Below, one piece after another: positions 1-53,214 of a stretch of 53,214 nucleotides of DNA. The position numbers were made by a program, and so were the translations under genes. A model generated the notes under the pieces. That model had not been told where the DNA came from. It searched no databases and saw only the letters and a list, made by a program, of their open reading frames with translations. The stretch is taken from the NCBI GenBank assembly GCA_041490745.1, contig JBGPTS010000002.1:1-53214 (forward strand), read 5' to 3'. Each line of letters starts with the position of its first letter. Within the stretch, counting starts at the first letter, position 1. The stretch is from Candidatus Binatia bacterium. GTDB lineage: Bacteria > Desulfobacterota > Binatia > UBA9968.

Positions 1-300
1 CTCAACAAGCTGGCGCGGGTTCTCATCAAGCAGGCGCGCTACCAGGAGGCGCTGCCGCATCTCGAAAAAGCCCTGGAAATGGATCCGGATTCCGTCGGCA
101 CGTATATTCAGTTGGGGCGGCTCCACCACGCGAAAAAAGATTTCGCCGCCGCCAAAGCCGATCTGGAAGAGGCGATCCAGTTGAACCCTTTCAATCCGGA
201 GATTTACCGCCTGCTTGCCGACGCCTACACCGCGCTCGGCGAGACGGACAAGGCGAAGAGCGCGCGCGCCACGTTGGAGCGGCTCGCGCGGACGAGATAG
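1..300 (+). CDS. TPR-repeat protein, C-terminal fragment (5' end outside window)
   Basis: The reading frame is open from nt 1 (LNKLARVLIKQARYQEALPHLEKALEMDPDS...). Repeated 34-aa TPR-like A/L/Y pattern. Stop at 298-300. Confidence 0.6.
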   Translation, partial: LNKLARVLIKQARYQEALPHLEKALEMDPDSVGTYIQLGRLHHAKKDFAAAKADLEEAIQLNPFNPEIYRLLADAYTALGETDKAKSARATLERLARTR

Positions 301-314
301 AAAGGCGAACAAGA

Positions 315-1343
315 ATGGAATCCGTCGAGATCAACGACCGGGAAATCGCGGCGATCGAAGAGTTTGCCGCCAGGCGCGCCGCGATGCTGGAAGAGATTCG
401 CAAGGTGATCGTCGGCCAGGAAGAAGTGATGGAGGAAGTTTTGATCGCGCTTTTCGCCCGCGGTCATTGCCTTCTGGTCGGCGTCCCCGGGCTGGCGAAG
501 ACGCTTCTCATCAGCACGCTGGCGGAGATTCTCGATCTCGAATTCAACCGCATTCAGTTCACGCCCGATTTGATGCCTTCCGACATCACGGGAACCGATA
601 TCCTGCAAGAGAACGTCACGCCCGGAAGACGCCAGTTTCAGTTTATGCGCGGCCCCATCTTCACCAACATTCTTTTGGCGGACGAAATCAACCGCACGCC
701 GCCGAAGACGCAGGCGGCGCTCTTGCAGTCGATGCAAGAGTACAAAGTGACGGCCGGCGGCGTGACTTACCCGCTCGACCTCCCCTTCTTCGTCCTGGCG
801 ACGCAGAATCCGATCGAACAGGAAGGCACCTATCCGTTGCCGGAGGCGCAGCTCGACCGCTTCATGTTGAACATCGGCATTCACTATCCGCCGTTCGAGG
901 ACGAGGTGAAGATCGTGATGCAGACGACTTCGGTCGGCAAACCCAAGCCGCAAAAGGTGATGGACGGCGCCGCCATCCTGCGCTATCAGGAACTTGTCCG
1001 GCGCGTGCCGGCCTCGCCGTTCGTCGTGAACTACGCCGTCTCGCTGGCCCAGAAATCCCGGCCGCATAATCCCGACGCGCCGAAGTTCGTCAAAGACTAC
1101 ATCGAGTGGGGCGCCGGGCCGAGAGCCTCGCAATGTCTCATCCTCGGCGCCAAGGCGAGAACAATCTTGCAAGGACGCTACGCAGTGTCGATCGAAGATA
1201 TTCAGGCGCTTGCGCCCTCCGTCCTTCGCCACCGCATCTTGCCCAACTTCAAAGCCCAGGCCGACGGCCTCACCTCCCTCGACATCATCGCGCGGCTGTT
1301 GAACGAAGTGAAGCCGTCGGAAGATGGGAGGGGGATGCGGTGA
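315..1343 (+). CDS. MoxR-family AAA+ ATPase
   Basis: Walker A GVPGLAKT and Walker B ILLADEINR. Typical MoxR length (342 aa). DUF58 and vWA genes lie downstream. Confidence 0.9.
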   Translation: MESVEINDREIAAIEEFAARRAAMLEEIRKVIVGQEEVMEEVLIALFARGHCLLVGVPGLAKTLLISTLAEILDLEFNRIQFTPDLMPSDITGTDILQENVTPGRRQFQFMRGPIFTNILLADEINRTPPKTQAALLQSMQEYKVTAGGVTYPLDLPFFVLATQNPIEQEGTYPLPEAQLDRFMLNIGIHYPPFEDEVKIVMQTTSVGKPKPQKVMDGAAILRYQELVRRVPASPFVVNYAVSLAQKSRPHNPDAPKFVKDYIEWGAGPRASQCLILGAKARTILQGRYAVSIEDIQALAPSVLRHRILPNFKAQADGLTSLDIIARLLNEVKPSEDGRGMR

Positions 1344-1397
1344 CTTGTTCAACGATCCCTTTCGCCCGGTAATTTGTTTTCGATCTCAGCGCAGCCC

Positions 1398-2873
1398 CTA
1401 CGGCACACGGTAAACCCACAACGCCCACGGCTCGGTTTTTTTGGCGTACCCTTCGAAGCGCGGGGCCGGCCGCGTAGCGCGGAGAATCGTCGTGACAAAG
1501 CGAGTCCGCAGTAATTTCAGGTACAATGTCTCCGGCGGTGTGATACGCGCCATCAACGCGACGCCCGGCAAGCGTTCGACGCGCTCGCGCGCCGCGTCGC
1601 TCGCCACCACGACAACGGCGCTCTGCGGCGCGGCGTCGTCGAGCTTCGAGAGCGCATAGCGCGGCTTGAAACCTTCGGCGAACAATAACGGAAATTCGTG
1701 TTGCCGCTCGATCACGACCTCAGCCGGCTGAGCGCGCGCAAGAACGGCCCGGAGTTCCTCGTACGGGACAAGCGCGCTGCCGCTGTCCAGCATGAGACAA
1801 GCGACGGAGTTGATCGCAAGCGCCAGTAGCGTGACGTATTGCGCGCGCCGGCTGAAACGCTCGGCTAATTCATGCCCGAGCAGCCACATCGCGGGCAACA
1901 CCAGCGGCGCAAAAAATCGCGGCACACGCGCCAGCGGCGCGTAACGGATCGGCGAGAGCGTGCCGTACGCCAGCCACAGGAAACCCGCGGCGATGATGAA
2001 GGCGAGCGCTCGGTCGCTCCCGTCCACCGGCTTCCATAAGCGAAACGCCACGGCCGGAGCGATCAGCCAGGGAAAAAGCCCGAATGTCCGCTCGACGAAC
2101 AGCCGCACCAGCGGCTCGCCGATCCACGCAAGATTCGCGCCGCGGTAGCTGAGGTCGGGACCCGTATCCCAATCTGTCTCGACGTGCGCCAGCGCGGCGG
2201 AAATCCGCACCCACGGATCGCCCATCAGGCCATGAATCAGCGGATCGATGCCGAACGCGAGCGCGATGCCGACGACGACCCAAAGATGCGCGCGCGCCGG
2301 CCGCGCGACGACGAAAGCATAGACGGGGTAGATGGCGAGGATCATGAGCGCGGCCTCGTGCGCGACGCCGGCGAGACCGAGACTGAGACCGCCGGCCAGA
2401 TAGAGCCCCGGCTTGCGCTCGCGCTCGGCCAGAACAAAGCAGCCGAGACCTACGCCGCTGAAAAGCACGACGGGCTCGGTGGGAAAAAGCATGCTGGCGA
2501 ATATCACGTCCATGGGAAATATCGCCACCAGAAACGCCGCGATCAGACCGGAGCGTGCGTCGTAAAGCCGTCGCCCCAGGACAAACGCCGCGACGACGCT
2601 GAGGAGCGAGCAGAGAAACGGGAAGGCGTTGGTCGTGAGAGGACTGACGCCGAAGGCGCGATAGAAGAGCGCTGTCGGGCCGACGAGGCCGATCCGGGTG
2701 GCCCAGTGCGACGCCGGCGGCGTGAAGCCGCCTTGGCTCAGCTCGAATGCGCGCCGGATATAATGGATATCGTCCTGGCCGTGATAGCCGGTGAAAAAGA
2801 AGACACGCAGCGCCGCCGCAACGCCGAGGATAAAAATCAGCGCCGCCGTCGGCGCGATCTTGACTTGTCGCAT
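1398..2873 (-). CDS. GT-C fold membrane glycosyltransferase (family 39 / ArnT-PMT-like)
   Basis: 491 aa and polytopic. Has a DD motif in the first loop (GYHGQDDIHY) and many TM helices followed by a soluble C-terminal domain. Confidence 0.65.
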   Translation of the reverse strand: MRQVKIAPTAALIFILGVAAALRVFFFTGYHGQDDIHYIRRAFELSQGGFTPPASHWATRIGLVGPTALFYRAFGVSPLTTNAFPFLCSLLSVVAAFVLGRRLYDARSGLIAAFLVAIFPMDVIFASMLFPTEPVVLFSGVGLGCFVLAERERKPGLYLAGGLSLGLAGVAHEAALMILAIYPVYAFVVARPARAHLWVVVGIALAFGIDPLIHGLMGDPWVRISAALAHVETDWDTGPDLSYRGANLAWIGEPLVRLFVERTFGLFPWLIAPAVAFRLWKPVDGSDRALAFIIAAGFLWLAYGTLSPIRYAPLARVPRFFAPLVLPAMWLLGHELAERFSRRAQYVTLLALAINSVACLMLDSGSALVPYEELRAVLARAQPAEVVIERQHEFPLLFAEGFKPRYALSKLDDAAPQSAVVVVASDAARERVERLPGVALMARITPPETLYLKLLRTRFVTTILRATRPAPRFEGYAKKTEPWALWVYRVP

Positions 2874-2932
2874 AGCGTCTCGTACGAGTATCCAAGCTCC
2901 GTCGTCGTGTCAAACGAAGCCTGGTCATTCCC

Positions 2933-3475
2933 GTGCCGTTCCATTCTTTGATCGCGCGCTTTTCCGCCGGGCGGCTTCCCGGCCGGCGGACTGCCCTTCA
3001 CGCGCACGGCATCGAGGTGCGCGGCAACCTCGAATTTCTCGCGCAGACGCGCGAGGCGCTCGCGCTGCTTGAACCCACACCGTTCTTCTCCGATATCAAA
3101 CGTTACATCGCCGTCATCCAACAAGGACGCCGCAGCGGCATGAGGGCCAACGCGGAGCGGCCGACGTTCGTCGTCGGCCGGCGGACGTGGCGCCACTCGG
3201 CCCTCTGGTACGCCGGAGCGATCGCGCACGACTGCTGTCATTCGAAGCTGTACCACGAAGCCAAAACCACGAGCGGCGGCAAACCGGCCGCCGACTCCTG
3301 GACCGGAAGCGACGCGGAAAAAAAATGTCTCGCGTTTCAGATCGAAACGATGCTGTCGTTGGGCGCCGACGAAAAGACGGTTGCTTATCTGAGGGAATTG
3401 GAGAAAAATCCCGTCTATCAGGAGCGCAACCGCGGCATGAGAAGCTGGTGGAATTATTTCCGGCGCCGCTGGTAG
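2933..3475 (+). CDS. hypothetical protein (start uncertain)
   Basis: 180-aa ORF with a non-artefactual composition (HDCCHSKLYH, C-terminal RRRW). I recognise no family. It sits between moxR and the DUF58 gene. Confidence 0.4.
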   Translation: MPFHSLIARFSAGRLPGRRTALHAHGIEVRGNLEFLAQTREALALLEPTPFFSDIKRYIAVIQQGRRSGMRANAERPTFVVGRRTWRHSALWYAGAIAHDCCHSKLYHEAKTTSGGKPAADSWTGSDAEKKCLAFQIETMLSLGADEKTVAYLRELEKNPVYQERNRGMRSWWNYFRRRW

Positions 3476-3498
3476 GATAAAAACCCTTTTCGTGTAAA

Positions 3499-4398
3499 AT
3501 GGCGGCTATGAACGGCGGCGAGCGGAGTTACTTCGATCCATTGGTCCTGGCGCGGCTTTCCAATCTCTACTTGAAGGCGCGCTGGGTGGTCGAAGGGACG
3601 ATGTCGGGCATCCACCGCAGCCGGTCCAAGGGATTCAGCGTCGAGTTCGAAGAACACCGGGAATATTCTCCCGGCGACGAGATCCGCCGCATCGACTGGA
3701 AGGCGCTCGGCAAGTTCGACCGTTATTTCATCAAGGAGACGGAAGACGAAACCAATCTCCGGGCGATGCTCGTGCTCGACGGCAGCGCGTCGATGGACTA
3801 CGGCTCAAACGGCGTCACGAAATTCGAGTACGCGTCGATCCTCACCGCCTCGCTCGCGTATCTGATTTTAAGACAGCAGGACGCGGCCGGCGTGGCGACT
3901 TTTTCCAACCGCATCGAATCGTTCATTCCGCCCAAGGCCAAGCGCGGCTACGTCTTCGAGATCCTTCGAGCCCTCGAGGCCCACCGACCTTCCGGCGAGA
4001 CCAACGCGGGCAAAATTCTTGAGGAGATCGCCAGCAAGATAACGCGCCGCGGCCTGGTGATTCTCGTTTCCGACTTGATCGACGACACGGATGGGGTGCT
4101 GAAGGCTCTCCGCCTCTTTCGCTTCAACGGCCACGACGTGATCGTGTTCCACGTCATGGACAGCGCCGAGATCGAGCTGCCGTTCGACGGCAACATTCTC
4201 TTCGAGGACATGGAGCGCGCCGATCTCCGAGTGACCGCCGATCCGCAAACCATCCGCCAGGTCTATCGCGGCGTCGTGGAAGAATTCATCGACCAGGTGC
4301 GCAAAGAATGTCACGCCAGTGCGATCGACTACCAACTCCTCTCCACCTCCACTCCGCTCGACCGCGCCCTGGTAAGCTATCTCGGTTGGAGAGGTTGA
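3499..4398 (+). CDS. DUF58 domain protein (vWA-like, MoxR partner)
   Basis: Signature HRSRSKGFSVEFEEHREYSPGDEIRRIDWKA. MIDAS-like LVLDGSASM. Confidence 0.85.
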   Translation: MAAMNGGERSYFDPLVLARLSNLYLKARWVVEGTMSGIHRSRSKGFSVEFEEHREYSPGDEIRRIDWKALGKFDRYFIKETEDETNLRAMLVLDGSASMDYGSNGVTKFEYASILTASLAYLILRQQDAAGVATFSNRIESFIPPKAKRGYVFEILRALEAHRPSGETNAGKILEEIASKITRRGLVILVSDLIDDTDGVLKALRLFRFNGHDVIVFHVMDSAEIELPFDGNILFEDMERADLRVTADPQTIRQVYRGVVEEFIDQVRKECHASAIDYQLLSTSTPLDRALVSYLGWRG

Positions 4399-4405
4399 AC
4401 GCTCG

Positions 4406-6538
4406 ATGACGCTGTTCTTCCTCAATCCGGTTTATCTCTGGGGCCTCGCCGCCGCTTCGCTGCCGGTCGTGATCCACCTGTTAAATCGTCGGCGCATCAA
4501 GCGCATGCGCTTCCCGGCCGTTAAATTTCTCTTGCTCTCACAAAGGCGCATCTCGCGCGCCAAGCGGCTGCGCCACTGGTTTCTCCTGGCACTCAGGACC
4601 TTTGCCATTCTGATTCTCGCGCTGCTGCTCGCGCGGCCGATTTTTCAGACCGGCGCGGGCCTGTTCGCGGGCGGCGGGCCGGCGAGCATCGCGCTCGTGC
4701 TGGATAATTCTCTCAGCATGAAATGGAGCCGCGGCGACGACGGCTTCGCTCAAGCGAAGGAAGCCGTGGCGCGTCTCTTCGCCTCGATCGGTCCCTACGA
4801 CCGCGCGGCGCTCGTGCCGACGAATGCGGCGGAACTCGAAACGATTCGCTTGAAGCGCGAGAAAGCGGTTCTCCTGCGCGACCTCGACGCCGTTACGATC
4901 GCCGACGCGAGCGCCGATTTCGCTCTCGCGCTCGGCCGCGCCTACGAGCTTTTGCGCGAGCCGGCCGCGGAGAAGGAGATCTGGATCGTCACGGATACGG
5001 CGCTCACCGATTGGGACCGCTTCAGCCTCGCCGCCGTCAAGCAGTACGATCCCCTCGTCCCGGTGAAAATCATCAAGGTCGGGCGCAAAGACGCGCCGCC
5101 GAATGCGGCGGTGCGCGAGATCAACCTCGGCGCCGAGGACGTGAGCGTCGGCCTGCCGATCGCGTTGCGGGCGACGATCGCCAACTTCGGCGACGCAGAG
5201 ATCAAAGACCTCTTGGTGCAGCTCCGCATCGACGATCAGCCGAAGGAGCAAAAACTCGTCACGCTCGCGCCGCGCGGCGAGACGGAGGCGAATTTTCAAT
5301 TCGTCCTGGCGAAAGCCGGAAGCCATCACGGAGCGGTGACGCTTAAGAAAGAAGGTTTCGCGGGAAGCCCGGTTTCGTTCTTTACGGTCGAGGCCGAGGA
5401 TAAAATCAAAGTGCTGATCGTGGACGGCGACCCGCAGACTTCCCTCGTGACGAGCGAAACTTTTTTTCTCAGCCGGGCGCTCAACCCCGACGGCGCCGAC
5501 AACGCCTCGCCTTTTGCGACGACGGTGGTGATTGCGGAGGGCATGGCATCCGTCCCGCTGGAATCCTATCAGGCGGTCGTCCTCTGCAACGTTGCGGAGA
5601 TCCCCGACGCGGCGCTCGCGCGCCTCAAAGACTACACGCGCCGGGGCGGCGGCCTGCTGATTTTTCTCGGCGACCGGATTCACGCCGACGATTACAACGC
5701 GAAGCTGTTCGATTCGTCGCCGTCGATTTTGCCGGCACGCCTCGGCGCCAAGCGGATCGTCGGCGCGAGCGGCGCGGAAAAAATCGACTGGATCGAGGCC
5801 AAACACCCTGTGCTCGCGGCCTTCTCCGATCCGATGCTTTTGGATTCGCTCAAATCGGCGCGCGTTACCGGCTATTTCCGCACCGAAGCCGGCGACGCGT
5901 CCGCGCTCGTCCGGCTCGCCGGCGGCGATCTCCTGGCGCTCGAGAAGAAAGCGGGCGCGGGCCGGGTGATTCTCGTCGGCACGTCGGCCGACCGCGACTG
6001 GAGCGATCTGCCGGTGAAAACCGCCTATCTGCCGCTCGTGCAGTCGCTGGTGAGTTATCTGCAAGGCGGGAAAAAGGGCTCTCTGGAAAACGGCATTGCG
6101 GCGGGCGGCGCAAAGAAATTTTTTCTCCCGCCCGCTTACGTCGGCAAGAGCCTGCGCATCACCCGCCCGGATCGCCGTGAGCGCGAGATCGATCTCGCCG
6201 CCGAGGGCAATCGGGCCGCGGGCGCTTTCCGCGAAAACGATCTCGCGGGGATTTACCGCGTGGCGGCGCCGCCTTCGTCGCCGGCCGCCGCCGCGACCGA
6301 TGTCCAGACCGGCCTGCCGCCGATTTACGCGGTCAACGCGCCGTTCCTCGAATCCCGCATCGAGAGCGTCGGCGAGCCGGAGCTCCAAGCGAAGTTCCGG
6401 CCGGCGCGCGCGCAAATCATTCCGATCGAGTCGCTCGACAAAGGCGGCTCGCGGAGCGATCTTTCTCTTCCCTTGTTGCTCGCTCTGATTGTCGCCCTGT
6501 TGTCCGAAGGATGGCTCGCGCAGAGATTTTATGGATAG
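4406..6538 (+). CDS. BatA N-terminal domain membrane protein (vWA-like / GATase1-like)
   Basis: N-terminus MTLFFLNPVYLWGLAAASLPVVIHLLNRRR matches the aerotolerance BatA_N signature. DNSLS MIDAS motif. C-terminal TM helix. Confidence 0.8.
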   Translation: MTLFFLNPVYLWGLAAASLPVVIHLLNRRRIKRMRFPAVKFLLLSQRRISRAKRLRHWFLLALRTFAILILALLLARPIFQTGAGLFAGGGPASIALVLDNSLSMKWSRGDDGFAQAKEAVARLFASIGPYDRAALVPTNAAELETIRLKREKAVLLRDLDAVTIADASADFALALGRAYELLREPAAEKEIWIVTDTALTDWDRFSLAAVKQYDPLVPVKIIKVGRKDAPPNAAVREINLGAEDVSVGLPIALRATIANFGDAEIKDLLVQLRIDDQPKEQKLVTLAPRGETEANFQFVLAKAGSHHGAVTLKKEGFAGSPVSFFTVEAEDKIKVLIVDGDPQTSLVTSETFFLSRALNPDGADNASPFATTVVIAEGMASVPLESYQAVVLCNVAEIPDAALARLKDYTRRGGGLLIFLGDRIHADDYNAKLFDSSPSILPARLGAKRIVGASGAEKIDWIEAKHPVLAAFSDPMLLDSLKSARVTGYFRTEAGDASALVRLAGGDLLALEKKAGAGRVILVGTSADRDWSDLPVKTAYLPLVQSLVSYLQGGKKGSLENGIAAGGAKKFFLPPAYVGKSLRITRPDRREREIDLAAEGNRAAGAFRENDLAGIYRVAAPPSSPAAAATDVQTGLPPIYAVNAPFLESRIESVGEPELQAKFRPARAQIIPIESLDKGGSRSDLSLPLLLALIVALLSEGWLAQRFYG

Positions 6539-7307
6539 ACGCCGCTTCCTCCAATGGGTTTCCTACGCCGGTCTCGCCGCCGCCGGCCTCTCGCCCGGAC
6601 GCGCGCGCGCCGCCCAGGCCCAGGAGCGGCCGAGGGCGGCCCAGTTCGTCTTCGCCCAGCTCAAATATCGCGGCGGCGACTGGAACCCGCGCTCGCTCGC
6701 CGTGCCGCCGCTGATGGAAGAACTGATGCTGCGCACGAGCGTCGAGGCGGCGCCGGCGCGCCGCGAGGTCACGCTCGCCGACCCGGATCTCTTTTCCTAT
6801 CCGTTTCTTTACGTCGCCGGCAAATACGACTTCGAGCCGTTCGCGCGCGAGGAGATCGACGCGCTCCGGCGCTTCTTATCTTACGGCGGATTCCTGCTTG
6901 CGGACGACGCGCTCGGACAGCCGGGCTACGGCTTCGATCAGAGCCTGCGCCGCGAATTGAAGCGCGCATTGCCGGAAAAAGAATTCACCCGCCTGCCGGC
7001 GAGCCATCCGGCGATGCGGAGTTTTTATCTGCTGAGAAAAATCGGCGGCGCGAAGATGGTCCATCCCTACGTCGAGGGCATCAACGTCGGCCCTTCGACG
7101 CCGGTGATATATTGCCAGAACGATCTCGGCGGCGCGTGGGAGCGCGACCAGCTCGGCAACTGGATCAACTCCTGCACGCCGGGCGGCGAGGAGCAGAGAC
7201 GCGACGCGTTTCATCTCGGCGTCAACCTCATACTTTACGCCATGACGGAGAACTACAAAGACGATCTGATCCATGTCCCGTTCATCCGCCGGCGGTTGAC
7301 GAGGTAA
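6531..7307 (+). CDS. DUF4159 domain protein with Tat-type signal
   Basis: ATG at 6531 overlaps the upstream stop (ATGGATAG). MDRRRFLQWVSYAGLAAAG is a twin-arginine leader. FAQLKYRGGDWNPR...PFLYVAGKYDF...GGFLLADD is the typical DUF4159 core. Confidence 0.8.
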   Translation: MDRRRFLQWVSYAGLAAAGLSPGRARAAQAQERPRAAQFVFAQLKYRGGDWNPRSLAVPPLMEELMLRTSVEAAPARREVTLADPDLFSYPFLYVAGKYDFEPFAREEIDALRRFLSYGGFLLADDALGQPGYGFDQSLRRELKRALPEKEFTRLPASHPAMRSFYLLRKIGGAKMVHPYVEGINVGPSTPVIYCQNDLGGAWERDQLGNWINSCTPGGEEQRRDAFHLGVNLILYAMTENYKDDLIHVPFIRRRLTR

Positions 7308-7394
7308 AGCGGCGCTGAACAATGAGTGCTGAATGCTGAGTTTATCGAAAACTCTTTGACTCAGCACTCAGGACTTAATAACGATGACGGAAAA

Positions 7395-9671
7395 ATGAGC
7401 GAACTTTACTTTATCGGCGGTTTGGCCTGGTGGGTCGTTGCGGCGATCGCTTTCGGCGCGCTGGCCGCGATTGTCTATCAGTTCATCGGCTTGAGGCGGC
7501 GCCTCGGCGGCCGGCGCGCGGCGCTTCTGACGGCGGCCCGCGCGGCGGTTTACGCGCTGCTCGTTTTCTTTTTGCTGAGTCCCGGCCTCGTCGAGCAGCG
7601 CGCGACCCGATTGCGCCGCCCGCTGAGCCTGTTGATCGACACCTCCGCGAGCATGGCGCTCGCGGCGTCGCCGGGAAAAAGCCGTCTCGATCTGGTCAAG
7701 GAAAAACTCCTTGGCGGCAAGGAGCCGCTGATCGAGAAGCTGGCGCGCGACTACGATCTCCGCGTTTACCAGTTTCATACCGTCCTCGAGCCGCTCGCGC
7801 CGTCTGCGTTGCCGCAGTTGGCGGCGCGCGGCAAAGGCACCCGCCTTTTGGAAATCGTGCGGCAAGCGAGCCGCGACGCGGGCGCGCATGGCGCGATCTT
7901 GCTCGTGAGCGACGGCATCGCCAACGGCGCGAGCAAGGCGTGGTTCGACAAGCTCACCACCCTGAGCAACGTCGAAGGGGCCAACGATGACGCCGCGCTG
8001 CCGGCGCCGGTCGTCGCCGTCGGCGTGGGCGAGAGCCGGGGCTACGTCGATCTCCGCATCGCGGACTTGAGCGCGCCCGAGTTCGCTTTTCGCAACCGTG
8101 AATTTAAAATCGAGGTGACGATCGAGGCGCGCGGTCTCGCGGGCAAAACCGTGCCGCTGTATTTCAATCGGGGAAAAAATCTCGTCGCCGGCCGCTCGGT
8201 CGCGATCGATCGCGACGACTTCGAGCAGCGCGTCACGCTCGCCTATACGCCGAAAGAGATCGGGGCGCTCGGCTTTACGGTCAGCGTGCCGGCGCAGCCG
8301 GGCGAGCAGATCGCGGAAAACAACCAGAAGGAATTCAAAGTCGAAGTCCGGCGCGACAAGCTCCGCGTGCTGACGCTCTCCGGTTCGCCGGCGTGGAGCT
8401 ACCGTTTTCTCCGCATGGCGCTCAAGCAGGACCCGTTCATCGATCTCGTCTCCTTCGTATTTCTGCGCACGCCGACCGACGTGGTCGATGTGCCGGACAA
8501 TCAATTGAGCCTGATTCCGTTTCCGATCGACGAGATTTTTCTCGAAGAGCTGAAAAATTTCGACGTGGTGTTTCTCGACGACTTTTCCTACCGCTCGTAT
8601 TTCAACGTGATGTATCTTGAACGCGTGCACGACTTCGTCCGCGACGGCGGCGGCCTCGCCATGTTGGGCGGCGTCCGCTCGTTCGACAGCGGCGGTTACG
8701 CCGACAGCCCGCTCCGCGACGTGCTGCCGGTCGAGCTCGACGGCAAAGGCAGATATCAGAGCGAGACGCGCGCGCGCGGCGTGCTCACGCCGTCGGGCAA
8801 GGCGCATCCGGTGACGCGCCTCGCCGCCGACCCGCTGGCGAACGAAGAGGCGTGGAAAAAGATGCCCGCGCTGAAGAGCCTGAATCAAGTGCTCAGAGGC
8901 CGTGGCGAGACGCTGCTTCAAGCGGCGACGGACGGCGCGGGCGGCGGGCCGCCGCTCTTGACGGTGGGGAAATTCGGCAAGGGCCGCACGCTCGCGCTCA
9001 TGACCGACGACGCCTGGCGTTGGAGCTTCGGCGCGGTCGGCGCGAAAGAAAGCCCGCAGAATCATTTGAAACTCGTCCGCCACGCGGTGCGCTGGCTCGC
9101 GCAGGAGCCGATGTTCGAGCAGGTGCAGATCCGTTCGATCGCCGGCTCGCGCACGCCGGGACAAAAGAGCGAATTTAGAATTCAGGTGTTGAACGACGAC
9201 TTCGCGCCGGCGGCGCACGCCCAATTGAAGATCGCCGTGACCGGCGCCGAAGGCGACCGGATTCCGCTCGAGGCCGTCGAGGAGGCCGACGGCGATTACC
9301 GCGCCGATTTCACTCCCGCCAAAGAAGGCGCGTACCGGATCGAGGCGGAGGCCGCACTCGTCGGCAAGGCGCTCGGCAAGGACCAAAAAAATTTCACCGT
9401 CGAGTTTCCCTACGCGGAAACGGAAGACGGCCGGCCGCGGCCCGAGTTGCTCAAGCAGATCGCCGAAACGAGCCGCGGGGAGTTCGTGCCGATCGCCGAG
9501 CTCGACGCGAAAACGATGGAGCGCGTCGCGGCGCAACTCGACCGTCTCGCCCCCGCGGAGATCGTCGAGCGGCGGGAAATTCCGCTGTGGAGCATGCTGA
9601 CGACGTTTTTTATCGTCCTCGTCCTCCTCAGCAGCGAGTGGTGGCTCAGACGGAAATGGGGACTCATCTGA
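7395..9671 (+). CDS. membrane protein with vWA-like and glutamine-amidotransferase-like domains (Bat-cluster member)
   Basis: The internal ATG at 7395 (MSELYFIGGLAWWVV, TM helix) is the likely start. LLIDTSASM MIDAS motif. C-terminal TM helix plus RRKWGLI. Confidence 0.7.
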   Translation: MSELYFIGGLAWWVVAAIAFGALAAIVYQFIGLRRRLGGRRAALLTAARAAVYALLVFFLLSPGLVEQRATRLRRPLSLLIDTSASMALAASPGKSRLDLVKEKLLGGKEPLIEKLARDYDLRVYQFHTVLEPLAPSALPQLAARGKGTRLLEIVRQASRDAGAHGAILLVSDGIANGASKAWFDKLTTLSNVEGANDDAALPAPVVAVGVGESRGYVDLRIADLSAPEFAFRNREFKIEVTIEARGLAGKTVPLYFNRGKNLVAGRSVAIDRDDFEQRVTLAYTPKEIGALGFTVSVPAQPGEQIAENNQKEFKVEVRRDKLRVLTLSGSPAWSYRFLRMALKQDPFIDLVSFVFLRTPTDVVDVPDNQLSLIPFPIDEIFLEELKNFDVVFLDDFSYRSYFNVMYLERVHDFVRDGGGLAMLGGVRSFDSGGYADSPLRDVLPVELDGKGRYQSETRARGVLTPSGKAHPVTRLAADPLANEEAWKKMPALKSLNQVLRGRGETLLQAATDGAGGGPPLLTVGKFGKGRTLALMTDDAWRWSFGAVGAKESPQNHLKLVRHAVRWLAQEPMFEQVQIRSIAGSRTPGQKSEFRIQVLNDDFAPAAHAQLKIAVTGAEGDRIPLEAVEEADGDYRADFTPAKEGAYRIEAEAALVGKALGKDQKNFTVEFPYAETEDGRPRPELLKQIAETSRGEFVPIAELDAKTMERVAAQLDRLAPAEIVERREIPLWSMLTTFFIVLVLLSSEWWLRRKWGLI

Positions 9672-9679
9672 AAAGTAAA

Positions 9680-10483
9680 ATGGTAAAAAGCAAAATAATC
9701 ATTCTTCTCATCCTCCTCACCCTGTGGCAATGGCTCATCTTGCCCGGCCGCGCATTCAGTTTTTGCCACGAGATCGAAGTCGTCGAGGCGCGCTTCATGC
9801 GCGCGGCGACGACGAGCGCCGCGCCCGCCGTGTCGCTCGAGTGGCTCGGCCACTCGACGTTTCAAATCACTTCTTCGAAGGGCACGCGCATCTTGACGGA
9901 CCCGCACGGGCGCGGCGACCTGCCCGCGCCGAGCGGTCCGCAAGACATCGTCACCACGAGCCACCCGCACGGGCCGCACAGCGCGGTCTGGATGGCCAGA
10001 GGACAGCCGGTCGTCCTCGAAGGACTCACGCCGAGCGGCGAGGACTGGAAGAGCGTGCACACGAGCATCCGCGACGTGTCGGTCTATTCGGTTCCCGCGT
10101 ACCACGACAAGAGCCAGGGCCTGCAGCGCGGCAAGAACGCGATCTTCGTTTTTCGCGTGGACGATGTCTGCATCGCTCACCTGGGCGACATCGGCCATGA
10201 GCTGACACCGGCGCAGCTTAAGATGCTGGGCAAGATCGACATCTTGCTGGTGCCGATCGCCGGCGGATTTTACACCGTGACCGCCGCCGAGGCGAAAGAG
10301 GTGACGAAACAGGTGAAACCGAAAATCGCCGTGCCGATGCACTACGACTGGGACGGCCCGCTGGCCGACTTCGCGGCCGGCGTCCCGCGCGTTCGGCCTT
10401 TGAGCGGGCCGGTGCTGAAAATTTCCAAGGCGGAGTTGCCGCAGGCGACCGAGGTGGTGGTGTTTCCCGTCAGGTTCCGGTGA
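9680..10483 (+). CDS. secreted MBL-fold metallo-hydrolase
   Basis: Start at MVKSKIIILLILLTLW (signal peptide) just after the upstream stop at 9671. LEWLGHSTFQI...TSHPHGPH...AVPMHYD matches the beta-lactamase-fold pattern. Confidence 0.7.
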   Translation: MVKSKIIILLILLTLWQWLILPGRAFSFCHEIEVVEARFMRAATTSAAPAVSLEWLGHSTFQITSSKGTRILTDPHGRGDLPAPSGPQDIVTTSHPHGPHSAVWMARGQPVVLEGLTPSGEDWKSVHTSIRDVSVYSVPAYHDKSQGLQRGKNAIFVFRVDDVCIAHLGDIGHELTPAQLKMLGKIDILLVPIAGGFYTVTAAEAKEVTKQVKPKIAVPMHYDWDGPLADFAAGVPRVRPLSGPVLKISKAELPQATEVVVFPVRFR

Positions 10484-10570
10484 GATTTTTTTCCGGCGCC
10501 GCGCCTGTCGTCGTTGATATTTCCCGCCTGTTCAGCTAATCGAAACCATGATGGAGACGGAGGAGCGAAC

Positions 10571-11539
10571 ATGAAAGCCATCCGCGTGCATCAGCATGGC
10601 GGCGTCGAAGCCCTGAAGTACGAAGACATCGCCGCGCCCGAGCCCGGCGCCGGGCAGGCGCGCGTGAAAATCGAGGCGATCGGGCTGAATTACATCGACA
10701 TTTACCAGCGCACCGGCCTCTATCAGCTTCAACTCCCGCTCACCTTGGGCATGGAAGGCGCGGGCGTCGTCGATGCCGTCGGTCCGGATGTGAAGGAAGT
10801 TAAAGCCGGCGACCGCGTCGCCTATTCGATGATTCCGGGATCGTACGCCGAATATGCCGTGGTGCCGGCCGCGCGACTCGTTCCCCTGCCGAAAAATATC
10901 GACAGCCGGACTGCGGCGGCGACCATGCTTCAAGGCATGACGGCGCATTATTTGACGCACAGCACCTATCCGCTGAAACGCGGCGAGGCCGCGCTCGTTC
11001 ACGCAGCGGCGGGCGGAGTCGGGCTGTTGCTCGTTCAGATCGCCAAGCGATTGGGCGCGAGAGTATTCGGCACCGTTTCGACCGAGGAAAAGGCGCGGCT
11101 GGCGCGCGAAGCCGGCGCCGATGAAGTCATTCTTTACACGCAGCGGGATTTCTTGGCGGAGGTCAAAAGGCTAACGAACGGGCGCGGGTTGGATGTGGTT
11201 TACGATTCCGTCGGCCAGACGACGTTCGACAAAAGTCTCGACTGCTTGCGCCCGCGCGGATATATGGTTCTTTTCGGACAGTCGAGCGGCCCCGTGCCGC
11301 CGTTTAATTTGGGAACGCTCGCCGCCAAGGGATCGCTCTTCGTGACCCGCCCCACGCTGGTGCATTACGCAATCGAGAGAGGAGAATTGCTTGAGCGGGC
11401 GAACGATCTCTTCAAGTGGATCGCAGCCGGAGAATTGAAACTCAGGATCGACAAGACCTTTCCGCTGGCCGATGCCGCTGAGGCGCACCGGCAACTCGAA
11501 GCGAGGAAGACGACGGGGAAGGTGCTGCTCCTCCCCTAA
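10571..11539 (+). CDS. qor: NADPH:quinone oxidoreductase (zeta-crystallin/MDR family)
   Basis: [20 protein letters not shown]..., [14 protein letters not shown] nucleotide fold, C-terminal GKVLLLP. GGAGACGGAGGAG RBS upstream of the ATG at 10571. Confidence 0.85.
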
Positions 11540-11596
11540 ACCCCACGCCGCCAAATTTGATTTCAGCCAAAGGACTGATCAGCCTCAGGCTGAGCC

Positions 11597-11663
11597 GATT
11601 TTCGATTTTGGATTGGGGAGGGAAATCGAAAATCGAAAATCTAAAATCCAAAATCTAAAATCG
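11597..11663. repeat. A/T-rich heptamer array (AAAATCN x6) with an inverted partner; hairpin between convergent genes
   Basis: 11623-11663 reads aaatcg aaaatcg aaaatct aaaatcc aaaatct aaaatcg. 11597-11608 (gattttcgattt) is the exact reverse complement of 11623-11634. Confidence 0.8.
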
Positions 11664-12215
11664 CTAGAATCTCTCCCCTTCCGGCTTGCGCGAAGCGCGG
11701 TTACCGCTCGTCATGGCGCGGAGCTTGTCGCGCTGCTCCGGCGACAAAACGGCTTTGGCCTGCTCGATCGTGCGGATGCGCGCGACGCGGATATCGGCCC
11801 GCAGCCGCTCGACCTCGCGCACCTTGGCTTCGGCGTTCTTGACGTCGACGGAATCCGCCTTGAGGATTTCCGACAAATCCAATTCCGCCACGCGGAGGTC
11901 GGCTTGCTTTTTCACCGCCTCGCGCTCGAAGTCGGTTCTCAACCGCTCCAAATTTTTGACCTGATCGGACGAGAGACTCAGCTCTTCGCGACGGTCGAGC
12001 ATCATGCTGATGAGCGGACGCTCGTCGGGCTGGTCCCTCGAGCCGCCGAAACGCTCGCGGAAGCGGTCCCGCATGCTCTTGAATTGATGCTCCAGCTCGT
12101 CCCAAACCGACGCCGTCTCCCGGTAAAGCCCGGGGCGCGCCCCGCGCTCCTCCGGCTCCGCGGCGACCGGTGCGGCGAGAAATATCAGCAAGGCAAGGAC
12201 GCTAAAATTTCGCAT
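11664..12215 (-). CDS. periplasmic Spy/CpxP-family protein (LTxxQ-type, heavy-metal/envelope stress)
   Basis: Start at ATG 12215 (MRNFSVLALLIFLAAPVAA signal peptide, GGAAAGGAG RBS). LSSDQ and LSPEQ motifs in a coiled, charged protein. Confidence 0.55.
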   Translation of the reverse strand: MRNFSVLALLIFLAAPVAAEPEERGARPGLYRETASVWDELEHQFKSMRDRFRERFGGSRDQPDERPLISMMLDRREELSLSSDQVKNLERLRTDFEREAVKKQADLRVAELDLSEILKADSVDVKNAEAKVREVERLRADIRVARIRTIEQAKAVLSPEQRDKLRAMTSGNRASRKPEGERF

Positions 12216-12316
12216 GGCAGTCTCCTTTCCGGATCGGCGCTCGATACCGAGAATTAAACCGCGCGGTTTCAACCAAGTCAAATGAGGCGCAGGGGGCGGT
12301 TCGCCAGCCGCCCTCC

Positions 12317-13576
12317 TTAGGTTTGCGCCATGCTCTTCTCCGCCTTTGGCTCTTCGAGAAAGACCGCGAGCGCCAAAATCCCGACGAGAATCGCCGCCGC
12401 GAGCGCCTGCCAAGCAGTCGAGTAAGAGCCGGTGACATCGACGAGATAACCGAATAGCGGCGTGCCGATGATCGTGCCCACAGAATTGAAAGTGATGACG
12501 ACTCCGAGCGCCGCGCCGGTGTTGGCCCTACCCGCGATTTCCGCGATCAGCGCGTAGGAAACGCCCTGGTATCCGACCATGCAGACGCCGGCTAAAAAAA
12601 TCAGCGGTAAAAGAACCCACAGCGAGGTCGTGCCGGGCAGCGCGCCGAGAGCGAAGGTCAACCCGACGGAAAAAAATCCGATCCACAAGAGCACGACCTT
12701 GCGCGCGCCGCGAAACAGCCGGTCGCTGACGACGCCCCAGCCGACGCGGCCGATCATGCCGCCTGCTTGCGTGAGCGCGAGCGCCTGGCTCGCCCAGTAC
12801 GCGGAAAAGCCTCTGGTCTCTTTGAGATAAAGCGGTACGTAGGTAATAAGCGCCATCTGCCCCACCAGGAGAAGCGCGGTGCCGAAGCTAAGGCAGAAAA
12901 GACTCTTCAGCCGCAGAATCGACGGCGGCCGCAACGACGGGACATTTTCCACATCAACTAAGCGCGCGCCGAATCCGGGCTCGCGCCAGAGAAACCAGAA
13001 GATCGCGCCGAAAATGAGATTAATCAGGCCCAGTCCGACGAACGAGCCGCGCCAGCCCACCAGCAAAACCAGCGAAGGCGCCAAGATCGCCGTGAGCACG
13101 CCGCCCGCGGGAACGCCGGTTTGCTTGATGCCCATCGCGGTCGCGCGCTCCTCGCGCTGGAACCATTCCATGACGCCCTTGGTCGAAGCGGGATTCAAGA
13201 AGCTGTAGCCCAGGCCGGCGAAAAGAAAAATCACGAACGCCCAGCCGAACGACGGCGCGAGCGCCGCCGCCGCGGTCGAGACGCCCAGAGCGAGGTGGCC
13301 GCCGAGCGTCGTCGAGCGGACGCCGAGCCGGTCGGCGAGCCGGCCGGCGCCGAACGAGAACGCCGCCATGCCGAGATAGAACGCGGTGAAAAATAGCCCG
13401 ATCTCGGCGCGCGAGAGCTGGAGATCCTGCTGGTAAAACGGCGCCAGCGTGTTGATGCCGTATTGCCCGCCGGCGCCGATCACGTGCGAGAGCGTGATCA
13501 GCGCGAGCATGTTCCAGCGAAACGGGTCGCGAGCTATGATGTCGGCGGTTGAGAAAGGTGGGGATCGTCGGCTCAT
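12317..13576 (-). CDS. MFS transporter
   Basis: 419 aa with about 12 TM helices. GRLADRLGVR loop motif between TM2 and TM3. Confidence 0.85.
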   Translation of the reverse strand: MSRRSPPFSTADIIARDPFRWNMLALITLSHVIGAGGQYGINTLAPFYQQDLQLSRAEIGLFFTAFYLGMAAFSFGAGRLADRLGVRSTTLGGHLALGVSTAAAALAPSFGWAFVIFLFAGLGYSFLNPASTKGVMEWFQREERATAMGIKQTGVPAGGVLTAILAPSLVLLVGWRGSFVGLGLINLIFGAIFWFLWREPGFGARLVDVENVPSLRPPSILRLKSLFCLSFGTALLLVGQMALITYVPLYLKETRGFSAYWASQALALTQAGGMIGRVGWGVVSDRLFRGARKVVLLWIGFFSVGLTFALGALPGTTSLWVLLPLIFLAGVCMVGYQGVSYALIAEIAGRANTGAALGVVITFNSVGTIIGTPLFGYLVDVTGSYSTAWQALAAAILVGILALAVFLEEPKAEKSMAQT

Positions 13577-13608
13577 TGTCAGATTTCCGAAGTACGGGGA
13601 CCAAGAGG

Positions 13609-13670
13609 GATTCTTCGCTACGCTCAGAATGACATTAGCGAGAGTGTCATCCTGAACGAAGTGAAGGATC
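13609..13670. repeat. REP-like imperfect inverted repeat (25-nt arms, 12-nt spacer)
   Basis: gattcttcgctacgctcagaatgac (13609-13633) pairs with gtcatcctgaacgaagtgaaggatc (13646-13670). 20 of 25 positions are complementary, and the rest are mostly G-U compatible. Confidence 0.7.
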
Positions 13671-13713
13671 TCTCTTAAGTTGAGGATTTCATGACATTAC
13701 GCGCTGACATCTG

Positions 13714-14550
13714 TCATGTTCCGATGCGAACCGAGTCGGCCGCATCGTTGATCGACCGGATGATGGAGAGCGCGGTCAGCTTTCCCGTGCGCGGGTTTTC
13801 ACTTGGGACGTTTTCGATGTGGACGGCGAGCCGGCCGAACTCCCCCGCGACTTCGACGTCGTGGCAATTGCGTGTCAGGCCCGGCACCGCGACGATGCGC
13901 ACGTACGTCCGGTCCGCGCCGATGCCGGCGAGGCTTACCGCCGCGGTGACGTTCACGTTGGCGGGAAAGCCGCGGCACGCCTCGCGCGCCGTGCCAAAAA
14001 AAACTTCGCGCTCGCGCTCGAGACCCGCGAGAGTGATTCCATGCTCCACGAGATAGGGCGCGCCTTCGAGGCTCTCGGGCGGCTTGCGCGTCGTGATCGT
14101 GACGGACGACACCTGGCCCGTCGCGGCGGATTTGATGCCGTCGAGGCCGGCGATCGCGCCCGACGGCACGAAGAGCCGCCGGCCGCTCTTGCGCGCCGCG
14201 TCGACGATTTCGGGATGATCGAGCAGCGCGCCGACGCTGATGACCATGAGGTCCTTGCCGGCGGCGAAAACTTTTTCCGCAAGCGCCGGCACGATCCTGC
14301 CTCCCGCCGCTTCGATGATGAGATCGGACGCGGCGATGAGCCGCGGCAAATCGAGATACGGCGGCGGTTTCGAGAACGTCGCCAAAAATTCCCGCGCGGT
14401 TTTTTCGCTACGGCTCGACACACCGGCGACGGCGACGGAAAGTTTCCCCGCGTCCGACGCTTTGATGAGCGCCCGCCCGATCGCCCCGCACCCGACGATG
14501 CCGATGGAGTTCACAGGCTCTATGTAGCTTGAAGCGGTTTGAAGTGTCAA
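13714..14550 (-). CDS. nadX: aspartate dehydrogenase (NadX-like)
   Basis: IGIVGCGAIGRAL Rossmann N-terminus. Central SGAIAGLDG plus C-terminal NPRTGKLTALS are typical of the Asp-DH (DUF108) domain. Confidence 0.75.
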   Translation of the reverse strand: MTLQTASSYIEPVNSIGIVGCGAIGRALIKASDAGKLSVAVAGVSSRSEKTAREFLATFSKPPPYLDLPRLIAASDLIIEAAGGRIVPALAEKVFAAGKDLMVISVGALLDHPEIVDAARKSGRRLFVPSGAIAGLDGIKSAATGQVSSVTITTRKPPESLEGAPYLVEHGITLAGLEREREVFFGTAREACRGFPANVNVTAAVSLAGIGADRTYVRIVAVPGLTRNCHDVEVAGEFGRLAVHIENVPSENPRTGKLTALSIIRSINDAADSVRIGT

Positions 14551-14570
14551 CGAACGGGCCGGCGCGGCCT

Positions 14571-15389
14571 TTAGATCGAAAAGTTCGTGTCCGGTACGCG
14601 CACGTCGCCGATCACCGGCTCGAGGCCGAGAATGCCGAGCACGGTCCGCTTGAGCGCGGCAAGGTTGGCGCTGCCGCGGTCGCGCGGTCTTTTTTCCGTT
14701 ACCGGGATCACCTCGCGGATGCGCCCGGGAACCGTGGACATGATGATGACCCGGTCGGCGAGAAAGAGCGCCTCTTCAACGTCGTGCGTGACCAGGATCA
14801 CGGTCTTGCCGGAATGAAGGTAGATGCGCAGCAGTTCGTCTTGCAGCGTGAGCCGCGTCATGGCGTCGAGCGCACCGAACGGCTCGTCGAGAAGCAGCAC
14901 GTCGGGATCGACAGCAAGCACCCGGGCGAGTGCCGCCCGCTGGCGCATGCCGCCGGAGAGCTGGTGCGGATAGTAGTCGGCGAACGACTCCAGTCCCACG
15001 AGGTTCAGCAGGCCGGTCACTTTGTTTTTAATCCGCTCCGGGTTTTGCCGCTCGATCTCGAGGCCGAGCGCGACGTTTTTGTAAACCGTGCGCCACGGAT
15101 AGAGCGCATGCTCTTGAAAGACGAGATTGTGCCGCGGATCAGGTCCGTGAACGTCTTTCGCGTCGATCCGCACGCGGCCGGCGCTCGGCGCGATGAGACC
15201 CGCGAGCACGCGCAACAGAGTGCTCTTGCCGCATCCGGAAGGGCCGACGATCGCCAGAAACTCGCCGTCCGCGACGCTCATGCTGATGCGGTCGATCACC
15301 TTGAGCGGCCCGAAAGATTGGACCAGCTTGTCGATGACGATTTTTTGCCGCCGGCCGGCGCCGGCCGGCGGGCTTACAGATATTTCCAT
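14571..15389 (-). CDS. ABC transporter ATP-binding protein (NitT/TauT family)
   Basis: Start at ATG 15389 (MEISV...). GPSGCGKSTLLR, LSGGMRQRAALARVL, LLLDEPFGALD. Confidence 0.9.
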   Translation of the reverse strand: MEISVSPPAGAGRRQKIVIDKLVQSFGPLKVIDRISMSVADGEFLAIVGPSGCGKSTLLRVLAGLIAPSAGRVRIDAKDVHGPDPRHNLVFQEHALYPWRTVYKNVALGLEIERQNPERIKNKVTGLLNLVGLESFADYYPHQLSGGMRQRAALARVLAVDPDVLLLDEPFGALDAMTRLTLQDELLRIYLHSGKTVILVTHDVEEALFLADRVIIMSTVPGRIREVIPVTEKRPRDRGSANLAALKRTVLGILGLEPVIGDVRVPDTNFSI

Positions 15390-16189
15390 TTGAGCAACCT
15401 GCGCTTCAACCGCTCCAAAAAGTAACCGTCCAGGATCGCGGAAACAAATCCGATGACGAAAATCCCCGCCAGTACCGCCGTCATGTCGGCGATCTCGCCG
15501 GCGAAGTTGATGAACCAACCCAACCCGATGTTGACGCCGCCCACCATCTCCGCGGCGATGAGCGAGCGCCAGGCGTTGCCGAAGCCGACCTGGGCGCCGG
15601 TGACGATGGCGGGAATAACTTCGGGCGCATAAACTTTGACGAGGAGCTGCATACGGTCGGCCCCGAGCAGGCGGGCCACGTCCACGTGCAGCGGCTCGAC
15701 CTGCTCGACGGCGTTCATCACCGACACGGTCATGGGAAAAAACGCCGCGATGATGATGACGAGAATGATCGGCGCGTCGCCGAACCCGAGCAGGATAATA
15801 AAGAGCGGCACCCAGGCGATCGGCGGGACCGATTGCAGGATCGAGACCAGCGCCCGCACCGTGCGGCGAAAAAACGTCCAGATGCCGCAGACGAGACCGA
15901 TCGTCAATCCGAGGACGGAGGCCAGGACAAAGCCGACCGAGAGCCGCAAAAAACTTTTTCCGACGGTGACGAGGAACGCTTCCCGGCCGAGTTCTTGGAA
16001 AACCCTGACCAAGACTCTGCGCGGCGCGGGGATGAGGTAGGCGGGAAAGATCAGCGCCGCAATCTGCCAGCCGGCCAAGATGGACAGAAAGGCGATCGCG
16101 TAGGGAAAAACTTTGACGAACCGGGTTTCAACCGCCCCGCGGCCCTCCGGGCGCTCTACGGTTTCTGCCGTTCCAGCTCGTTCTGCCAT
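15374..16189 (-). CDS. ABC transporter permease (NitT/TauT family)
   Basis: 271 aa with 6 TM helices, a BPD-transporter-like core, and overlaps with both neighbouring genes. Confidence 0.85.
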   Translation of the reverse strand: MAERAGTAETVERPEGRGAVETRFVKVFPYAIAFLSILAGWQIAALIFPAYLIPAPRRVLVRVFQELGREAFLVTVGKSFLRLSVGFVLASVLGLTIGLVCGIWTFFRRTVRALVSILQSVPPIAWVPLFIILLGFGDAPIILVIIIAAFFPMTVSVMNAVEQVEPLHVDVARLLGADRMQLLVKVYAPEVIPAIVTGAQVGFGNAWRSLIAAEMVGGVNIGLGWFINFAGEIADMTAVLAGIFVIGFVSAILDGYFLERLKRRLLKWKYL

Positions 16190-17145
16190 CGCAAATCGAC
16201 CACGCTGCTGAGAGGAACGTCGGTCTTGAGAATCTCCAGGCTTTTCATCACGCTGATCAGCTCTTCCATCCGCTTGAGATCGGCTTTGCTGAGACGCCAG
16301 TCGAAAATATTCGTCTTGAGCGATTGGAGCATGATCTCCTCGGGCGCGATCGTCTTGCCCTCCATCGCGAGCCCCTCTTCCGCCATGAACGCGGGCGCCA
16401 GGACGCGGGCCGCCTCGGCCGGCTTTTCCTTCATGAACTCCATGCTGCGTTTCAGCGCGGCGAGACTCTTCCGCACCGCGTCGGGCCGTTCCTTGATGAG
16501 CTTGCCGGGGACGATCACGACCATGCAGGGGAACGGCCAGACTTTGCCGACCTCGTATATTTCCGTCACCGGGGCCGAAGCCTTGGCTATGCTGTCATAA
16601 GGCTCGAAGAGAAACGCGGAGTCCACGCGTCCGGCGCGGAGAGAAGCGAGCGCCGTGGAAGGCGCCGTGTACATGATCTGCACGTCTTTCTCCGTCAAGC
16701 CCGCGTTTTTGAGCACGACGCCTTTGAGCACGATGTCCGCCGTGCTGCCGGCCGCCTGGCTCGCCAGGCTTTTCCCCTTGAGGTCTTTGAGCGATTTGAT
16801 GCCGCGGTCGTTGCGCGCGACGAGCGAATGATAGCCCTCTTGCACCTTGCCGACGATCTTGAGGTCGGCGCCCTGCGCCGTCCAGGTAATCGCGTTGGTG
16901 AAACCGAGCACGCCGATGTCCGCCTGATCCGTCACCAGCCCCTTGACCAGCGTCGGGCCGCTGGTGAACATGGTCACCTGCGCGTCGAGACCTTCAGCCG
17001 TAAAAAAACCTTTGTCGCGCGCGACCACGACCGGCGCGTCGTCGAAGACATGCACGTAAGCGACGCGGAGCTTTTCCGCGGCGATCGATGGAGCCGCCGC
17101 GATCAGAGAAACGACGATAACCGATAAAACGGTTTTGATTCTCAT
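16156..17145 (-). CDS. ABC substrate-binding protein, NMT1/THI5-like (SsuA/TauA-type)
   Basis: Signal peptide MRIKTVLSVIVVSLIAAAPSIAA. KLRVAYVHVFDDAPVVVARDKGFF is typical of the NMT1-like fold. Confidence 0.85.
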   Translation of the reverse strand: MRIKTVLSVIVVSLIAAAPSIAAEKLRVAYVHVFDDAPVVVARDKGFFTAEGLDAQVTMFTSGPTLVKGLVTDQADIGVLGFTNAITWTAQGADLKIVGKVQEGYHSLVARNDRGIKSLKDLKGKSLASQAAGSTADIVLKGVVLKNAGLTEKDVQIMYTAPSTALASLRAGRVDSAFLFEPYDSIAKASAPVTEIYEVGKVWPFPCMVVIVPGKLIKERPDAVRKSLAALKRSMEFMKEKPAEAARVLAPAFMAEEGLAMEGKTIAPEEIMLQSLKTNIFDWRLSKADLKRMEELISVMKSLEILKTDVPLSSVVDLRWQNELERQKP

Positions 17146-17227
17146 ACTGGTTCCTCCGTGATCGAGAGGATGCGTTCCCGAATTTTTGCGACCGATGGGT
17201 GAAGTCTAGTCCGCGGCCCTCCGCTAA

Positions 17228-17371
17228 TCAAGAGGAAGTTCCGAGCCCGATCACGCCGGCGATCGACACATAGAACCAGAGCGGCAGCGTCCGGCGCGTG
17301 AATCTGCGGAGAGCCTCCGCGGAGAATAACCGCGGCGGGGCGGTCGGCGCTCGTATGAAGGAAGGCAGCGA
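17228..17371 (-). pseudogene. relic of the C-terminus of a second DUF420 gene
   Basis: Minus-strand translation gives ...FSAEALRRFTRRTLPLWFYVSIAGVIGLGTSS*. This parallels ...HKRIARWTLPLWFYVSVTGVM of the intact DUF420 gene. About 46 of 52 nt are identical between 17250-17301 and 17802-17853. No N-terminal part is present. Confidence 0.55.
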
Positions 17372-17677
17372 CTAGGCTAGGCTAACTTCGGAACCGCCGT
17401 ATATTCGAATGGAATCCTCCTCCATTCGGTAGCCTGACGTAATGAGCGTTACAATGCTCCGTACGTTGCGGCTGACGTCGCCTATGCCGTTGACGGGAAA
17501 TCCGCCTTGCAAGAACCGTCCGATCAGCTTCTCGTCCCCCAGAGCCACGATCCGGAGCGATTCGGGCTTGTCCTCTTTGAAATAGTGCTCGGTCCCACGG
17601 GTGCAGTGGTCCAGTTCTCTCTGCAGCTTCGCCGATATTTTTAGCCCCACAAATAACCGTTTATCGAAATCGTCCAT
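17372..17677 (-). CDS. hypothetical protein in a visibly lower-GC segment
   Basis: 101-aa ORF (MDDFDKRLFVGLKISAKLQRELDHCTRG...). Composition is unlike its neighbours. I recognise no family. Confidence 0.45.
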   Translation of the reverse strand: MDDFDKRLFVGLKISAKLQRELDHCTRGTEHYFKEDKPESLRIVALGDEKLIGRFLQGGFPVNGIGDVSRNVRSIVTLITSGYRMEEDSIRIYGGSEVSLA

Positions 17678-17773
17678 GTCGGCGTCCCCTTCCGTCCTTG
17701 AGCCTCAGCGCTCCATCAAGCTTGCTCCGATTCAGGGCCGGATGCAATCGGTTGGAGCAACAATCGTCTTTTT

Positions 17774-18190
17774 CTAGAAACGATACAACATCCAATAGAC
17801 CATCACGCCGGTGACCGAGACGTAGAACCAGAGCGGCAGCGTCCAGCGCGCGATGCGCTTGTGGTCGATGAAATCGGCCTTGAGCGCGCGCGTGACCGTG
17901 ACGAGGACGAGCGGCACAATCGCGACCGCGAGGATCGTGTGCGACACGAGGACGGCGAAATAAATTTTGCGTATCCAGCCGTGGCCGGCGAAGGGAACCG
18001 AGCCGACGTGGTAGTGATAGATCAGATACGAAATCAGAAACAGCGAGGAAGTCGCCAGCGCCGTGAGCATGCAGCGGCGATGCGCGGCGACGCGGCCGCT
18101 GCGGATGAAAAGATAGCCTGCCCCGAGCAGCAGCGCGCTGGCCGAGTTCAACGCCGCATTGAGGCCGGGCAGCGACGAGAGCGGAATCAA
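17774..18190 (-). CDS. DUF420 membrane protein (cytochrome-oxidase-cluster associated)
   Basis: 138 aa with 4 TM helices and conserved His residues (HRRCM, HYHVG, SHTILA). It is the last gene of the cox operon. The start codon as listed is TTG. Confidence 0.8.
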   Translation of the reverse strand: MIPLSSLPGLNAALNSASALLLGAGYLFIRSGRVAAHRRCMLTALATSSLFLISYLIYHYHVGSVPFAGHGWIRKIYFAVLVSHTILAVAIVPLVLVTVTRALKADFIDHKRIARWTLPLWFYVSVTGVMVYWMLYRF

Positions 18191-18270
18191 GGCAATGGCG
18201 AAGTAAGCGGCATCAAGGCAACCGCGAAGTGAGCGGTGATCATGGCAACCGTGAAATGAGCGGTGATCAT
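18191..18270. repeat. three tandem 26/27/27-nt units at the coxIV-DUF420 junction
   Basis: ggcaatggcgaagtaagcggcatcaa / ggcaaccgcgaagtgagcggtgatcat / ggcaaccgtgaaatgagcggtgatcat. Degenerate copies extend on both sides into the DUF420 5' end and the coxIV 3' end. Confidence 0.85.
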
Positions 18271-18557
18271 GGATGGATATCGGGCAGAAGCATCAGGCTC
18301 AGAAAAATGCAGAGGAACAACGGCGTGAGGGCGATCAACGTAAGCGTCGAACGCTCGAACTTGAGGTGCATGAAGTAGAGCGCGACCATCGCCGCCTTGG
18401 TGAAAGCCATGCCGACCAGCAGGACGACCATGATGAGCCTGGGCATATGCGCGTAGGCGACGATGACTTCCGCGATCGTCAGGCCGAGAAGCCACCAGAA
18501 AACTGCCATGTAGTTGGGTTGCGGATGCGCGTGCGTTTGCGCCTGGGCGGTTGTCAT
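18267..18557 (-). CDS. cytochrome c oxidase subunit IV (prokaryotic small subunit)
   Basis: 96 aa with 3 TM helices. The AAMVALYFMHLKFE motif is typical of the bacterial CoxIV/CyoD-like family. Located directly downstream of subunit III. Confidence 0.75.
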   Translation of the reverse strand: MTTAQAQTHAHPQPNYMAVFWWLLGLTIAEVIVAYAHMPRLIMVVLLVGMAFTKAAMVALYFMHLKFERSTLTLIALTPLFLCIFLSLMLLPDIHP

Positions 18558-18579
18558 CGTTCTTCTCCCGTCGTTTGAC

Positions 18580-19188
18580 CTATATCAGATAGACAAAAGT
18601 GAAAATCAAAATCCACACCAGATCGACAAAGTGCCAGTAAAGACCGGCGATCTCGACGTGTTTCGGGCCGTAGCGGCCGCGCAGGCACGCCGCCAAAACG
18701 CAAGAGTTGTAAATCACGCCGCCGGTCACGTGCATGCCGTGAAAACCCGTGAGCACGAAAAAAGTCGTCGCGAACAGGTGCGTGCTGAAGGACATGCCGA
18801 TTTCCGGCAACCGCTCGGTGATCAAGTGGGTCCACTCGTACGCCTGGCATCCCAGGAACAGCAGCCCGCCCAGGATCGTCAACAGGAGAAATTTTTTGAA
18901 GCTTTTCTTGTCGCCCCCTTGAATCGCAGACAGCGAAAGAACCATGGTTACGCTGCTGACGATCAGCAAGAAAGTCATGAACGCCGTGAGATTGATCCCG
19001 AGCGTCTGCGACGGCGGCGGCCAATTTGCGCTGTGGTGGCGCAAAAGGGCGTAACCGACGATCAAGGCACCGAACGACGTCGCGTCGGCGGCGAGAAAAA
19101 CCCACATGCCGAGCTTGCCCCAGCTTTCCGGAGTCAGGGGCGATTCCGCGGCTTCGGGGGCGGAACCGATTGCAGCAGCTTCGCTCAT
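18580..19188 (-). CDS. coxC: cytochrome c oxidase subunit III
   Basis: Heme-copper oxidase SU III pattern (FFVLTGFHGMHVTGGV, LYWHFVDLVWILIF). The ATG at 19188 gives an ATGA overlap with the upstream ORF's stop. An alternative start is at 19212. Confidence 0.85.
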   Translation of the reverse strand: MSEAAAIGSAPEAAESPLTPESWGKLGMWVFLAADATSFGALIVGYALLRHHSANWPPPSQTLGINLTAFMTFLLIVSSVTMVLSLSAIQGGDKKSFKKFLLLTILGGLLFLGCQAYEWTHLITERLPEIGMSFSTHLFATTFFVLTGFHGMHVTGGVIYNSCVLAACLRGRYGPKHVEIAGLYWHFVDLVWILIFTFVYLI

Positions 19189-19472
19189 CTTCCACTCTCC
19201 TTGTGAATCCAAGCCAACTCTAAAGGCGGCGCGCTCTCGGCGGCGGCACGGGCTTTTCTCGCCGCGCGCCGGTAGGAGTAAACGAAAAACCCCACGACCG
19301 AGAAAAGAATCGTATAGGGCATCGCCATGAGAAAAATCACGCTCCAGTTAAACGCGTCGGTCAACCGCGCGCCGCCGGCGCCGTTGAGGCATACCGCACA
19401 GGCGTGAGCTGCGCTTTGGGATGTGAATAACGCGACGACGATCAGCCCATGAAGCAGAATTCGTGCTTTCAT
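19185..19472 (-). CDS. small membrane protein with signal peptide and CxxC motif
   Basis: 95 aa: MKARILLHGLIVVALFTSQSAAHACAVCLNG, then one TM helix, then a basic tail. Sits between the two SU III paralogs. Confidence 0.5.
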   Translation of the reverse strand: MKARILLHGLIVVALFTSQSAAHACAVCLNGAGGARLTDAFNWSVIFLMAMPYTILFSVVGFFVYSYRRAARKARAAAESAPPLELAWIHKESGR

Positions 19473-19538
19473 AAAATCCAGTAGCCGAGAATTATCCTAT
19501 CGTTTCGCAACTGTCAACCAAACTTCGCCAAACTTCCG

Positions 19539-20180
19539 CTAGGACAGATAGACCAACCCGTAGAGCACCGGCCAGAGCGCGACGACGAACGTCCAGTACA
19601 TCGCCGAGAGCTGGACGCCGGCGTAATCACGCTCTGAAAAGCGTCCCTTCCACGCGTGCCTGAGAACCGCAAGCAGCCAGATCGCCGCGCCGGCGACGTG
19701 CGCGCCGTGACAGCCGATCAACGTGTAGAACGTCGCGCCATAGACGCCGCTCGAAAGCGTGAGGCCGTAGTGAATGAGACGAATCCATTCGTAGCCCTGA
19801 ACGGCGAGAAAAATCGTTCCCAGCGCGGCGGTCAAAACCAGCCGCTGCAACAGCGCGGCGGATTTTCCCTGGCGCGCGGCTCTTAGCGCGAGATGCATCG
19901 TGACGCCGCTAAGCAATAGAATGATGGTGTTCATCCCCGTCACGGCCACGGGGAGCCGCGGCTGAAACGGCGGCGGCCATTCGGGGCCGGCAAGGCGGAA
20001 AACGATAAACGCGCCGATCAGGCCGGCGAAGAACATCGTCTCCGCGGCGATGAACATCAAGATGGCGAGACGCGCGTTGCTGAAGATCGGCTGCGGATAA
20101 ATCGGCTCGCCGCCGCCGAAGGCGGGAACCGGATCGATCACTTTGCGTAGAATCGCTTCGCGTGCCATAAAAACAGCCAT
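19539..20180 (-). CDS. cytochrome c oxidase subunit III-like paralog
   Basis: 213 aa. FYTLIGCHGAHVAGAAIW and MYWTFVVALWPVLY are SU III family motifs. Confidence 0.8.
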   Translation of the reverse strand: MAVFMAREAILRKVIDPVPAFGGGEPIYPQPIFSNARLAILMFIAAETMFFAGLIGAFIVFRLAGPEWPPPFQPRLPVAVTGMNTIILLLSGVTMHLALRAARQGKSAALLQRLVLTAALGTIFLAVQGYEWIRLIHYGLTLSSGVYGATFYTLIGCHGAHVAGAAIWLLAVLRHAWKGRFSERDYAGVQLSAMYWTFVVALWPVLYGLVYLS

Positions 20181-20194
20181 CAGGCATCAGGATA

Positions 20195-20222
20195 GTAGGG
20201 GCACGGCATGCCGTGCCCCTAC
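20195..20222. repeat. perfect 28-nt GC-rich palindrome (REP-like)
   Basis: gtaggggcacggca|tgccgtgcccctac. The two halves are exact reverse complements. Confidence 0.9.
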
Positions 20223-20241
20223 GCGAGCCGACGCCATCCGC

Positions 20242-20349
20242 CTATCTAACTACCATGTACGCTACCAACGCGCCGATGTAGAGCAAGACGATCGCCGCCA
20301 GGATAAGACCGACGCGGAAATTCTTCGCTTTGACATTTGCCCGCTCCAT
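20242..20349 (-). CDS. candidate 35-aa single-TM mini-protein (below ORF-track cutoff)
   Basis: Hand translation gives MERANVKAKNFRVGLILAAIVLLYIGALVAYMVVR*. Basic N-terminus followed by one hydrophobic helix. Lies between ctaB and the SU III paralog. Confidence 0.3.
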   Translation of the reverse strand: MERANVKAKNFRVGLILAAIVLLYIGALVAYMVVR

Positions 20350-20353
20350 CGTC

Positions 20354-20388
20354 GCTACCCAAGAAGCTACCCAGAAGCTACCCAAGAA
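20354..20388. repeat. three tandem 12/11/12-nt units spanning the ctaB stop codon
   Basis: gctacccaagaa gctacccagaa gctacccaagaa. On the minus strand each unit carries a TAG. Confidence 0.7.
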
Positions 20389-21292
20389 CCGGCGGGATGC
20401 GATCGAACGCCATGGCGACGAGCAGCGCCGGCAGGTAAATCAACGACGCGAACAGCAGCCGACGCGCTCCGGCAGCGCTATAGTTCATCGCCAGACGCAC
20501 GCCGCAGGCGAGAAAGCCCGCGCCGAGTACCAGCGCGGCGACGAAGTAGATTGCGCCGGCCATGCCGACAAGCGTGGGCAGCAAGCTCACCGCGAGCAGC
20601 GCGAAGCAATGCTCGATAATCTGCCGTCCGGTGCTGCGCCCGTCGGGCTCGACGATCGGCAAAAAGCGGATGCCCGCGCGGCGGAAATCTTCTCGATAGA
20701 TGTAGGCGATCGCGAGCGTATGCGGAATCTGCCAGAGAAAAAGAATGGCGAATAAGATCCACGCCGCGATGTCGAGCTCGCCGCGCGCCGCAGTCCAGCC
20801 GATCACCGGCGGCAGCGCGCCGGGCACCGCGCCGACGACGCCGCAGAGCGAGCTTCGTTGCTTGAGCGGCGTGTAGGCGAAAAGATAACACGCGACGATC
20901 GCCCCGGTGACGAGCGCGCTCAGAAGATTCACCGCCAGCGCAAGCACCGCCAGGCCCGCAACGGCGAGCGCGACGCCGAAGAACAGCGCTTCGGGCGGCA
21001 GAATCCGGCCGTCGGGCAGCGGCCGACGCCGCGTGCGCTCCATCAGCGCGTCGGCGCTGCGTTCCAAATATTGATTCAGCGCCAGCGTGCCGCCGGAGGC
21101 GAGCGCCGTGCCGACGAGCGTGGCGACGAGACGCGAATAACCGGGAGAGGAGTCGGCGCCGAGATAATAGCCGACGAAGGTGGTGACCAGGACCATCAAC
21201 GAGATGCGCGGTTTGGTCAGCTCGAAAAAGTCCGCGCACCTGCGATAGCCGCTGCCGACCGCGACCTCTGCCGTGGCTCCGCCGAAACTCAT
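20378..21292 (-). CDS. ctaB: protoheme IX farnesyltransferase (heme O synthase)
   Basis: 304 aa, UbiA-family polytopic protein (LALNQYLERSADALMERTRRRPLP). Adjacent to ctaA and the cox genes. Confidence 0.9.
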   Translation of the reverse strand: MSFGGATAEVAVGSGYRRCADFFELTKPRISLMVLVTTFVGYYLGADSSPGYSRLVATLVGTALASGGTLALNQYLERSADALMERTRRRPLPDGRILPPEALFFGVALAVAGLAVLALAVNLLSALVTGAIVACYLFAYTPLKQRSSLCGVVGAVPGALPPVIGWTAARGELDIAAWILFAILFLWQIPHTLAIAYIYREDFRRAGIRFLPIVEPDGRSTGRQIIEHCFALLAVSLLPTLVGMAGAIYFVAALVLGAGFLACGVRLAMNYSAAGARRLLFASLIYLPALLVAMAFDRIPPVLG

Positions 21293-22275
21293 GCCGAAAT
21301 CTCCTCCGAGCCGCGCGCCCGGCCGACGGCGACGAAGCCGCGTTCCTCGGTCAAGCCCCCCCGCGAAAAATGTTTAAACGATCTAAGCGTCAAGACCAGG
21401 CTCGCCGCCAGCATCAGCGCGCCGACGACGACGTGGCTGGTCCTTAGACTCACCGCGACGCCGGCCGGCAAAGTCATGACGAATTTGCCGATATAAGCGC
21501 CGAGACCGAGCGCTAACTGCGCGAAGAGCAACGCGCCGAGCCAGGCGAGAGGACCGAGGAGCGGCCGATTGCGCGACTGGAGTTTGAAGACGCGCCCGCC
21601 AAGAAGCATGACATGCAGCGCGACGAGGCCGGCGCCCAGGAGATGAAAGTCGAGCAGCTCTCCGGTGTGGCGGAGGATCGCGCCGAAAACGATCTGGCCG
21701 TAGATCAAAATCGTTGTGAGCGCCGCGAGCCGCTGAAGCCGGGCCGCGTCCGGGATTTGCGCCTTGGGCGGTTCTTTTTTCCAATCGTCGGAAGTCAACA
21801 GTGCGAGACCGACGGCGACCGCGAAAAATGCCTGCGCCAGGCAGGCGTGAATAATCGCGAGCGTCTGTTCCAGCAGCACAACGCGGAGCCCGCCGACGAC
21901 GCCTTGCGCCACGACCAGAGCGACGGCCGCGGCGCCGAGCCGGCGGAGCCGCGCTTGCGGCTCGCAGAGCCAGAGCATGACGGCGAGCGCGATCGTGCAG
22001 AGTCCCACCGCGGAGGCGACCAGCCGGTGGCTGTGCTCGTAAAAAATATTGCCGACCATCAGAGACCAGGGGTAGAGAAACGGATTGTAACCGAACGTCG
22101 TCGGCCAGTCGGGCACCGCGAGCCCCGCGCCTTTGCTGGTGACGAGACCGCCGACGAAGAGCAAGAGCAGCGTCGCCGCCGCGTTCGCGAGCGCGACACG
22201 GTGAACGGCCGGGGAAAAGGATGAAGGTTGATGACGGATGAGGGATGAATCCGAGTTTTCGCCTTCCGCCTTCAT
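21289..22275 (-). CDS. ctaA: heme A synthase (COX15/CtaA)
   Basis: GLAVPDWPTTFGYNPF...YEHSHRL...HACLAQ...HVVVGAL conserved His pattern. Start taken at ATG 22275, downstream of the coxA stop at 22290. The longer ORF to 22464 would overlap coxA. Confidence 0.8.
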   Translation of the reverse strand: MKAEGENSDSSLIRHQPSSFSPAVHRVALANAAATLLLLFVGGLVTSKGAGLAVPDWPTTFGYNPFLYPWSLMVGNIFYEHSHRLVASAVGLCTIALAVMLWLCEPQARLRRLGAAAVALVVAQGVVGGLRVVLLEQTLAIIHACLAQAFFAVAVGLALLTSDDWKKEPPKAQIPDAARLQRLAALTTILIYGQIVFGAILRHTGELLDFHLLGAGLVALHVMLLGGRVFKLQSRNRPLLGPLAWLGALLFAQLALGLGAYIGKFVMTLPAGVAVSLRTSHVVVGALMLAASLVLTLRSFKHFSRGGLTEERGFVAVGRARGSEEISA

Positions 22276-22289
22276 CCTTCCGCCCTTGT

Positions 22290-24032
22290 CTAGTGCGATC
22301 TCGCCGCGCTGCCGGCGCCCAACTGTCGGTTCTGCGGCAACCAGTCTTCCGTGACTTCCGGCGAGCTGTATTCGTACGGGCCGCGATAGACGACCGGCTG
22401 CGTCTCGTAATTTCCGTGCGGCGGCGGCGAGGCGGCGCTCCACTCGAGCGAGTTGGCGAGCCACGGATTGCGCTCGGCCTTCTTTCCGACAAAGAGGCTG
22501 GCGAAAAAATTGTAGATGAACGGAATTTGCGACAGACCCAGAAGAAAAGCGCTCACGGTAATGAAAACGTTGATGCCTTGAAGCGGCTGGAGAAATTCGT
22601 ATTGCATCGGGTTGTAGATGCGGCGCATGTGGCCGCCGACGCCGAGAATGTGCATCGGGAAAAACGCCCCGTTGAAGAAAATGTAAGTGAGAACGAAATG
22701 AATCTTTCCCAGCGGCTCGCTCATCATGCGGCCGAAAATCTTGGGAAACCAGTAATAAACCGCCGCGAACAGCGCGAAGATGATTCCCGCCACGACGTAA
22801 TGGAAGTGCGCGACGATGTAGTAGGTGTCGTGGATGAAAATATCGACCGGGGTCGCGGCCATAAAAATGCCGCTGAGTCCGCCGATGACGAAATTGGAGA
22901 CGAAGCCGAGGGCGAAGAGCATCGGCGAGCTAAACCGGATTGAGCCGCCCCAGAGCGTGCCGAGCCAGTTGAACGTCTTGATCGCCGAGGGAATCGCGAT
23001 CACCATCGTGGACATCATGAAGGCGGTGCCGAGCAGCGGGTTCATGCCGGAAACGAACATGTGATGGCCCCAGACGACCCAGGAGAGAAAGGCGATGGAG
23101 ATCATGGAGAAGGCCATCGCGTGATAGCCGAAGATGGGCTTGCGCGAAAACGTCGAGAGGATATCCGAGGTCACGCCCATCGCGGGCAGGACGAGAATGT
23201 AAACTTCCGGATGGCCGAAGAACCAGAAGAGATGCTGCCACAAAAGCGGCTCCCCTCCTCCTTGCGCGAGGAAGAAGCTCGTCCCGAACATGCGGTCGAA
23301 CAGAAGCATCGCCAGCGCGGCCGTGAGCACCGGCAGCGCGAGCAGCAAGAGGACGGCCGTGATGAAGAGCGACCAGATGGTGAGCGGCATGCGGAAGTAT
23401 GTCATGCCCGGCGCGCGCATGTTGACGATGGTCGTGATGTAGTTGATCGATCCCATCAGGGACGAGATGCCGAGGATAATGAGGCTGATGATCCAGAGGT
23501 GCTGGCCCCATTCGACGCCGGTGAACGACGCTTGCGCCGAGAGCGGCGCGTAGGAAGTCCAGCCGCCGGCCGCCGGCCCGCCGGGAACGAAAAAACTCGA
23601 CAGCATCACAATGCCGGAAACGAGGCCGACCCAGAAGGAAAGCATATTGAGCTTGGGAAACGCCATGTCGCCCGCGCCGATCATCAGCGGGATTAAAAAA
23701 TTGCCGAAGCCGCCGACCATGATCGGCATGACGACGAAGAAAATCATGATCGTCGCGTGCATGGTGAAAAACGCGTTGTAGGTCTGCGGCGGAATGATGC
23801 CGCCGTAGGCGTACGGTTCCGGAAGCCAGCCCAACCCCGGTACGGCCGTCTCCGGCCAGGCGAGCTCCCAGCGCATCGACATGGCCAGCAGACCGCCGAT
23901 GATCAGCATGAACAGGCCGAGAAAGATAAACTGCCGGCCGATCATCTTGTGATCCGTCGAAAAGACGTAGGTGCGTAAGAAGCCGAGCTCGTGATGGGCC
24001 GTCGCATGGGCTGTCGCCGTGTCACTCATCAT
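22290..24032 (-). CDS. coxA: cytochrome c oxidase subunit I
   Basis: 580 aa with WFFGHPEVYILVLP, GHHMF and HFHYV heme/CuB ligand motifs. Confidence 0.95.
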   Translation of the reverse strand: MMSDTATAHATAHHELGFLRTYVFSTDHKMIGRQFIFLGLFMLIIGGLLAMSMRWELAWPETAVPGLGWLPEPYAYGGIIPPQTYNAFFTMHATIMIFFVVMPIMVGGFGNFLIPLMIGAGDMAFPKLNMLSFWVGLVSGIVMLSSFFVPGGPAAGGWTSYAPLSAQASFTGVEWGQHLWIISLIILGISSLMGSINYITTIVNMRAPGMTYFRMPLTIWSLFITAVLLLLALPVLTAALAMLLFDRMFGTSFFLAQGGGEPLLWQHLFWFFGHPEVYILVLPAMGVTSDILSTFSRKPIFGYHAMAFSMISIAFLSWVVWGHHMFVSGMNPLLGTAFMMSTMVIAIPSAIKTFNWLGTLWGGSIRFSSPMLFALGFVSNFVIGGLSGIFMAATPVDIFIHDTYYIVAHFHYVVAGIIFALFAAVYYWFPKIFGRMMSEPLGKIHFVLTYIFFNGAFFPMHILGVGGHMRRIYNPMQYEFLQPLQGINVFITVSAFLLGLSQIPFIYNFFASLFVGKKAERNPWLANSLEWSAASPPPHGNYETQPVVYRGPYEYSSPEVTEDWLPQNRQLGAGSAARSH

Positions 24033-24035
24033 TCA

Positions 24036-24134
24036 CCTCGTGTTCGTGTTTCGTGTTCGTGCTCGTGATTGGGAATTCCGTTGCTCGCTACCAGCCCTTG
24101 CTTTACGAACACGAGCGACGATCACGAGACACGG
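24036..24134 (-). repeat. CACGA/TCGTG-rich REP/MITE-like element (long form) in the coxB-coxA spacer
   Basis: The reverse complement of 24103-24134 matches 34722-34747 at 25/26 nt. The reverse complement of 24036-24070 shares 23/23 nt with 34750-34772. This copy carries about 33 nt of extra spacer. Confidence 0.75.
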
Positions 24135-24137
24135 TAT

Positions 24138-24797
24138 TTATTTCTGAGGCCACGTCTCTTGGACCCACTTGGCGTATTCTTCCGGCCCATCCACGTAAAG
24201 CCAGCCCTTCATTCCGGAATGGCCGAAGCCGCAGAGCTCGGCGCAGGGCAGTTCGTACTTGCCGGGTTTCACCGCTTCGAACCAGACCAGAATGTCTTTT
24301 CCCGGCAGCGCGTCTTGCTTTAAGCGCAGGTTGGGCAGGAAAAAGCTGTGGATCACGTCTTTCGACTTGAGCACGACGTGGACGACTTTCTTGAGCGGAA
24401 CGTGGATGTCGTTATCGACCTGATAGTCGTCTTCGGTACCGAATTTGCCATCCGGCCCCGGATAGACAACTTCCCAGTTGAATTGCTTCGCCGTCACCTG
24501 CACCTCGACGTCGGCGGGAGGCGCGTGCGACTTGATTTTTCCCCAGGTGGAGACGCTCATGAACGACAACGTGAGAAACACGATGGCCGGAATGACCGTC
24601 CAGATAATCTCCAGCGTGGTGTTGCCGTGCGTGTAGGTGGCGCGGCGGCCCTCGCGGCGGCGGTACATGATGAGGAAAATAATCATCAACGCCGTCACGA
24701 GAATCAGCGCCGCGCCCGTGATGTAGTAGATGATGTAGAACAGGCGGTCGATCTCTCCGCCAAACGTCGAAACGTCCTCCGGCAGCCAGCTCATCAT
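24138..24797 (-). CDS. coxB: cytochrome c oxidase subunit II (CuA, no fused cytochrome c)
   Basis: Start at ATG 24797 (MMSWLPEDVSTFGGEIDRLF). CuA site HSFF...CAELCGFGHSGM. The upstream 76 codons of the listed ORF are AT-rich promoter sequence. Confidence 0.9.
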   Translation of the reverse strand: MMSWLPEDVSTFGGEIDRLFYIIYYITGAALILVTALMIIFLIMYRRREGRRATYTHGNTTLEIIWTVIPAIVFLTLSFMSVSTWGKIKSHAPPADVEVQVTAKQFNWEVVYPGPDGKFGTEDDYQVDNDIHVPLKKVVHVVLKSKDVIHSFFLPNLRLKQDALPGKDILVWFEAVKPGKYELPCAELCGFGHSGMKGWLYVDGPEEYAKWVQETWPQK

Positions 24798-25011
24798 GAG
24801 ATCAATTTTCCTTTTTTGGTTTATCCCGACCCAAAATTTTTTCGCGGCAAGGTTTTTCGATCCGTTCTTTTTCGATCGGGTTCTACTTTTTTGGTTCTTG
24901 CTAACATAGCCATGTGGCCTTTGCAAGAGGAATCGCCCGGTCCGCCGCGGCAACCGCGTAAAAACCCCGCGGCTTGAGCGGTTTTGAATATCGTGATAAT
25001 CATATATATCT

Positions 25012-25362
25012 ATGTCCGAGTCCAATTCCGGCCAGCTTCAAACCTTTAAAGCCGAATTCTTCAAGGCGCTGGCGCACCCGCTCCGCATCCGCATCCTGGA
25101 GCTCCTTCTCGAGGGCGAACAAAGCGTCCAGGAGATCCAACGCGCGCTCGGCATCGACCAGCCGGTCGTCTCGCAGCAGTTGGCGATCCTTCGCGGAAAG
25201 AACATCGTCGAGCCGCGCAAACAGGGCACGGCGGTTCGGTACGCCGTCCGCGATCGAGCCCTTGGGGAATTGCTCGGCGTCGCGCGCAAGATTTTCAACA
25301 ACCATCTTATGGGCACGCAAACCATGCTGCGCGAGCTGACGCGCGAGAGCCGAAGGCGATAA
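25012..25362 (+). CDS. ArsR/SmtB-family transcriptional regulator (cysteine-free)
   Basis: ALAHPLRIRILELLLEGEQSVQEIQRALGIDQPVVSQQLAILR winged-helix core. There is no Cys in the whole protein. No Shine-Dalgarno sequence is visible upstream. Confidence 0.85.
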   Translation: MSESNSGQLQTFKAEFFKALAHPLRIRILELLLEGEQSVQEIQRALGIDQPVVSQQLAILRGKNIVEPRKQGTAVRYAVRDRALGELLGVARKIFNNHLMGTQTMLRELTRESRRR

Positions 25363-25875
25363 GTGCGATTGTTTTCCAAAATTCTGCGCGTAGGCGTCGT
25401 CACCGAGCCCTTCGACGACGCGGGAGAAGAAGTCGAGCTCGCCAGGCAAGTGGCGGCAAAGACGCAAAAAGTCTTGGGGCGAGCCGTCGGAATCCGCCAG
25501 GTCGATGCCGGTTCGTGCAACGGGTGCGAGGTGGAGATCACCGGCTTGACGAGCCCGGTCTACGATCTGGAGCGCTTCGGCCTTCATTTCGTCGCCTCAC
25601 CGCGTCACGCTGACATGCTGCTGGTCACGGGACCGGTCACGCGGAATATGGAAGTGCCGCTGCGTAAAACGTACGAGGCCGCGCCGGACCCGAAGATCGT
25701 CGTCGCCGTCGGGGACTGCGCGAAAACGTGCGGCGTCTTTAAAGGAAGTTATGCCGTGGTAGGCGGTGTGGATACGGTCATTCCGGTCGATGTCTTCGTT
25801 CGTGGGTGCCCTCCTGAACCGGCCGACATCCTGCGCGGAATCCTGGCGGCCCTCGATCGCCTGCCGCCGAAGTGA
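25363..25875 (+). CDS. NuoB/HycG-like [4Fe-4S] small subunit of a group-4-hydrogenase-like complex
   Basis: GSCNGCEVEI...SPRHADMLLVTGPVT...GDCAKTCG...RGCPPEP. All four cluster Cys are retained. The GTG start directly follows the arsR stop. Confidence 0.85.
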   Translation: MRLFSKILRVGVVTEPFDDAGEEVELARQVAAKTQKVLGRAVGIRQVDAGSCNGCEVEITGLTSPVYDLERFGLHFVASPRHADMLLVTGPVTRNMEVPLRKTYEAAPDPKIVVAVGDCAKTCGVFKGSYAVVGGVDTVIPVDVFVRGCPPEPADILRGILAALDRLPPK

Positions 25876-27908
25876 ATGCGGACCTGACGCTCATGGGTGT
25901 TCTCGTCAACGGCGCAATCGTGTGTTATCTCGCGGGCGCGCTCGCCGCGCTGTCGGGCAACGATCGCCGGGGACGCTTACTGGGAGCCTCGGGCGCGCTT
26001 TTGGGCGCGGTCTTTTCGTTGGGCCTCGGAGTTACGGCGCTCGCGACCGGCTCGGTCTTCATCGCCTCCTTCGACTTTCTTCCGTTAACCGGACTGGCGC
26101 TCCGCATCGATGGGCTAAGCGCGCCGTTCCTCATTCTGACCGGGCTTGTCGGAGCGGCTTCGGCGGTTTACGGCTTCGGATACTCGGCGGCGTACGAAAA
26201 TGTTTATTCCCTGCGCAAACTGGGCGCGCTGTTCAATCTCTTGCTCCTCACGCTCACGCTCCAGGTCATGGCCGACAACGCGCTGACGTTTCTCCTCCTA
26301 TGGGAAGCCGTGTCGTTGCTCGCGTATCTCCTGGTGCTGACGGAGCATCGCGAGCCGGCGACCGTTCGAGCAGCAAACTGGTACGTCGCGATCACGCACG
26401 TCGGATTCGCCGCGTTGCTGGCGATGTTTTTTCTCCTCGCGGCCGGCGACCCGACGGCCGGTTTCGATACGCTGCGCGCCAACGCGCCCAACGTGACGGC
26501 GCGGAACGTAATTTTTCTCCTCGCGCTGATCGGGTTCGGCGCCAAAGCCGGCATGATTCCGCTCCACGTCTGGCTCCCGATGGCCCACCCCGTTGCGCCG
26601 AGCCATGTCTCCGCGCTCATGTCGGGGGTCGTCATCAAGATGGGCATTTACGGCTTTTGCCGCGTCGCGCTCGATCTCATGGGCGGCGGCCCCGCCTGGT
26701 GGGGCGGCGCGGTTCTCGCGTTGGGAGTCGGGTCGGCTCTCTTCGGCGTCCTCTATGCTTTGATGGAGCACGATCTCAAACGTCTGCTCGCGTATCACTC
26801 GGTGGAGAATATCGGCATCATCTTCATCGGCATCGGCGCCGGATTGCTGTTTCAAAGTTACGGCTTGACGAAGTTGGCCGTCCTCGGCTTCGTGGCGGCT
26901 CTGTATCACGCCATCAATCACGCCTGCTTCAAGGGGCTGCTGTTTCTCGGCGCGGGTTCGGTTCTGCACGCGACCGGCACGAGAAATATGGAAGAGATGG
27001 GCGGCCTCATCAGGAAGATGCCGCGCACCGCGCTCGCGTTTCTGATCGGCGCCGCGGCGATTTCGGCGCTCCCGCCGCTCAACGGATTCGCCTCCGAGTG
27101 GCTTCTCTTCCAGACGCTGCTGGGCGGCGCGCAAATCCCCGAGCCGGCGGTTGCCTTGATGATACCGATCGCGGTCGCCCTGCTGGCGCTCACGGGCGGT
27201 CTTGCCATGGCTTGTTTCGTCAAGGCTTTCGGCATCACGTTTCTTGCGATCCCCCGCTCCCATGCGGCGGAGCAGGCGCATGAATCTCCTGGGTCGATGC
27301 AGGCGGGCATGGGAATTCTCGGATTCGCCTGCGTCGCTCTCGGATTGACTCCGTTCCTGGTGGTTCCCGTGTTGGGCCGCGCCCTTGCGGGGATCGGCGG
27401 GCTCCCTTCGGACGCGGCGCTCTTTTCGCTCGCGCTGCCGCTCGGCGTTCCCGGCACGTCCGGCTCGATGTCCTCTCCGTTTCTAGCCGCCGGTTTGCTG
27501 ATCCTCCTCGGACTTGTCGCGCTCGCGCTCCGGCTCGCCGGCGTAAATCGTCGAACCCGCGTCGGCGACACTTGGGGTTGCGGCAGGATCGCGCAGACGC
27601 CGAGGATGCAGTATACGGCTACGGCCTTCGCCGAGCCGCTTCGGCGCGTCTTTGCCGAACTCTATCGACCCACGAAAGATCTCTCGATCGATTTTCATCC
27701 GGAGTCTAAATACTTTGTCCAATCCATCGAGTATCAGAGCGAAATTCACCCTTGGTTTGAAAAGCTGCTCTATCAACCGCTGATCGGAATTTTTCATAGG
27801 ATCGCCGATCGTGTCCGCGGGATACAAGCTGGCTGGCTGGGCCTTTACCTGACCTACATGCTCGTCGGTCTTATCGCGTTACTGGTTTTTGCGTGGTGGA
27901 TGCCATGA
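25872..27908 (+). CDS. HyfB/HycC/NuoL-like antiporter-type membrane subunit
   Basis: 678 aa, polytopic. Proton-conducting-transporter motifs (WEAVSLLAYLLV, GAKAGMIPLHVWLPMAHP). GTGA overlap with the upstream gene. Confidence 0.85.
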   Translation: MNADLTLMGVLVNGAIVCYLAGALAALSGNDRRGRLLGASGALLGAVFSLGLGVTALATGSVFIASFDFLPLTGLALRIDGLSAPFLILTGLVGAASAVYGFGYSAAYENVYSLRKLGALFNLLLLTLTLQVMADNALTFLLLWEAVSLLAYLLVLTEHREPATVRAANWYVAITHVGFAALLAMFFLLAAGDPTAGFDTLRANAPNVTARNVIFLLALIGFGAKAGMIPLHVWLPMAHPVAPSHVSALMSGVVIKMGIYGFCRVALDLMGGGPAWWGGAVLALGVGSALFGVLYALMEHDLKRLLAYHSVENIGIIFIGIGAGLLFQSYGLTKLAVLGFVAALYHAINHACFKGLLFLGAGSVLHATGTRNMEEMGGLIRKMPRTALAFLIGAAAISALPPLNGFASEWLLFQTLLGGAQIPEPAVALMIPIAVALLALTGGLAMACFVKAFGITFLAIPRSHAAEQAHESPGSMQAGMGILGFACVALGLTPFLVVPVLGRALAGIGGLPSDAALFSLALPLGVPGTSGSMSSPFLAAGLLILLGLVALALRLAGVNRRTRVGDTWGCGRIAQTPRMQYTATAFAEPLRRVFAELYRPTKDLSIDFHPESKYFVQSIEYQSEIHPWFEKLLYQPLIGIFHRIADRVRGIQAGWLGLYLTYMLVGLIALLVFAWWMP

Positions 27909-28846
27909 GCCGCTGGTCGGTGGAAATTTTCCAGGTCGTCTTCGCGGTGTTGGTGGCGCCGGGGCTGGTGGGTTTGATCCGCTGGATCAAAGCGCGGCTG
28001 CAGAGTCGGCTGGGCGCGCCGGTGTGGCAGCCGTACTTCGAACTCAGGAAACTTTTTCACAAGGAAGCCGTGGTCTCGACCAACGCGTCGTGGCTTTTTC
28101 GCTTTGCGCCGTACGCCGTCTCCGCCAGCACACTCGCGATCGTCTTTCTTGTTCCGGTGCTCGTGGCGCCGCGCGGTTTAGATAGCGTGGGGGACCTGTT
28201 CGTCGTCGTTTATTTGCTCCTGCTCGGAACCTTTTGGCTCGCGCTCGCCGGCCTCGATCCGGGGTCGGCCTTCGGCGGCATGGGCTCGAGCCGCGAGGTC
28301 ACCGTCGCCGCGCTCGCCGAGCCGACCACCGCCACGGCGATTTTCTCGCTGGCGCTCGGGGCCGGCTCGACCAATCTTGGAGCGATCGTTGTCGCGACGC
28401 TGAACGATCCCTGGACGGTATTGACGCCGGGCCACCTGCTGGCTTTTGCCGCGCTTTTTATCGTCGCCGTCGCCGAGACGGGCCGGCTTCCCGTCGACAA
28501 CCCGTCGACGCACCTGGAGCTGACGATGATTCACGAGGCGATGATCCTCGAATATTCCGGCCGATATCTCGCCCTGCTCGAATGGGCGGCGTGGCTGAAA
28601 CTTTTCATCTTCGTCTCGCTGCTCGCGAATCTGTTTTTTCCCTGGGGTATTGCAACGACGCTCACGCTGAGCGCGCTCTCGTGGGCTGCGATCGCGTTGC
28701 TCGTGAAGCTTCTGCTTCTCGCCATCGTGATCGCCGTGATGGAAACCCGCGTCGCCAAGCTCAGACTGTTTAGAGTGCCGGAGCTGCTCACCGCGTCGTT
28801 CCTGCTGGCCCTGCTTGCGATCACATCGTCGTTTCTCTTGAGGTAA
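27893..28846 (+). CDS. HycD/HyfC/NuoH-like membrane subunit
   Basis: 317 aa with about 8 TM helices. ETGRLPVDNPSTHLELTMIHEAMILEYSG is the NuoH/HycD signature region. Confidence 0.85.
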   Translation: MVDAMSRWSVEIFQVVFAVLVAPGLVGLIRWIKARLQSRLGAPVWQPYFELRKLFHKEAVVSTNASWLFRFAPYAVSASTLAIVFLVPVLVAPRGLDSVGDLFVVVYLLLLGTFWLALAGLDPGSAFGGMGSSREVTVAALAEPTTATAIFSLALGAGSTNLGAIVVATLNDPWTVLTPGHLLAFAALFIVAVAETGRLPVDNPSTHLELTMIHEAMILEYSGRYLALLEWAAWLKLFIFVSLLANLFFPWGIATTLTLSALSWAAIALLVKLLLLAIVIAVMETRVAKLRLFRVPELLTASFLLALLAITSSFLLR

Positions 28847-28849
28847 GAC

Positions 28850-29506
28850 ATGAGCCCGCTTTTTTCACAATTGGCCGTGCTGGGATCGAGCCTGACGCTC
28901 ATTTTCGCGCTGATGCTTTTGTGGCACCGCAGCGTTCATGCCTACACCACCGCCTTCATGTGGCAGTCGGTGGTTTTGGCCGCGATCGCCGCCGTCGTCG
29001 CCTACTTCGAGCGCGAGACCGAGCTGTACTTTGTCGCGGCGATGTTTCTGTTGTTGAAAGGATGGCTCATTCCGCGGCTCTTGCGCCGGATGGAAGAGCC
29101 GTTCGGCGCCGAGCAGGAGCTTCAACCTTACGTCAATACGGCGACCTCGCTGCTCGTCTGCGGTCTGCTCGTGTTGTTCGCCTACGCGGTGTGTCGCCCG
29201 GTCGTCGCATTGAGCCGCCTCCCGACCCGCGCGGGCATGCCTCTGGCGCTCGGCCTCATCTTCGTCAGCCTATTTGTCATCGCGAGCCGCAAGAAAGCCC
29301 TCACGCAGGTGATCGGGTTTCTCATGTTGGAAAACGGCATCGCCCTTCTCGCCGTGCTCGGGACTTACGGCATTCCCTTCGTCGTCGAGATCGGCGTCTT
29401 TCTGGATTTGTTGCTCGGCTTCATGGTGATGCAACTATTCATCTACCGCATTCGCGAGACGTTCGAGAGCATCGATGTCGAGCAACTCGGGAGACTGAGG
29501 CATTGA
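28850..29506 (+). CDS. HyfE-like (NuoK-related) membrane subunit
   Basis: 218 aa. GFLMLENGIALLAV is the NuoK-like motif. Its position matches the hyf gene order. Confidence 0.75.
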   Translation: MSPLFSQLAVLGSSLTLIFALMLLWHRSVHAYTTAFMWQSVVLAAIAAVVAYFERETELYFVAAMFLLLKGWLIPRLLRRMEEPFGAEQELQPYVNTATSLLVCGLLVLFAYAVCRPVVALSRLPTRAGMPLALGLIFVSLFVIASRKKALTQVIGFLMLENGIALLAVLGTYGIPFVVEIGVFLDLLLGFMVMQLFIYRIRETFESIDVEQLGRLRH

Positions 29507-29522
29507 CGGGAGGCGGCGCATC

Positions 29523-30977
29523 GTGATTTTTCTCCTGCTCTTGTTTCCGCCGCTTTTGGCGGCGGCCCTCGCCGCTCTGGTAAAACCGTACCGCGGCTGG
29601 GTCGGTTGGATCACCGCGGCGTTGTCCTTCGCTCCTCTGGGCGCGGCGCTGTCGATTTGCGCGCGCGTGCTGGAGGGGGAAGTCTTGACGTCGGGCGCGG
29701 GAGAATTCTTGCGCGCCGACGGGCTTTCGGCTCTTCTCGCCCTCTGCATCGGTTTTGTCGCCGCGCTGGCGGCGTGGCTCGGTCCGGGGCTGGCCGTGGA
29801 CGACGGCTACGACGCGGCGGAGCGCCGGAGCTATCGCGTCTTCTCGAATTTGTTTGCGTTCACCATGCTCCTCGCGGTCACGGCGCACAACGTGGGCGTG
29901 ATGTGGGTGGCCGTGGAGGCGACGACCATCACGTCCGCGATGCTCATTCCGCTCCATATCACGAAGGCGTCGGTGGAAGCGTCGTGGAAGTACATACTGA
30001 TCGGCTCGGTCGGCATCGCCCTGGCATTCGTCGGAACGGTCTTGGCCTACTTCGATTTCGTCAACCTCGCCGGCGAGCAGCCTACCGCGCTCAACTGGAC
30101 CTCGCTCCTCCACTCCGCGCCCGTCCTCCACGACGCGGTGCTCAAGCTCGCGTTTGTTTTCATTCTGATCGGTTACGGGACCAAGGCCGGCCTTGCACCC
30201 ATGCACACATGGCTGCCGGACGCCCACTCCGAATCGCCGTCGGCGCTCTCGGCGATGATGTCCGGCGTTTTGCTCGCGGTGGCGATTTACGCGATCGTGC
30301 GCTGGAAGATCGTCGTCGATGCCGCCGTCGGGCCGGCGTTTACCAACCGGCTCCTCATCGCGCTGAGCCTCCTGTCGCTCGCGATCGCCGCGTTCAGTCT
30401 GATCGGCCAGCGCAATTACAAGCGGATGCTGGCGTATTCGAGTATCGAGCACACCGGTCTCACCTGCCTGGGCCTGGCGCTCGGTCCGCTGGGAATATTC
30501 GCCGCCATGCTGCACATGGTCAATCATACGGTGACCAAATCGATGATGTTTCTGCTCGCCGGGCGCGTTCAACAGCGGTACCGATCGACCGAGATCGCCG
30601 AGGCGACCGGTCTCGCGGGAACGATGCCGGTCACGGCGGGCTTTTTCGCCGCGGGAATGTTCGCGATCGCGGGCCTGCCGCCGTTCGGGCTGTTTATTTC
30701 CGAATTTGCTCTGGTGCGCGCCGGTTTTGCCGCCGGGCGAGCGTGGCTCATGGCCGCGGTGCTCGTGCTGGTCGTCGTGGCGTTCACGGCGCTCGTGACG
30801 CATTTGAACCGCATGCTCTACGGGACGCCGCCCCAGTCGATTTTTGTCGGAGAACGGGAGCGCTGGGCGCTCGTGCCGCCGGCGCTCTGCCTGCTGATTC
30901 TGCTGATTCTGGGTTTGATGTTGCCCGAGCCGTTCAGCCGGTTGCTCAACAAGGTCGTGGAGATCGCCGCGCCATGA
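29523..30977 (+). CDS. HyfF/NuoM-N-like antiporter-type membrane subunit
   Basis: 484 aa. GYGTKAGLAPMHTWLPDAHSESP and YSSIEHTG motifs. Confidence 0.85.
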   Translation: MIFLLLLFPPLLAAALAALVKPYRGWVGWITAALSFAPLGAALSICARVLEGEVLTSGAGEFLRADGLSALLALCIGFVAALAAWLGPGLAVDDGYDAAERRSYRVFSNLFAFTMLLAVTAHNVGVMWVAVEATTITSAMLIPLHITKASVEASWKYILIGSVGIALAFVGTVLAYFDFVNLAGEQPTALNWTSLLHSAPVLHDAVLKLAFVFILIGYGTKAGLAPMHTWLPDAHSESPSALSAMMSGVLLAVAIYAIVRWKIVVDAAVGPAFTNRLLIALSLLSLAIAAFSLIGQRNYKRMLAYSSIEHTGLTCLGLALGPLGIFAAMLHMVNHTVTKSMMFLLAGRVQQRYRSTEIAEATGLAGTMPVTAGFFAAGMFAIAGLPPFGLFISEFALVRAGFAAGRAWLMAAVLVLVVVAFTALVTHLNRMLYGTPPQSIFVGERERWALVPPALCLLILLILGLMLPEPFSRLLNKVVEIAAP

Positions 30978-32551
30978 AGGATTTCGGCTCGATCGTCGAA
31001 TCATTGGAGCGAGTCTTATCGGGGCGCGCGACTTCGTGCCGGATCGCGCGTGGCAACGAGCTTCATTGCCGCGTCGATCGGATCGCCGTCCGGGATCTGT
31101 TCGAAACGCTGAGCCGAACGTTCGGCGCCGAACTCATGCTCATGGTGGGAAACGACCGCCGCGAGGACCGGGGCGGCTTCGAAATCCATTACTTGTTTGC
31201 CCACCCGCGAGAAAATTGGTTCGTCGACGCGGCCGTGCCGGTGGCGGCGGACGATCCGGCAATCGATTCGCTGGGAACGGTCTGTTACCCCGCGTCCCGA
31301 TTCGAGCGCGAGATCTTCGATCTCTTCGGTATTGTTGCGACGGGCCACCCCGATCCGCGTCCGCTGGTGCGCCACGGATTTTGGCCCAGGGATTATTTCC
31401 CGCTCAGAAAAGACGCGCGCCCGAGAGAGTTCGCGGACGACGGCCGGCCATTCCCGTTCCAGGAAGTCGGCGGCGAGGGCGTGTACGAGATTCCCGTCGG
31501 GCCGGTGCACGCCGGCGTGATCGAGCCGGGACATTTTCGTTTCAGCGTCGTCGGCGAAACCATCATCGACATGAAGGCGCGCTTTTACTTCACGCACAAG
31601 GGAACCGAGAAGCTGTTCGAGGGACGGACGCCCTTCGAAGGCGTCGAACTCGGCGAGCGTATCTCGGGGGACACCACGATCGGGCATGCTCTCGCATACT
31701 GCCAGGCGATCGAGTCGTTGAGCGAAGTCGCCGTGCCGCCGCGCGCGCGCTATCTTCGCGCGGTTCTTTTGGAGCTGGAGCGACTCTACAATCACGTCGC
31801 CGATTTCGGCATGATCGCCAACGATACGGGTTTTGCCTTCGCGCACTCGCACTGCTTCAGGATCCGCGAGCGGCTGCTCCGGCTCAACAAGCGCTTGACC
31901 GGCAACCGTCTTATGCGCGGCAGCCTGATTCCCGGGGGCGTCGTCCGGGACTTGCCGCTGGATTTCGACCTTGCCGGCGAGGTCGAGTCGGCGCTCGCGG
32001 ATTTCCACGAGATCGCCGAGATTACTCTTGCGAACGGAATGGTCACCGATCGTCTGGAAGGCACGGGTCGCCTCGCGACGGCGACGGCGCGCGATCACGG
32101 CGTCGTCGGCTTTGTGGCGCGCGCGTCCGGCATCGATGCCGATGCGCGGCGCGACCACCCTTTTGCCGCCTACGGCGAGCTCAAGTTCCGTGTCCCGGTG
32201 CTCGAATCCGGCGACGTCAAAGCGAGGACGCTCGCGCGCGTGGCAGAGACGCGCGAGTCGGCGCGACTTATTCGTCAAGCGATCGAGCGGCTGCCTGCGG
32301 GAGCGCTGTCGGTCCCATTGAACGCGCTCCCGGCTTTCGAGCCGGCCTTTTCCGTCGTCGAGGGCTGGCGCGGCGCGATCGTTCATTGGCTCATGGCGGA
32401 CGCGAGCGGGAGACTCTATCGCGTGAAGATCACGGACCCATCGTTTAGAAACTGGCGCTCGCTTTCCTACGCGCTGCTGAAAAACATCGTTCCCGATTTT
32501 CCCCTCTGCAACAAGTCGTACAACCAGTCGTATTCAGGCAATGATCTCTAG
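30974..32551 (+). CDS. fused NuoC-NuoD / HycE-like 'large subunit' lacking all four Ni-Fe cysteine ligands
   Basis: The ATG at 30974 makes an ATGA overlap with the upstream stop. IPVGPVHAGVIEPGHFRF core. ERISGDTTIGH replaces RxCGxCxxxH. The C-terminus NQSYSGNDL* replaces DPCxxCxxR. Only the last 525 codons of the listed 981-aa ORF are genuine. Confidence 0.85.
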   Translation: MKDFGSIVESLERVLSGRATSCRIARGNELHCRVDRIAVRDLFETLSRTFGAELMLMVGNDRREDRGGFEIHYLFAHPRENWFVDAAVPVAADDPAIDSLGTVCYPASRFEREIFDLFGIVATGHPDPRPLVRHGFWPRDYFPLRKDARPREFADDGRPFPFQEVGGEGVYEIPVGPVHAGVIEPGHFRFSVVGETIIDMKARFYFTHKGTEKLFEGRTPFEGVELGERISGDTTIGHALAYCQAIESLSEVAVPPRARYLRAVLLELERLYNHVADFGMIANDTGFAFAHSHCFRIRERLLRLNKRLTGNRLMRGSLIPGGVVRDLPLDFDLAGEVESALADFHEIAEITLANGMVTDRLEGTGRLATATARDHGVVGFVARASGIDADARRDHPFAAYGELKFRVPVLESGDVKARTLARVAETRESARLIRQAIERLPAGALSVPLNALPAFEPAFSVVEGWRGAIVHWLMADASGRLYRVKITDPSFRNWRSLSYALLKNIVPDFPLCNKSYNQSYSGNDL

Positions 32552-32571
32552 AGCGGACGGGCGCCGCCACG

Positions 32572-33126
32572 TTGCGCAACGCTCTTTGGAATGCTAAGCG
32601 AAGGAACTGTTCTTTTGGAACCCACGTGAACTTTCTCGCCGTCTTAGAGAACGCGAATCTCTGGCTCCATCTCCTTGCCGCGTCCGTTTGGGTCGGCGGA
32701 ATGATCTTCTTTCTCTTTGTCTTCGGTCCCGCGGCGCGCAGCCTCGCGCCGTCCGAGCGCTTGCGCGCGCTCGACCACGGGCGCGAATCGTTCCAAATGT
32801 TGTCGTGGATCGCGATCCTTCTTCTGTTTCTCACCGGCGCGCTGAATGTTTACTTTCGCGCCGCGGCGGGCGGCAGTCATTTCGGTCCGGGTTATTATTC
32901 GATTCTCGGCATCAAGCTGCTGCTCTTTGTCGCGATGATTTTTCATCACTCGCTGCAGGCGTTCAAATACGGGCCGAGACTCGCGTCCGCGAAAATCGAG
33001 GACACCGGCGGCGCATGGCCGGAGCCTCTCGTCGCCGCCGAGAAAAAATGGTTCACGCTCTTGAAAATCAACATGACCCTCGGCGTGATCGTGTTGCTGC
33101 TTGGCTGGGGTCTCGCCGGAAAATAA
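32572..33126 (+). CDS. 4-TM membrane protein, weakly CopD-like (start TTG 32572 or GTG 32626)
   Basis: NLWLHLLAASVWVGGMIFF resembles the CopD-family first helix. The stop lies 2 nt before the ggt ATG. Confidence 0.45.
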   Translation: MRNALWNAKRRNCSFGTHVNFLAVLENANLWLHLLAASVWVGGMIFFLFVFGPAARSLAPSERLRALDHGRESFQMLSWIAILLLFLTGALNVYFRAAAGGSHFGPGYYSILGIKLLLFVAMIFHHSLQAFKYGPRLASAKIEDTGGAWPEPLVAAEKKWFTLLKINMTLGVIVLLLGWGLAGK

Positions 33127-33128
33127 AA

Positions 33129-34715
33129 ATGGCGAACACATTCACCGCGGGCCGCTCGATGCCGGTGGGACGGCGCGGCATGGTCGTCTCGTCGCAGCCG
33201 CTCGCGACGCAGGCGGGGCTGGAGGTCTTGAAGCGCGGCGGCAATGCCGCCGACGCGACCGTGGCGATGGCCGCGGTGCTGAACGTGGTCGAGCCCATGT
33301 CCACGGGCATCGGCGGCGACGCGTTCGTTTTGATCTATGTCGCCAAGACCGGAGGGATCCAGGCGCTGAACGCCAGCGGACGCGCGCCGTACGCCGCGAC
33401 GCTCGATTATTTTCGAAAGAAAAAGATCGCCGCCGTTCCCGACGCCGGCATGCTGCCGGTCACCGTGCCCGGCGCGCTCGACGGCTGGGCGCTCGTCGCC
33501 GAGCGCTACGGTACGCGGAGCTTGGGAGATTTGCTTCAGCCGGCGATCGACTACGCGGAGAAAGGTTTTCCCGTGGCCGAGAAAACCGCCCACGAATGGG
33601 CCAAGGCGGCGGAGAAATTATCCGCTCACGCGAATTCCGCGGCCGGCTATCTCGTGAACGGCCGCGCGCCGCGCGCGGGAGAAATTTTTCGCCAGCAAAA
33701 TCTCGCCGCGAGCCTTAAGAAAATTGCCGCCGAAGGAAAACAAGTTTTCTACGGCGGCGAGCTGGCCGAAGAGATCGTCCGGTTTTCCGAGCAAAACGGC
33801 GGCCTGTTGTCGCTCAAAGACTTCAAAGACCATACCTCCGCCTGGGTCGAGCCGATCAAGACCTTTTATAAAGGATACGAAATCGTCGAGATACCGCCGA
33901 ACACGCAGGGAATGACCGTGCTCCAGATGCTGAACATGCTGGAGCGCTTCGATATCCGCGCGCTCGGCTTCGGCAGCGCCGCCTACATTCACTTGCTCGT
34001 CGAGATCAAAAAACTCGCCTTCGCCGACCGCGACGCTTACCTCGCCGACCCGGAGGCCGTCCACGTGCCGGTCGAGAAATTAATCGGCAAATCTTACGCC
34101 GCCGAGAGGGCGAAGCGGATCGATCCGGACCGCGCGCGGGAATATTCTCCCGGCCTCGGCGCGGTGTCGGGCGACACGCAGGTCTTTTGCGCCGTGGACA
34201 AGGACGGCAACGCGGTCGCGTTCATCAACAGTCTCTTCGAGAGCTTCGGTTGCGGCCTCGTCGGCGGCGACACCGGCGTCATGCTGCAAAACCGCGGCAA
34301 GCTCTTCTCGCTCGATCCCAAACATCCCAATTGCATCGCGCCGCGCAAGCGCTCACAGCACACGATCATGCCGGCGATGGTGTTCAAGGACAAAAAGCCG
34401 TTTCTGATTTTCGGCGTCACCGGCGCGCACATGCAACCGCAAGGACAGGTGCAGGTGCTGGCGAATTTGATCGATTTCGAGATGCCGCTGCAAGCGGCGA
34501 TGGACGCGCCGCGCGTCAATCACATCGAGGGCTTCGACGTCGCGCTCGAAGCCGGTTTTTCAACGGCGGCGCATGAGGAATTGAAGCGCAAGGGGCACAA
34601 AATCTTAAGCGAAGCCAACTTCGGCGGCAGCCAGGGAATTCTGATTCATCCCGAATTCGGCACGCTCGCCGGCGGCTCCGACCCGCGCAAGGACGGCTGC
34701 GCGATGGGATACTGA
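33129..34715 (+). CDS. ggt: gamma-glutamyltransferase family protein, no signal peptide
   Basis: ATG at 33129 (MANTFTAGRSMPVGRRGMVVSSQPLAT). Ntn autoprocessing site GDTQVF. PRKRSQHTIMP and GGSDPRKDG motifs. Confidence 0.9.
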   Translation: MANTFTAGRSMPVGRRGMVVSSQPLATQAGLEVLKRGGNAADATVAMAAVLNVVEPMSTGIGGDAFVLIYVAKTGGIQALNASGRAPYAATLDYFRKKKIAAVPDAGMLPVTVPGALDGWALVAERYGTRSLGDLLQPAIDYAEKGFPVAEKTAHEWAKAAEKLSAHANSAAGYLVNGRAPRAGEIFRQQNLAASLKKIAAEGKQVFYGGELAEEIVRFSEQNGGLLSLKDFKDHTSAWVEPIKTFYKGYEIVEIPPNTQGMTVLQMLNMLERFDIRALGFGSAAYIHLLVEIKKLAFADRDAYLADPEAVHVPVEKLIGKSYAAERAKRIDPDRAREYSPGLGAVSGDTQVFCAVDKDGNAVAFINSLFESFGCGLVGGDTGVMLQNRGKLFSLDPKHPNCIAPRKRSQHTIMPAMVFKDKKPFLIFGVTGAHMQPQGQVQVLANLIDFEMPLQAAMDAPRVNHIEGFDVALEAGFSTAAHEELKRKGHKILSEANFGGSQGILIHPEFGTLAGGSDPRKDGCAMGY

Positions 34716-34777
34716 CTCGTTACTCGTGATCGTGGCTCGTGTTCGTAAACGAGCACGAACACGAAACACGAGCACGG
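34716..34777 (+). repeat. CACGA/TCGTG-rich REP-like element (short form) between convergent stops
   Basis: ctcgttactcgtgatcgtggctcgtgttcgtaaacgagcacgaacacgaaacacgagcacgg. Both arms match the 24036-24134 element in opposite orientation. Confidence 0.75.
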
Positions 34778-35869
34778 TTAGAATTGTTTCCTTATTAAAA
34801 TCTCTTCCATAATTTTCTTCGCCACGTCTCCCAGCTCGTCGGCTTTCTCGGGCGGCACCAGCAGGAGAGGAACCTTCTTCTGCTCCAACTGCGAGACCTC
34901 TTCGTAAATCGACTTGACGTCTTTGTGCCCCGGGATGCGGCCGGTCGCGGCGAGAATCTTCGCCCCCTCGGCCGAGAGGATGAAATCGGCGAACAGCGCC
35001 GCGGCGTGCGGATGCGGCGCGTTGCGGTTGATTCCGGCGAGACTCCCCACCGAGCCGGGCGTCGGATTGGGGAAGTTCATGCCGACCGGGCATTTCCTTT
35101 CGTATTTGAGCTGCGCCACGCGATACGCGTAAAGCTCCACGCCGATCTTGAACTCGCCGCCGCAGAGAAGCTGGATCTGCTGCGTGTGGCCGCGGCGCGC
35201 GACCATGCCGTTACGCATGAGCCGCTTGAGGAAGTCGCGCGTCTTCTCCTCGCCCCACGCGACGAGCCATCCCATCAGCGCGCGGTCCGGCTCCTGGTCG
35301 ATGGAGAGGTCGCCTTTCCATTTGGGATTGAAGAGGTCCGGGTAATCCTTGGGCGCCTCTTCCGGCTTCACCAATTTGGTGTTATAGGCGATCACCGCGA
35401 TGTTCATGTGACTCGAGCTCCAGAGCCCCTTTTCGTCCGCAAATGTTTTTGAATAATTCCGCATCTCCGGCGACCGATAAGGTATCCAGACATTTTCCTT
35501 TTTGAGGGCCAAGCCGGCTTCGAAGGGGACATTGACCACGTCGGCATCGAGCTTTTTCGCGCGGTGCTCCAATAATACTCTGTCCACCAGCCGCGCGCCG
35601 CTGCCGCGCCAGTAATCGGCCGCGACGAACGGATAACGCTTCATGAAACCTTGGGCCTGCTGCTGCAGCAGATCGATATTCTCGTTGGAGTAAAACTGGA
35701 CCGCGCCCTCTTTTTTTGCCCCTTCTTCGAGACGCTTTTGCCGTTCGGCGGGGGGAAGCTTGTTGATCTCGTTCAGAGTCTCTTCGACCGTTTTCGGCGC
35801 CGAAGCCGCCAGATTTCCCAGGGCGAGAAAAACCACCGCGCCTGAGAGCCATCGCGATGCGCTGTTCAT
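34778..35869 (-). CDS. extracellular solute-binding protein (family 1, iron/polyamine-type), orphan
   Basis: ATG at 35869 preceded by AGGAGG. Signal peptide MNSASRWLSGAVVFLALGNLAASA. No permease or ATPase gene is adjacent. Confidence 0.8.
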   Translation of the reverse strand: MNSASRWLSGAVVFLALGNLAASAPKTVEETLNEINKLPPAERQKRLEEGAKKEGAVQFYSNENIDLLQQQAQGFMKRYPFVAADYWRGSGARLVDRVLLEHRAKKLDADVVNVPFEAGLALKKENVWIPYRSPEMRNYSKTFADEKGLWSSSHMNIAVIAYNTKLVKPEEAPKDYPDLFNPKWKGDLSIDQEPDRALMGWLVAWGEEKTRDFLKRLMRNGMVARRGHTQQIQLLCGGEFKIGVELYAYRVAQLKYERKCPVGMNFPNPTPGSVGSLAGINRNAPHPHAAALFADFILSAEGAKILAATGRIPGHKDVKSIYEEVSQLEQKKVPLLLVPPEKADELGDVAKKIMEEILIRKQF

Positions 35870-35891
35870 GACGTGCCTCCTCTTTCCTGCT

Positions 35892-37208
35892 TCACGGCGC
35901 CAGCGGTTCATCCTTCAGCGGCGCAAGCCGCAAACCGCCGGCGAAGGGATTGTCGAAAGGCTCTTCGACCGCGCGCATCCCCTGCCAGATTTTTTCGATC
36001 CTGTCTTTCGCCCCGTTCGTATTCAATCCTTCGATGACGATCACGCGCCGGTCTCGGCGCTCGACGTGAGCCGCGGCAAACGGCGCGCCGGGATATTTTT
36101 TTTCCAGCAAGCGCCGGTAGCCCCGATCGAATTCGGCCGCGTCCTCGTCCGAATCCCAGACGCTCGCCCAGATAAAGGCGACTTCATCGCCGCGGTTGAA
36201 GGCGACGAAGCGGTCGCCGTCCCATCCCTCGGCGGCGACCCTGGCCTCGTCTTTCGAGAGAAACTGCTCGAACAGCACGCGCGTCGTCAGCTCGCCGAGG
36301 ACGTTATTCTCGATCTCCTTCCAATCCGGTTGAAAGAACGCCCGCAGCTCTCGGAGCTCGACTCGGGTCGGCGGGTCGGGCGCGGAAAAATATTTTTCCG
36401 GATGGAGCACCTGCTCGGTCGAGAGCGGCGGCGCGGCGTAAAGCCGGTTGACCGCGCTCCAGTCGCGCTCCTCGAGCAAGCGCGCAACGAAGCCGACGCC
36501 GCCGTAATATTGGAACAACATTTCTTCGACGATCGCCTTGGGCACGTCCGGCGCCCGCGCGCCTGCGTCGCGCTCGATGTCTTTAACGCCCCGGGTAAAA
36601 TCGGCGAGCGCGTTGCGGTCGATCCCGCCTCGGATATAGCCGAAGCCGATCAACGTCGCGTCGCCCTCGACAAGGGCGCGAAACGCGAGATCCCGGTCGT
36701 CGTTCTCCGACGGGCCGAGCTTCGACTCCAACAAAAAATACTGGTCCTGGAGCGCGTGCGTGAGCTCGTGCGCCAGCGTCATCTCGCCGACTAAATCCCG
36801 GCGCCCGCCCGCCGCCGGGTCCGCGTCCAGATTTTCCGGCAGCACGAGCTTTTTGCTCCGGGGATCGTAGTAGCCGGCCACGTTGGCCGCGGCGAAATCG
36901 ACCAGCGATTTTTTCAAATCGGTTCCCTTGGGCAGCAAGCCGAGCTTGCCATAGGCGAGCGAGATATTTTTCAGCTTCTGGTCGCTGAAGTCGTGCGCCA
37001 GATCCTTTTCGAATGCGCGCCGCATCTCCTCGGGATTCTTGATTTCGACGGCGACTTCCGCCCGGAAGGCCAGACCGCGGAGCCGGGCCACGCCCTGCTT
37101 GATGTCGAGAAATTTTTCGCGATTGATTGCGGCACGATCGGCAACCTGATAGGGCGCGCAGCCGGCGGCGAAAAAAAACGCGATGAGAAGAAGCAGCGCG
37201 GCAGCCAA
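35892..37208 (-). CDS. putative zinc metalloprotease lipoprotein (HExxH)
   Basis: A TTG at 37208 with AGGA 5 nt upstream is the only in-frame ATG/GTG/TTG start codon downstream of ATG 37346, and the only one that does not deeply overlap the upstream gene. Lipobox LIAFFFAAGC. MTLAHELTHALQDQ plus a downstream EGDATL. Confidence 0.55.
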   Translation of the reverse strand: MAAALLLLIAFFFAAGCAPYQVADRAAINREKFLDIKQGVARLRGLAFRAEVAVEIKNPEEMRRAFEKDLAHDFSDQKLKNISLAYGKLGLLPKGTDLKKSLVDFAAANVAGYYDPRSKKLVLPENLDADPAAGGRRDLVGEMTLAHELTHALQDQYFLLESKLGPSENDDRDLAFRALVEGDATLIGFGYIRGGIDRNALADFTRGVKDIERDAGARAPDVPKAIVEEMLFQYYGGVGFVARLLEERDWSAVNRLYAAPPLSTEQVLHPEKYFSAPDPPTRVELRELRAFFQPDWKEIENNVLGELTTRVLFEQFLSKDEARVAAEGWDGDRFVAFNRGDEVAFIWASVWDSDEDAAEFDRGYRRLLEKKYPGAPFAAAHVERRDRRVIVIEGLNTNGAKDRIEKIWQGMRAVEEPFDNPFAGGLRLAPLKDEPLAP

Positions 37209-37215
37209 GGCGATC

Positions 37216-38196
37216 CTAACGCGCGGGGTAAAGCGCCTTGATGAAGCCGCTCTCGTCGAGCTGCTTGACGAAGCTCGCGTCGATAAAATCTTCCGGGCGC
37301 GCGCTCTTCGCCTTGGGATTTTGCGCCGCGAGCTGCTCCAGGACAAAGCGCATGCCGCCGATCGTGGGATAAGGCACGCGGGAAAATCTCGGCGCGTAAA
37401 AATTCACCGTCGCGGCGAGAATCTCCTGATCTTTGATTCCGGTGTATTTCCCGGTGACTTTCATCGCCAGCTCGTGGTTATTGACGTAAAGGGCGATCGC
37501 CTCCACGTAGGCGCGCATGAAGCGCTGCACCGTGTCGGGATGGTCCTTGACGAATGATTTTTTCGCCGCGATGCCGACGAAAGGAAATTCCAATCCCATG
37601 CTTGCCACGTTGGCGATCTCTTTGTACCCGAGCTTCACCGCGTGCAGCGTGAACGGGTCGGCCAGCGCGCCGGCGGCGATTCGGCCGGAGGCGATCCCGC
37701 CCATGATACCGGGGTAGTCTTCGAGCTGAACGAACGCGACGTCTTTGTCCGGTTGCAGGCCGAACTTTCTCAATGCGAAACGCGCCGAGATATCCGTATT
37801 GGAACCGAAGCGGGTCACGCCGATCGCCCTGCCTTTAAGCTCTTCGATCTTGGAGACGGTGCCCATAATAACGATCGGCGTGGTATTGAACGCCACGGCC
37901 AACATCACCACGTCGGCGCCGGCCACACCCGCGGCCAGAGCCGCCGGGCCGCCCATCTGCGCCATCTGGATCTCGCCGGCGACGAGCGCCTGCGCGTGGG
38001 TGGTGCCGCTGCGAATGAACGCGGCATCGACCCTGAGGCCGTTTTTCTCGAAGAGCCCCGCATCGCGGCCGATCCAGAGAATCGCGTGCGGGCCGGAGAG
38101 CGCGCTGTAGCCGGAGGCGACGCGAGTCGGCGCCTGCGCAAACGCAACGGCGGAAGAGAGCAGTAGCGCGAAGAGAGAGAAGAGGAATCGGCCCAT
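37216..38196 (-). CDS. NMT1/THI5-like ABC substrate-binding protein, orphan
   Basis: ATG at 38196 after GGAGG. Signal peptide MGRFLFSLFALLLSSAVAFAQA. SsuA/TauA-like fold pattern. Confidence 0.8.
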   Translation of the reverse strand: MGRFLFSLFALLLSSAVAFAQAPTRVASGYSALSGPHAILWIGRDAGLFEKNGLRVDAAFIRSGTTHAQALVAGEIQMAQMGGPAALAAGVAGADVVMLAVAFNTTPIVIMGTVSKIEELKGRAIGVTRFGSNTDISARFALRKFGLQPDKDVAFVQLEDYPGIMGGIASGRIAAGALADPFTLHAVKLGYKEIANVASMGLEFPFVGIAAKKSFVKDHPDTVQRFMRAYVEAIALYVNNHELAMKVTGKYTGIKDQEILAATVNFYAPRFSRVPYPTIGGMRFVLEQLAAQNPKAKSARPEDFIDASFVKQLDESGFIKALYPAR

Positions 38197-38285
38197 GGCG
38201 GCGCCTCCGACGGCTTGATTAAAAATCGGCGGAAAGTATAGGCTACTTGTCACACAGGGTCGAAGACCTGTCAAGGAGGAGAATC

Positions 38286-38675
38286 ATGCTCGAGGTGAAA
38301 GCGATTCGCACGTTCGCGATCAACGCAAAGGATTTAAATCAGGCGGAAAATTTTTACACCCGGCTCCTCGGCGGGAAAGTGGTGCGGCGCATCGACCCGA
38401 ACGAAGAGCAAACGAGGCGCGGGCGGGTTAAAGAAGTGGACGTCGAGCTCGGCAATTTTCAGGTCCACATCTTCGACGCGAGCGGCGGCCCGCGCCAGGG
38501 CGTGCCGCACCACACGATCGTGATTCCGTGGCAGGAAAAGGAAAAAGCCCTGCGGGAGATGGAACAAGCGGGGAGCAAAGTCGAGAACGTCCGCGACCAT
38601 CCGGACGGCAAAGGCTATTCCCTCTACGTCAAAGACCCGGACGGAAATCTCTGGGAGCTTTGGGCGGCGGAGTGA
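38286..38675 (+). CDS. VOC (glyoxalase/bleomycin-resistance/dioxygenase) family protein
   Basis: ATG at 38286 after AGGAGGAG. About 130 aa with a beta-alpha-beta-beta-beta module pattern. Ends DPDGNLWELW. Confidence 0.75.
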   Translation: MLEVKAIRTFAINAKDLNQAENFYTRLLGGKVVRRIDPNEEQTRRGRVKEVDVELGNFQVHIFDASGGPRQGVPHHTIVIPWQEKEKALREMEQAGSKVENVRDHPDGKGYSLYVKDPDGNLWELWAAE

Positions 38676-38694
38676 TGACGCAGATCTGCCCTTC

Positions 38695-39336
38695 TCAACG
38701 TCGGACGCTGAGCGCCGTCCCGTCGGGGAGATAGGCGGTCATCCAGCGATTGCCATCCAGTATTCGCTCACGATACTCAGCCGCCTTTTCCAGGCCTGGA
38801 AGATGCGGCGCGTACTGGCCGAGAAAGAGATTGGTTGAAACCAGCAGCGCGCCCGGCTCGAGCAGCCGCTCGAAATGACCGAGGTCGGTCAAAGATTCCG
38901 CCGGATCGGTGTCGAAGTAGATGAGATCGTAGGAACCCTGCAAACCGGCCAGGACCGAGGCGCCCGTCCCGTGAAGGACTTTAATTCGGTCGCCGAGCCC
39001 TTCGGATTTGAAGTGTCCCCGGGCGATCTCCGAGTGTTGCTCGTCGCGCTCGATGGTTTCGAGAATTCCGTCAGGCCCCGCGCCGTACGCGAGCCAGAGG
39101 CCGCTGTAGCCTAAGCCGCATCCGACTTCGAGCAGCTTCCGCGCACGGGAAGTCGCCGCAAGCGCTCCCAGCAGGGGGCCGTTCGAGAAGGGATACACAT
39201 CGATGCAGCCGTGCTGTTGACGGTGTTGGTCGTATTTCGCCGCGACATGGCGAAACCTGTCGGAGGCTTGAGTGTGTTGCTCCAACCACCTCCGTACCGC
39301 TACGGCCGTCGTAGGTTCATTCAAAGGTAGGGACAT
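38695..39336 (-). CDS. class I SAM-dependent O-methyltransferase
   Basis: LLEVGCGLGYSGLWLA is SAM motif I. DLIYFDTD is typical of the COMT-like family. Confidence 0.8.
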   Translation of the reverse strand: MSLPLNEPTTAVAVRRWLEQHTQASDRFRHVAAKYDQHRQQHGCIDVYPFSNGPLLGALAATSRARKLLEVGCGLGYSGLWLAYGAGPDGILETIERDEQHSEIARGHFKSEGLGDRIKVLHGTGASVLAGLQGSYDLIYFDTDPAESLTDLGHFERLLEPGALLVSTNLFLGQYAPHLPGLEKAAEYRERILDGNRWMTAYLPDGTALSVRR

Positions 39337-39378
39337 TAACCGGCTCCTTGTTGGCCGAGCTGTTATGTTGTCGGCAGT

Positions 39379-39651
39379 TCATGCCTTGAGAAGAGTCCAG
39401 ATACCTATTCCTACAAAACCGATCCCGGCCACATAGTGGAGATATTTCTCGCTCACGTGCTCCGAAACCATGGCGCCGGCGAGCACGCCGATCGCCGAAG
39501 CGACGACCAGCGCCAGCGACGCGCCGAGGAATACGGTGAGTTTACTTACCTCCCTGTCAGAGGCGAAAAGCAACGTGGCGAGCTGCGTCTTGTCACCCAG
39601 CTCGGCGACGAAGACGGAAGCAAAAACCGTGAGCAGCACATTGATGTCCAT
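39379..39651 (-). CDS. single-domain UPF0016 / GDT1-TMEM165 family cation (Mn2+/Ca2+) transporter subunit
   Basis: 90 aa with 3 TM helices and one copy of the family motif AELGDKTQ. Confidence 0.85.
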   Translation of the reverse strand: MDINVLLTVFASVFVAELGDKTQLATLLFASDREVSKLTVFLGASLALVVASAIGVLAGAMVSEHVSEKYLHYVAGIGFVGIGIWTLLKA

Positions 39652-39805
39652 CTAGATTCCTCCCCTCAAGTAGCGACCGCGCGTTTCCGCGATTGTAACG
39701 CGATCGCCGGTCCTTCCGCCAGCATAACAGCGCCGGTTCGTTGTAACGAGATGGACCACGAACCGAACCCGGAGCAACGACTAAAATTCCCCATCTCGAA
39801 GCCTC

Positions 39806-39834
39806 TTGACACGATTCGGCCGGTACGTTAGCTT
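39806..39834 (+). promoter_or_regulatory. sigma70-like promoter for the riboswitch transcript
   Basis: TTGACA (39806-39811), a 17-nt spacer, then TAGCTT (39829-39834). Lies about 20 nt upstream of riboswitch helix P1. Confidence 0.5.
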
Positions 39835-39853
39835 TAAGCCTACATGCGCGGGA

Positions 39854-39971
39854 CACCTTATCCCGTGTGGCGGTGGTATTGGCCCGTCGATGCCACAGCA
39901 ACCGGTCGCGCCGCTAGGCGCGACGCTGGTGCTAAGTCCAGCCCCCGGTAACACGGGGGATAGATAAGGTG
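39854..39971 (+). promoter_or_regulatory. SAM-I (S-box) riboswitch aptamer
   Basis: P1 is caccttatc / gataaggtg (9 bp). Conserved blocks are UGGCCC, GAUG, AGCAACC and GGUGCUAAGUCCAGC. P3 is UCGCGCC-GCUA-GGCGCGA. P4 is CCCCCG-GUAACA-CGGGGG. The closing segment is AUAGAUAAGG. Confidence 0.85.
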
Positions 39972-39976
39972 AGGGT

Positions 39977-40013
39977 AAAACCTCTTCTTATCTATGAGAA
40001 GAGGTTTTTTTTT
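39977..40013 (+). terminator. intrinsic terminator (riboswitch expression platform)
   Basis: aaaaCCTCTTCT-tatcta-GAGAAGAGGttttttttt. The stem's 5' side (CTTATCTAT) can alternatively pair with the P1 3' strand (ATAGATAAG), giving an antiterminator. Confidence 0.85.
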
Positions 40014-40057
40014 GGCCCATGGGGCTGCGTTTTGAGCAGCCCCGAAAGAAAATAAGC

Positions 40058-40861
40058 ATGAACCCGCGTCTCACATCCGAGCAGATCGAGCGCTACAGCC
40101 GCCAGATCATGATCCCCGATCTCGGCGGCAAGGGGCAGATCCGTCTCAAGCAGGGAAAAGTTCTGGTCGTCGGCGCCGGCGGACTGGGATGCCCGGCGGC
40201 GTTCTATCTCGTCGCCGCCGGAATCGGCGCGCTTGGACTGGTCGATAGCGACAGCGTCGAGCTGTCCAACTTGCAGCGGCAAATCCTTCACGCGACCTCC
40301 GACATAGGCCGCGAGAAAGTGGACTCGGCGAAAGACAAACTCAACGCGCTCAATCCGGACGTGGAAGTGCGAACGTACCCCCTGCGGCTCGACGCCGGCA
40401 ACGCGGCGGAAATTTTCGCCGTGTATGATTTCATTATCGACGGGAGCGACAACTTCGCGACCAAATTCCTCGTCAACGACCTGGCCGTCGATCTCGGCAA
40501 AGCCTTTTCCCATGCCGGCATCGTCCGCCTTCAAGGCCAGACGATGACCGTGATTCCCCACAAGAGCGCGTGCTATCGCTGCGTCTTTCAAGAGCCGCCC
40601 ACGCCCGGCGAGATCATGAATTGCCAGCAGGCCGGAATTCTCGGCGCCGTCGCCGGCGTCATCGGCTCGATCCAGGCGACCGAGGCGATTAAATACCTAG
40701 CGGGGATGGAAGAGGATTTGCTCGTCGATCGAATGCTGACCTACGACGCCAAGACGGTTAAATTTCGGACCATCGCAGTCGGGCGAAACCGCGCCTGTTC
40801 CGCGTGCGGAGAAAAAGCAGAGAGGAGAAGTCATGAGCTACGTTCAAGGACTGAAGTGTAG
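40058..40861 (+). CDS. ThiF/MoeB/HesA-family E1-like adenylyltransferase (no rhodanese domain)
   Basis: The ATG at 40058 lies downstream of the terminator. RYSRQIMIPDLGGKGQ..VLVVGAGGLGCP nucleotide fold. Two CxxC pairs (CYRC, CSAC) form the Zn site. Confidence 0.85.
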   Translation: MNPRLTSEQIERYSRQIMIPDLGGKGQIRLKQGKVLVVGAGGLGCPAAFYLVAAGIGALGLVDSDSVELSNLQRQILHATSDIGREKVDSAKDKLNALNPDVEVRTYPLRLDAGNAAEIFAVYDFIIDGSDNFATKFLVNDLAVDLGKAFSHAGIVRLQGQTMTVIPHKSACYRCVFQEPPTPGEIMNCQQAGILGAVAGVIGSIQATEAIKYLAGMEEDLLVDRMLTYDAKTVKFRTIAVGRNRACSACGEKAERRSHELRSRTEV

Positions 40862-42101
40862 AGAGTGCGGCCAGGATTATCCCAAAGAGCCGCTGCACGT
40901 TTGCGAGACCTGCTTCGGTCCGCTGGAGGTCGTTTACGACTACGACGGCATCAAGAAGGCGCTGAGCCGCGAGAAAATCGCCGCGCGCGCGAAAAATCTC
41001 TGGCGTTACCGAGAGCTGCTGCCGATCGACGGCGAGCCGCAGGCCGGCCTCTACTCCGGCTTCACGCCGCTCGTCCGCGCGCACCGATTAGGCGCAGCGC
41101 TCGGCGTCAAGGAACTTTACATCAAAGACGACTCGGTGAATCATCCGACGTTCTCTTACAAAGATCGCGTTGTCTCGGTCGCCATATCCAAGGCGATCGA
41201 GTTCGGCTTCGATACGGTCTCGTGCGCTTCGACCGGCAATCTCGCCAACTCCGTCGCCGCCCACGCGGCCAAGGCCGGTCTCAACTGCTATGTTTTCATC
41301 CCCGACGGCCTGGAGCAGGGAAAAATCATCGGCTCGGCTATCTACGGCCCGAAGACGGTCGCGATTCAGGGGAACTACGATGACGTGAATCGGCTCTGCA
41401 GCGAGATCGCAGACAAGTACGGCTGGGCGTTCGTCAACGTCAACCTGCGCCCCTATTACGCCGAGGGCGCGAAGACGCACGGCTTCGAGGTCGCCGAGCA
41501 GCTTGGCTGGAAATTGCCGAAGCACATCGTCGTCGCCTCCGCCGGCGGCACGATCCTGCCGAAAATTTTCAAAGCCTTCAAGGAACTCGAACAGGTCGGC
41601 CTGATCGAAAGCAGCGAATGCAAAATTTACACGGCGCAGGCAACCGGCTGCGCGCCGATTTTCCAGGCGCTCAAGAAAGGCACGGACCTGATCAGCCCGG
41701 TGAAACCCAACACGATCGCGAGCTCGATCGCCATCGGCAATCCCGCCGACGGTTACTACGTTCTCCAGGCGGTGCGCGAATCGGGCGGCTGGGGCGAGAG
41801 CGTCACCGACGAAGAGATTATTGACGGCATCAAGCTCCTCGCGCGAACCGAAGGAATCTTCACCGAGCCCGCCGGCGGCACCGAAGTCGCGGTGACCAAA
41901 AAATTGATCCAGCAAGGGCGAATCCCGCGCGACGAGTCGATCGTCATCAGCGTCACCGGCAACGGGTACAAGACGCTCGAAGTCGTCGCGGCCAGCGTCG
42001 AGAAGCCTTTCAAGATCGGCTCAAGTCTCAAAAATTTCGACGATCTCTATCAGGAGCTCGCCCAGGCGTCGCCGGGCAAAAGGGCGGCGGGAGAAGGATA
42101 A
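40833..42101 (+). CDS. threonine-synthase-family PLP enzyme with N-terminal zinc ribbon
   Basis: CRECGQ...CETCFGPLEV ribbon. PLP lysine in HPTFSYKDR. 422 aa. AGGAG RBS. 29-nt overlap with the E1 gene. Confidence 0.85.
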   Translation: MSYVQGLKCRECGQDYPKEPLHVCETCFGPLEVVYDYDGIKKALSREKIAARAKNLWRYRELLPIDGEPQAGLYSGFTPLVRAHRLGAALGVKELYIKDDSVNHPTFSYKDRVVSVAISKAIEFGFDTVSCASTGNLANSVAAHAAKAGLNCYVFIPDGLEQGKIIGSAIYGPKTVAIQGNYDDVNRLCSEIADKYGWAFVNVNLRPYYAEGAKTHGFEVAEQLGWKLPKHIVVASAGGTILPKIFKAFKELEQVGLIESSECKIYTAQATGCAPIFQALKKGTDLISPVKPNTIASSIAIGNPADGYYVLQAVRESGGWGESVTDEEIIDGIKLLARTEGIFTEPAGGTEVAVTKKLIQQGRIPRDESIVISVTGNGYKTLEVVAASVEKPFKIGSSLKNFDDLYQELAQASPGKRAAGEG

Positions 42102-42106
42102 AGTTT

Positions 42107-44641
42107 TTATTGGATCGTCAGCGAAAGCGGTTTTGTGACGCTGCGAATCGAGTCGGTGACGCGAGCGGTGATATTGTAAGTTCCTTGCGTGCCCCCACCC
42201 GGAATGCCGGTGATCGCCCCAGTCGAAGGATTCAAGTTTAATCCCGTCGGCAGACTTCCCGACGCCAAATCCCACGCATACGGCAACTTTCCGCCGGTAG
42301 CTTTCAGCGTAGCGCTGTAGTTCTTTCCCACCGTGCCCTTCTTCAAGCTTTTGGTGCTGATCGCCAGCACGGGAAAGATTTTGATCGTGAATGTCTTCGT
42401 GACCGCGGGGCTGCCCGCGCTATCCGTCACTCTCACGGTGAAGCTCGGAAGTTTCTTCGGGCTGGCTTTGGTCGGAGTTCCGCCGATTCCATTGGAGTTG
42501 GGAATAAGGCCCAATGGCAGCGTGCCCGAAATGATGGAGACAGTATAAGGAGCGACGCCGCCGCCGATCTGTAAATCTCCGTCGTAAGGATCCCCCACTT
42601 CGCCGTCGGGCAAACTGAGAGCGCCGATGACGAGCGGCGGCGGTGCATAAACCGCCGTGACGGTCTGGTCCGCGTTCATCGTCAGGTTGCAGGTGACGAT
42701 CCCGACCGCGCTGTTGCAACCCGCCCAGTGGCTAAAATCATTTCCGCCTGCGCTTGACGGCGCCGTCAAGGTCACCGCCGTATTGTGATCGTAAGTTCGC
42801 GTGAACTGCGTGATACCGTCGCCGAAGCCGTCGTTGTCGTCGGGGCTCACGGTGACCGATACTCCGCCGTCGGGATTGGACGAGACGACCGTAAGCGCAT
42901 GAGGCGTAAACACGGGCGCCGTGCAGGACGGGAATTTGAACGAGCCGATGCCCGTCTGCCAATTGCCGCTCGTGCCGTTCGCCTGGCTGCCGTAGTACTG
43001 GTTCGTGTACCAGAACGTGCAATCGTCGGCCGGGTCGACGCTCATCGCGCTGTAATCGCCCCACCGATCGCAGGGCGAGCCGCCGCAATTGTTGGTCTGC
43101 GAACCGGCGCCCGCGATGAGCTGGACTTCGGACTGGGGCAGCGTGTTCAGCGGATCGCTCGCGAGCCGCCCCGAGTAAGCGATGCTCGGGAAGTTCGGCG
43201 CGACGTCGTTCGACGTGCTGTAGCCGAGCGCCATGTTGCCCTGATTGTCCACGGCGAGACTCCCCATCCAGCGGTAAAGGGTGGCGTCGGGCGCGTAGAT
43301 TTGCTGCTGCACCGGCGTGCTGCCGACCACGCCGCCAGTCACGTCGATCTCCGCCCACTGAAGCGTCACGGGAGAAGTGCCAACGTTGTGGACCACCCAC
43401 AGCGATTCATCCGTGCCCACCTTGCGATATTGCACCTTTTGCATCAGGCGGTCGTCGATGCTGTCGAGCTTATTGGTCGTGTTGGGTTGGGGAATGATGG
43501 CGCCGTTGGGAAATGAATAGCTCGCGTGGCCGACAATAGTCGGGGAGTCAGGCATGCCGCCGCCGGCGCCGCAGTTCGGACCGGCCGTGAACTGCCTCAC
43601 CTCGAACGCGGGGCCATTTTGCGATTCGGAGACGAAATAGTTCGGCGTGCCGGGCGGCGGCAGTTGGTCCGGCAAGACGCCGCGCATGTTGCTGGGAATC
43701 ATCGTGCCGGTGCTGCTATTGATGAAGCCTAGGAAGAATGTCAGCGGGGCGCCGCTGTACAGATCGCTCCGGCTGAACGAGGCAAAAAGAGTTCCGATGA
43801 AATGATCGCCAGGTTCGTGAAATGCATTCGCCGCCATGTACAAACAGTCGGGCCAAATCCCAAACTTGCTATAGTCGTTGAGCGCGCCAACCGGGGGACC
43901 GGTGCCGCCGGGATCCATGCGCACGGGATAGAGCCACCAGCCTCCCGAGACGGGATCGTTAGTTTTCGAGGCCGCGATACACTGGTAGAACGGCGACACC
44001 GGATTCTTACCGCTGAAAGCGAATGCAAAGTGGGTGAGAATCCAGCGGTCCGCGAGCTGATCGTACAGAACGACAGGGTCGCCCTGGCTATTGCCGTTGC
44101 AAGGGTTGGCGCCGCTTGGGCTCCACAACTGGTCCTCGGTGAACGACGCGAGCAGCGCGCCGGTCTTGTCGTAGATCGCATAGGCGGTATTGACGGCCTG
44201 GATGTAATGATTGAGACCGACATCGCCGTTCGGGTCCGGCGGCCAGCCGTCGCCGCACTGCCCGCCGAGACAGACGTCCGTGAAGTTCAGACCCGGAAAG
44301 TTTTGACTCGGGGGAGGCATCGGAGCGAGCGGAGCGGATACTTCGGCGAAGGCCGTTTCCTTGACCGGCGACGCGAGTTTCGCCTGCGCGGGCGGACGGA
44401 GGAGAGGACGGTAGGGCCGCCGCTGTAGACCGGCGCGGCTTAGCGGGACTTGCTTGAGATCGCGCATGTCGCCGTCGAATTCGAACGGCGCGACCCTGTC
44501 CATTTCTACCGTGACGTCAGTTTGCGCCGATCTCTCAGCGGCTCGCGGCGCTTGGGCCCAAACGGCGCACGGTATCCCGAGGGTTAGGATGAAAAAAACA
44601 ATCAGGGAGAGGTTGAATGGGTGGGTCGATTTTACTTTCAC
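42107..44641 (-). CDS. large secreted protein: unknown ~550-aa N-terminal domain, InlB-B-repeat-like domain, two Ig-like (He_PIG-type) repeats
   Basis: GTG start with signal peptide LSLIVFFILTLGIPCAVWA. Two C-terminal GxxPxGLxLNxxTGxIxGTP-type repeats. RWGDYSAMSVDP motif in the N-terminal domain. Confidence 0.7.
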   Translation of the reverse strand: MKVKSTHPFNLSLIVFFILTLGIPCAVWAQAPRAAERSAQTDVTVEMDRVAPFEFDGDMRDLKQVPLSRAGLQRRPYRPLLRPPAQAKLASPVKETAFAEVSAPLAPMPPPSQNFPGLNFTDVCLGGQCGDGWPPDPNGDVGLNHYIQAVNTAYAIYDKTGALLASFTEDQLWSPSGANPCNGNSQGDPVVLYDQLADRWILTHFAFAFSGKNPVSPFYQCIAASKTNDPVSGGWWLYPVRMDPGGTGPPVGALNDYSKFGIWPDCLYMAANAFHEPGDHFIGTLFASFSRSDLYSGAPLTFFLGFINSSTGTMIPSNMRGVLPDQLPPPGTPNYFVSESQNGPAFEVRQFTAGPNCGAGGGMPDSPTIVGHASYSFPNGAIIPQPNTTNKLDSIDDRLMQKVQYRKVGTDESLWVVHNVGTSPVTLQWAEIDVTGGVVGSTPVQQQIYAPDATLYRWMGSLAVDNQGNMALGYSTSNDVAPNFPSIAYSGRLASDPLNTLPQSEVQLIAGAGSQTNNCGGSPCDRWGDYSAMSVDPADDCTFWYTNQYYGSQANGTSGNWQTGIGSFKFPSCTAPVFTPHALTVVSSNPDGGVSVTVSPDDNDGFGDGITQFTRTYDHNTAVTLTAPSSAGGNDFSHWAGCNSAVGIVTCNLTMNADQTVTAVYAPPPLVIGALSLPDGEVGDPYDGDLQIGGGVAPYTVSIISGTLPLGLIPNSNGIGGTPTKASPKKLPSFTVRVTDSAGSPAVTKTFTIKIFPVLAISTKSLKKGTVGKNYSATLKATGGKLPYAWDLASGSLPTGLNLNPSTGAITGIPGGGTQGTYNITARVTDSIRSVTKPLSLTIQ

Positions 44642-44766
44642 GTTTTCATCTTCGACAAGAAATGGCCAAGCCTTGACACCGACGGACGCTTTGGACGCGC
44701 AATGCTTCCGATTGATTTCGGTGATGGTACGCTTTCAAACGTTCCGGGTAAAGGGACGCGTCTGCC

Positions 44767-44795
44767 TTGAAAGGTTCATCGGGAAGATTTATAAA
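44767..44795 (+). promoter_or_regulatory. near-consensus sigma70 promoter for the carrier-cysM-NIL operon
   Basis: TTGAAA (44767-44772), a 17-nt spacer, then TATAAA (44790-44795). The GGGAGG RBS and the ATG at 44852 follow. Confidence 0.45.
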
Positions 44796-44851
44796 CGAGT
44801 TGAATTAGTTGTGCCCGAAGCGATCAAAATCGGGATGAGGGAGGTCGGTTT

Positions 44852-45127
44852 ATGAGTGTTCGTGTCCGCGTGCCAACTCCGCTGCGCAAATTCACCAACG
44901 GAGCCGACGAAGTGAACGCCCAGGGCCAGAACGTGCGCGCCCTGGTGGAAGACCTGGAAAAAAATTTTCCGGGCATCAAAGAACGAATCTGCGACGAGAC
45001 GGGAAAAGTCCGGCGCTTCGTCAACTTGTACGTCAACGGTGACGACATCCGCTTTCTGCAGAATCTGGAAACTTCGCTCAAGGAAGGCGACAACATCTCG
45101 ATCGTCCCCGCCATCGCCGGCGGATGA
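44852..45127 (+). CDS. MoaD/ThiS-family sulfur-carrier protein (CysO-like) ending in Gly-Gly
   Basis: 91 aa with a beta-grasp pattern (VNLYVNGDDI...EGDNISIVPAIAGG*). Confidence 0.85.
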   Translation: MSVRVRVPTPLRKFTNGADEVNAQGQNVRALVEDLEKNFPGIKERICDETGKVRRFVNLYVNGDDIRFLQNLETSLKEGDNISIVPAIAGG

Positions 45128-45144
45128 CGCCGCGCGCGTGATTT

Positions 45145-46146
45145 ATGCCCAATCCGAACGCCGCCCGCTGGATCGCCGCCGCCAGGCTCCGAGAGCCGAA
45201 AAAAATCGACTCGGTGATCGACCTGATCGGCGACACGCCGCTTTTGGAGATTCGTAAAATCGCCGAAGGCATTTCGCCCGGCGTGCGCATCTTCGCCAAG
45301 CTCGAAGGCTTCAATCCCGGCGGTTCGGTCAAAGACCGGCCGGCTTTGAAAATGATTCAGGAAGGCATCAAGTCGGGAAAACTCGCCGCCGGAAAAACCA
45401 TTTTGGATTCCACTTCGGGAAACACGGGCATCGCTCTGGCGATGATCGGCCGCATTCTCGGCTATCCGGTCGAACTCGTCATGCCGTCGAACGTCAGCGC
45501 CGAGCGCAAGCGCATCATCGAGGCGTACGGCGCCAAAGTCATCTACAGCGATCCGCTCGAAGGCTCCGACGGCGCGATCAGGATGTGCCGCAAGATTCTC
45601 GAACAAAGCCCCGGAAAATATTTCAAGCCCGACCAGTATTTCAATCCGATGAACAGCCAGGCGCACTACGAAACCACGGGGCCGGAGGTTTACCGCCAGA
45701 CCGACGGTGCGATCACGCATTTCATCGCCGGCATCGGCACCAGCGGCACGATCATGGGCGCGGGGCGCTATCTCAAGGAAAAAAATCCCAAGATCCGGGT
45801 GATCGCGGTCGAGCCCGACGACGCGCTGCACGGCCTCGAAGGGCTGAAGCACATGGCGACGTCCATCGTGCCGGGAATTTATCACGAGAAGGAGTTGGAC
45901 GAAAAAATTCCCGCTTCGACCGAAGACGCCTACGCGATGGTTTATCGGCTCGCCCAGGAAGAGGGCATCCTGGTAGGGCAATCGTCCGGCGCCGCGATGC
46001 ACGCCACGTTGCAAATCGCCCGCAAGCTCCGCGCCGGCGTGCTCGTGACGGTCTTCCCCGATTTCGGCGACAAATATCTCACGACCAACCTGTGGGTCGG
46101 CTGGCGCGACCGTATGGCGGTCGGGAACTTGCAATTTTCGATTTGA
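45145..46146 (+). CDS. cysteine synthase family PLP enzyme (CysM/CysK-like)
   Basis: GDTPLLEI, NPGGSVKDRPA (PLP Lys), TSGNTGIALA, GIGTSGTIMG. Confidence 0.9.
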   Translation: MPNPNAARWIAAARLREPKKIDSVIDLIGDTPLLEIRKIAEGISPGVRIFAKLEGFNPGGSVKDRPALKMIQEGIKSGKLAAGKTILDSTSGNTGIALAMIGRILGYPVELVMPSNVSAERKRIIEAYGAKVIYSDPLEGSDGAIRMCRKILEQSPGKYFKPDQYFNPMNSQAHYETTGPEVYRQTDGAITHFIAGIGTSGTIMGAGRYLKEKNPKIRVIAVEPDDALHGLEGLKHMATSIVPGIYHEKELDEKIPASTEDAYAMVYRLAQEEGILVGQSSGAAMHATLQIARKLRAGVLVTVFPDFGDKYLTTNLWVGWRDRMAVGNLQFSI

Positions 46147-46156
46147 GGCGACGCCG

Positions 46157-46414
46157 ATGAAAGCCCAGAAAGAAAAGGTTTGCGAGCGCGTCTATCTGAC
46201 CTTCCCCAAGAACCTGGTGAAAGAGCCGCTGGTCTGCCTGATGGCGAAAAAGTTCGACATCCTTTTCAACATCCGCGGCTCCACGGTCACGGCCGAAATG
46301 GGACTCGTCGCTCTGGAAATCGACGGCGAGCGCGCCGAAGTCGATAAGGCCGTCAAGTGGCTCAAAGAAAAAGGCGTGATCGTCGAGCCGATCGAAAAGA
46401 ACGTCATCGAATAG
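46157..46414 (+). CDS. stand-alone NIL-domain protein
   Basis: 85 aa. The pattern VYLTFPKNLVKEPLVCLMAKKFDILFNIRGSTV...LEIDGE resembles the MetN C-terminal / NIL fold. It lies 10 nt after the cysM-like stop. Confidence 0.7.
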   Translation: MKAQKEKVCERVYLTFPKNLVKEPLVCLMAKKFDILFNIRGSTVTAEMGLVALEIDGERAEVDKAVKWLKEKGVIVEPIEKNVIE

Positions 46415-46444
46415 CAGCCCGCTGAAAAAGGCCCATCTACCATA

Positions 46445-46461
46445 GCCTGCCTTCGGCAGGC
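46445..46461 (+). terminator. possible terminator hairpin after the NIL gene (no U-tract)
   Basis: gcctgcc-ttc-ggcaggc, located 30 nt after the stop. Confidence 0.3.
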
Positions 46462-46680
46462 GTTGCGATGGTCCCGCTTCGAATCGCGGCAATCTTGACG
46501 TTCGCCAGTGGCGAGCTATGCGACGTACTGAAAAAAGTACGCCTGCTCTCGGCAATCGATTTTTGTGCGCCTTGTATCTGGGACCTTTTTGATCGGCCTG
46601 AAGAATTCTTCCGCAAAATTCGAAGGAGCGCAGTAAGAAGCTTTGGAGTTGTTTATCGTCGTCGCAATTACGCCCATCTG

Positions 46681-46819
46681 TCCACCTGGGAGTTTCCTGG
46701 AGGGCCGATGCGTGGGACGAGGAGCCTCAAGCGTACTTCTGAGTTCCTCTTAGAACCGGATTGTGCCGCGTAAAGCGGACGTATCGCATCGGCCCGGAGA
46801 GAGACGCTCAGGTGGACTA
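46681..46819. other. ~140-nt nested long-range hairpin in an ORF-free gap
   Basis: gtccacctg (46681-89) pairs with caggtggac (46811-19). Inside it, ggccgatgcg pairs with cgcatcggcc. Also inside is ccgc-GTAAA-gcgg (4-bp stem, 5-nt loop). Confidence 0.6.
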
Positions 46820-46840
46820 ATGATGTTAGATGCTCCGGCG

Positions 46841-47308
46841 CTACTGGGCCATTGCCGAAATCGACAGGATCAAGACGCCACCCTCGTGCGCCGGGCCGCC
46901 GAGGAGAAAATTGCCGCGGTTGGGAAACCGCACGGTGGTATCGACGATCGGCTTCTCGCCTTCGAGAAGCCGGACCTTGAGCGCGATCCGGTTATTGCGG
47001 TATTCGGCGGGCATGATGACGAGCGAGCGCCCACCGACAATCTCAAACACGCTGTTCGCCTGCCACGCGGCTTTTTGCACGTCCTCGCGGACCAAACGGT
47101 AACAACGGTATTTGATCACTTCGAGCTGCTGCTTCATCTTGGCGAGCTGCGAGTCGAGGCAGTCCGCCTGATTGGTGGCCATGATGGTGCCGATTTTTAG
47201 CTGCACGGGCTGCGGCGCCGGCTCGGCGGCGCCGAGCGGCGAAGAATACAAAGCCACGCCGAGGCTAAAAAGCCTGCTCGCTCGAAGCAGGCTCCGCGGA
47301 AGTTTCAT
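46841..47308 (-). CDS. secreted hypothetical protein, last gene of the ECF sigma operon
   Basis: ATG at 47308 (MKLPRSLLRASRLFSLGVALYSSPLGAAEP signal peptide). Overlaps the end of the anti-sigma gene. Confidence 0.55.
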   Translation of the reverse strand: MKLPRSLLRASRLFSLGVALYSSPLGAAEPAPQPVQLKIGTIMATNQADCLDSQLAKMKQQLEVIKYRCYRLVREDVQKAAWQANSVFEIVGGRSLVIMPAEYRNNRIALKVRLLEGEKPIVDTTVRFPNRGNFLLGGPAHEGGVLILSISAMAQ

Positions 47309-47810
47309 CTTCGCTTTCCTGATTCTCAAACAACCAGATAACGGTTGTTTTGGTCTTCGCCTCGCGCAGCAAGGCAACGTTAAAACCGTGGCCGTCGATG
47401 TGCTCGACCGCCGCCAGGTTGGTTTGGCCGAAAACCGGGGGCCAACCGGGGAAGAATTTTTCCAGCGAGAAAATGCCGAGAAGAAGGATGATCACCGCCG
47501 GCACCGCCCAGGCGAGCCGCGGCGGCGTCAAAAAGCCGCGCGCCCAATCGATGATACGATCGTGCCATGGTCTTTCTTCGGCGATCCGTTGGCGCACGCC
47601 GGCCCAAAACGGCTCGAAGGCGACTTGCGACGCTTCCTTTTCCAGCATGCTCTTCAGCGAGGAATCAATGCGTTCGAGCCGCGCCTTCTCCGCGGCACAC
47701 GACGCGCAACTCTGGAGATGGAGCTGTACGTCGGCGGCGTCGGATGCGCCCAGCTCTCGGTCCAGCCATGCGCCGAGCGACTGTCTGATTTCTTGGCAAT
47801 CTTGAATCAT
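47265..47810 (-). CDS. anti-sigma factor (zf-HC2 type), single-pass membrane protein
   Basis: N-terminal HLQSCASC zinc motif and a central TM helix (AWAVPAVIILLLGIF). 4-nt overlap with the sigma gene. Confidence 0.7.
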   Translation of the reverse strand: MIQDCQEIRQSLGAWLDRELGASDAADVQLHLQSCASCAAEKARLERIDSSLKSMLEKEASQVAFEPFWAGVRQRIAEERPWHDRIIDWARGFLTPPRLAWAVPAVIILLLGIFSLEKFFPGWPPVFGQTNLAAVEHIDGHGFNVALLREAKTKTTVIWLFENQESEDETSAEPASSEQAF

Positions 47811-48433
47811 AAATACGAGCCCAGCTTTTCTTGAAGCTTCTTCCGCGCGTAATGGAGGCGGCTCATCACGGTGCCTTCCGAGCAGCCCATCACGCGCCCG
47901 ATTTCTTTATACGAAAGCCCTTCCACCGCCCTCATTAGAATGACCGCTTTGTGATCGGGTGTCAATTCGTCGATCGCGCTAAGGAGCTTCTTTCCGAGCT
48001 GCCGGTCGCGCAACTCACGATAAGGATCGCTGCCTAACGTTTCCGTTTCGACGATCACTTCGTCCATGTTCTCTTTAAGATCCATTGCGCCGCGTTTCTG
48101 CCGGCGCTGAAAATCGATGGCCAGGTTGACCGCGATCCGATAAAGCCAGGTGTAAAAACTCGACCCGCCTTTGAACCGCTTGATGTTTCTAAACGCCCGA
48201 TAAAAACTCTCCTGCGTCACCTCCAGGGCATCCTCGCGGTGGTGCAGCATGCCTAGGATCACCATGAATACTCTGCGATAATACTTGGCTGTGAGCGTCT
48301 CGTAAGCGGCGACATCCCCTTGTTGGCATTTGCGGACGAGATCCCACTCGCTAATCTCCACAGCAACCCTTGTCTCTTTCGACGCGGCGGAATGAGATTT
48401 ATTCAAGGGAGAATCCGGCCATCGCTTTGCCAA
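47807..48433 (-). CDS. ECF-type RNA polymerase sigma-70 factor (RpoE-like)
   Basis: Region 2 (FYTWLYRIAVNLAIDFQRR) and region 4 (LSYKEIGRVMGCSEGTVMSRLHYARKKL). The start may be internal. Confidence 0.9.
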   Translation of the reverse strand: MAKRWPDSPLNKSHSAASKETRVAVEISEWDLVRKCQQGDVAAYETLTAKYYRRVFMVILGMLHHREDALEVTQESFYRAFRNIKRFKGGSSFYTWLYRIAVNLAIDFQRRQKRGAMDLKENMDEVIVETETLGSDPYRELRDRQLGKKLLSAIDELTPDHKAVILMRAVEGLSYKEIGRVMGCSEGTVMSRLHYARKKLQEKLGSYL

Positions 48434-48523
48434 AGGTTGAAATTTTTTCTAATTACCATAAAATCAGGTTAAATCCAGAGCCAAAGCGCCCGCCCGGGAA
48501 TACGAAGCGGGCTGAAAGACAGC

Positions 48524-49582
48524 ATGCTGGTTCAGTGTCCGAATTGCCATACCACCTATCGCGTCTCTGAAAAAGCCGTCACTGCGCCCAAGCCGACCTT
48601 CCGTTGTTCGCGCTGCAAGAATGTTTTCGCGCTGGGAGCGAAGGCGGGCCGGCACGCCGCCGCGCCCGCGGCGCCGGCACCTTCGGCGGCGCGCGAGGAG
48701 GCGGCGCGAGAGTTGAGCTTTACTTTTCCCGCGCCCGATTCGAGCGACAAGCGCGCGGAAAAGATTTCTCCGCCATCCCAGAGATCCCAGAAATCCAATG
48801 ACGCCGCGCCCGGCAACGGACCGGCGCTCGCGCCGCACCAATCGTCGCTCATCGTGCCGTCGAAGCGGGAGGACAACTGGACGATTGCGCCCGACAAGAG
48901 CGCCGATGAGACTTTCGCGATGAAAAGCGACAGCTCGGCGGTCGAATTCGACCCGGCGTTCGAGGAGCCTTTTGAATTTAGGCGCGCGCCGGCAACAGCC
49001 GGCAAGCCCGGCCAAGCCGCGGATCCGGCCCTCGCCGTGGCTCTGAGTCGGCCGCTTTCCATCGCTCCGTATCTTCTTCTCGCCGGAGTCATGCTGTGTT
49101 TCTTTGCCCTCGTCACCGCGGTGCACAAGGCCAAACCGGCCTGGATCGAAAGCTCGCTCAAGAACGTTCCCTGGGTCGGCGACTCGGTGCTGCGCAACGA
49201 TCATTTGCGTCAGGGAATCGCGCTCGAGGCCACCCGGCCGCGCTTTCAACGCATTCAGGGCAACCGCGAAATCTTCTTGTTATCGGGCGTGGTCGTCAAT
49301 CGCAACCGGGTCAAGGTGCGCGAGGTCAAGATCGAAGCGTTGATTTTCGGCGGCGACGGGAAAGTGGTCGAGCGGCAGGTGATCACGGTGGGCAATGCAA
49401 TCTCGTCGAAAATCGTGCGGGATCTCACGCATCAAGAGATTTCCGATCTGCAAAAACAGGGGCCGGTGAGAAGATTCGAGATTGTGCCCGACGAGTCGGT
49501 GCCGTATTCGATCGTGTTCCTAAAATCCAACCCGGACATCAAGAGCTTCGCCTATCGAGTTCTCTCCGCGGAAGAAATCTAA
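48524..49582 (+). CDS. MJ0042-type zinc-ribbon protein with TM helix and DUF3426-like C-terminal domain
   Basis: MLVQCPNCHTTYRV...FRCSRCKNVF ribbon, a low-complexity linker, one TM helix, then a beta-rich C-terminal domain. Confidence 0.7.
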   Translation: MLVQCPNCHTTYRVSEKAVTAPKPTFRCSRCKNVFALGAKAGRHAAAPAAPAPSAAREEAARELSFTFPAPDSSDKRAEKISPPSQRSQKSNDAAPGNGPALAPHQSSLIVPSKREDNWTIAPDKSADETFAMKSDSSAVEFDPAFEEPFEFRRAPATAGKPGQAADPALAVALSRPLSIAPYLLLAGVMLCFFALVTAVHKAKPAWIESSLKNVPWVGDSVLRNDHLRQGIALEATRPRFQRIQGNREIFLLSGVVVNRNRVKVREVKIEALIFGGDGKVVERQVITVGNAISSKIVRDLTHQEISDLQKQGPVRRFEIVPDESVPYSIVFLKSNPDIKSFAYRVLSAEEI

Positions 49583-49785
49583 GGCGCGCTTCTCTTATCC
49601 TTATCCTTTCCCTTTTCCTTCTCGTCTTTCGGCGTGACGTCGATCTCGTCCGGTTCGTTCATCGTGCGGCGAAAATTGCGTATCCCTTTGGCGAGACCGT
49701 GACCGAGATCGGGCAACCTGCGGCTGAAGAGAATCACGATGACGAGCAGGATAAGCAACAGCTCCCAAATTCCGAGACCCAACAT
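49579..49785 (-). CDS. tatA: twin-arginine translocase subunit TatA/E
   Basis: MLGLGIWELLLILLVIVILFSRRLPDLGHGLAKGIRNFRR, followed by an acidic/lysine-rich tail. Confidence 0.85.
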   Translation of the reverse strand: MLGLGIWELLLILLVIVILFSRRLPDLGHGLAKGIRNFRRTMNEPDEIDVTPKDEKEKGKDKDKRSAP

Positions 49786-49988
49786 GAATCCTCCGCTGCG
49801 GTCATTCTAGTAGAGCGCTATTTTCATTGCAACTTGGAGGTTCTCCACATTCGACCTTACGGCAAATTGAAAGTCCCGGCCGTCCCACCCTTCCCTTATC
49901 GGCGGCCGGAGGCGGGGTGGAAAAATGATCCCGATAATGCTACCTGTCGAAACTCTCGCGGCAGAAAATTCACTCTAAGGAGAGCGCG

Positions 49989-51452
49989 ATGGGCTTGACT
50001 GAAGAGGTGGTAAGCTTCGTTTATCGGACGCGCTACCGGGACATTCCGCCCGAGGTGCTTCGCTTGGCCCAGGGATTCGTCCTTGACGGTTTGGGGGTCA
50101 TTGTCGCGGGCTCCACCGAGAAGGGCTCGCGCATCCTGCACAACTACATTCGCCAAATGGGCGGCAGCGCGGAAGCCACGGTCATCGGACCTCGCTTCGC
50201 CGCGCCGGCGCCGAAGGCCGCGCTGGCAAACGGCGCCTCGGGCCACGCGATGGATTACGACGACACGCAGCTTTCCACCTCGAAGGAAGGCGTTTATGGC
50301 CTGCTGACCCATCCGACGATTCCCGTGCTCTCGGCGGTCCTCGCCGTCGGCGAGAAGGAACGCATTTCCGGCAAGGAGATGCTGCTCGCCTATATTCTCG
50401 GAGTGGAAGTCGAATGCCGCATCGCCGACGCGATCAATCCGCGCCACTATCAGGCGGGATTTCATTCGACGGCGACCATCGGCGGGCTCGGCGCCGCGAT
50501 GGCGGTCGGCAAGCTCCTCGGCCTCAAAAAAGAGGCGCTCGCGCGCACGCTCGGTCTGGCCGCGAGCATGGCGTCGGGATTGAGAGAAAATTTCGGCACG
50601 ATGACCAAGCCGCTCCACGCCGGGCGCGCGGCGGAAAACGGCGTGACCGCGGCGCAACTGGCCGAGCGAGGTTTTACTTCCGCGACCAATATCATCGAAG
50701 CGAAGCGCGGCCTCTTCAACGCCATGGCCGGCGGCGGCGATGACAGCAAAATCCTCGGCCGTCTTGGCAATCCGTACTTCATGCAAGAGCCGGGAATTTC
50801 GATCAAGCCCTATCCTTCCGGCTCGCTTTCCCATCCGGCTGAGGACGTGATCTTGGAATTGGTCAGAAAGCACGACCTCCACGCGACACAGATCGACACC
50901 GTCGAAGTCGGCACCAACTCCAACGTCCCGAACGCGCTGATCTACCCCATGCCTACAACGTCGCTGGAGGGAAAATTCAGCATCCCCTTCTGCATGGCGA
51001 TCGCCATTTTAGAGCGCAAAGCGGGCATCGCGCAGTTTACCGATCGCAAGGTGCGCCAGCCTGCGGTCGTCGAACTGATGAAGCGCGTGACGCTCTACGT
51101 GGACGCGGAGCTTGAGGCCCTGGGATTCGATCAGGTGCGCTCGCGCGTGCGCGTCAAGCTAAAAGATGGAAGGACGATTGAAGGCAGAGCGGACGTGGCG
51201 AAAGGTCACCCATTAAAGCCGATGAACTGGGCCGAGCTGGCGGAAAAATTCCGCGACTGCGGCCGCCTCGTTCTGTCGGACAACAATATCGAAGTTGCGA
51301 TCGGACTTGTGGCCGAGCTGGACAAGCTCAAGAACATCGTGTCGCTGGTCCGCGTTTTAGGCGGCGGCAGATGGAAACCGGCGAAGAAGTTAAAGCAGCC
51401 AAGAGCGAAGCGGCGCAAAGACAAAAAATGGAGCGGTATTCGGAAAAAATAG
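49989..51452 (+). CDS. MmgE/PrpD family protein (2-methylcitrate-dehydratase-like), copy 1
   Basis: AAGGAG RBS. GHAMDYDDT and HPSGS-type motifs. 487 aa with a Lys/Arg-rich tail. Confidence 0.85.
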   Translation: MGLTEEVVSFVYRTRYRDIPPEVLRLAQGFVLDGLGVIVAGSTEKGSRILHNYIRQMGGSAEATVIGPRFAAPAPKAALANGASGHAMDYDDTQLSTSKEGVYGLLTHPTIPVLSAVLAVGEKERISGKEMLLAYILGVEVECRIADAINPRHYQAGFHSTATIGGLGAAMAVGKLLGLKKEALARTLGLAASMASGLRENFGTMTKPLHAGRAAENGVTAAQLAERGFTSATNIIEAKRGLFNAMAGGGDDSKILGRLGNPYFMQEPGISIKPYPSGSLSHPAEDVILELVRKHDLHATQIDTVEVGTNSNVPNALIYPMPTTSLEGKFSIPFCMAIAILERKAGIAQFTDRKVRQPAVVELMKRVTLYVDAELEALGFDQVRSRVRVKLKDGRTIEGRADVAKGHPLKPMNWAELAEKFRDCGRLVLSDNNIEVAIGLVAELDKLKNIVSLVRVLGGGRWKPAKKLKQPRAKRRKDKKWSGIRKK

Positions 51453-52798
51453 CCGCGTGGGCCGGTGCTCTCGCGTTTGAGCAAATTCCGGCCGACGTCC
51501 GCGAGAAAGCCAAGCTCGTTTTTCTCGACGTGCTGGGAATCGCTCTCGCTTCCTCGACGATGGATTTCGGCCGTGCCGCGCTCGACGTAGCGCGCGCTCT
51601 CGGCGGAAATCACGACAGCACGTTGATTGGAACGCCCGACAAAGTCGCCGCGGCCAACGCGGTGCTCGCCAACGGCACGCTGGCGCACGGCCTGGACTAC
51701 GACGACACGTTGGAAGAAGCGATCGTTCACACCGGGTGCGTAGGGGCGATGACGGCGCTCGCCGCGGGCGAAGCCGCCGGCGCGAGCGGAAAAGAAGTGT
51801 TGGAAGCAGCGATCGCCGGCATCGAGACGATGTGTAAGATCGGCCTCGTGGCGCCGGGAAAATTCCACGCGCGCGGCTTTCATCCGACCGCGCTCTGCGC
51901 CACTTTCGGCGCGGCAGCGGCCGCGGGAAAAATTTTCGGCTTGAAAAAACCCGAGTGGGTGGACGCGTTCGGCATCTGCGGCAGCCAGAGCTCGGGCATC
52001 ATCGAGTATCTCGCGGACGGAACGTGGACCAAGAGAATCCACCCCGGCTGGTCTTCGCACGGCGGCGTCATCGCCGTCCTGCTCGCCGAGCGCGGTTTTC
52101 GCGGTCCCGCCGCCGTCTTCGAAGGAACGCATAGTTTCTATCACGCGTTCGCCGGCGACGCGGGTCTCAATCTCTCGCGGCTCGACGAGCTGGGAAAAAT
52201 TTGGGAGATCCCCAAACTCGCCTTCAAGACTTATCCTTGCGGCTCGATTTCTCATCCGTATATGGATTGTGCCGAGCGGTTGCGAGAAAAATATTCCGTC
52301 CGGCCCCTCGATATCGTCGAGGTCGTCTGCCGCACGGCGGAAGGCCCGGTGCATCGTCTCTGGGAGCCGCTCAAGGAAAAACAGCGCCCCGTGAGCGGAT
52401 ACGGCGCAAAATTCGCCCTGCCGTACAGCGTCGCGATCATGCTGGTGCGCGGCAAAGCCGGCCTCGCGGAATTTACCGACGAGGCGATCCGCGACGCAGC
52501 GGTCTTGGAGATCGCCGACAAAGTCGGCTACGAGATTGACGCAACGATCGACTACCCGCGCCATATGTCCGGCCACGTCAAGATCAAGTTGAAGGACGGC
52601 CGCGTGCTGGAAGAAAACCAGCCTTACCCGCGCGGCGGATTGGAATCGCCGCTGCCGCCGGAAGCGATCGAAGAAAAATTCCGCGCCAACGCGAGGCTGG
52701 CGATTAAACGGGAAAAGGCGGAAGAGATCGTTACGACGGTTCGAAGACTCGAAGACTTGCCTAAGATCGAAACGCTGGCGGATCTTCTCGTCCCTTAA
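51428..52798 (+). CDS. MmgE/PrpD family protein, copy 2
   Basis: Start taken at MERYSEKIAAWAG (ATG 51428), with a 25-nt overlap with copy 1. AHGLDYDDT motif. Confidence 0.85.
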   Translation: MERYSEKIAAWAGALAFEQIPADVREKAKLVFLDVLGIALASSTMDFGRAALDVARALGGNHDSTLIGTPDKVAAANAVLANGTLAHGLDYDDTLEEAIVHTGCVGAMTALAAGEAAGASGKEVLEAAIAGIETMCKIGLVAPGKFHARGFHPTALCATFGAAAAAGKIFGLKKPEWVDAFGICGSQSSGIIEYLADGTWTKRIHPGWSSHGGVIAVLLAERGFRGPAAVFEGTHSFYHAFAGDAGLNLSRLDELGKIWEIPKLAFKTYPCGSISHPYMDCAERLREKYSVRPLDIVEVVCRTAEGPVHRLWEPLKEKQRPVSGYGAKFALPYSVAIMLVRGKAGLAEFTDEAIRDAAVLEIADKVGYEIDATIDYPRHMSGHVKIKLKDGRVLEENQPYPRGGLESPLPPEAIEEKFRANARLAIKREKAEEIVTTVRRLEDLPKIETLADLLVP

Positions 52799-53035
52799 GC
52801 ACGGAGTGACGACGAGGGCTCCTCGGAAAAAAGCCGATTCAAGTCATCGTAGGTAAAAGTACGGGAGGTGTCGAGAAAAACTCAACTTAGGCAAGTCCGA
52901 CACAACCTTCTGGGCAGACAATACATAACCTCGCCACTAAAGGTTGGCGGCAGACTTGACCCCTTAGACATGAATGAGGATGGTTTCCCTTTCATCAAGC
53001 AGGGCGAAAGATTTTGCGGATAACCGAGGAACCCC

Positions 53036-53214
53036 GTGAGCAACGACCCCATCGCCCGATTCAAGGAATTGTTGGCGCAAGCCGAGCAACTGGGCGTCGA
53101 GCCCCACAACGCCGGAGCGTTGGCAACGGCCGGCAACGACCGCCAACCCACGGCGCGCATGGTGCTGCTGAAGGATGTCGATCGAGCGGGCTTTGTCTTC
53201 TACACCGACCTGCA
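53036..53214 (+). CDS. pdxH: pyridoxamine 5'-phosphate oxidase, N-terminal fragment (runs off window)
   Basis: GTG at 53036. The translation VSNDPIARFKELLAQAEQLGVEPHNAGALATAGNDRQPTARMVLLKDVDRAGFVFYTDL matches the PdxH N-terminal pattern. Confidence 0.7.
   Translation, partial: MSNDPIARFKELLAQAEQLGVEPHNAGALATAGNDRQPTARMVLLKDVDRAGFVFYTDL

Follow-up and report, generated by a model that had tools for sequence, protein, structure and literature searches.

What does a hydrogenase-like membrane complex do when its large subunit no longer carries the residues that ligate Ni-Fe? The operon that raises this question lies in a 53,214-nucleotide stretch of DNA from Candidatus Binatia bacterium (contig JBGPTS010000002.1), referred to here as the window. 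Gene calls gave nine tightly packed genes between positions 25012 and 34715, all on the + strand. This agrees with an earlier note made from the sequence alone, which was also right about the junctions it quoted (TAA/GTG at 25360/25363, GTGA at 25872, an overlap at 27893, and ATGA at 30974). We are highly confident that window positions 24934 to about 32600 form a self-contained cassette of an ArsR regulator and six subunit genes of the Ehr (energy-converting-hydrogenase-related) class, of the same family and gene order as Rv0081-Rv0087 of M. tuberculosis (Mtb).

The cassette, also on the + strand, begins with an upstream control region (24934 to 25011) and an ArsR/SmtB regulator of the Rv0081 type (25012 to 25362, 116 aa; Pfam HTH_5, E 8.6e-13; NCBIfam NF033788). 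These are followed by EhrS, a NuoB/HycG-like small subunit (25363 to 25875; Oxidored_q6, E 1.3e-32); EhrA, an antiporter-type subunit like HyfB/HycC/NuoL with a C-terminal extension (25872 to 27908; NCBIfam hydrogenase 4 subunit B, 690 bits, above the cut-off); and the HycD/NuoH-like EhrB (27893 to 28846; Pfam NADHdh, E 1.1e-41), which could start at ATG 27905, in an ATGA overlap, in place of GTG 27893. The small membrane subunit EhrC is HyfE-like (28850 to 29506; NCBIfam hydrogenase 4 membrane subunit, E 3.2e-23, 82.7 bits, below the cut-off of 136), and EhrD is an antiporter-type subunit like HyfF/NuoM-N (29523 to 30977; NCBIfam hydrogenase 4 subunit F, E 4.8e-128, 428 bits, below the cut-off of 610). 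The last gene encodes EhrL, a fused NuoC-NuoD/HycE-like large subunit of 525 aa (30974 to 32551; Pfam Complex1_30kDa, Complex1_49kDa, and NiFeSe_Hases). Among the other ORFs called in the window (about 40 of at least 100 aa), Pfam scans detected no hyp, hycI, NuoI/ferredoxin, FDH, or NuoEF genes, confirming the earlier note, which had listed all of these except NuoEF as absent.

A HMMER alignment of EhrL to E. coli HycE (7z0s_E, E 4.8e-75) places RISGDTTIGH opposite RVCGICGFAH in the former L1 metal motif (ERISGDTTIGH, 31655 to 31687, + strand), and NQSYSGNDL-stop opposite DPCYSCTD(R) in the former L2 motif (32522 to 32551, + strand). The alignment pairs the four Ni-Fe cysteines with Ser, Thr, Ser, and Gly; all four are thus absent from EhrL, at the positions and with the replacements first read from the sequence. 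All 82 relatives to which the window protein was aligned have the same motif residues, so that a sequencing error, a possibility that the earlier note had allowed for, is excluded as the cause of the loss. Across these 83 sequences, which span several phyla, E228, R229, S231, G232, D233, and H238 are invariant, with T or S at position 234; S519, Y520, G522, D524, and L525 are invariant as well, N523 is present in 82 of 83, and 204 of the 525 positions reach a conservation of 95% or more. The EPGHFR loop is invariant and has the same letters as in HycE. The constant element of the former L1 motif in the wider Cys-less family is S-G-D. Of the 150 nearest cluster representatives, about 110 have no Cys at any of the ligand positions, and a rough neighbour-joining tree puts the true CCCC relatives in a basal group of their own. 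No C-terminal extension was present in any Cys-less relative examined, and the EhrL C-terminus coincides with the mature end of HycE, so that the protein does not require an endopeptidase step. HycE is the best relative of EhrL by sequence and by fold (TM 0.82), with the AlphaFold monomer of EhrL unreliable at the pocket itself (pLDDT below 50 at residues 163 to 208 and 501 to 525). Judged from these residues, this is an Ehr-type hydrogenase-like complex unable to ligate Ni-Fe, and not a [NiFe] hydrogenase.

The earlier note's assignment to this type is borne out by homology with Mtb Rv0081-Rv0087 ('hyc', a predicted formate hydrogenlyase), which has the same seven genes in the order ArsR, small subunit, HyfB-, HycD-, HyfE-, and HyfF-like subunits, and large subunit. 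Identities of the window genes, in order, are 47, 62, 42, 50, 37, 41, and 48%, the last being that of EhrL to Rv0087 over the full length, and the derived motifs ERISGDT..H and NQSY[SA]GNDL-stop are common to both loci. The Mtb locus adjoins the DosR-regulon genes Rv0079 and Rv0080 on its 5' side and Rv0088 (polyketide cyclase) on its 3' side, whereas the window cassette is flanked by coxII and a CopD-like gene. The Mtb locus has been termed EHR, with its function undetermined (PMC6728331). In the open literature searched we found no demonstrated function for the Ehr family, in line with what the earlier note had stated. That note had also considered clear orthology to an already characterised complex, which applies only loosely: work on the well-known Mtb operon has dealt with its regulation and has left the biochemistry unsolved. 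The Ehr complex of Geobacter sulfurreducens (GSU0739-45), reportedly treated by Coppi (2005) and Marreiros et al. (2013), matches the window by description in its NuoL-like EhrA, HyfE-like EhrC, EhrL, and EhrS types, and presumably also includes EhrB, EhrD, and an EhrL without Ni-Fe motifs.

Among solved structures, E. coli FHL / hydrogenase-3 and -4 (group 4a [NiFe]; 7z0s) is the nearest relative of the four subunits searched (HycE, HycG, HycD, HycC). The best PDB matches are HycG (7z0s_G, E 4.7e-41) and MbhJ for EhrS, HycC (7z0s_C, E 1.2e-74) for EhrA, and HycD (7z0s_D, E 4.1e-41) for EhrB. Unlike FHL, the window complex is without the four Ni-Fe cysteines, the HycF (NuoI-type), HycB, and FdhF partners, and a C-terminal extension for HycI processing; its two antiporter-like subunits plus HyfE are as in Hyf, unlike Hyc. 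The nearest Cys-containing relatives, 38% to 46% identical to EhrL (best P0302, 442 bits), have the same length and likewise no C-terminal extension but, unlike EhrL, keep ER[IV]CGxC..SH and SFELCYxC.DR. They are presumably the HydDB group 4f 'Ehf' [NiFe] hydrogenases, next to which Ehr has been placed (PMC10284858). Complex I (NDH-1) has homologous Q-module and membrane-arm subunits and, like the window complex, no Ni-Fe site. However, EhrL scores 230 bits against the NCBIfam NuoD model, below the cut-off of 360; the window complex has no NuoA, E, F, G, or I and no third antiporter subunit, and its small subunit has a hydrogenase-type CxxC as opposed to the tandem-Cys N2 motif. In complex I, two residues bind the head-group of quinone, Tyr87 and His38 in T. 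thermophilus Nqo4; the invariant Gly232 and Ile183 of EhrL stand at these positions, so any quinone site here would be non-canonical.

A relative without the cysteines has nevertheless been treated as a hydrogenase. The Hyq 'endo-hydrogenase' (hyqRBCEFGI) of Azorhizobium caulinodans and Rhizobium leguminosarum has six homologous subunits and no equivalents of HyfA, HyfD, or HyfH. Its large subunit (HyqG in R. leguminosarum), a NuoC::NuoD fusion that lacks CxxC motifs, is 43% identical to EhrL; HyqG has the S-G-D and S-Y-S-G-H-D-L-stop motifs (S-Y-S-G-x-D-L-stop being common to both proteins) and Tyr in place of His238. The small subunits are 56% identical. The small-subunit gene is last in Hyq and first in the window, and the regulator HyqR belongs with the XRE-like HTH proteins instead of ArsR and had no match in BLAST to that of the window. 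Hyq is NifA-dependent and belongs to the nif regulon (PMC2650096). In diazotrophic cultures, H2 evolution increased about 15-fold when hyqRBCEFGI was deleted; with O2 at less than 1 uM, the deletion lowered it (PMC3357923; PMC2650096), and the EPGHFR loop, a proton-path loop of true group-4 hydrogenases, is kept in the window protein. These points and the motifs shared with HyqG are consistent with a cysteine-free hydrogenase at which H2 is oxidised or evolved on the large subunit and electrons are exchanged with quinone. However, we consider this unlikely. The four metal-ligating cysteines are absent throughout the clade, no hyp genes were found in the window, and for the Mtb complex the lack of hyp genes has been given as the reason why it is no functional hydrogenase (PMC6728331). 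The Hyq authors themselves call the Ni-Fe site 'uncertain, if not unlikely' and present no cell-free assay (PMC3357923), and the H2 phenotypes could be indirect, through a changed electron supply that alters the H2 output of nitrogenase.

The remaining subunits keep the residues expected of an iron-sulfur protein and an ion-translocating arm. EhrS has one [4Fe-4S] site, and its four ligands (C52, C55, C119, and C149), which the earlier note had described as retained, are invariant in 56 homologues. In homologue alignments, the canonical Glu, Lys, and His of both antiporter-like subunits are invariant (E145, K225, H346, H350, K354, and E409 in EhrA; E132, K221, H331, H335, and K339 in EhrD), as are K70, E90, E161, E180, and D186 in EhrC and many acidic residues in EhrB. 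One could picture a redox-independent cation/proton antiporter or ion sensor, in which the Mrp-like arm works, the peripheral module is a structural or regulatory cap, and the Ser/Asp/Asn pocket binds a hard cation. The retained Lys and Glu, the O-ligand-rich pocket (S231, D233, S519, N523, D524, and the C-terminal carboxylate), the lack of an encoded electron-input module, and the acid-stress induction of a related cluster (bioRxiv 2025.08.29.672306) are all compatible with such a device. The invariance of the [4Fe-4S] cysteines across several phyla, however, is hard to square with a cap whose role is purely structural. Homologues of NuoB, NuoD, and NuoH are not needed by Mrp antiporters (6z16 and 7qru are examples of their structures), and this reading too appears improbable.

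As the earlier note had it, the operon is headed by a cysteine-free ArsR-family regulator. Its best PDB match is Rv0081 (6jmi_A, E 7.5e-20; runner-up 9e-13), to which it is 47% identical and with which it shares the SQQL recognition-helix residues and the absence of Cys; Rv0081 is reported to lack both a metal site and Cys (bioRxiv 10.1101/465575). An ArsR homologue lies directly 5' of the small-subunit gene in 33 of 47 loci. Upstream, the operator-like imperfect palindrome ATATCGTGATAATCATATA (24988 to 25006, + strand) ends 5 nt 5' of the ArsR ATG and contains a possible -10 box, GATAAT, at 24995 to 25000. The pattern ATATNGTGATAAYCATATA occurs once, at the same position, in each of L001, L002, L005, and L006 and is absent from the other 80 loci searched. 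Two Binatia loci, L001 and L002, also have the region from 24934 to 25011 in conserved form, and loci of other phyla have AT-rich palindromes 3' of TTGACA at the equivalent place. The Mtb operator sequence differs from that of the window. By analogy with Rv0081, which autoregulates (bioRxiv 10.1101/465575), the window ArsR, cysteine-free and of the same type, is predicted to bind ATATCGTGATAATCATATA as a repressor and probably represses the operon via this AT-rich palindrome overlapping its promoter.

The cassette is bounded by genes that are its neighbours by position only. On one side is an aa3-type oxidase cluster (CoxII, CoxI, CtaA, CtaB, two COX3, and DUF420; Pfam, 17774 to 24797, - strand). 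On the other, both on the + strand, are a CopD-like 4-TM protein (32626 to 33126; PF05425, 37 bits) and a gamma-glutamyltransferase (GGT) family protein of 528 aa without an N-terminal hydrophobic stretch (33129 to 34715; TIGR00066, 460 bits). Homologues of the CopD-like protein have 165 to 168 aa and begin MNLPAV..., so that its start is likely GTG 32626, not the alternative TTG 32572, leaving 74 nt, not 20, after the large-subunit gene. With this short gap and no terminator-like site found between the large-subunit, CopD-like, and GGT genes, the pair is probably read through from the cassette in the window. In the close but cassette-free relative L088, cox, CopD, and GGT are directly adjacent, with cox followed on the opposite strand by CopD-GGT-SBP, collinear with the window. 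Collinearity in blastn halts at window position 24933 and restarts at 32611; L088 entirely lacks window positions 24934 to about 32600, upstream control region included, and both flanks have 82% to 85% nucleotide identity. The cassette is therefore self-contained and an indel relative to L088, and CopD-like and GGT are a neighbour pair that predates it. The pair also occurs without Ehr genes in L089 (CopD-GGT alone), and in L090 (cox and CopD alone), as in L088, the aa3 cluster directly abuts the CopD-like gene, which is head-to-head with coxII.

The earlier note had proposed that the complex, the CopD-like protein, and a cytoplasmic GGT act as one unit on a thiol or gamma-glutamyl-linked substrate, in a respiratory island with the aa3 oxidase. 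The co-directional arrangement with gaps of 74 nt and 2 nt, repeated in the Binatia locus L004, agrees with this. However, GGT adjoins the complex downstream in only that one of 60 other related loci with at least 2.5 kb of downstream sequence, and about 8 kb separates the complex from CopD-GGT in L001 and L003. Other, unrelated genes flank the copies in mycobacteria, Rhodococcus, Rhizobium, and Burkholderia. GGT and CopD are thus not conserved with the complex across genomes, and L088 joins cox, CopD, and GGT without the cassette, which rules out the island. As a statement about the family the single unit is refuted by L088 and the 1/60 count, and for the window we regard it as very improbable.

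What does travel together is the ArsR gene with the six subunit genes, in Binatia, Methylomirabilota, Acidobacteriota, Chloroflexota, and mycobacteria. The full structural set is present in 46 of 48 loci, and no neighbour gene outside these seven is conserved among the related loci compared. Copies are also found on Rhodococcus and Rhizobium plasmids, the Rhodococcus plasmid copy beside IS and integrase genes. A decaying, inactive relic of a formate hydrogenlyase-type hydrogenase, suggested by the loss of the metal ligands and of NuoI-, HycB-, and FdhF-type partners, is scarcely credible and contradicted by the conservation pattern: every reading frame is intact, the residues that replace the ligands do not vary either, the cassette is complete in several phyla, and Geobacter Ehr subunits have been detected as proteins (PMC7894505). 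Because of this conservation in EhrL, at its former ligand positions, in the FeS cysteines and membrane-arm residues, and in gene content, the complex is, on sequence grounds, under selection for function and not decaying.

The window complex thus belongs to the Ehr family, which is established yet functionally unsolved. The explanation that we favour overall, with moderate confidence, is a reversible ion-translocating oxidoreductase with one FeS cluster that passes electrons from a soluble low-potential donor to quinone; the particulars of its mechanism, given below, are more tentative. By subunit content, the peripheral module consists of the NuoB-like subunit with its single [4Fe-4S] cluster and the fused NuoC-NuoD-like subunit, and the membrane arm of the NuoH-like and HyfE-like subunits with the two Mrp/NuoL-M-N-like antiporter subunits. 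We infer both the donor and the acceptor ends of the reaction, since no electron donor, acceptor, or partner gene conserved beside the cassette was found in the related loci. Because a NuoI/HycF-type subunit is absent, a low-potential soluble carrier encoded elsewhere, ferredoxin-like or fed by formate oxidation, may dock straight onto the small subunit. To our knowledge, all members of the group-4 / complex I superfamily so far characterised have a NuoI-type subunit, so such docking would be without precedent. Hints about the donor come from a seven-gene '4f' cluster of Methylocystis induced alongside formate dehydrogenases at pH 5 (bioRxiv 2025.08.29.672306), from the greater abundance of Geobacter Ehr subunits on formate (PMC7894505), and from the shifted electron and H2 balance of Hyq-deleted diazotrophs (PMC3357923). 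From the FeS cluster, electrons would reach a proton-coupled site at the interface of the large, small, and NuoH-like subunits, whose walls could be formed by the invariant residues Ser-Gly-Asp ... Ser-Tyr-x-Gly-Asn-Asp-Leu-COO- together with the EPGHFR loop, the retention of which speaks for proton-coupled chemistry. A membrane quinone is the most likely acceptor. With this reaction the two antiporter-like subunits would be driven to translocate H+ (or Na+), making the complex a reversible redox-driven ion pump and not a hydrogenase; in reverse, electrons would be forced from quinol onto the low-potential carrier by the membrane potential.

Nine genes encoded in the same direction were identified at 25012-34715 by ORF listing and profile searches, in agreement with the earlier note as to both their number and the gene junctions quoted there. 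They code for an ArsR/SmtB regulator (116 aa, no Cys), a NuoB/HycG-like small subunit (170 aa), a HyfB-like antiporter-type subunit (678 aa), a HycD/NuoH-like subunit (317 aa), a HyfE-like subunit (218 aa), a HyfF-like antiporter-type subunit (484 aa), a fused NuoC-NuoD/HycE-like large subunit (525 aa), a CopD-like membrane protein, and a GGT-family protein (528 aa) in which an N-terminal hydrophobic stretch is absent. The CopD-like protein, 184 aa at first reading, is more likely about 166 aa long; because its homologues have 165-168 aa and begin MNLPAV..., its start is likely GTG 32626, and 74 nt therefore separate it from the large subunit gene. ATG 27905 may be an alternative start of the HycD-like gene. 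A promoter and terminator scan of 24700-35100 was uninformative, with terminator-like matches that were intragenic and barely above shuffles. Pfam, NCBIfam, and PDB assignments identify the six structural genes as a group-4-hydrogenase-like set (small, large, NuoH-like, and antiporter-like subunits). Pfam scans of about 40 other called ORFs of at least 100 aa detected no hyp, hycI, NuoI/ferredoxin, FDH, or NuoEF genes in the window, which bears out the absences reported previously. Dedicated Ni-Fe maturation machinery is likewise missing within the 53-kb window, and a NuoI/HycF-type 2x[4Fe-4S] subunit is absent from the operon, the window, and the conserved cassette (regulator plus six subunit genes) of 80 loci.

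The large subunit retains a hydrogenase-like framework with a remodelled metal pocket. In an HMMER alignment with E. coli HycE (PDB 7z0s_E, E 4.8e-75), RISGDTTIGH pairs with RVCGICGFAH and the terminal NQSYSGNDL-stop with DPCYSCTD(R), placing Ser231, Thr234, Ser519, and Gly522 at the four Ni-Fe cysteine positions, and the same holds for each of the 82 aligned relatives. The hydrogenase L1 (RxCGxCxxxH) and L2 (DPCxxCxx[HR]) motifs are not present in this subunit. Its C-terminus is the residue matching the mature C-terminus of HycE, in which HycI cleavage falls after that Arg. In conservation alignments of 44-83 sequences per subunit, mycobacteria among them, conservation reaches 95% or more at 204 of the 525 large-subunit positions. 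Invariant residues include E228, R229, S231, G232, D233, H238, S519, Y520, G522, D524, and L525, while T or S occupies position 234 and 82 of 83 sequences keep N523; the constants of the wider family are S-G-D and S-Y-x-G-x-D-L, with position 234 variable. The EPGHFR loop, which HycE has in identical form, is also invariant. In a fold search, which re-found only HycE and NuoCD, the best match was E. coli FHL (TM 0.82). The AlphaFold2 monomer (pTM 0.83) is unreliable in the pocket, where pLDDT falls below 50 (residues 163-208 and 501-525).

The small-subunit [4Fe-4S] ligands C52, C55, C119, and C149 show no variation across 56 sequences. Both antiporter-like subunits retain canonical Glu/Lys/His residues (E145, K225, K354, and E409 in the HyfB-like subunit; E132, K221, and K339 in the HyfF-like subunit), and the NuoH-like and HyfE-like subunits keep many acidic residues. 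A search with four of the subunits gave E. coli FHL as the nearest solved relative each time. With the Ni-Fe cysteines lost, the FeS cysteines kept, and a group-4-like gene set, the Ehr-type assignment made from the sequence alone stands, as do its claims about both sets of cysteines.

The closest parallel in gene order is found in Mycobacterium tuberculosis. M. tuberculosis-complex and M. riyadhense contigs were recovered via Rv0081, and the seven genes of the window recur, identically ordered, in the M. tuberculosis-complex locus (L083), where an ArsR/SmtB gene again comes first. One-to-one BLASTP identities to Rv0081-Rv0087 are 47, 62, 42, 50, 37, 41, and 48%. Rv0087 carries the derived motifs of the window (ERISGDTSAAH, ending NQSYAGNDL-stop), and ERISGDT[TS]..H and N[QL]SY[SA]GNDL-stop are common to the window, Rv0087, and Rhodococcus. 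The window operon thus very probably encodes an Ehr-class complex of the same family and gene order as Rv0081-Rv0087. One M. tuberculosis-complex assembly (L084) lacks 4.4 kb relative to L083 (L083 9534-13955) through a deletion that takes out most of Rv0084 through Rv0087. Both contigs encode an Rv0081 variant of 140 aa whose C-terminus is altered; the PDB protein has 114 aa.

Rv0081 is also the best solved relative of the window regulator (6jmi_A, E 7.5e-20), followed by BigR (9e-13). It is reported to be an autorepressor with neither Cys nor a metal site, and to bind an inverted repeat 5' of its own operon (bioRxiv 10.1101/465575). The window regulator is of the same type, which is characterized by the lack of Cys and of an alpha3 or alpha5 metal site and by Ser/Gln DNA-reading residues; SQQL is conserved and, as the earlier note held, there is no Cys in its 116 aa. 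Operons of the Rv0081-Rv0087 type are further marked by hypoxic induction (DosR, MprA) and by autorepression, for which the window offers an operator-like sequence. This 19-nt imperfect palindrome, ATATCGTGATAATCATATA, at 24988-25006 ends 5 nt before the ArsR ATG; four Binatia loci have it in the same place, and AT-rich palindromes lie 3' of TTGACA at the equivalent place in other phyla.

A protein search of plasmids recovered Rhodococcus and hyq-type copies. The Rhodococcus copies (49% identity) have the small subunit first, as in the window, and no ArsR. The copy on linear plasmid pRZP3 of Rhodococcus sp. ZPP (L086, 3137-10425) consists of the mycobacterial-type six structural genes, likewise lacking ArsR, with an IS110 transposase and then three integrase/recombinase genes 3' of them, suggesting horizontal movement of the cassette. 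Hyq-type clusters of rhizobia, Azospirillum, and Burkholderia are 40-43% identical to the window, and HyqG of R. leguminosarum has GRTSGDSTVAY and ends NCSYSGHDL-stop. In the annotated hyq locus L085, the order is R-B-C-E-F-G-I with the small subunit last, whereas it is first in the window. HyqR was considered as a relative of the window ArsR and rejected, being XRE-like with no similarity to it. Hyq is the one relative with genetics: deletion of hyqRBCEFGI in Azorhizobium alters H2 evolution and the operon is NifA-dependent, while its authors, who had no cell-free assay, doubt a Ni-Fe site (PMC2650096, PMC3357923). This 'endo-hydrogenase' is further marked by an H2-recycling phenotype, known from experiment, and by belonging to the nif regulon; no nif genes are present in the window. 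In Methylocystis, a seven-gene cluster that HydDB assigns to 'group 4f' has the motif ...AARVS... and is induced 16- to 20-fold at pH 5 alongside formate dehydrogenases (bioRxiv 10.1101/2025.08.29.672306). This motif resembles the Cys-less Hyq type, so that the 4f label may cover some Ehr/Hyq clusters. The literature searched reports no biochemistry or structure of any Ehr, Hyq, or Rv0082-87 complex.

The full complex I set numbers 11-14 subunits, with NuoA, I, and J among them as well as an electron-input module, whereas the window has only six structural genes, and NCBIfam NuoD, NuoB, and NuoH scores are below cut-offs except for a generic NuoB subfamily model. The sulfane-sulfur reductase MBS/MBX is a 13-subunit Mrp-containing complex whose Mrp-module genes are absent from the window operon, and its MbsL (6u8y_L) scores 118 bits against the window large subunit, compared with 256 bits for HycE.

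The large subunit has thousands of close relatives, with source names including Methylomirabilota/Rokubacteria, NC10, and Binatia. Scanning one genome per species gave 80 loci, in which identity to the window large subunit is highest in Binatia (80-87%) and 60-74% in Methylomirabilota, Acidobacteriota, Chloroflexota, and others. The nine window proteins served as tblastn queries for counting gene content. Of the 48 loci with enough sequence, 46 have the complete set of six structural genes, and an ArsR homologue lies immediately 5' of the small subunit in 33 of 47, with six more at a distance of at most 2.5 kb. HyfB is duplicated in some loci; a 2-kb 'insert' between the small subunit and HyfB, considered as an electron-input gene, proved to be a second HyfB paralogue. 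Clustering of five ORFs on each side of the 80 loci, many of them greedy wrong-frame artefacts in GC-rich loci, revealed no conserved flanking genes beyond lineage level, and the largest group was a LemA/TPM-like pair, recognized by eye from the sequences, in 13 Methylomirabilota loci. The unit of inheritance is an Rv0081-type repressor plus six subunits, and partner genes are therefore to be sought elsewhere in the genome instead of adjacent to it. A contig labelled Nitrosotalea sp. and binned as an ammonia-oxidizing archaeon (L020, 2212-11575) carries a bacterial-type ArsR-Ehr cassette with a duplicated HyfB and a large subunit 73% identical to that of the window. This could reflect mis-binning or horizontal transfer; Ehr genes in ammonia-oxidizing archaea have been mentioned (PMC10432482).

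HMMER, run exhaustively over 1.84 billion cluster representatives, returned 1259 matches at E <= 1e-30. Among the best 150, about 110 are Cys-less (E-x-[IV]-S-G-D... and S-F-N-L-S-Y-[SA]-G-x-D-L-stop) and 21-24 are true CCCC sequences (ER[IV]CGxC..SH and SFELCYxC.DR), likewise without a C-terminal extension. The latter are presumably group 4f, which has been described as the neighbour of Ehr (PMC10284858). In a rough NJ tree without support values, and thus indicative only, CCCC sequences are basal and the Cys-less ones form one derived clade.

As judged from the conservation alignments, the residues at the old Ni-Fe site are under strict selection like the FeS ligands and ion-channel residues, a pattern that speaks for a functioning, redox-coupled pump whose active site has been remodelled. 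What is retained under such strong selection comprises one FeS cluster, a hydrogenase-type proton loop, and the ion-translocation residues. We tentatively propose, at somewhat less than even odds for the scheme as a whole, that the complex pumps ions in a reversible reaction coupled to redox chemistry. The small subunit would be the direct docking site of a soluble low-potential carrier, and electrons would pass through the single FeS cluster to a remodelled, proton-coupled site at the interface of the large, small, and NuoH-like subunits, where the acceptor would most likely be quinone. Geobacter proteomics, Methylocystis co-expression, and the Hyq phenotypes hint at a donor linked to formate or low-potential metabolism, although the Hyq phenotypes could equally well reflect altered electron supply to nitrogenase. 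Two observations count against the proposed mechanism: the cassette has no linked gene for a donor or an acceptor, and the quinone head-group ligands of complex I NuoD, Tyr87 and His38 in T. thermophilus numbering, align with invariant Gly232 and Ile183 (alignment to 2fug_4).

The pocket might instead be a new kind of catalytic site and not a quinone site, either an H2/H+-activating hard-metal or metal-free centre or a site for reduction of another small molecule. Its invariant residues, Ser-Gly-Asp ... Ser-Tyr-x-Gly-Asn-Asp-Leu-COO-, lie beside the [4Fe-4S] cluster, which is retained, and a hydrogenase-type proton path that is intact, and an H2/H+-activating centre is what the Hyq genetics would require. 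We consider this reading doubtful, and a cysteine-free hydrogenase is likewise unlikely; were the new-site reading true, a very widespread complex of soil bacteria and mycobacteria would perform uncharted chemistry. A redox-independent antiporter or sensor is also improbable: the antiporter-type residues and the lack of any electron-input module in the cassette are compatible with it, and the invariant FeS ligands speak for the redox-coupled pump.

The earlier note had coupled the complex to the CopD-like protein and cytoplasmic GGT, and had suggested that it may form one respiratory island with the aa3 oxidase. The decisive comparison loci were found by looking up homologues of the CopD-like protein. 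A close relative (L088) is collinear with window 19675-24933 and 32611-about 40200 at 82-85% nucleotide identity, and in it a mere 47 bp replace 24934-32610. The oxidase cluster (CtaB, CtaA, CoxI, CoxII) there stands head-to-head with CopD-like and GGT genes directly. Two further loci have CopD-GGT-SBP with neither cox nor Ehr (L089) and cox head-to-head with CopD-like with neither GGT nor Ehr (L090), and about 8 kb separates the complex from CopD-GGT in the Binatia loci L001 and L003. It follows that the cassette, comprising the control region and seven genes, is an indel, and that the place it occupies between coxII and copD is variable. Comparison of the window with L088 revealed no flanking direct repeats or mobile-element genes, and the indel may reflect either insertion in the window lineage or deletion in L088. 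Proximity of a GGT gene in the window agrees with coupling, but GGT lies within 1.5 kb 3' of the complex in only 1 of 60 loci and L088 has CopD and GGT without the cassette. A GGT-coupled unit is thus very improbable, and the respiratory island fails as well, since cox adjoins the CopD-like gene directly in the cassette-free L088 and L090. CopD-GGT are probably read through from the window cassette, a consequence of position and not a conserved partnership.

The coxII-proximal part of the intergenic region contains an inverted repeat, TCTTGCTAA(N15)TTTGCAAGA, at 24896-24928. It is conserved in L001, L002, and L088, and because L088 has no cassette, the repeat is part of the control of cox/copD, not of the Ehr operon. 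The 8-kb segments between the Ehr large subunit and CopD-GGT (L001 11578-19506; L003 4144-12032) contain few confident ORFs, one of which resembles a response-regulator-type gene. Besides CtaA, CtaB, and a DUF420 gene, the aa3-type oxidase cluster of the window (17774-24797, minus strand) includes two COX3 paralogues. In relatives, the ancestral divergent neighbour of this cluster is the CopD-like gene, a position that hints at copper delivery as the role of the encoded protein. Two solute-binding-protein genes enclose a 484-aa ORF without a Pfam match (35892-37346, minus strand; L088 counterpart listed as DUF8575), an arrangement that the window shares with L088 and the Binatia locus L004. 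At 3-9671, a row of MoxR AAA ATPase, DUF58, BatA/VWA, DUF4159, and GATase1-like genes forms a 'Bat' aerotolerance-type cluster.

A decaying relic is the least credible reading, given the strict selection on pocket, FeS-ligand, and ion-channel residues.

To our knowledge, Ehr complexes have been catalogued for about 20 years without an assigned function. The family has already been seen in Methylomirabilota, Acidobacteriota, nitrifiers, Geobacter, rhizobia, and mycobacteria, and the window holds a Binatia-type member with little that is new in kind. The gains of the analysis are the boundaries of the cassette, the cross-phylum invariance of the remodelled pocket, and removal of a misleading context clue, the GGT/CopD association being a positional accident that should not guide experiments. 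One Ehr complex lies in the hypoxia-response neighbourhood of M. tuberculosis. If the proposed mechanism is true, a minimal complex-I-like module would be defined and a conserved, hypoxia-linked M. tuberculosis operon would be explained.

Follow-up and report, generated by a model that had tools for sequence, protein, structure and literature searches.

A route from O-phosphohomoserine to homocysteine, in which the enzyme MetM cooperates with the sulfur carrier protein MetO, was described in Streptomyces albulus (Hasebe et al. 2024, Appl Environ Microbiol 90:e01247-24). S. albulus metM is reported to have a SAM riboswitch upstream. The system, comprising MetO, Mec, MoeZ, and MetM, was also described more recently, with MetM using O-phosphohomoserine and the thiocarboxylate of MetO and being often misannotated as threonine synthase (GapMind 2026). 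An earlier note on the DNA analyzed here had pointed to MetM and MetO from Streptomyces, and correctly so. For a cyanobacterial homolog examined in Microcystis, both threonine synthase and threonine deaminase activities were seen in vitro, and methionine did not rise when it was induced.

Another known pathway, HcyS-HcyF-HcyD-MetY, operates in Wolinella succinogenes (Krishnamoorthy and Begley 2011). There, the thiocarboxylate of a ThiS-type carrier, produced with a ThiF-type E1, gives its sulfur to an activated homoserine to form homocysteine, which is also what is predicted for the locus presented here. In contrast, the Wolinella sulfhydrylase is MetY, a fold-type I enzyme using O-acetylhomoserine, whereas our locus encodes a fold-type II ThrC paralog that is expected to use O-phosphohomoserine; the Wolinella carrier also requires C-terminal trimming, while the carrier described below already ends in GG. 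A further point of similarity is that sulfite-reductase-like genes recur in some of the related ThrC-like clusters.

In this work, we analyzed a stretch of 53,214 nucleotides from a Candidatus Binatia bacterium, referred to as the window; all coordinates are those of the window, and features lie on its + strand unless indicated otherwise. The region quite likely represents the regulated start of an operon that makes sulfur amino acids by way of protein thiocarboxylates, with a MetM/MetO-type route from O-phosphohomoserine to homocysteine. Since this pathway was already published in 2024 and is known to be controlled by a SAM riboswitch, the locus is a new bacterial example in Candidatus Binatia and not a new mechanism. 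It resembles the S. albulus system in having a ThrC-family PLP enzyme distinct from housekeeping ThrC, a nearby ThiS-type carrier ending in GG, a SAM-I element upstream, and the requirement for an E1 to generate the thiocarboxylate. It differs in its host, which is not an actinomycete, and in its gene content: the operon has its own E1, which comes first, is short, and lacks the rhodanese domain of MoeZ, and it additionally includes CysM-like and NIL genes, with no Mec/JAMM hydrolase gene nearby. Moreover, an insertion in this lineage has detached the carrier gene from the riboswitch unit.

The SAM-I riboswitch and its expression platform

The leader is preceded by a promoter-like element (39806-39834), recognized from its sequence as TTGACA (39806-39811), a 17-nt spacer, and TAGCTT (39829-39834), just as the earlier note had proposed. 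Its -10 hexamer is weak, with only three of six consensus matches, and the element was not reported by a consensus promoter scan, yet the -35 hexamer and the TA of the -10 hexamer are invariant in an alignment of five Binatia leaders.

Downstream lies a SAM-I (S-box) riboswitch aptamer (39854-39971), identified by both an Rfam covariance model and folding. The model RF00162 matches 39855-39970 (+) over its entire length (positions 1-108 of 108) with 72.8 bits (E 3.3e-15), compared with a gathering cut-off of 44.4 bits, and it is the sole Rfam match above its gathering score in the whole window. The AGCAACC and GGUGCUAAGUCCAGC blocks of the aptamer are both present in the sequence, and the minimum-free-energy fold (z = -6.7 relative to shuffled sequences) is a four-way junction closed by a 9-bp P1 helix, in which 39854-39862 pairs with 39963-39971. 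Orthologous SAM-I matches scoring 86-90 bits were found at six related loci, and all Binatia relatives for which DNA was available have the element in front of the orthologous operon.

The aptamer is followed by an intrinsic terminator (39977-40013, -17.0 kcal/mol), built of a 14-pair stem (39977-40008, including an A-U extension), a 4-nt loop, and nine U residues, which correspond to nine T at 40005-40013. Both the stem and the U-run are conserved in the five Binatia leaders. In an alternative antiterminator hairpin (39960-39995), the 5' arm of the terminator is instead bound by the 3' strand of P1 together with GUGAGGG; the helix joins 39960-39969 to 39986-39995 and 39971-39974 to 39981-39984, giving 14 bp with one U-U mismatch, which is longer than the pairing originally proposed. 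This hairpin has bases in common with both P1 and the terminator, its folding energy is -18.3 kcal/mol versus -17.0 kcal/mol for the terminator hairpin, and it has the lowest energy among the folds of the expression platform as long as transcription has not gone past position 40008. The region carries a genuine SAM-I riboswitch with a terminator/antiterminator platform, which is predicted to be SAM-responsive. All elements that the earlier note had described were found where it had placed them or at most 2 bases away.

The leader, starting from the putative sigma-70-type promoter, would fold into the SAM-I aptamer. When SAM is plentiful, P1 would be locked and its 3' strand kept from the antiterminator, so that the terminator would form and transcription would stop before the genes; when SAM is scarce, the antiterminator would form first, allowing RNA polymerase to read on. 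Such a SAM-OFF switch fits an enzyme of the methionine branch and not threonine synthase, which plants activate with SAM.

The E1 enzyme and the paralog of threonine synthase

The first gene downstream of the riboswitch encodes a ThiF/MoeB-type E1 adenylyltransferase of 267 aa (40058-40861; Pfam ThiF, 273 bits). The gene overlaps by 29 nt with the next one, which encodes a ThrC-family PLP enzyme of 422 aa with an N-terminal Cys4 zinc ribbon (40833-42101; Pfam PALP, 237 bits), and the arrangement that had been read from the sequence is thereby borne out. The E1 start at 40058 is favored over that at 40019 because the E1 proteins of relatives have 264-267 aa. With 269.5 bits, the protein exceeds the cut-off (266) of the NCBIfam MoeB subfamily model NF004281, and among solved structures it is best matched by Uba4, E. 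coli ThiF, and MoeB, while no rhodanese domain was found in it with Pfam or NCBIfam. It behaves as a short MoeB/ThiF-type enzyme. A MoeZ-type E1, consisting of ThiF and a C-terminal rhodanese domain, was considered and rejected, as the protein matches the 392-position MoeZ model only from position 14 to 262 and scores 284.5 bits against a cut-off of 647.

In the proposed route, the E1 would adenylate the C-terminal Gly-Gly of the CysO/MetO-type carrier, and the adenylate would be converted to a thiocarboxylate by a sulfur donor, for which no gene occurs in the window. The MetM-type paralog would take O-phosphohomoserine and eliminate its phosphate on PLP, and the carrier thiocarboxylate would act as the nucleophile at the gamma carbon, yielding homocysteine.

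The assignment of the 422-aa protein is central to this proposal. It passes two NCBIfam threonine synthase models, NF006050 (319 bits, cut-off 303) and TIGR00260 (299 bits, cut-off 167), and it retains the PLP lysine K110 in an S-x-K-D-R motif and the substrate loop S133-T134-G135-N136, both common to canonical ThrC. These features would be expected if the protein were a working threonine synthase, either the housekeeping enzyme or a second isozyme, with the riboswitch balancing the branches at O-phosphohomoserine and the E1 and carrier serving only the CysM-like enzyme. The in vitro activity of the Microcystis clade member agrees with this explanation, as do related Acidobacteriota genes adjoining thrB and hom and the lack of any other thrC within the window. 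Nevertheless, we consider it unlikely. The protein is only 34-38% identical to canonical ThrC copies and scores 176-209 bits (about 35% identity) against the solved bacterial ThrC enzymes of Aquifex, Bacillus, Thermus, and M. tuberculosis, whereas a canonical ThrC adjoining a clade member in Thermodesulfovibrio reaches 452-520 bits against the same structures. In a neighbor-joining tree, canonical ThrC copies form a long branch separate from the ThrC-like clade, so the protein does not cluster with housekeeping ThrC, and the two types coexist on the Nonomuraea chromosome and even at one locus in three cases (L020, L023, and L024). With a switch turned off by SAM, the cell would also run short of threonine exactly when methionine is abundant, contrary to the known branch-point logic, and MetM is routinely misannotated as ThrC (GapMind 2026).

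The protein is most likely a mislabelled "threonine synthase" that is predicted to act as an O-phosphohomoserine-dependent homocysteine synthase. The suggestion of the earlier note that it is probably a homocysteine-forming enzyme partnered with the E1 is supported by comparative evidence, namely its large separate clade and its linkage to a ThiS-type carrier and to SAM-I. The covariance-model match, the separate branch in the tree, and the coexistence of the two paralogs, which could each have spoken against that suggestion, all came out in its favor. A housekeeping ThrC identity was rejected on the basis of the 176-209 bits to characterized enzymes and the coexistence of the clade with true ThrC, although two NCBIfam models were passed.

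A further explanation is that the ThrC-like protein is a cysteate-synthase-like or other beta-replacement enzyme using O-phosphoserine instead of O-phosphohomoserine. Cysteate synthase is indeed homologous to ThrC and shares the N-terminal ribbon, and residues 7-383 of the protein can be aligned to its model; however, with 64.9 bits the protein stays below the cut-off of 324.9 and is therefore not a member of that family. As the nearest relatives for which experiments or gene context are informative indicate O-phosphohomoserine, this explanation is extremely improbable.

Linkage of the genes across phyla and its meaning for annotation

The neighborhood of the ThrC-like clade was surveyed in 80 named genomes of about 15 phyla. 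A ThiS-type carrier gene, counted within 1.6 kb downstream, follows the ThrC-like gene in 61 of the 80, many of which lack a CysM-like gene entirely, and this speaks further against a threonine synthase whose neighboring E1 and carrier serve only a CysM-like enzyme. SAM-I lies upstream of the ThrC-like gene in 29 genomes, and genes for an E1, a CysM-like enzyme, and a JAMM/Mec-like protein are among its neighbors in 23, 20, and 12 genomes, respectively; in the clusters of other phyla, the JAMM/Mec-like gene always occurs together with the CysM-like gene. Further recurrent neighbors are genes for ThrB, aspartokinase-homoserine dehydrogenase, sulfite-reductase-like proteins, and cysteine desulfurase. 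The phyla and groups with the gene pair include Planctomycetota, Verrucomicrobiota, Acidobacteriota, Nitrospirota, Nitrospinota, Cyanobacteria, and Aquificaceae. As judged from gene order, the putative MetM/MetO-type module is widespread, and it is often part of larger clusters that also contain CysM, Mec, and E1 genes, which suggests that a common supply of protein thiocarboxylate serves both cysteine and homocysteine.

Actinobacterial loci connect the Binatia gene with the characterized system. In the cultured actinomycete Nonomuraea, the order is that published for metM-metO, with SAM-I (68.7 bits), ThrC-like gene (53% identical), and carrier gene (52% identical), and in Micromonosporaceae, SAM-I is located directly upstream of a ThrC-like homolog that is 49-51% identical. 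The assignment of the 422-aa protein to the MetM type, with its predicted substrates and products, builds on this identity of about 50% to actinobacterial homologs and on gene context, and the protein may be an ortholog of S. albulus MetM.

A sister clade from Acidobacteriota has no adjacent carrier gene, and its ThrC-like gene is situated beside thrB and hom. This clade is one of the observations that count against the homocysteine reading, together with the activity of the Microcystis homolog, the rhodanese-free E1, the lack of a canonical thrC, thrB, a Mec/JAMM hydrolase, and a sulfur donor in the window, and the position of the carrier gene outside the riboswitch unit.

The practical value of the locus lies in annotation. 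The 422-aa protein and its relatives are named "threonine synthase" in every case seen, and since two NCBI models are passed as well, metabolic reconstructions of Binatia would miss the methionine route. The same would apply to other phyla with the ThrC-like/carrier pair, whose members may be wrongly called auxotrophs. The functional reassignment itself is not new, as S. albulus metM had already been reported behind a SAM riboswitch.

The carrier, CysM-like, and NIL genes of the split operon

The carrier gene (44852-45127) encodes a CysO/MetO-type sulfur carrier of the ThiS family with 91 aa (Pfam ThiS, 64.6 bits), whose C-terminus reads AIAGG before the stop codon. The earlier note had named this gene as encoding the carrier, and the protein is of the ThiS/MoaD type; its context had to be corrected, since an 844-aa gene on the opposite strand parts it from the riboswitch unit. 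Among solved structures, the protein matches M. tuberculosis CysO best (3dwg_C, E 1e-23, full length), followed by Amycolatopsis CysO, which is deposited as a ThiS/MoaD family protein and serves 2-thiosugar biosynthesis.

The latter match, together with the scores for the archaeal SAMP1 model (58.2, cut-off 60) for the carrier and UbaA (290, cut-off 450) for the E1, could indicate that the product of the E1, carrier, and PLP enzymes is a sulfur-containing cofactor or a secondary metabolite, or that the carrier serves tRNA thiolation or ubiquitin-like tagging, and not primary methionine or cysteine synthesis. Such a role is very unlikely, as both model scores fall below their curated cut-offs, SAM-I recurs on the ThrC-like/carrier gene pair across phyla, the neighbors are homoserine and sulfur-assimilation genes and not natural-product genes, and the gene layout agrees with the characterized metM-metO system.

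In a role in sulfur-amino-acid synthesis, the carrier would have a second partner. The following gene (45145-46146) encodes a CysM/CysK-family PLP enzyme of 333 aa, which passes the NCBIfam cysKM subfamily model (351.6 bits, cut-off 344) and stays below the cut-off of the cysM model (375 bits, cut-off 394). It is found directly 3' of the carrier gene in all Binatia relatives. This order, with a full-length CysO homolog directly before a CysM-family gene, is that of mycobacterial cysO-cysM in the CysO-CysM-Mec-MoeZ pathway of M. tuberculosis. Unlike in that cysteine pathway, mec is absent from the window and a rhodanese domain is missing from the E1; the mycobacterial operon is not known to be controlled by a SAM riboswitch. 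Against solved CysM/CysK enzymes, the protein scores 218-238 bits, being no closer to M. tuberculosis CysM (218) than to the enteric CysM of E. coli and Salmonella (232-238). It is probably a carrier-dependent cysteine synthase, which would make cysteine with the same carrier, as in M. tuberculosis.

The last gene (46157-46414) encodes a stand-alone NIL-domain protein of 85 aa (Pfam NIL, 52 bits), which weakly matches the C-terminal methionine-binding domain of MetN. A NIL gene follows ThiS in 26 of the 80 genomes, 14 of which have no CysM-like gene, and it is independent of the JAMM hydrolase gene, which tracks only CysM; it was not found at the actinobacterial loci examined. We tentatively propose that in many phyla the MetM/MetO pathway may have a third, so far unrecognized component in the NIL protein. 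Since methionine is bound by the NIL domain of the transporter MetN, the protein might regulate the MetM-like enzyme as a small subunit that senses methionine or homocysteine, much as ACT-type small subunits do for acetohydroxyacid synthase. Another possibility is that it aids the release of homocysteine from the carrier where there is no Mec-type hydrolase. A NIL-domain protein is also genetically tied to homocysteine formation in the DUF39 and NIL/ferredoxin pathway of methanogens and Desulfovibrio. The chemistry of that pathway (aspartate semialdehyde and sulfide) is unrelated to the route proposed here, and our locus has no DUF39 or ferredoxin domain, the NIL protein being a bare domain; the requirement for the NIL domain there hints at a general homocysteine-related role. 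This conserved partner is the one element at the locus that could lead to something new.

The inserted gene (42107-44641, - strand) encodes a secreted He_PIG/Ig-repeat protein (Pfam He_PIG) outside the pathway. Because of it, the carrier gene lies 2.7 kb downstream of the ThrC-like gene, whereas it is the next gene in the closest unsplit relatives. The insert is present in a 92%-identical relative (L095) and absent between the ThrC-like and ThiS genes at nine related loci (L001-L007 and L015-L016); most relatives lack it. The ancestral operon consisted of five genes, for the E1, the MetM-like enzyme, the CysO-like carrier, the CysM-like enzyme, and the NIL protein, and the opposite-strand insertion in this lineage cut the last three off from the riboswitch. 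No Rfam match at E<=1 was found upstream of the carrier gene, in 44560-44900. A promoter-like element in this interval (44767-44795; TTGAAA, 17-nt spacer, TATAAA), recognized by its hexamers, is conserved both in L095 and in the unsplit relative L001, which suggests that the ancestral operon already had an internal promoter before the carrier gene. The locus would be a clean natural case of an operon split by insertion, after which control by the riboswitch would be limited to the activating enzyme and the synthase, and the carrier would depend on the pre-existing internal promoter.

A SAM-I riboswitch in the leader of the E1 gene

The leader of the operon carries a SAM-I riboswitch, as the earlier note had proposed. 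The family model RF00162 matched at 39855-39970 (+) over its full length with 72.8 bits against a cut-off of 44.4 (E 3.3e-15), and this was the sole Rfam match reaching the family gathering score in the whole 53-kb window. The AGCAACC and GGUGCUAAGUCCAGC blocks, which are conserved in SAM-I riboswitches, are readable in the window sequence. Folding of 39850-40016 gave a 9-bp P1, a four-way junction and a hairpin further downstream, with an energy of -85.5 kcal/mol compared with a mean of -57.3 kcal/mol for 200 shuffles (z = -6.7).

The aptamer is followed by an intrinsic terminator at 39977-40008 (+), in which a 14-pair stem precedes nine T at 40005-40013. The antiterminator that had been read in this leader is present and more extensive than was stated: the 3' strand of P1 (39960-39969) pairs with 39986-39995, and 39971-39974 with 39981-39984. 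The resulting hairpin has 14 bp, one U-U mismatch and an energy of -18.3 kcal/mol, compared with -17.0 kcal/mol for the terminator hairpin. Before position 40008 is transcribed, no fold of the expression platform is more stable than the antiterminator. The helices are mutually exclusive, and the leader has the design of a standard transcriptional OFF switch.

The promoter-like element read from the sequence consists of TTGACA at 39806-39811, a 17-nt spacer and TAGCTT at 39829-39834 (+). The claimed hexamers and spacer were found, the -10 hexamer being weak and missed by a consensus scan. In five Binatia leaders, the -35 hexamer and the TA of the -10 hexamer are invariant, and the terminator is also kept. 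Between the terminator U-run and the start codon of E1, for which no clear Shine-Dalgarno sequence is seen, the leader can form a strong GC hairpin at 40021-40044 (GGGGCUGC, 7-nt loop, GCAGCCCC). This hairpin was considered as a second regulatory element and rejected, being unconserved in two Binatia relatives, L095 and L001.

A threonine synthase paralog among sulfur-carrier genes

The first gene downstream of the riboswitch encodes a ThiF/MoeB-type E1 of 267 aa (40058-40861, +; Pfam ThiF, 273 bits); among solved structures, Uba4, E. coli ThiF and MoeB match it best. A rhodanese domain is lacking, and the MoeZ model is matched over its N-terminal two thirds only. A start at 40019 was rejected in favor of 40058 because the E1 proteins of relatives have 264-267 aa. 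The second gene, overlapping the first by 29 nt, encodes a 422-aa ThrC-family PLP enzyme (40833-42101, +) with an N-terminal zinc ribbon; the coordinates and families of both genes are as previously claimed. The four ribbon cysteines (C9, C12, C24 and C27) are invariant in a 12-sequence alignment and 81-100% conserved among the 89 clade members compared. A NinF Pfam match at residues 8-32, just under its cut-off (27.1 vs 27.5), is a mere reflection of the Cys-x2-Cys spacing of this ribbon.

Further downstream, a ThiS-family carrier of 91 aa ends in AIAGG (44852-45127, +), and of the solved structures M. tuberculosis CysO matches it best, along the entire length (E 1e-23). It is followed by a CysM/CysK-family enzyme (45145-46146, +), assigned from family models and solved structures and no closer to mycobacterial than to enteric CysM, and by an 85-aa protein with a Pfam NIL domain (46157-46414, +). 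Membership in the archaeal ubiquitin-like system was rejected for both the E1 (UbaA) and the carrier (SAMP1), each scoring under the cut-off. The ThrC-like and carrier genes are separated by a gene on the opposite strand (42107-44641, -) whose 844-aa product contains He_PIG Ig-like repeats (Pfam). The database names of the closest homologs indicate Candidatus Binatia.

The ThrC-like protein passes two NCBI threonine synthase models, and all database names seen for such proteins read "threonine synthase". Judged by its sequence, it is nonetheless distinct from the housekeeping ThrC. It scored 176-209 bits against four solved ThrC structures (Aquifex, Bacillus, Thermus and M. tuberculosis), none of which covered its first 55 residues. 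Three Nitrospirota loci contain a ThrC-like gene, ThiS, NIL and then a second ThrC, which scores 452-520 bits against the same four structures. In the neighbour-joining tree, canonical copies, to which the window protein is 34-38% identical, form a separate long branch; this protein falls with other Binatia sequences in a large clade, most of whose members have a ThiS-type carrier gene downstream. The clade retains the PLP lysine K110 and the STGN loop and, in a comparison with four canonical ThrCs, differs at 27 conserved positions. Membership in the cysteate synthase family was rejected (64.9 bits vs a cut-off of 324.9).

The main alternative, judged unlikely, is that the enzyme is a threonine synthase rather than a homocysteine synthase. 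The gene content of the window leaves room for this: searches of the 53 kb with seeds from related clusters returned no homologs of canonical ThrC, ThrB or aspartokinase-homoserine dehydrogenase, and none of JAMM/Mec, sulfite-reductase-like, cysteine-desulfurase or Rrf2 proteins, so that neither a separate thrC or thrB nor a Mec hydrolase or sulfur donor lies in the window. Pfam annotation gave no methionine or threonine genes among 30 other window genes. Against a threonine synthase stand the position of the clade apart from canonical ThrC and the presence of both types together, in the Nitrospirota loci and in the actinobacterium Nonomuraea. SAM-dependent termination also makes sense for an enzyme of the methionine branch and would be counter-productive for a threonine synthase.

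Distribution of the clade and its relation to the MetM/MetO pathway

A genome scan gave 80 loci, spread over many phyla, with identities of 56-72%, and these served as the base for neighbourhood counts. A ThiS-type gene lies at most 1.6 kb downstream of the ThrC-like gene in 61 of the 80 genomes; of the 69 whose downstream sequence extends for 2 kb or more, 57 carry it in the same orientation. A SAM-I aptamer is found just upstream on the same strand in 29 of the 80 genomes, and nearby genes encode NIL in 26, E1 in 23 and CysM-like proteins in 20. Also repeatedly found in the neighbourhood are JAMM/Mec-type hydrolases at 12 loci, aspartokinase-homoserine dehydrogenase fusions at 8, sulfite-reductase-like proteins at 6, homoserine kinases and Rrf2 regulators at 5 each, and cysteine desulfurases at 4. 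Ten loci without SAM-I contained no riboswitch of another class (SAM-II, SAM-IV and so on); SAM control is therefore common in the family and not universal. Five clusters from Nitrospirales and Manganitrophaceae (L056, L060, L064, L089 and L091) have the order CysM-like, E1, ThrC-like, ThiS, NIL and second E1, with two different ThiF-type E1 genes each and a JAMM hydrolase in all but L064.

The threonine synthase reading draws further support from the sister group of the Binatia sequences, an Acidobacteriota clade (L022, L026, L028, L029, L042, L044, L045, L048 and L057). Its members have no adjacent carrier, and their neighbours are homoserine kinase (thrB) or aspartokinase-homoserine dehydrogenase (hom); SAM-I is found upstream in four of them. 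These proteins may be either MetM-like enzymes with a distant carrier or SAM-regulated ThrCs.

As summarized in GapMind 2026, the Streptomyces albulus route of Hasebe et al. 2024 (PMC11497804, doi 10.1128/aem.01247-24) comprises the MetO carrier, the Mec hydrolase, the MoeZ E1 and MetM, which is homologous to threonine synthase and makes homocysteine from O-phosphohomoserine by means of MetO thiocarboxylate. GapMind 2026 also states that MetM is frequently misannotated. A 2025 paper described a SAM riboswitch upstream of S. albulus metM and MetM homologs in cyanobacteria. The same paper speaks for the threonine synthase alternative, since in vitro a Microcystis member of the clade acted both as a threonine synthase and as a threonine deaminase, and methionine did not rise when it was induced.

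Comparison with MetM was made through actinobacterial proxies from Nonomuraea and Micromonosporaceae, standing in for the S. albulus protein itself. For the Micromonosporaceae homolog, which has SAM-I directly upstream (77 bits), identity to the window protein is 51% in a representative search and 49% in the tree alignment. In Nonomuraea gerenzanensis, a cultured actinomycete, the chromosome carries SAM-I (68.7 bits), a ThrC-like gene (53% identity to the window protein) and a 91-aa carrier that ends in AVAGG and is 52% identical to the window carrier, with a canonical ThrC elsewhere on the same chromosome. The sequence in question (NZ_LT559118.1; loci L097/L098) is an 11.85-Mb PLSDB record named "plasmid I" with 10 annotated features and is evidently the chromosome.

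The separate clade, the linkage to carrier and SAM-I, and the actinobacterial proxies thus support the reading of the earlier note, in which the ThrC-like protein probably forms homocysteine and the E1 is its sulfur-activation partner. This kind of system, SAM-riboswitch control included, is already published, and the locus is its Binatia example. By analogy with the published system and with established E1/ThiS protein chemistry, the E1 would adenylate the terminal glycine of the carrier, and a sulfur donor would then yield the thiocarboxylate. The MetM-like enzyme would eliminate phosphate from O-phosphohomoserine on PLP and add the thiocarboxylate at the gamma carbon. Homocysteine may then be freed through hydrolysis, or a Mec-type hydrolase from elsewhere in the genome may release it. 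To make cysteine, the CysM-like enzyme probably draws on the same carrier, as its M. tuberculosis counterpart does. In contrast to the published MetM/MetO system, the window locus has a short E1 within the operon, CysO/CysM-type and NIL genes are co-located with it, and the carrier has been cut off from the riboswitch by an insertion.

An Aquificaceae MAG (L040) also contains a member of the clade (61-62% identity). In Price et al. 2018, Aquifex is named as one of the organisms without a known homocysteine route. The solved Aquifex "threonine synthase" 2zsj is of the canonical type, so the Aquificaceae paralog may fill this gap.

Operon order, the inserted gene and the NIL protein

In relatives with an 84%-identical ThrC-like protein, the E1, ThrC-like, ThiS, CysM-like and NIL genes are contiguous on one strand, and the same five-gene order is found in two Binataceae loci (L015 and L016) at 72% identity. 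The SAM-I aptamer (86-90 bits) lies upstream of E1 in all six related loci examined as DNA. The He_PIG gene therefore represents an insertion. A separate MAG, L095 (92% identity), has it too, so it is real and specific to this lineage. In L095 it occupies 5173-7746; it is absent from every other relative and encodes a secreted protein. Its stop codon lies 5 nt from the convergent ThrC-like stop, with a terminator on neither side.

The detached carrier gene is preceded by a promoter-like element (TTGAAA, 17-nt spacer, TATAAA; 44767-44795, +) and then a GGGAGG ribosome-binding site. A search of 44560-44900 for a second riboswitch or other Rfam element gave no match at E<=1. The promoter-like element is kept in L095 and in the intergenic region of the unsplit L001 (10812-10840), which contains no terminator between ThrC-like gene and ThiS. 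Its conservation in unsplit relatives suggests an internal, riboswitch-independent promoter for carrier, CysM-like and NIL genes. Ancestrally, these three genes would have been transcribed both by read-through from the riboswitch promoter and from the internal one; in this lineage, SAM control would be left on the E1 and ThrC-like genes only.

The NIL protein is the one element outside the published pathway, as far as the accessible text describes it. Its gene usually follows the carrier gene by 0-190 nt and encodes a stand-alone domain of about 80-95 aa (26 of 80 genomes; besides the window, L013, L019, L020, L023, L024, L032, L043, L049, L059, L062, L063, L066, L079, L085 and others). NIL is present in 14 genomes without a CysM-like gene and does not track the JAMM hydrolase, which across the 80 genomes occurs only in company with a CysM-like gene; the actinobacterial loci examined contain no NIL gene. 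Among solved structures, the protein matches only the C-terminal domains of MetN, which bind methionine, and these matches are weak. A link between NIL and sulfur-carrier pathways was looked for in the literature, and the search gave only work on DUF39, an unrelated homocysteine pathway in which NIL/ferredoxin proteins are needed. One might speculate that NIL acts as a regulatory or release factor.

The remaining gene content of the window (315-9671, 13714-14550, 17774-25025, 25872-30977 and 32688-34715) includes a MoxR/DUF58/BatA/VWA aerotolerance-type cluster, aspartate dehydrogenase, an aa3-type cytochrome c oxidase operon with heme O synthase, Mrp/Nuo-like antiporter subunits and gamma-glutamyltranspeptidase, none of which bears on methionine synthesis. 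Just downstream of NIL, an ECF sigma factor and a zf-HC2 anti-sigma factor are encoded at 47265-48433 (-), a position conserved in Binatia relatives.
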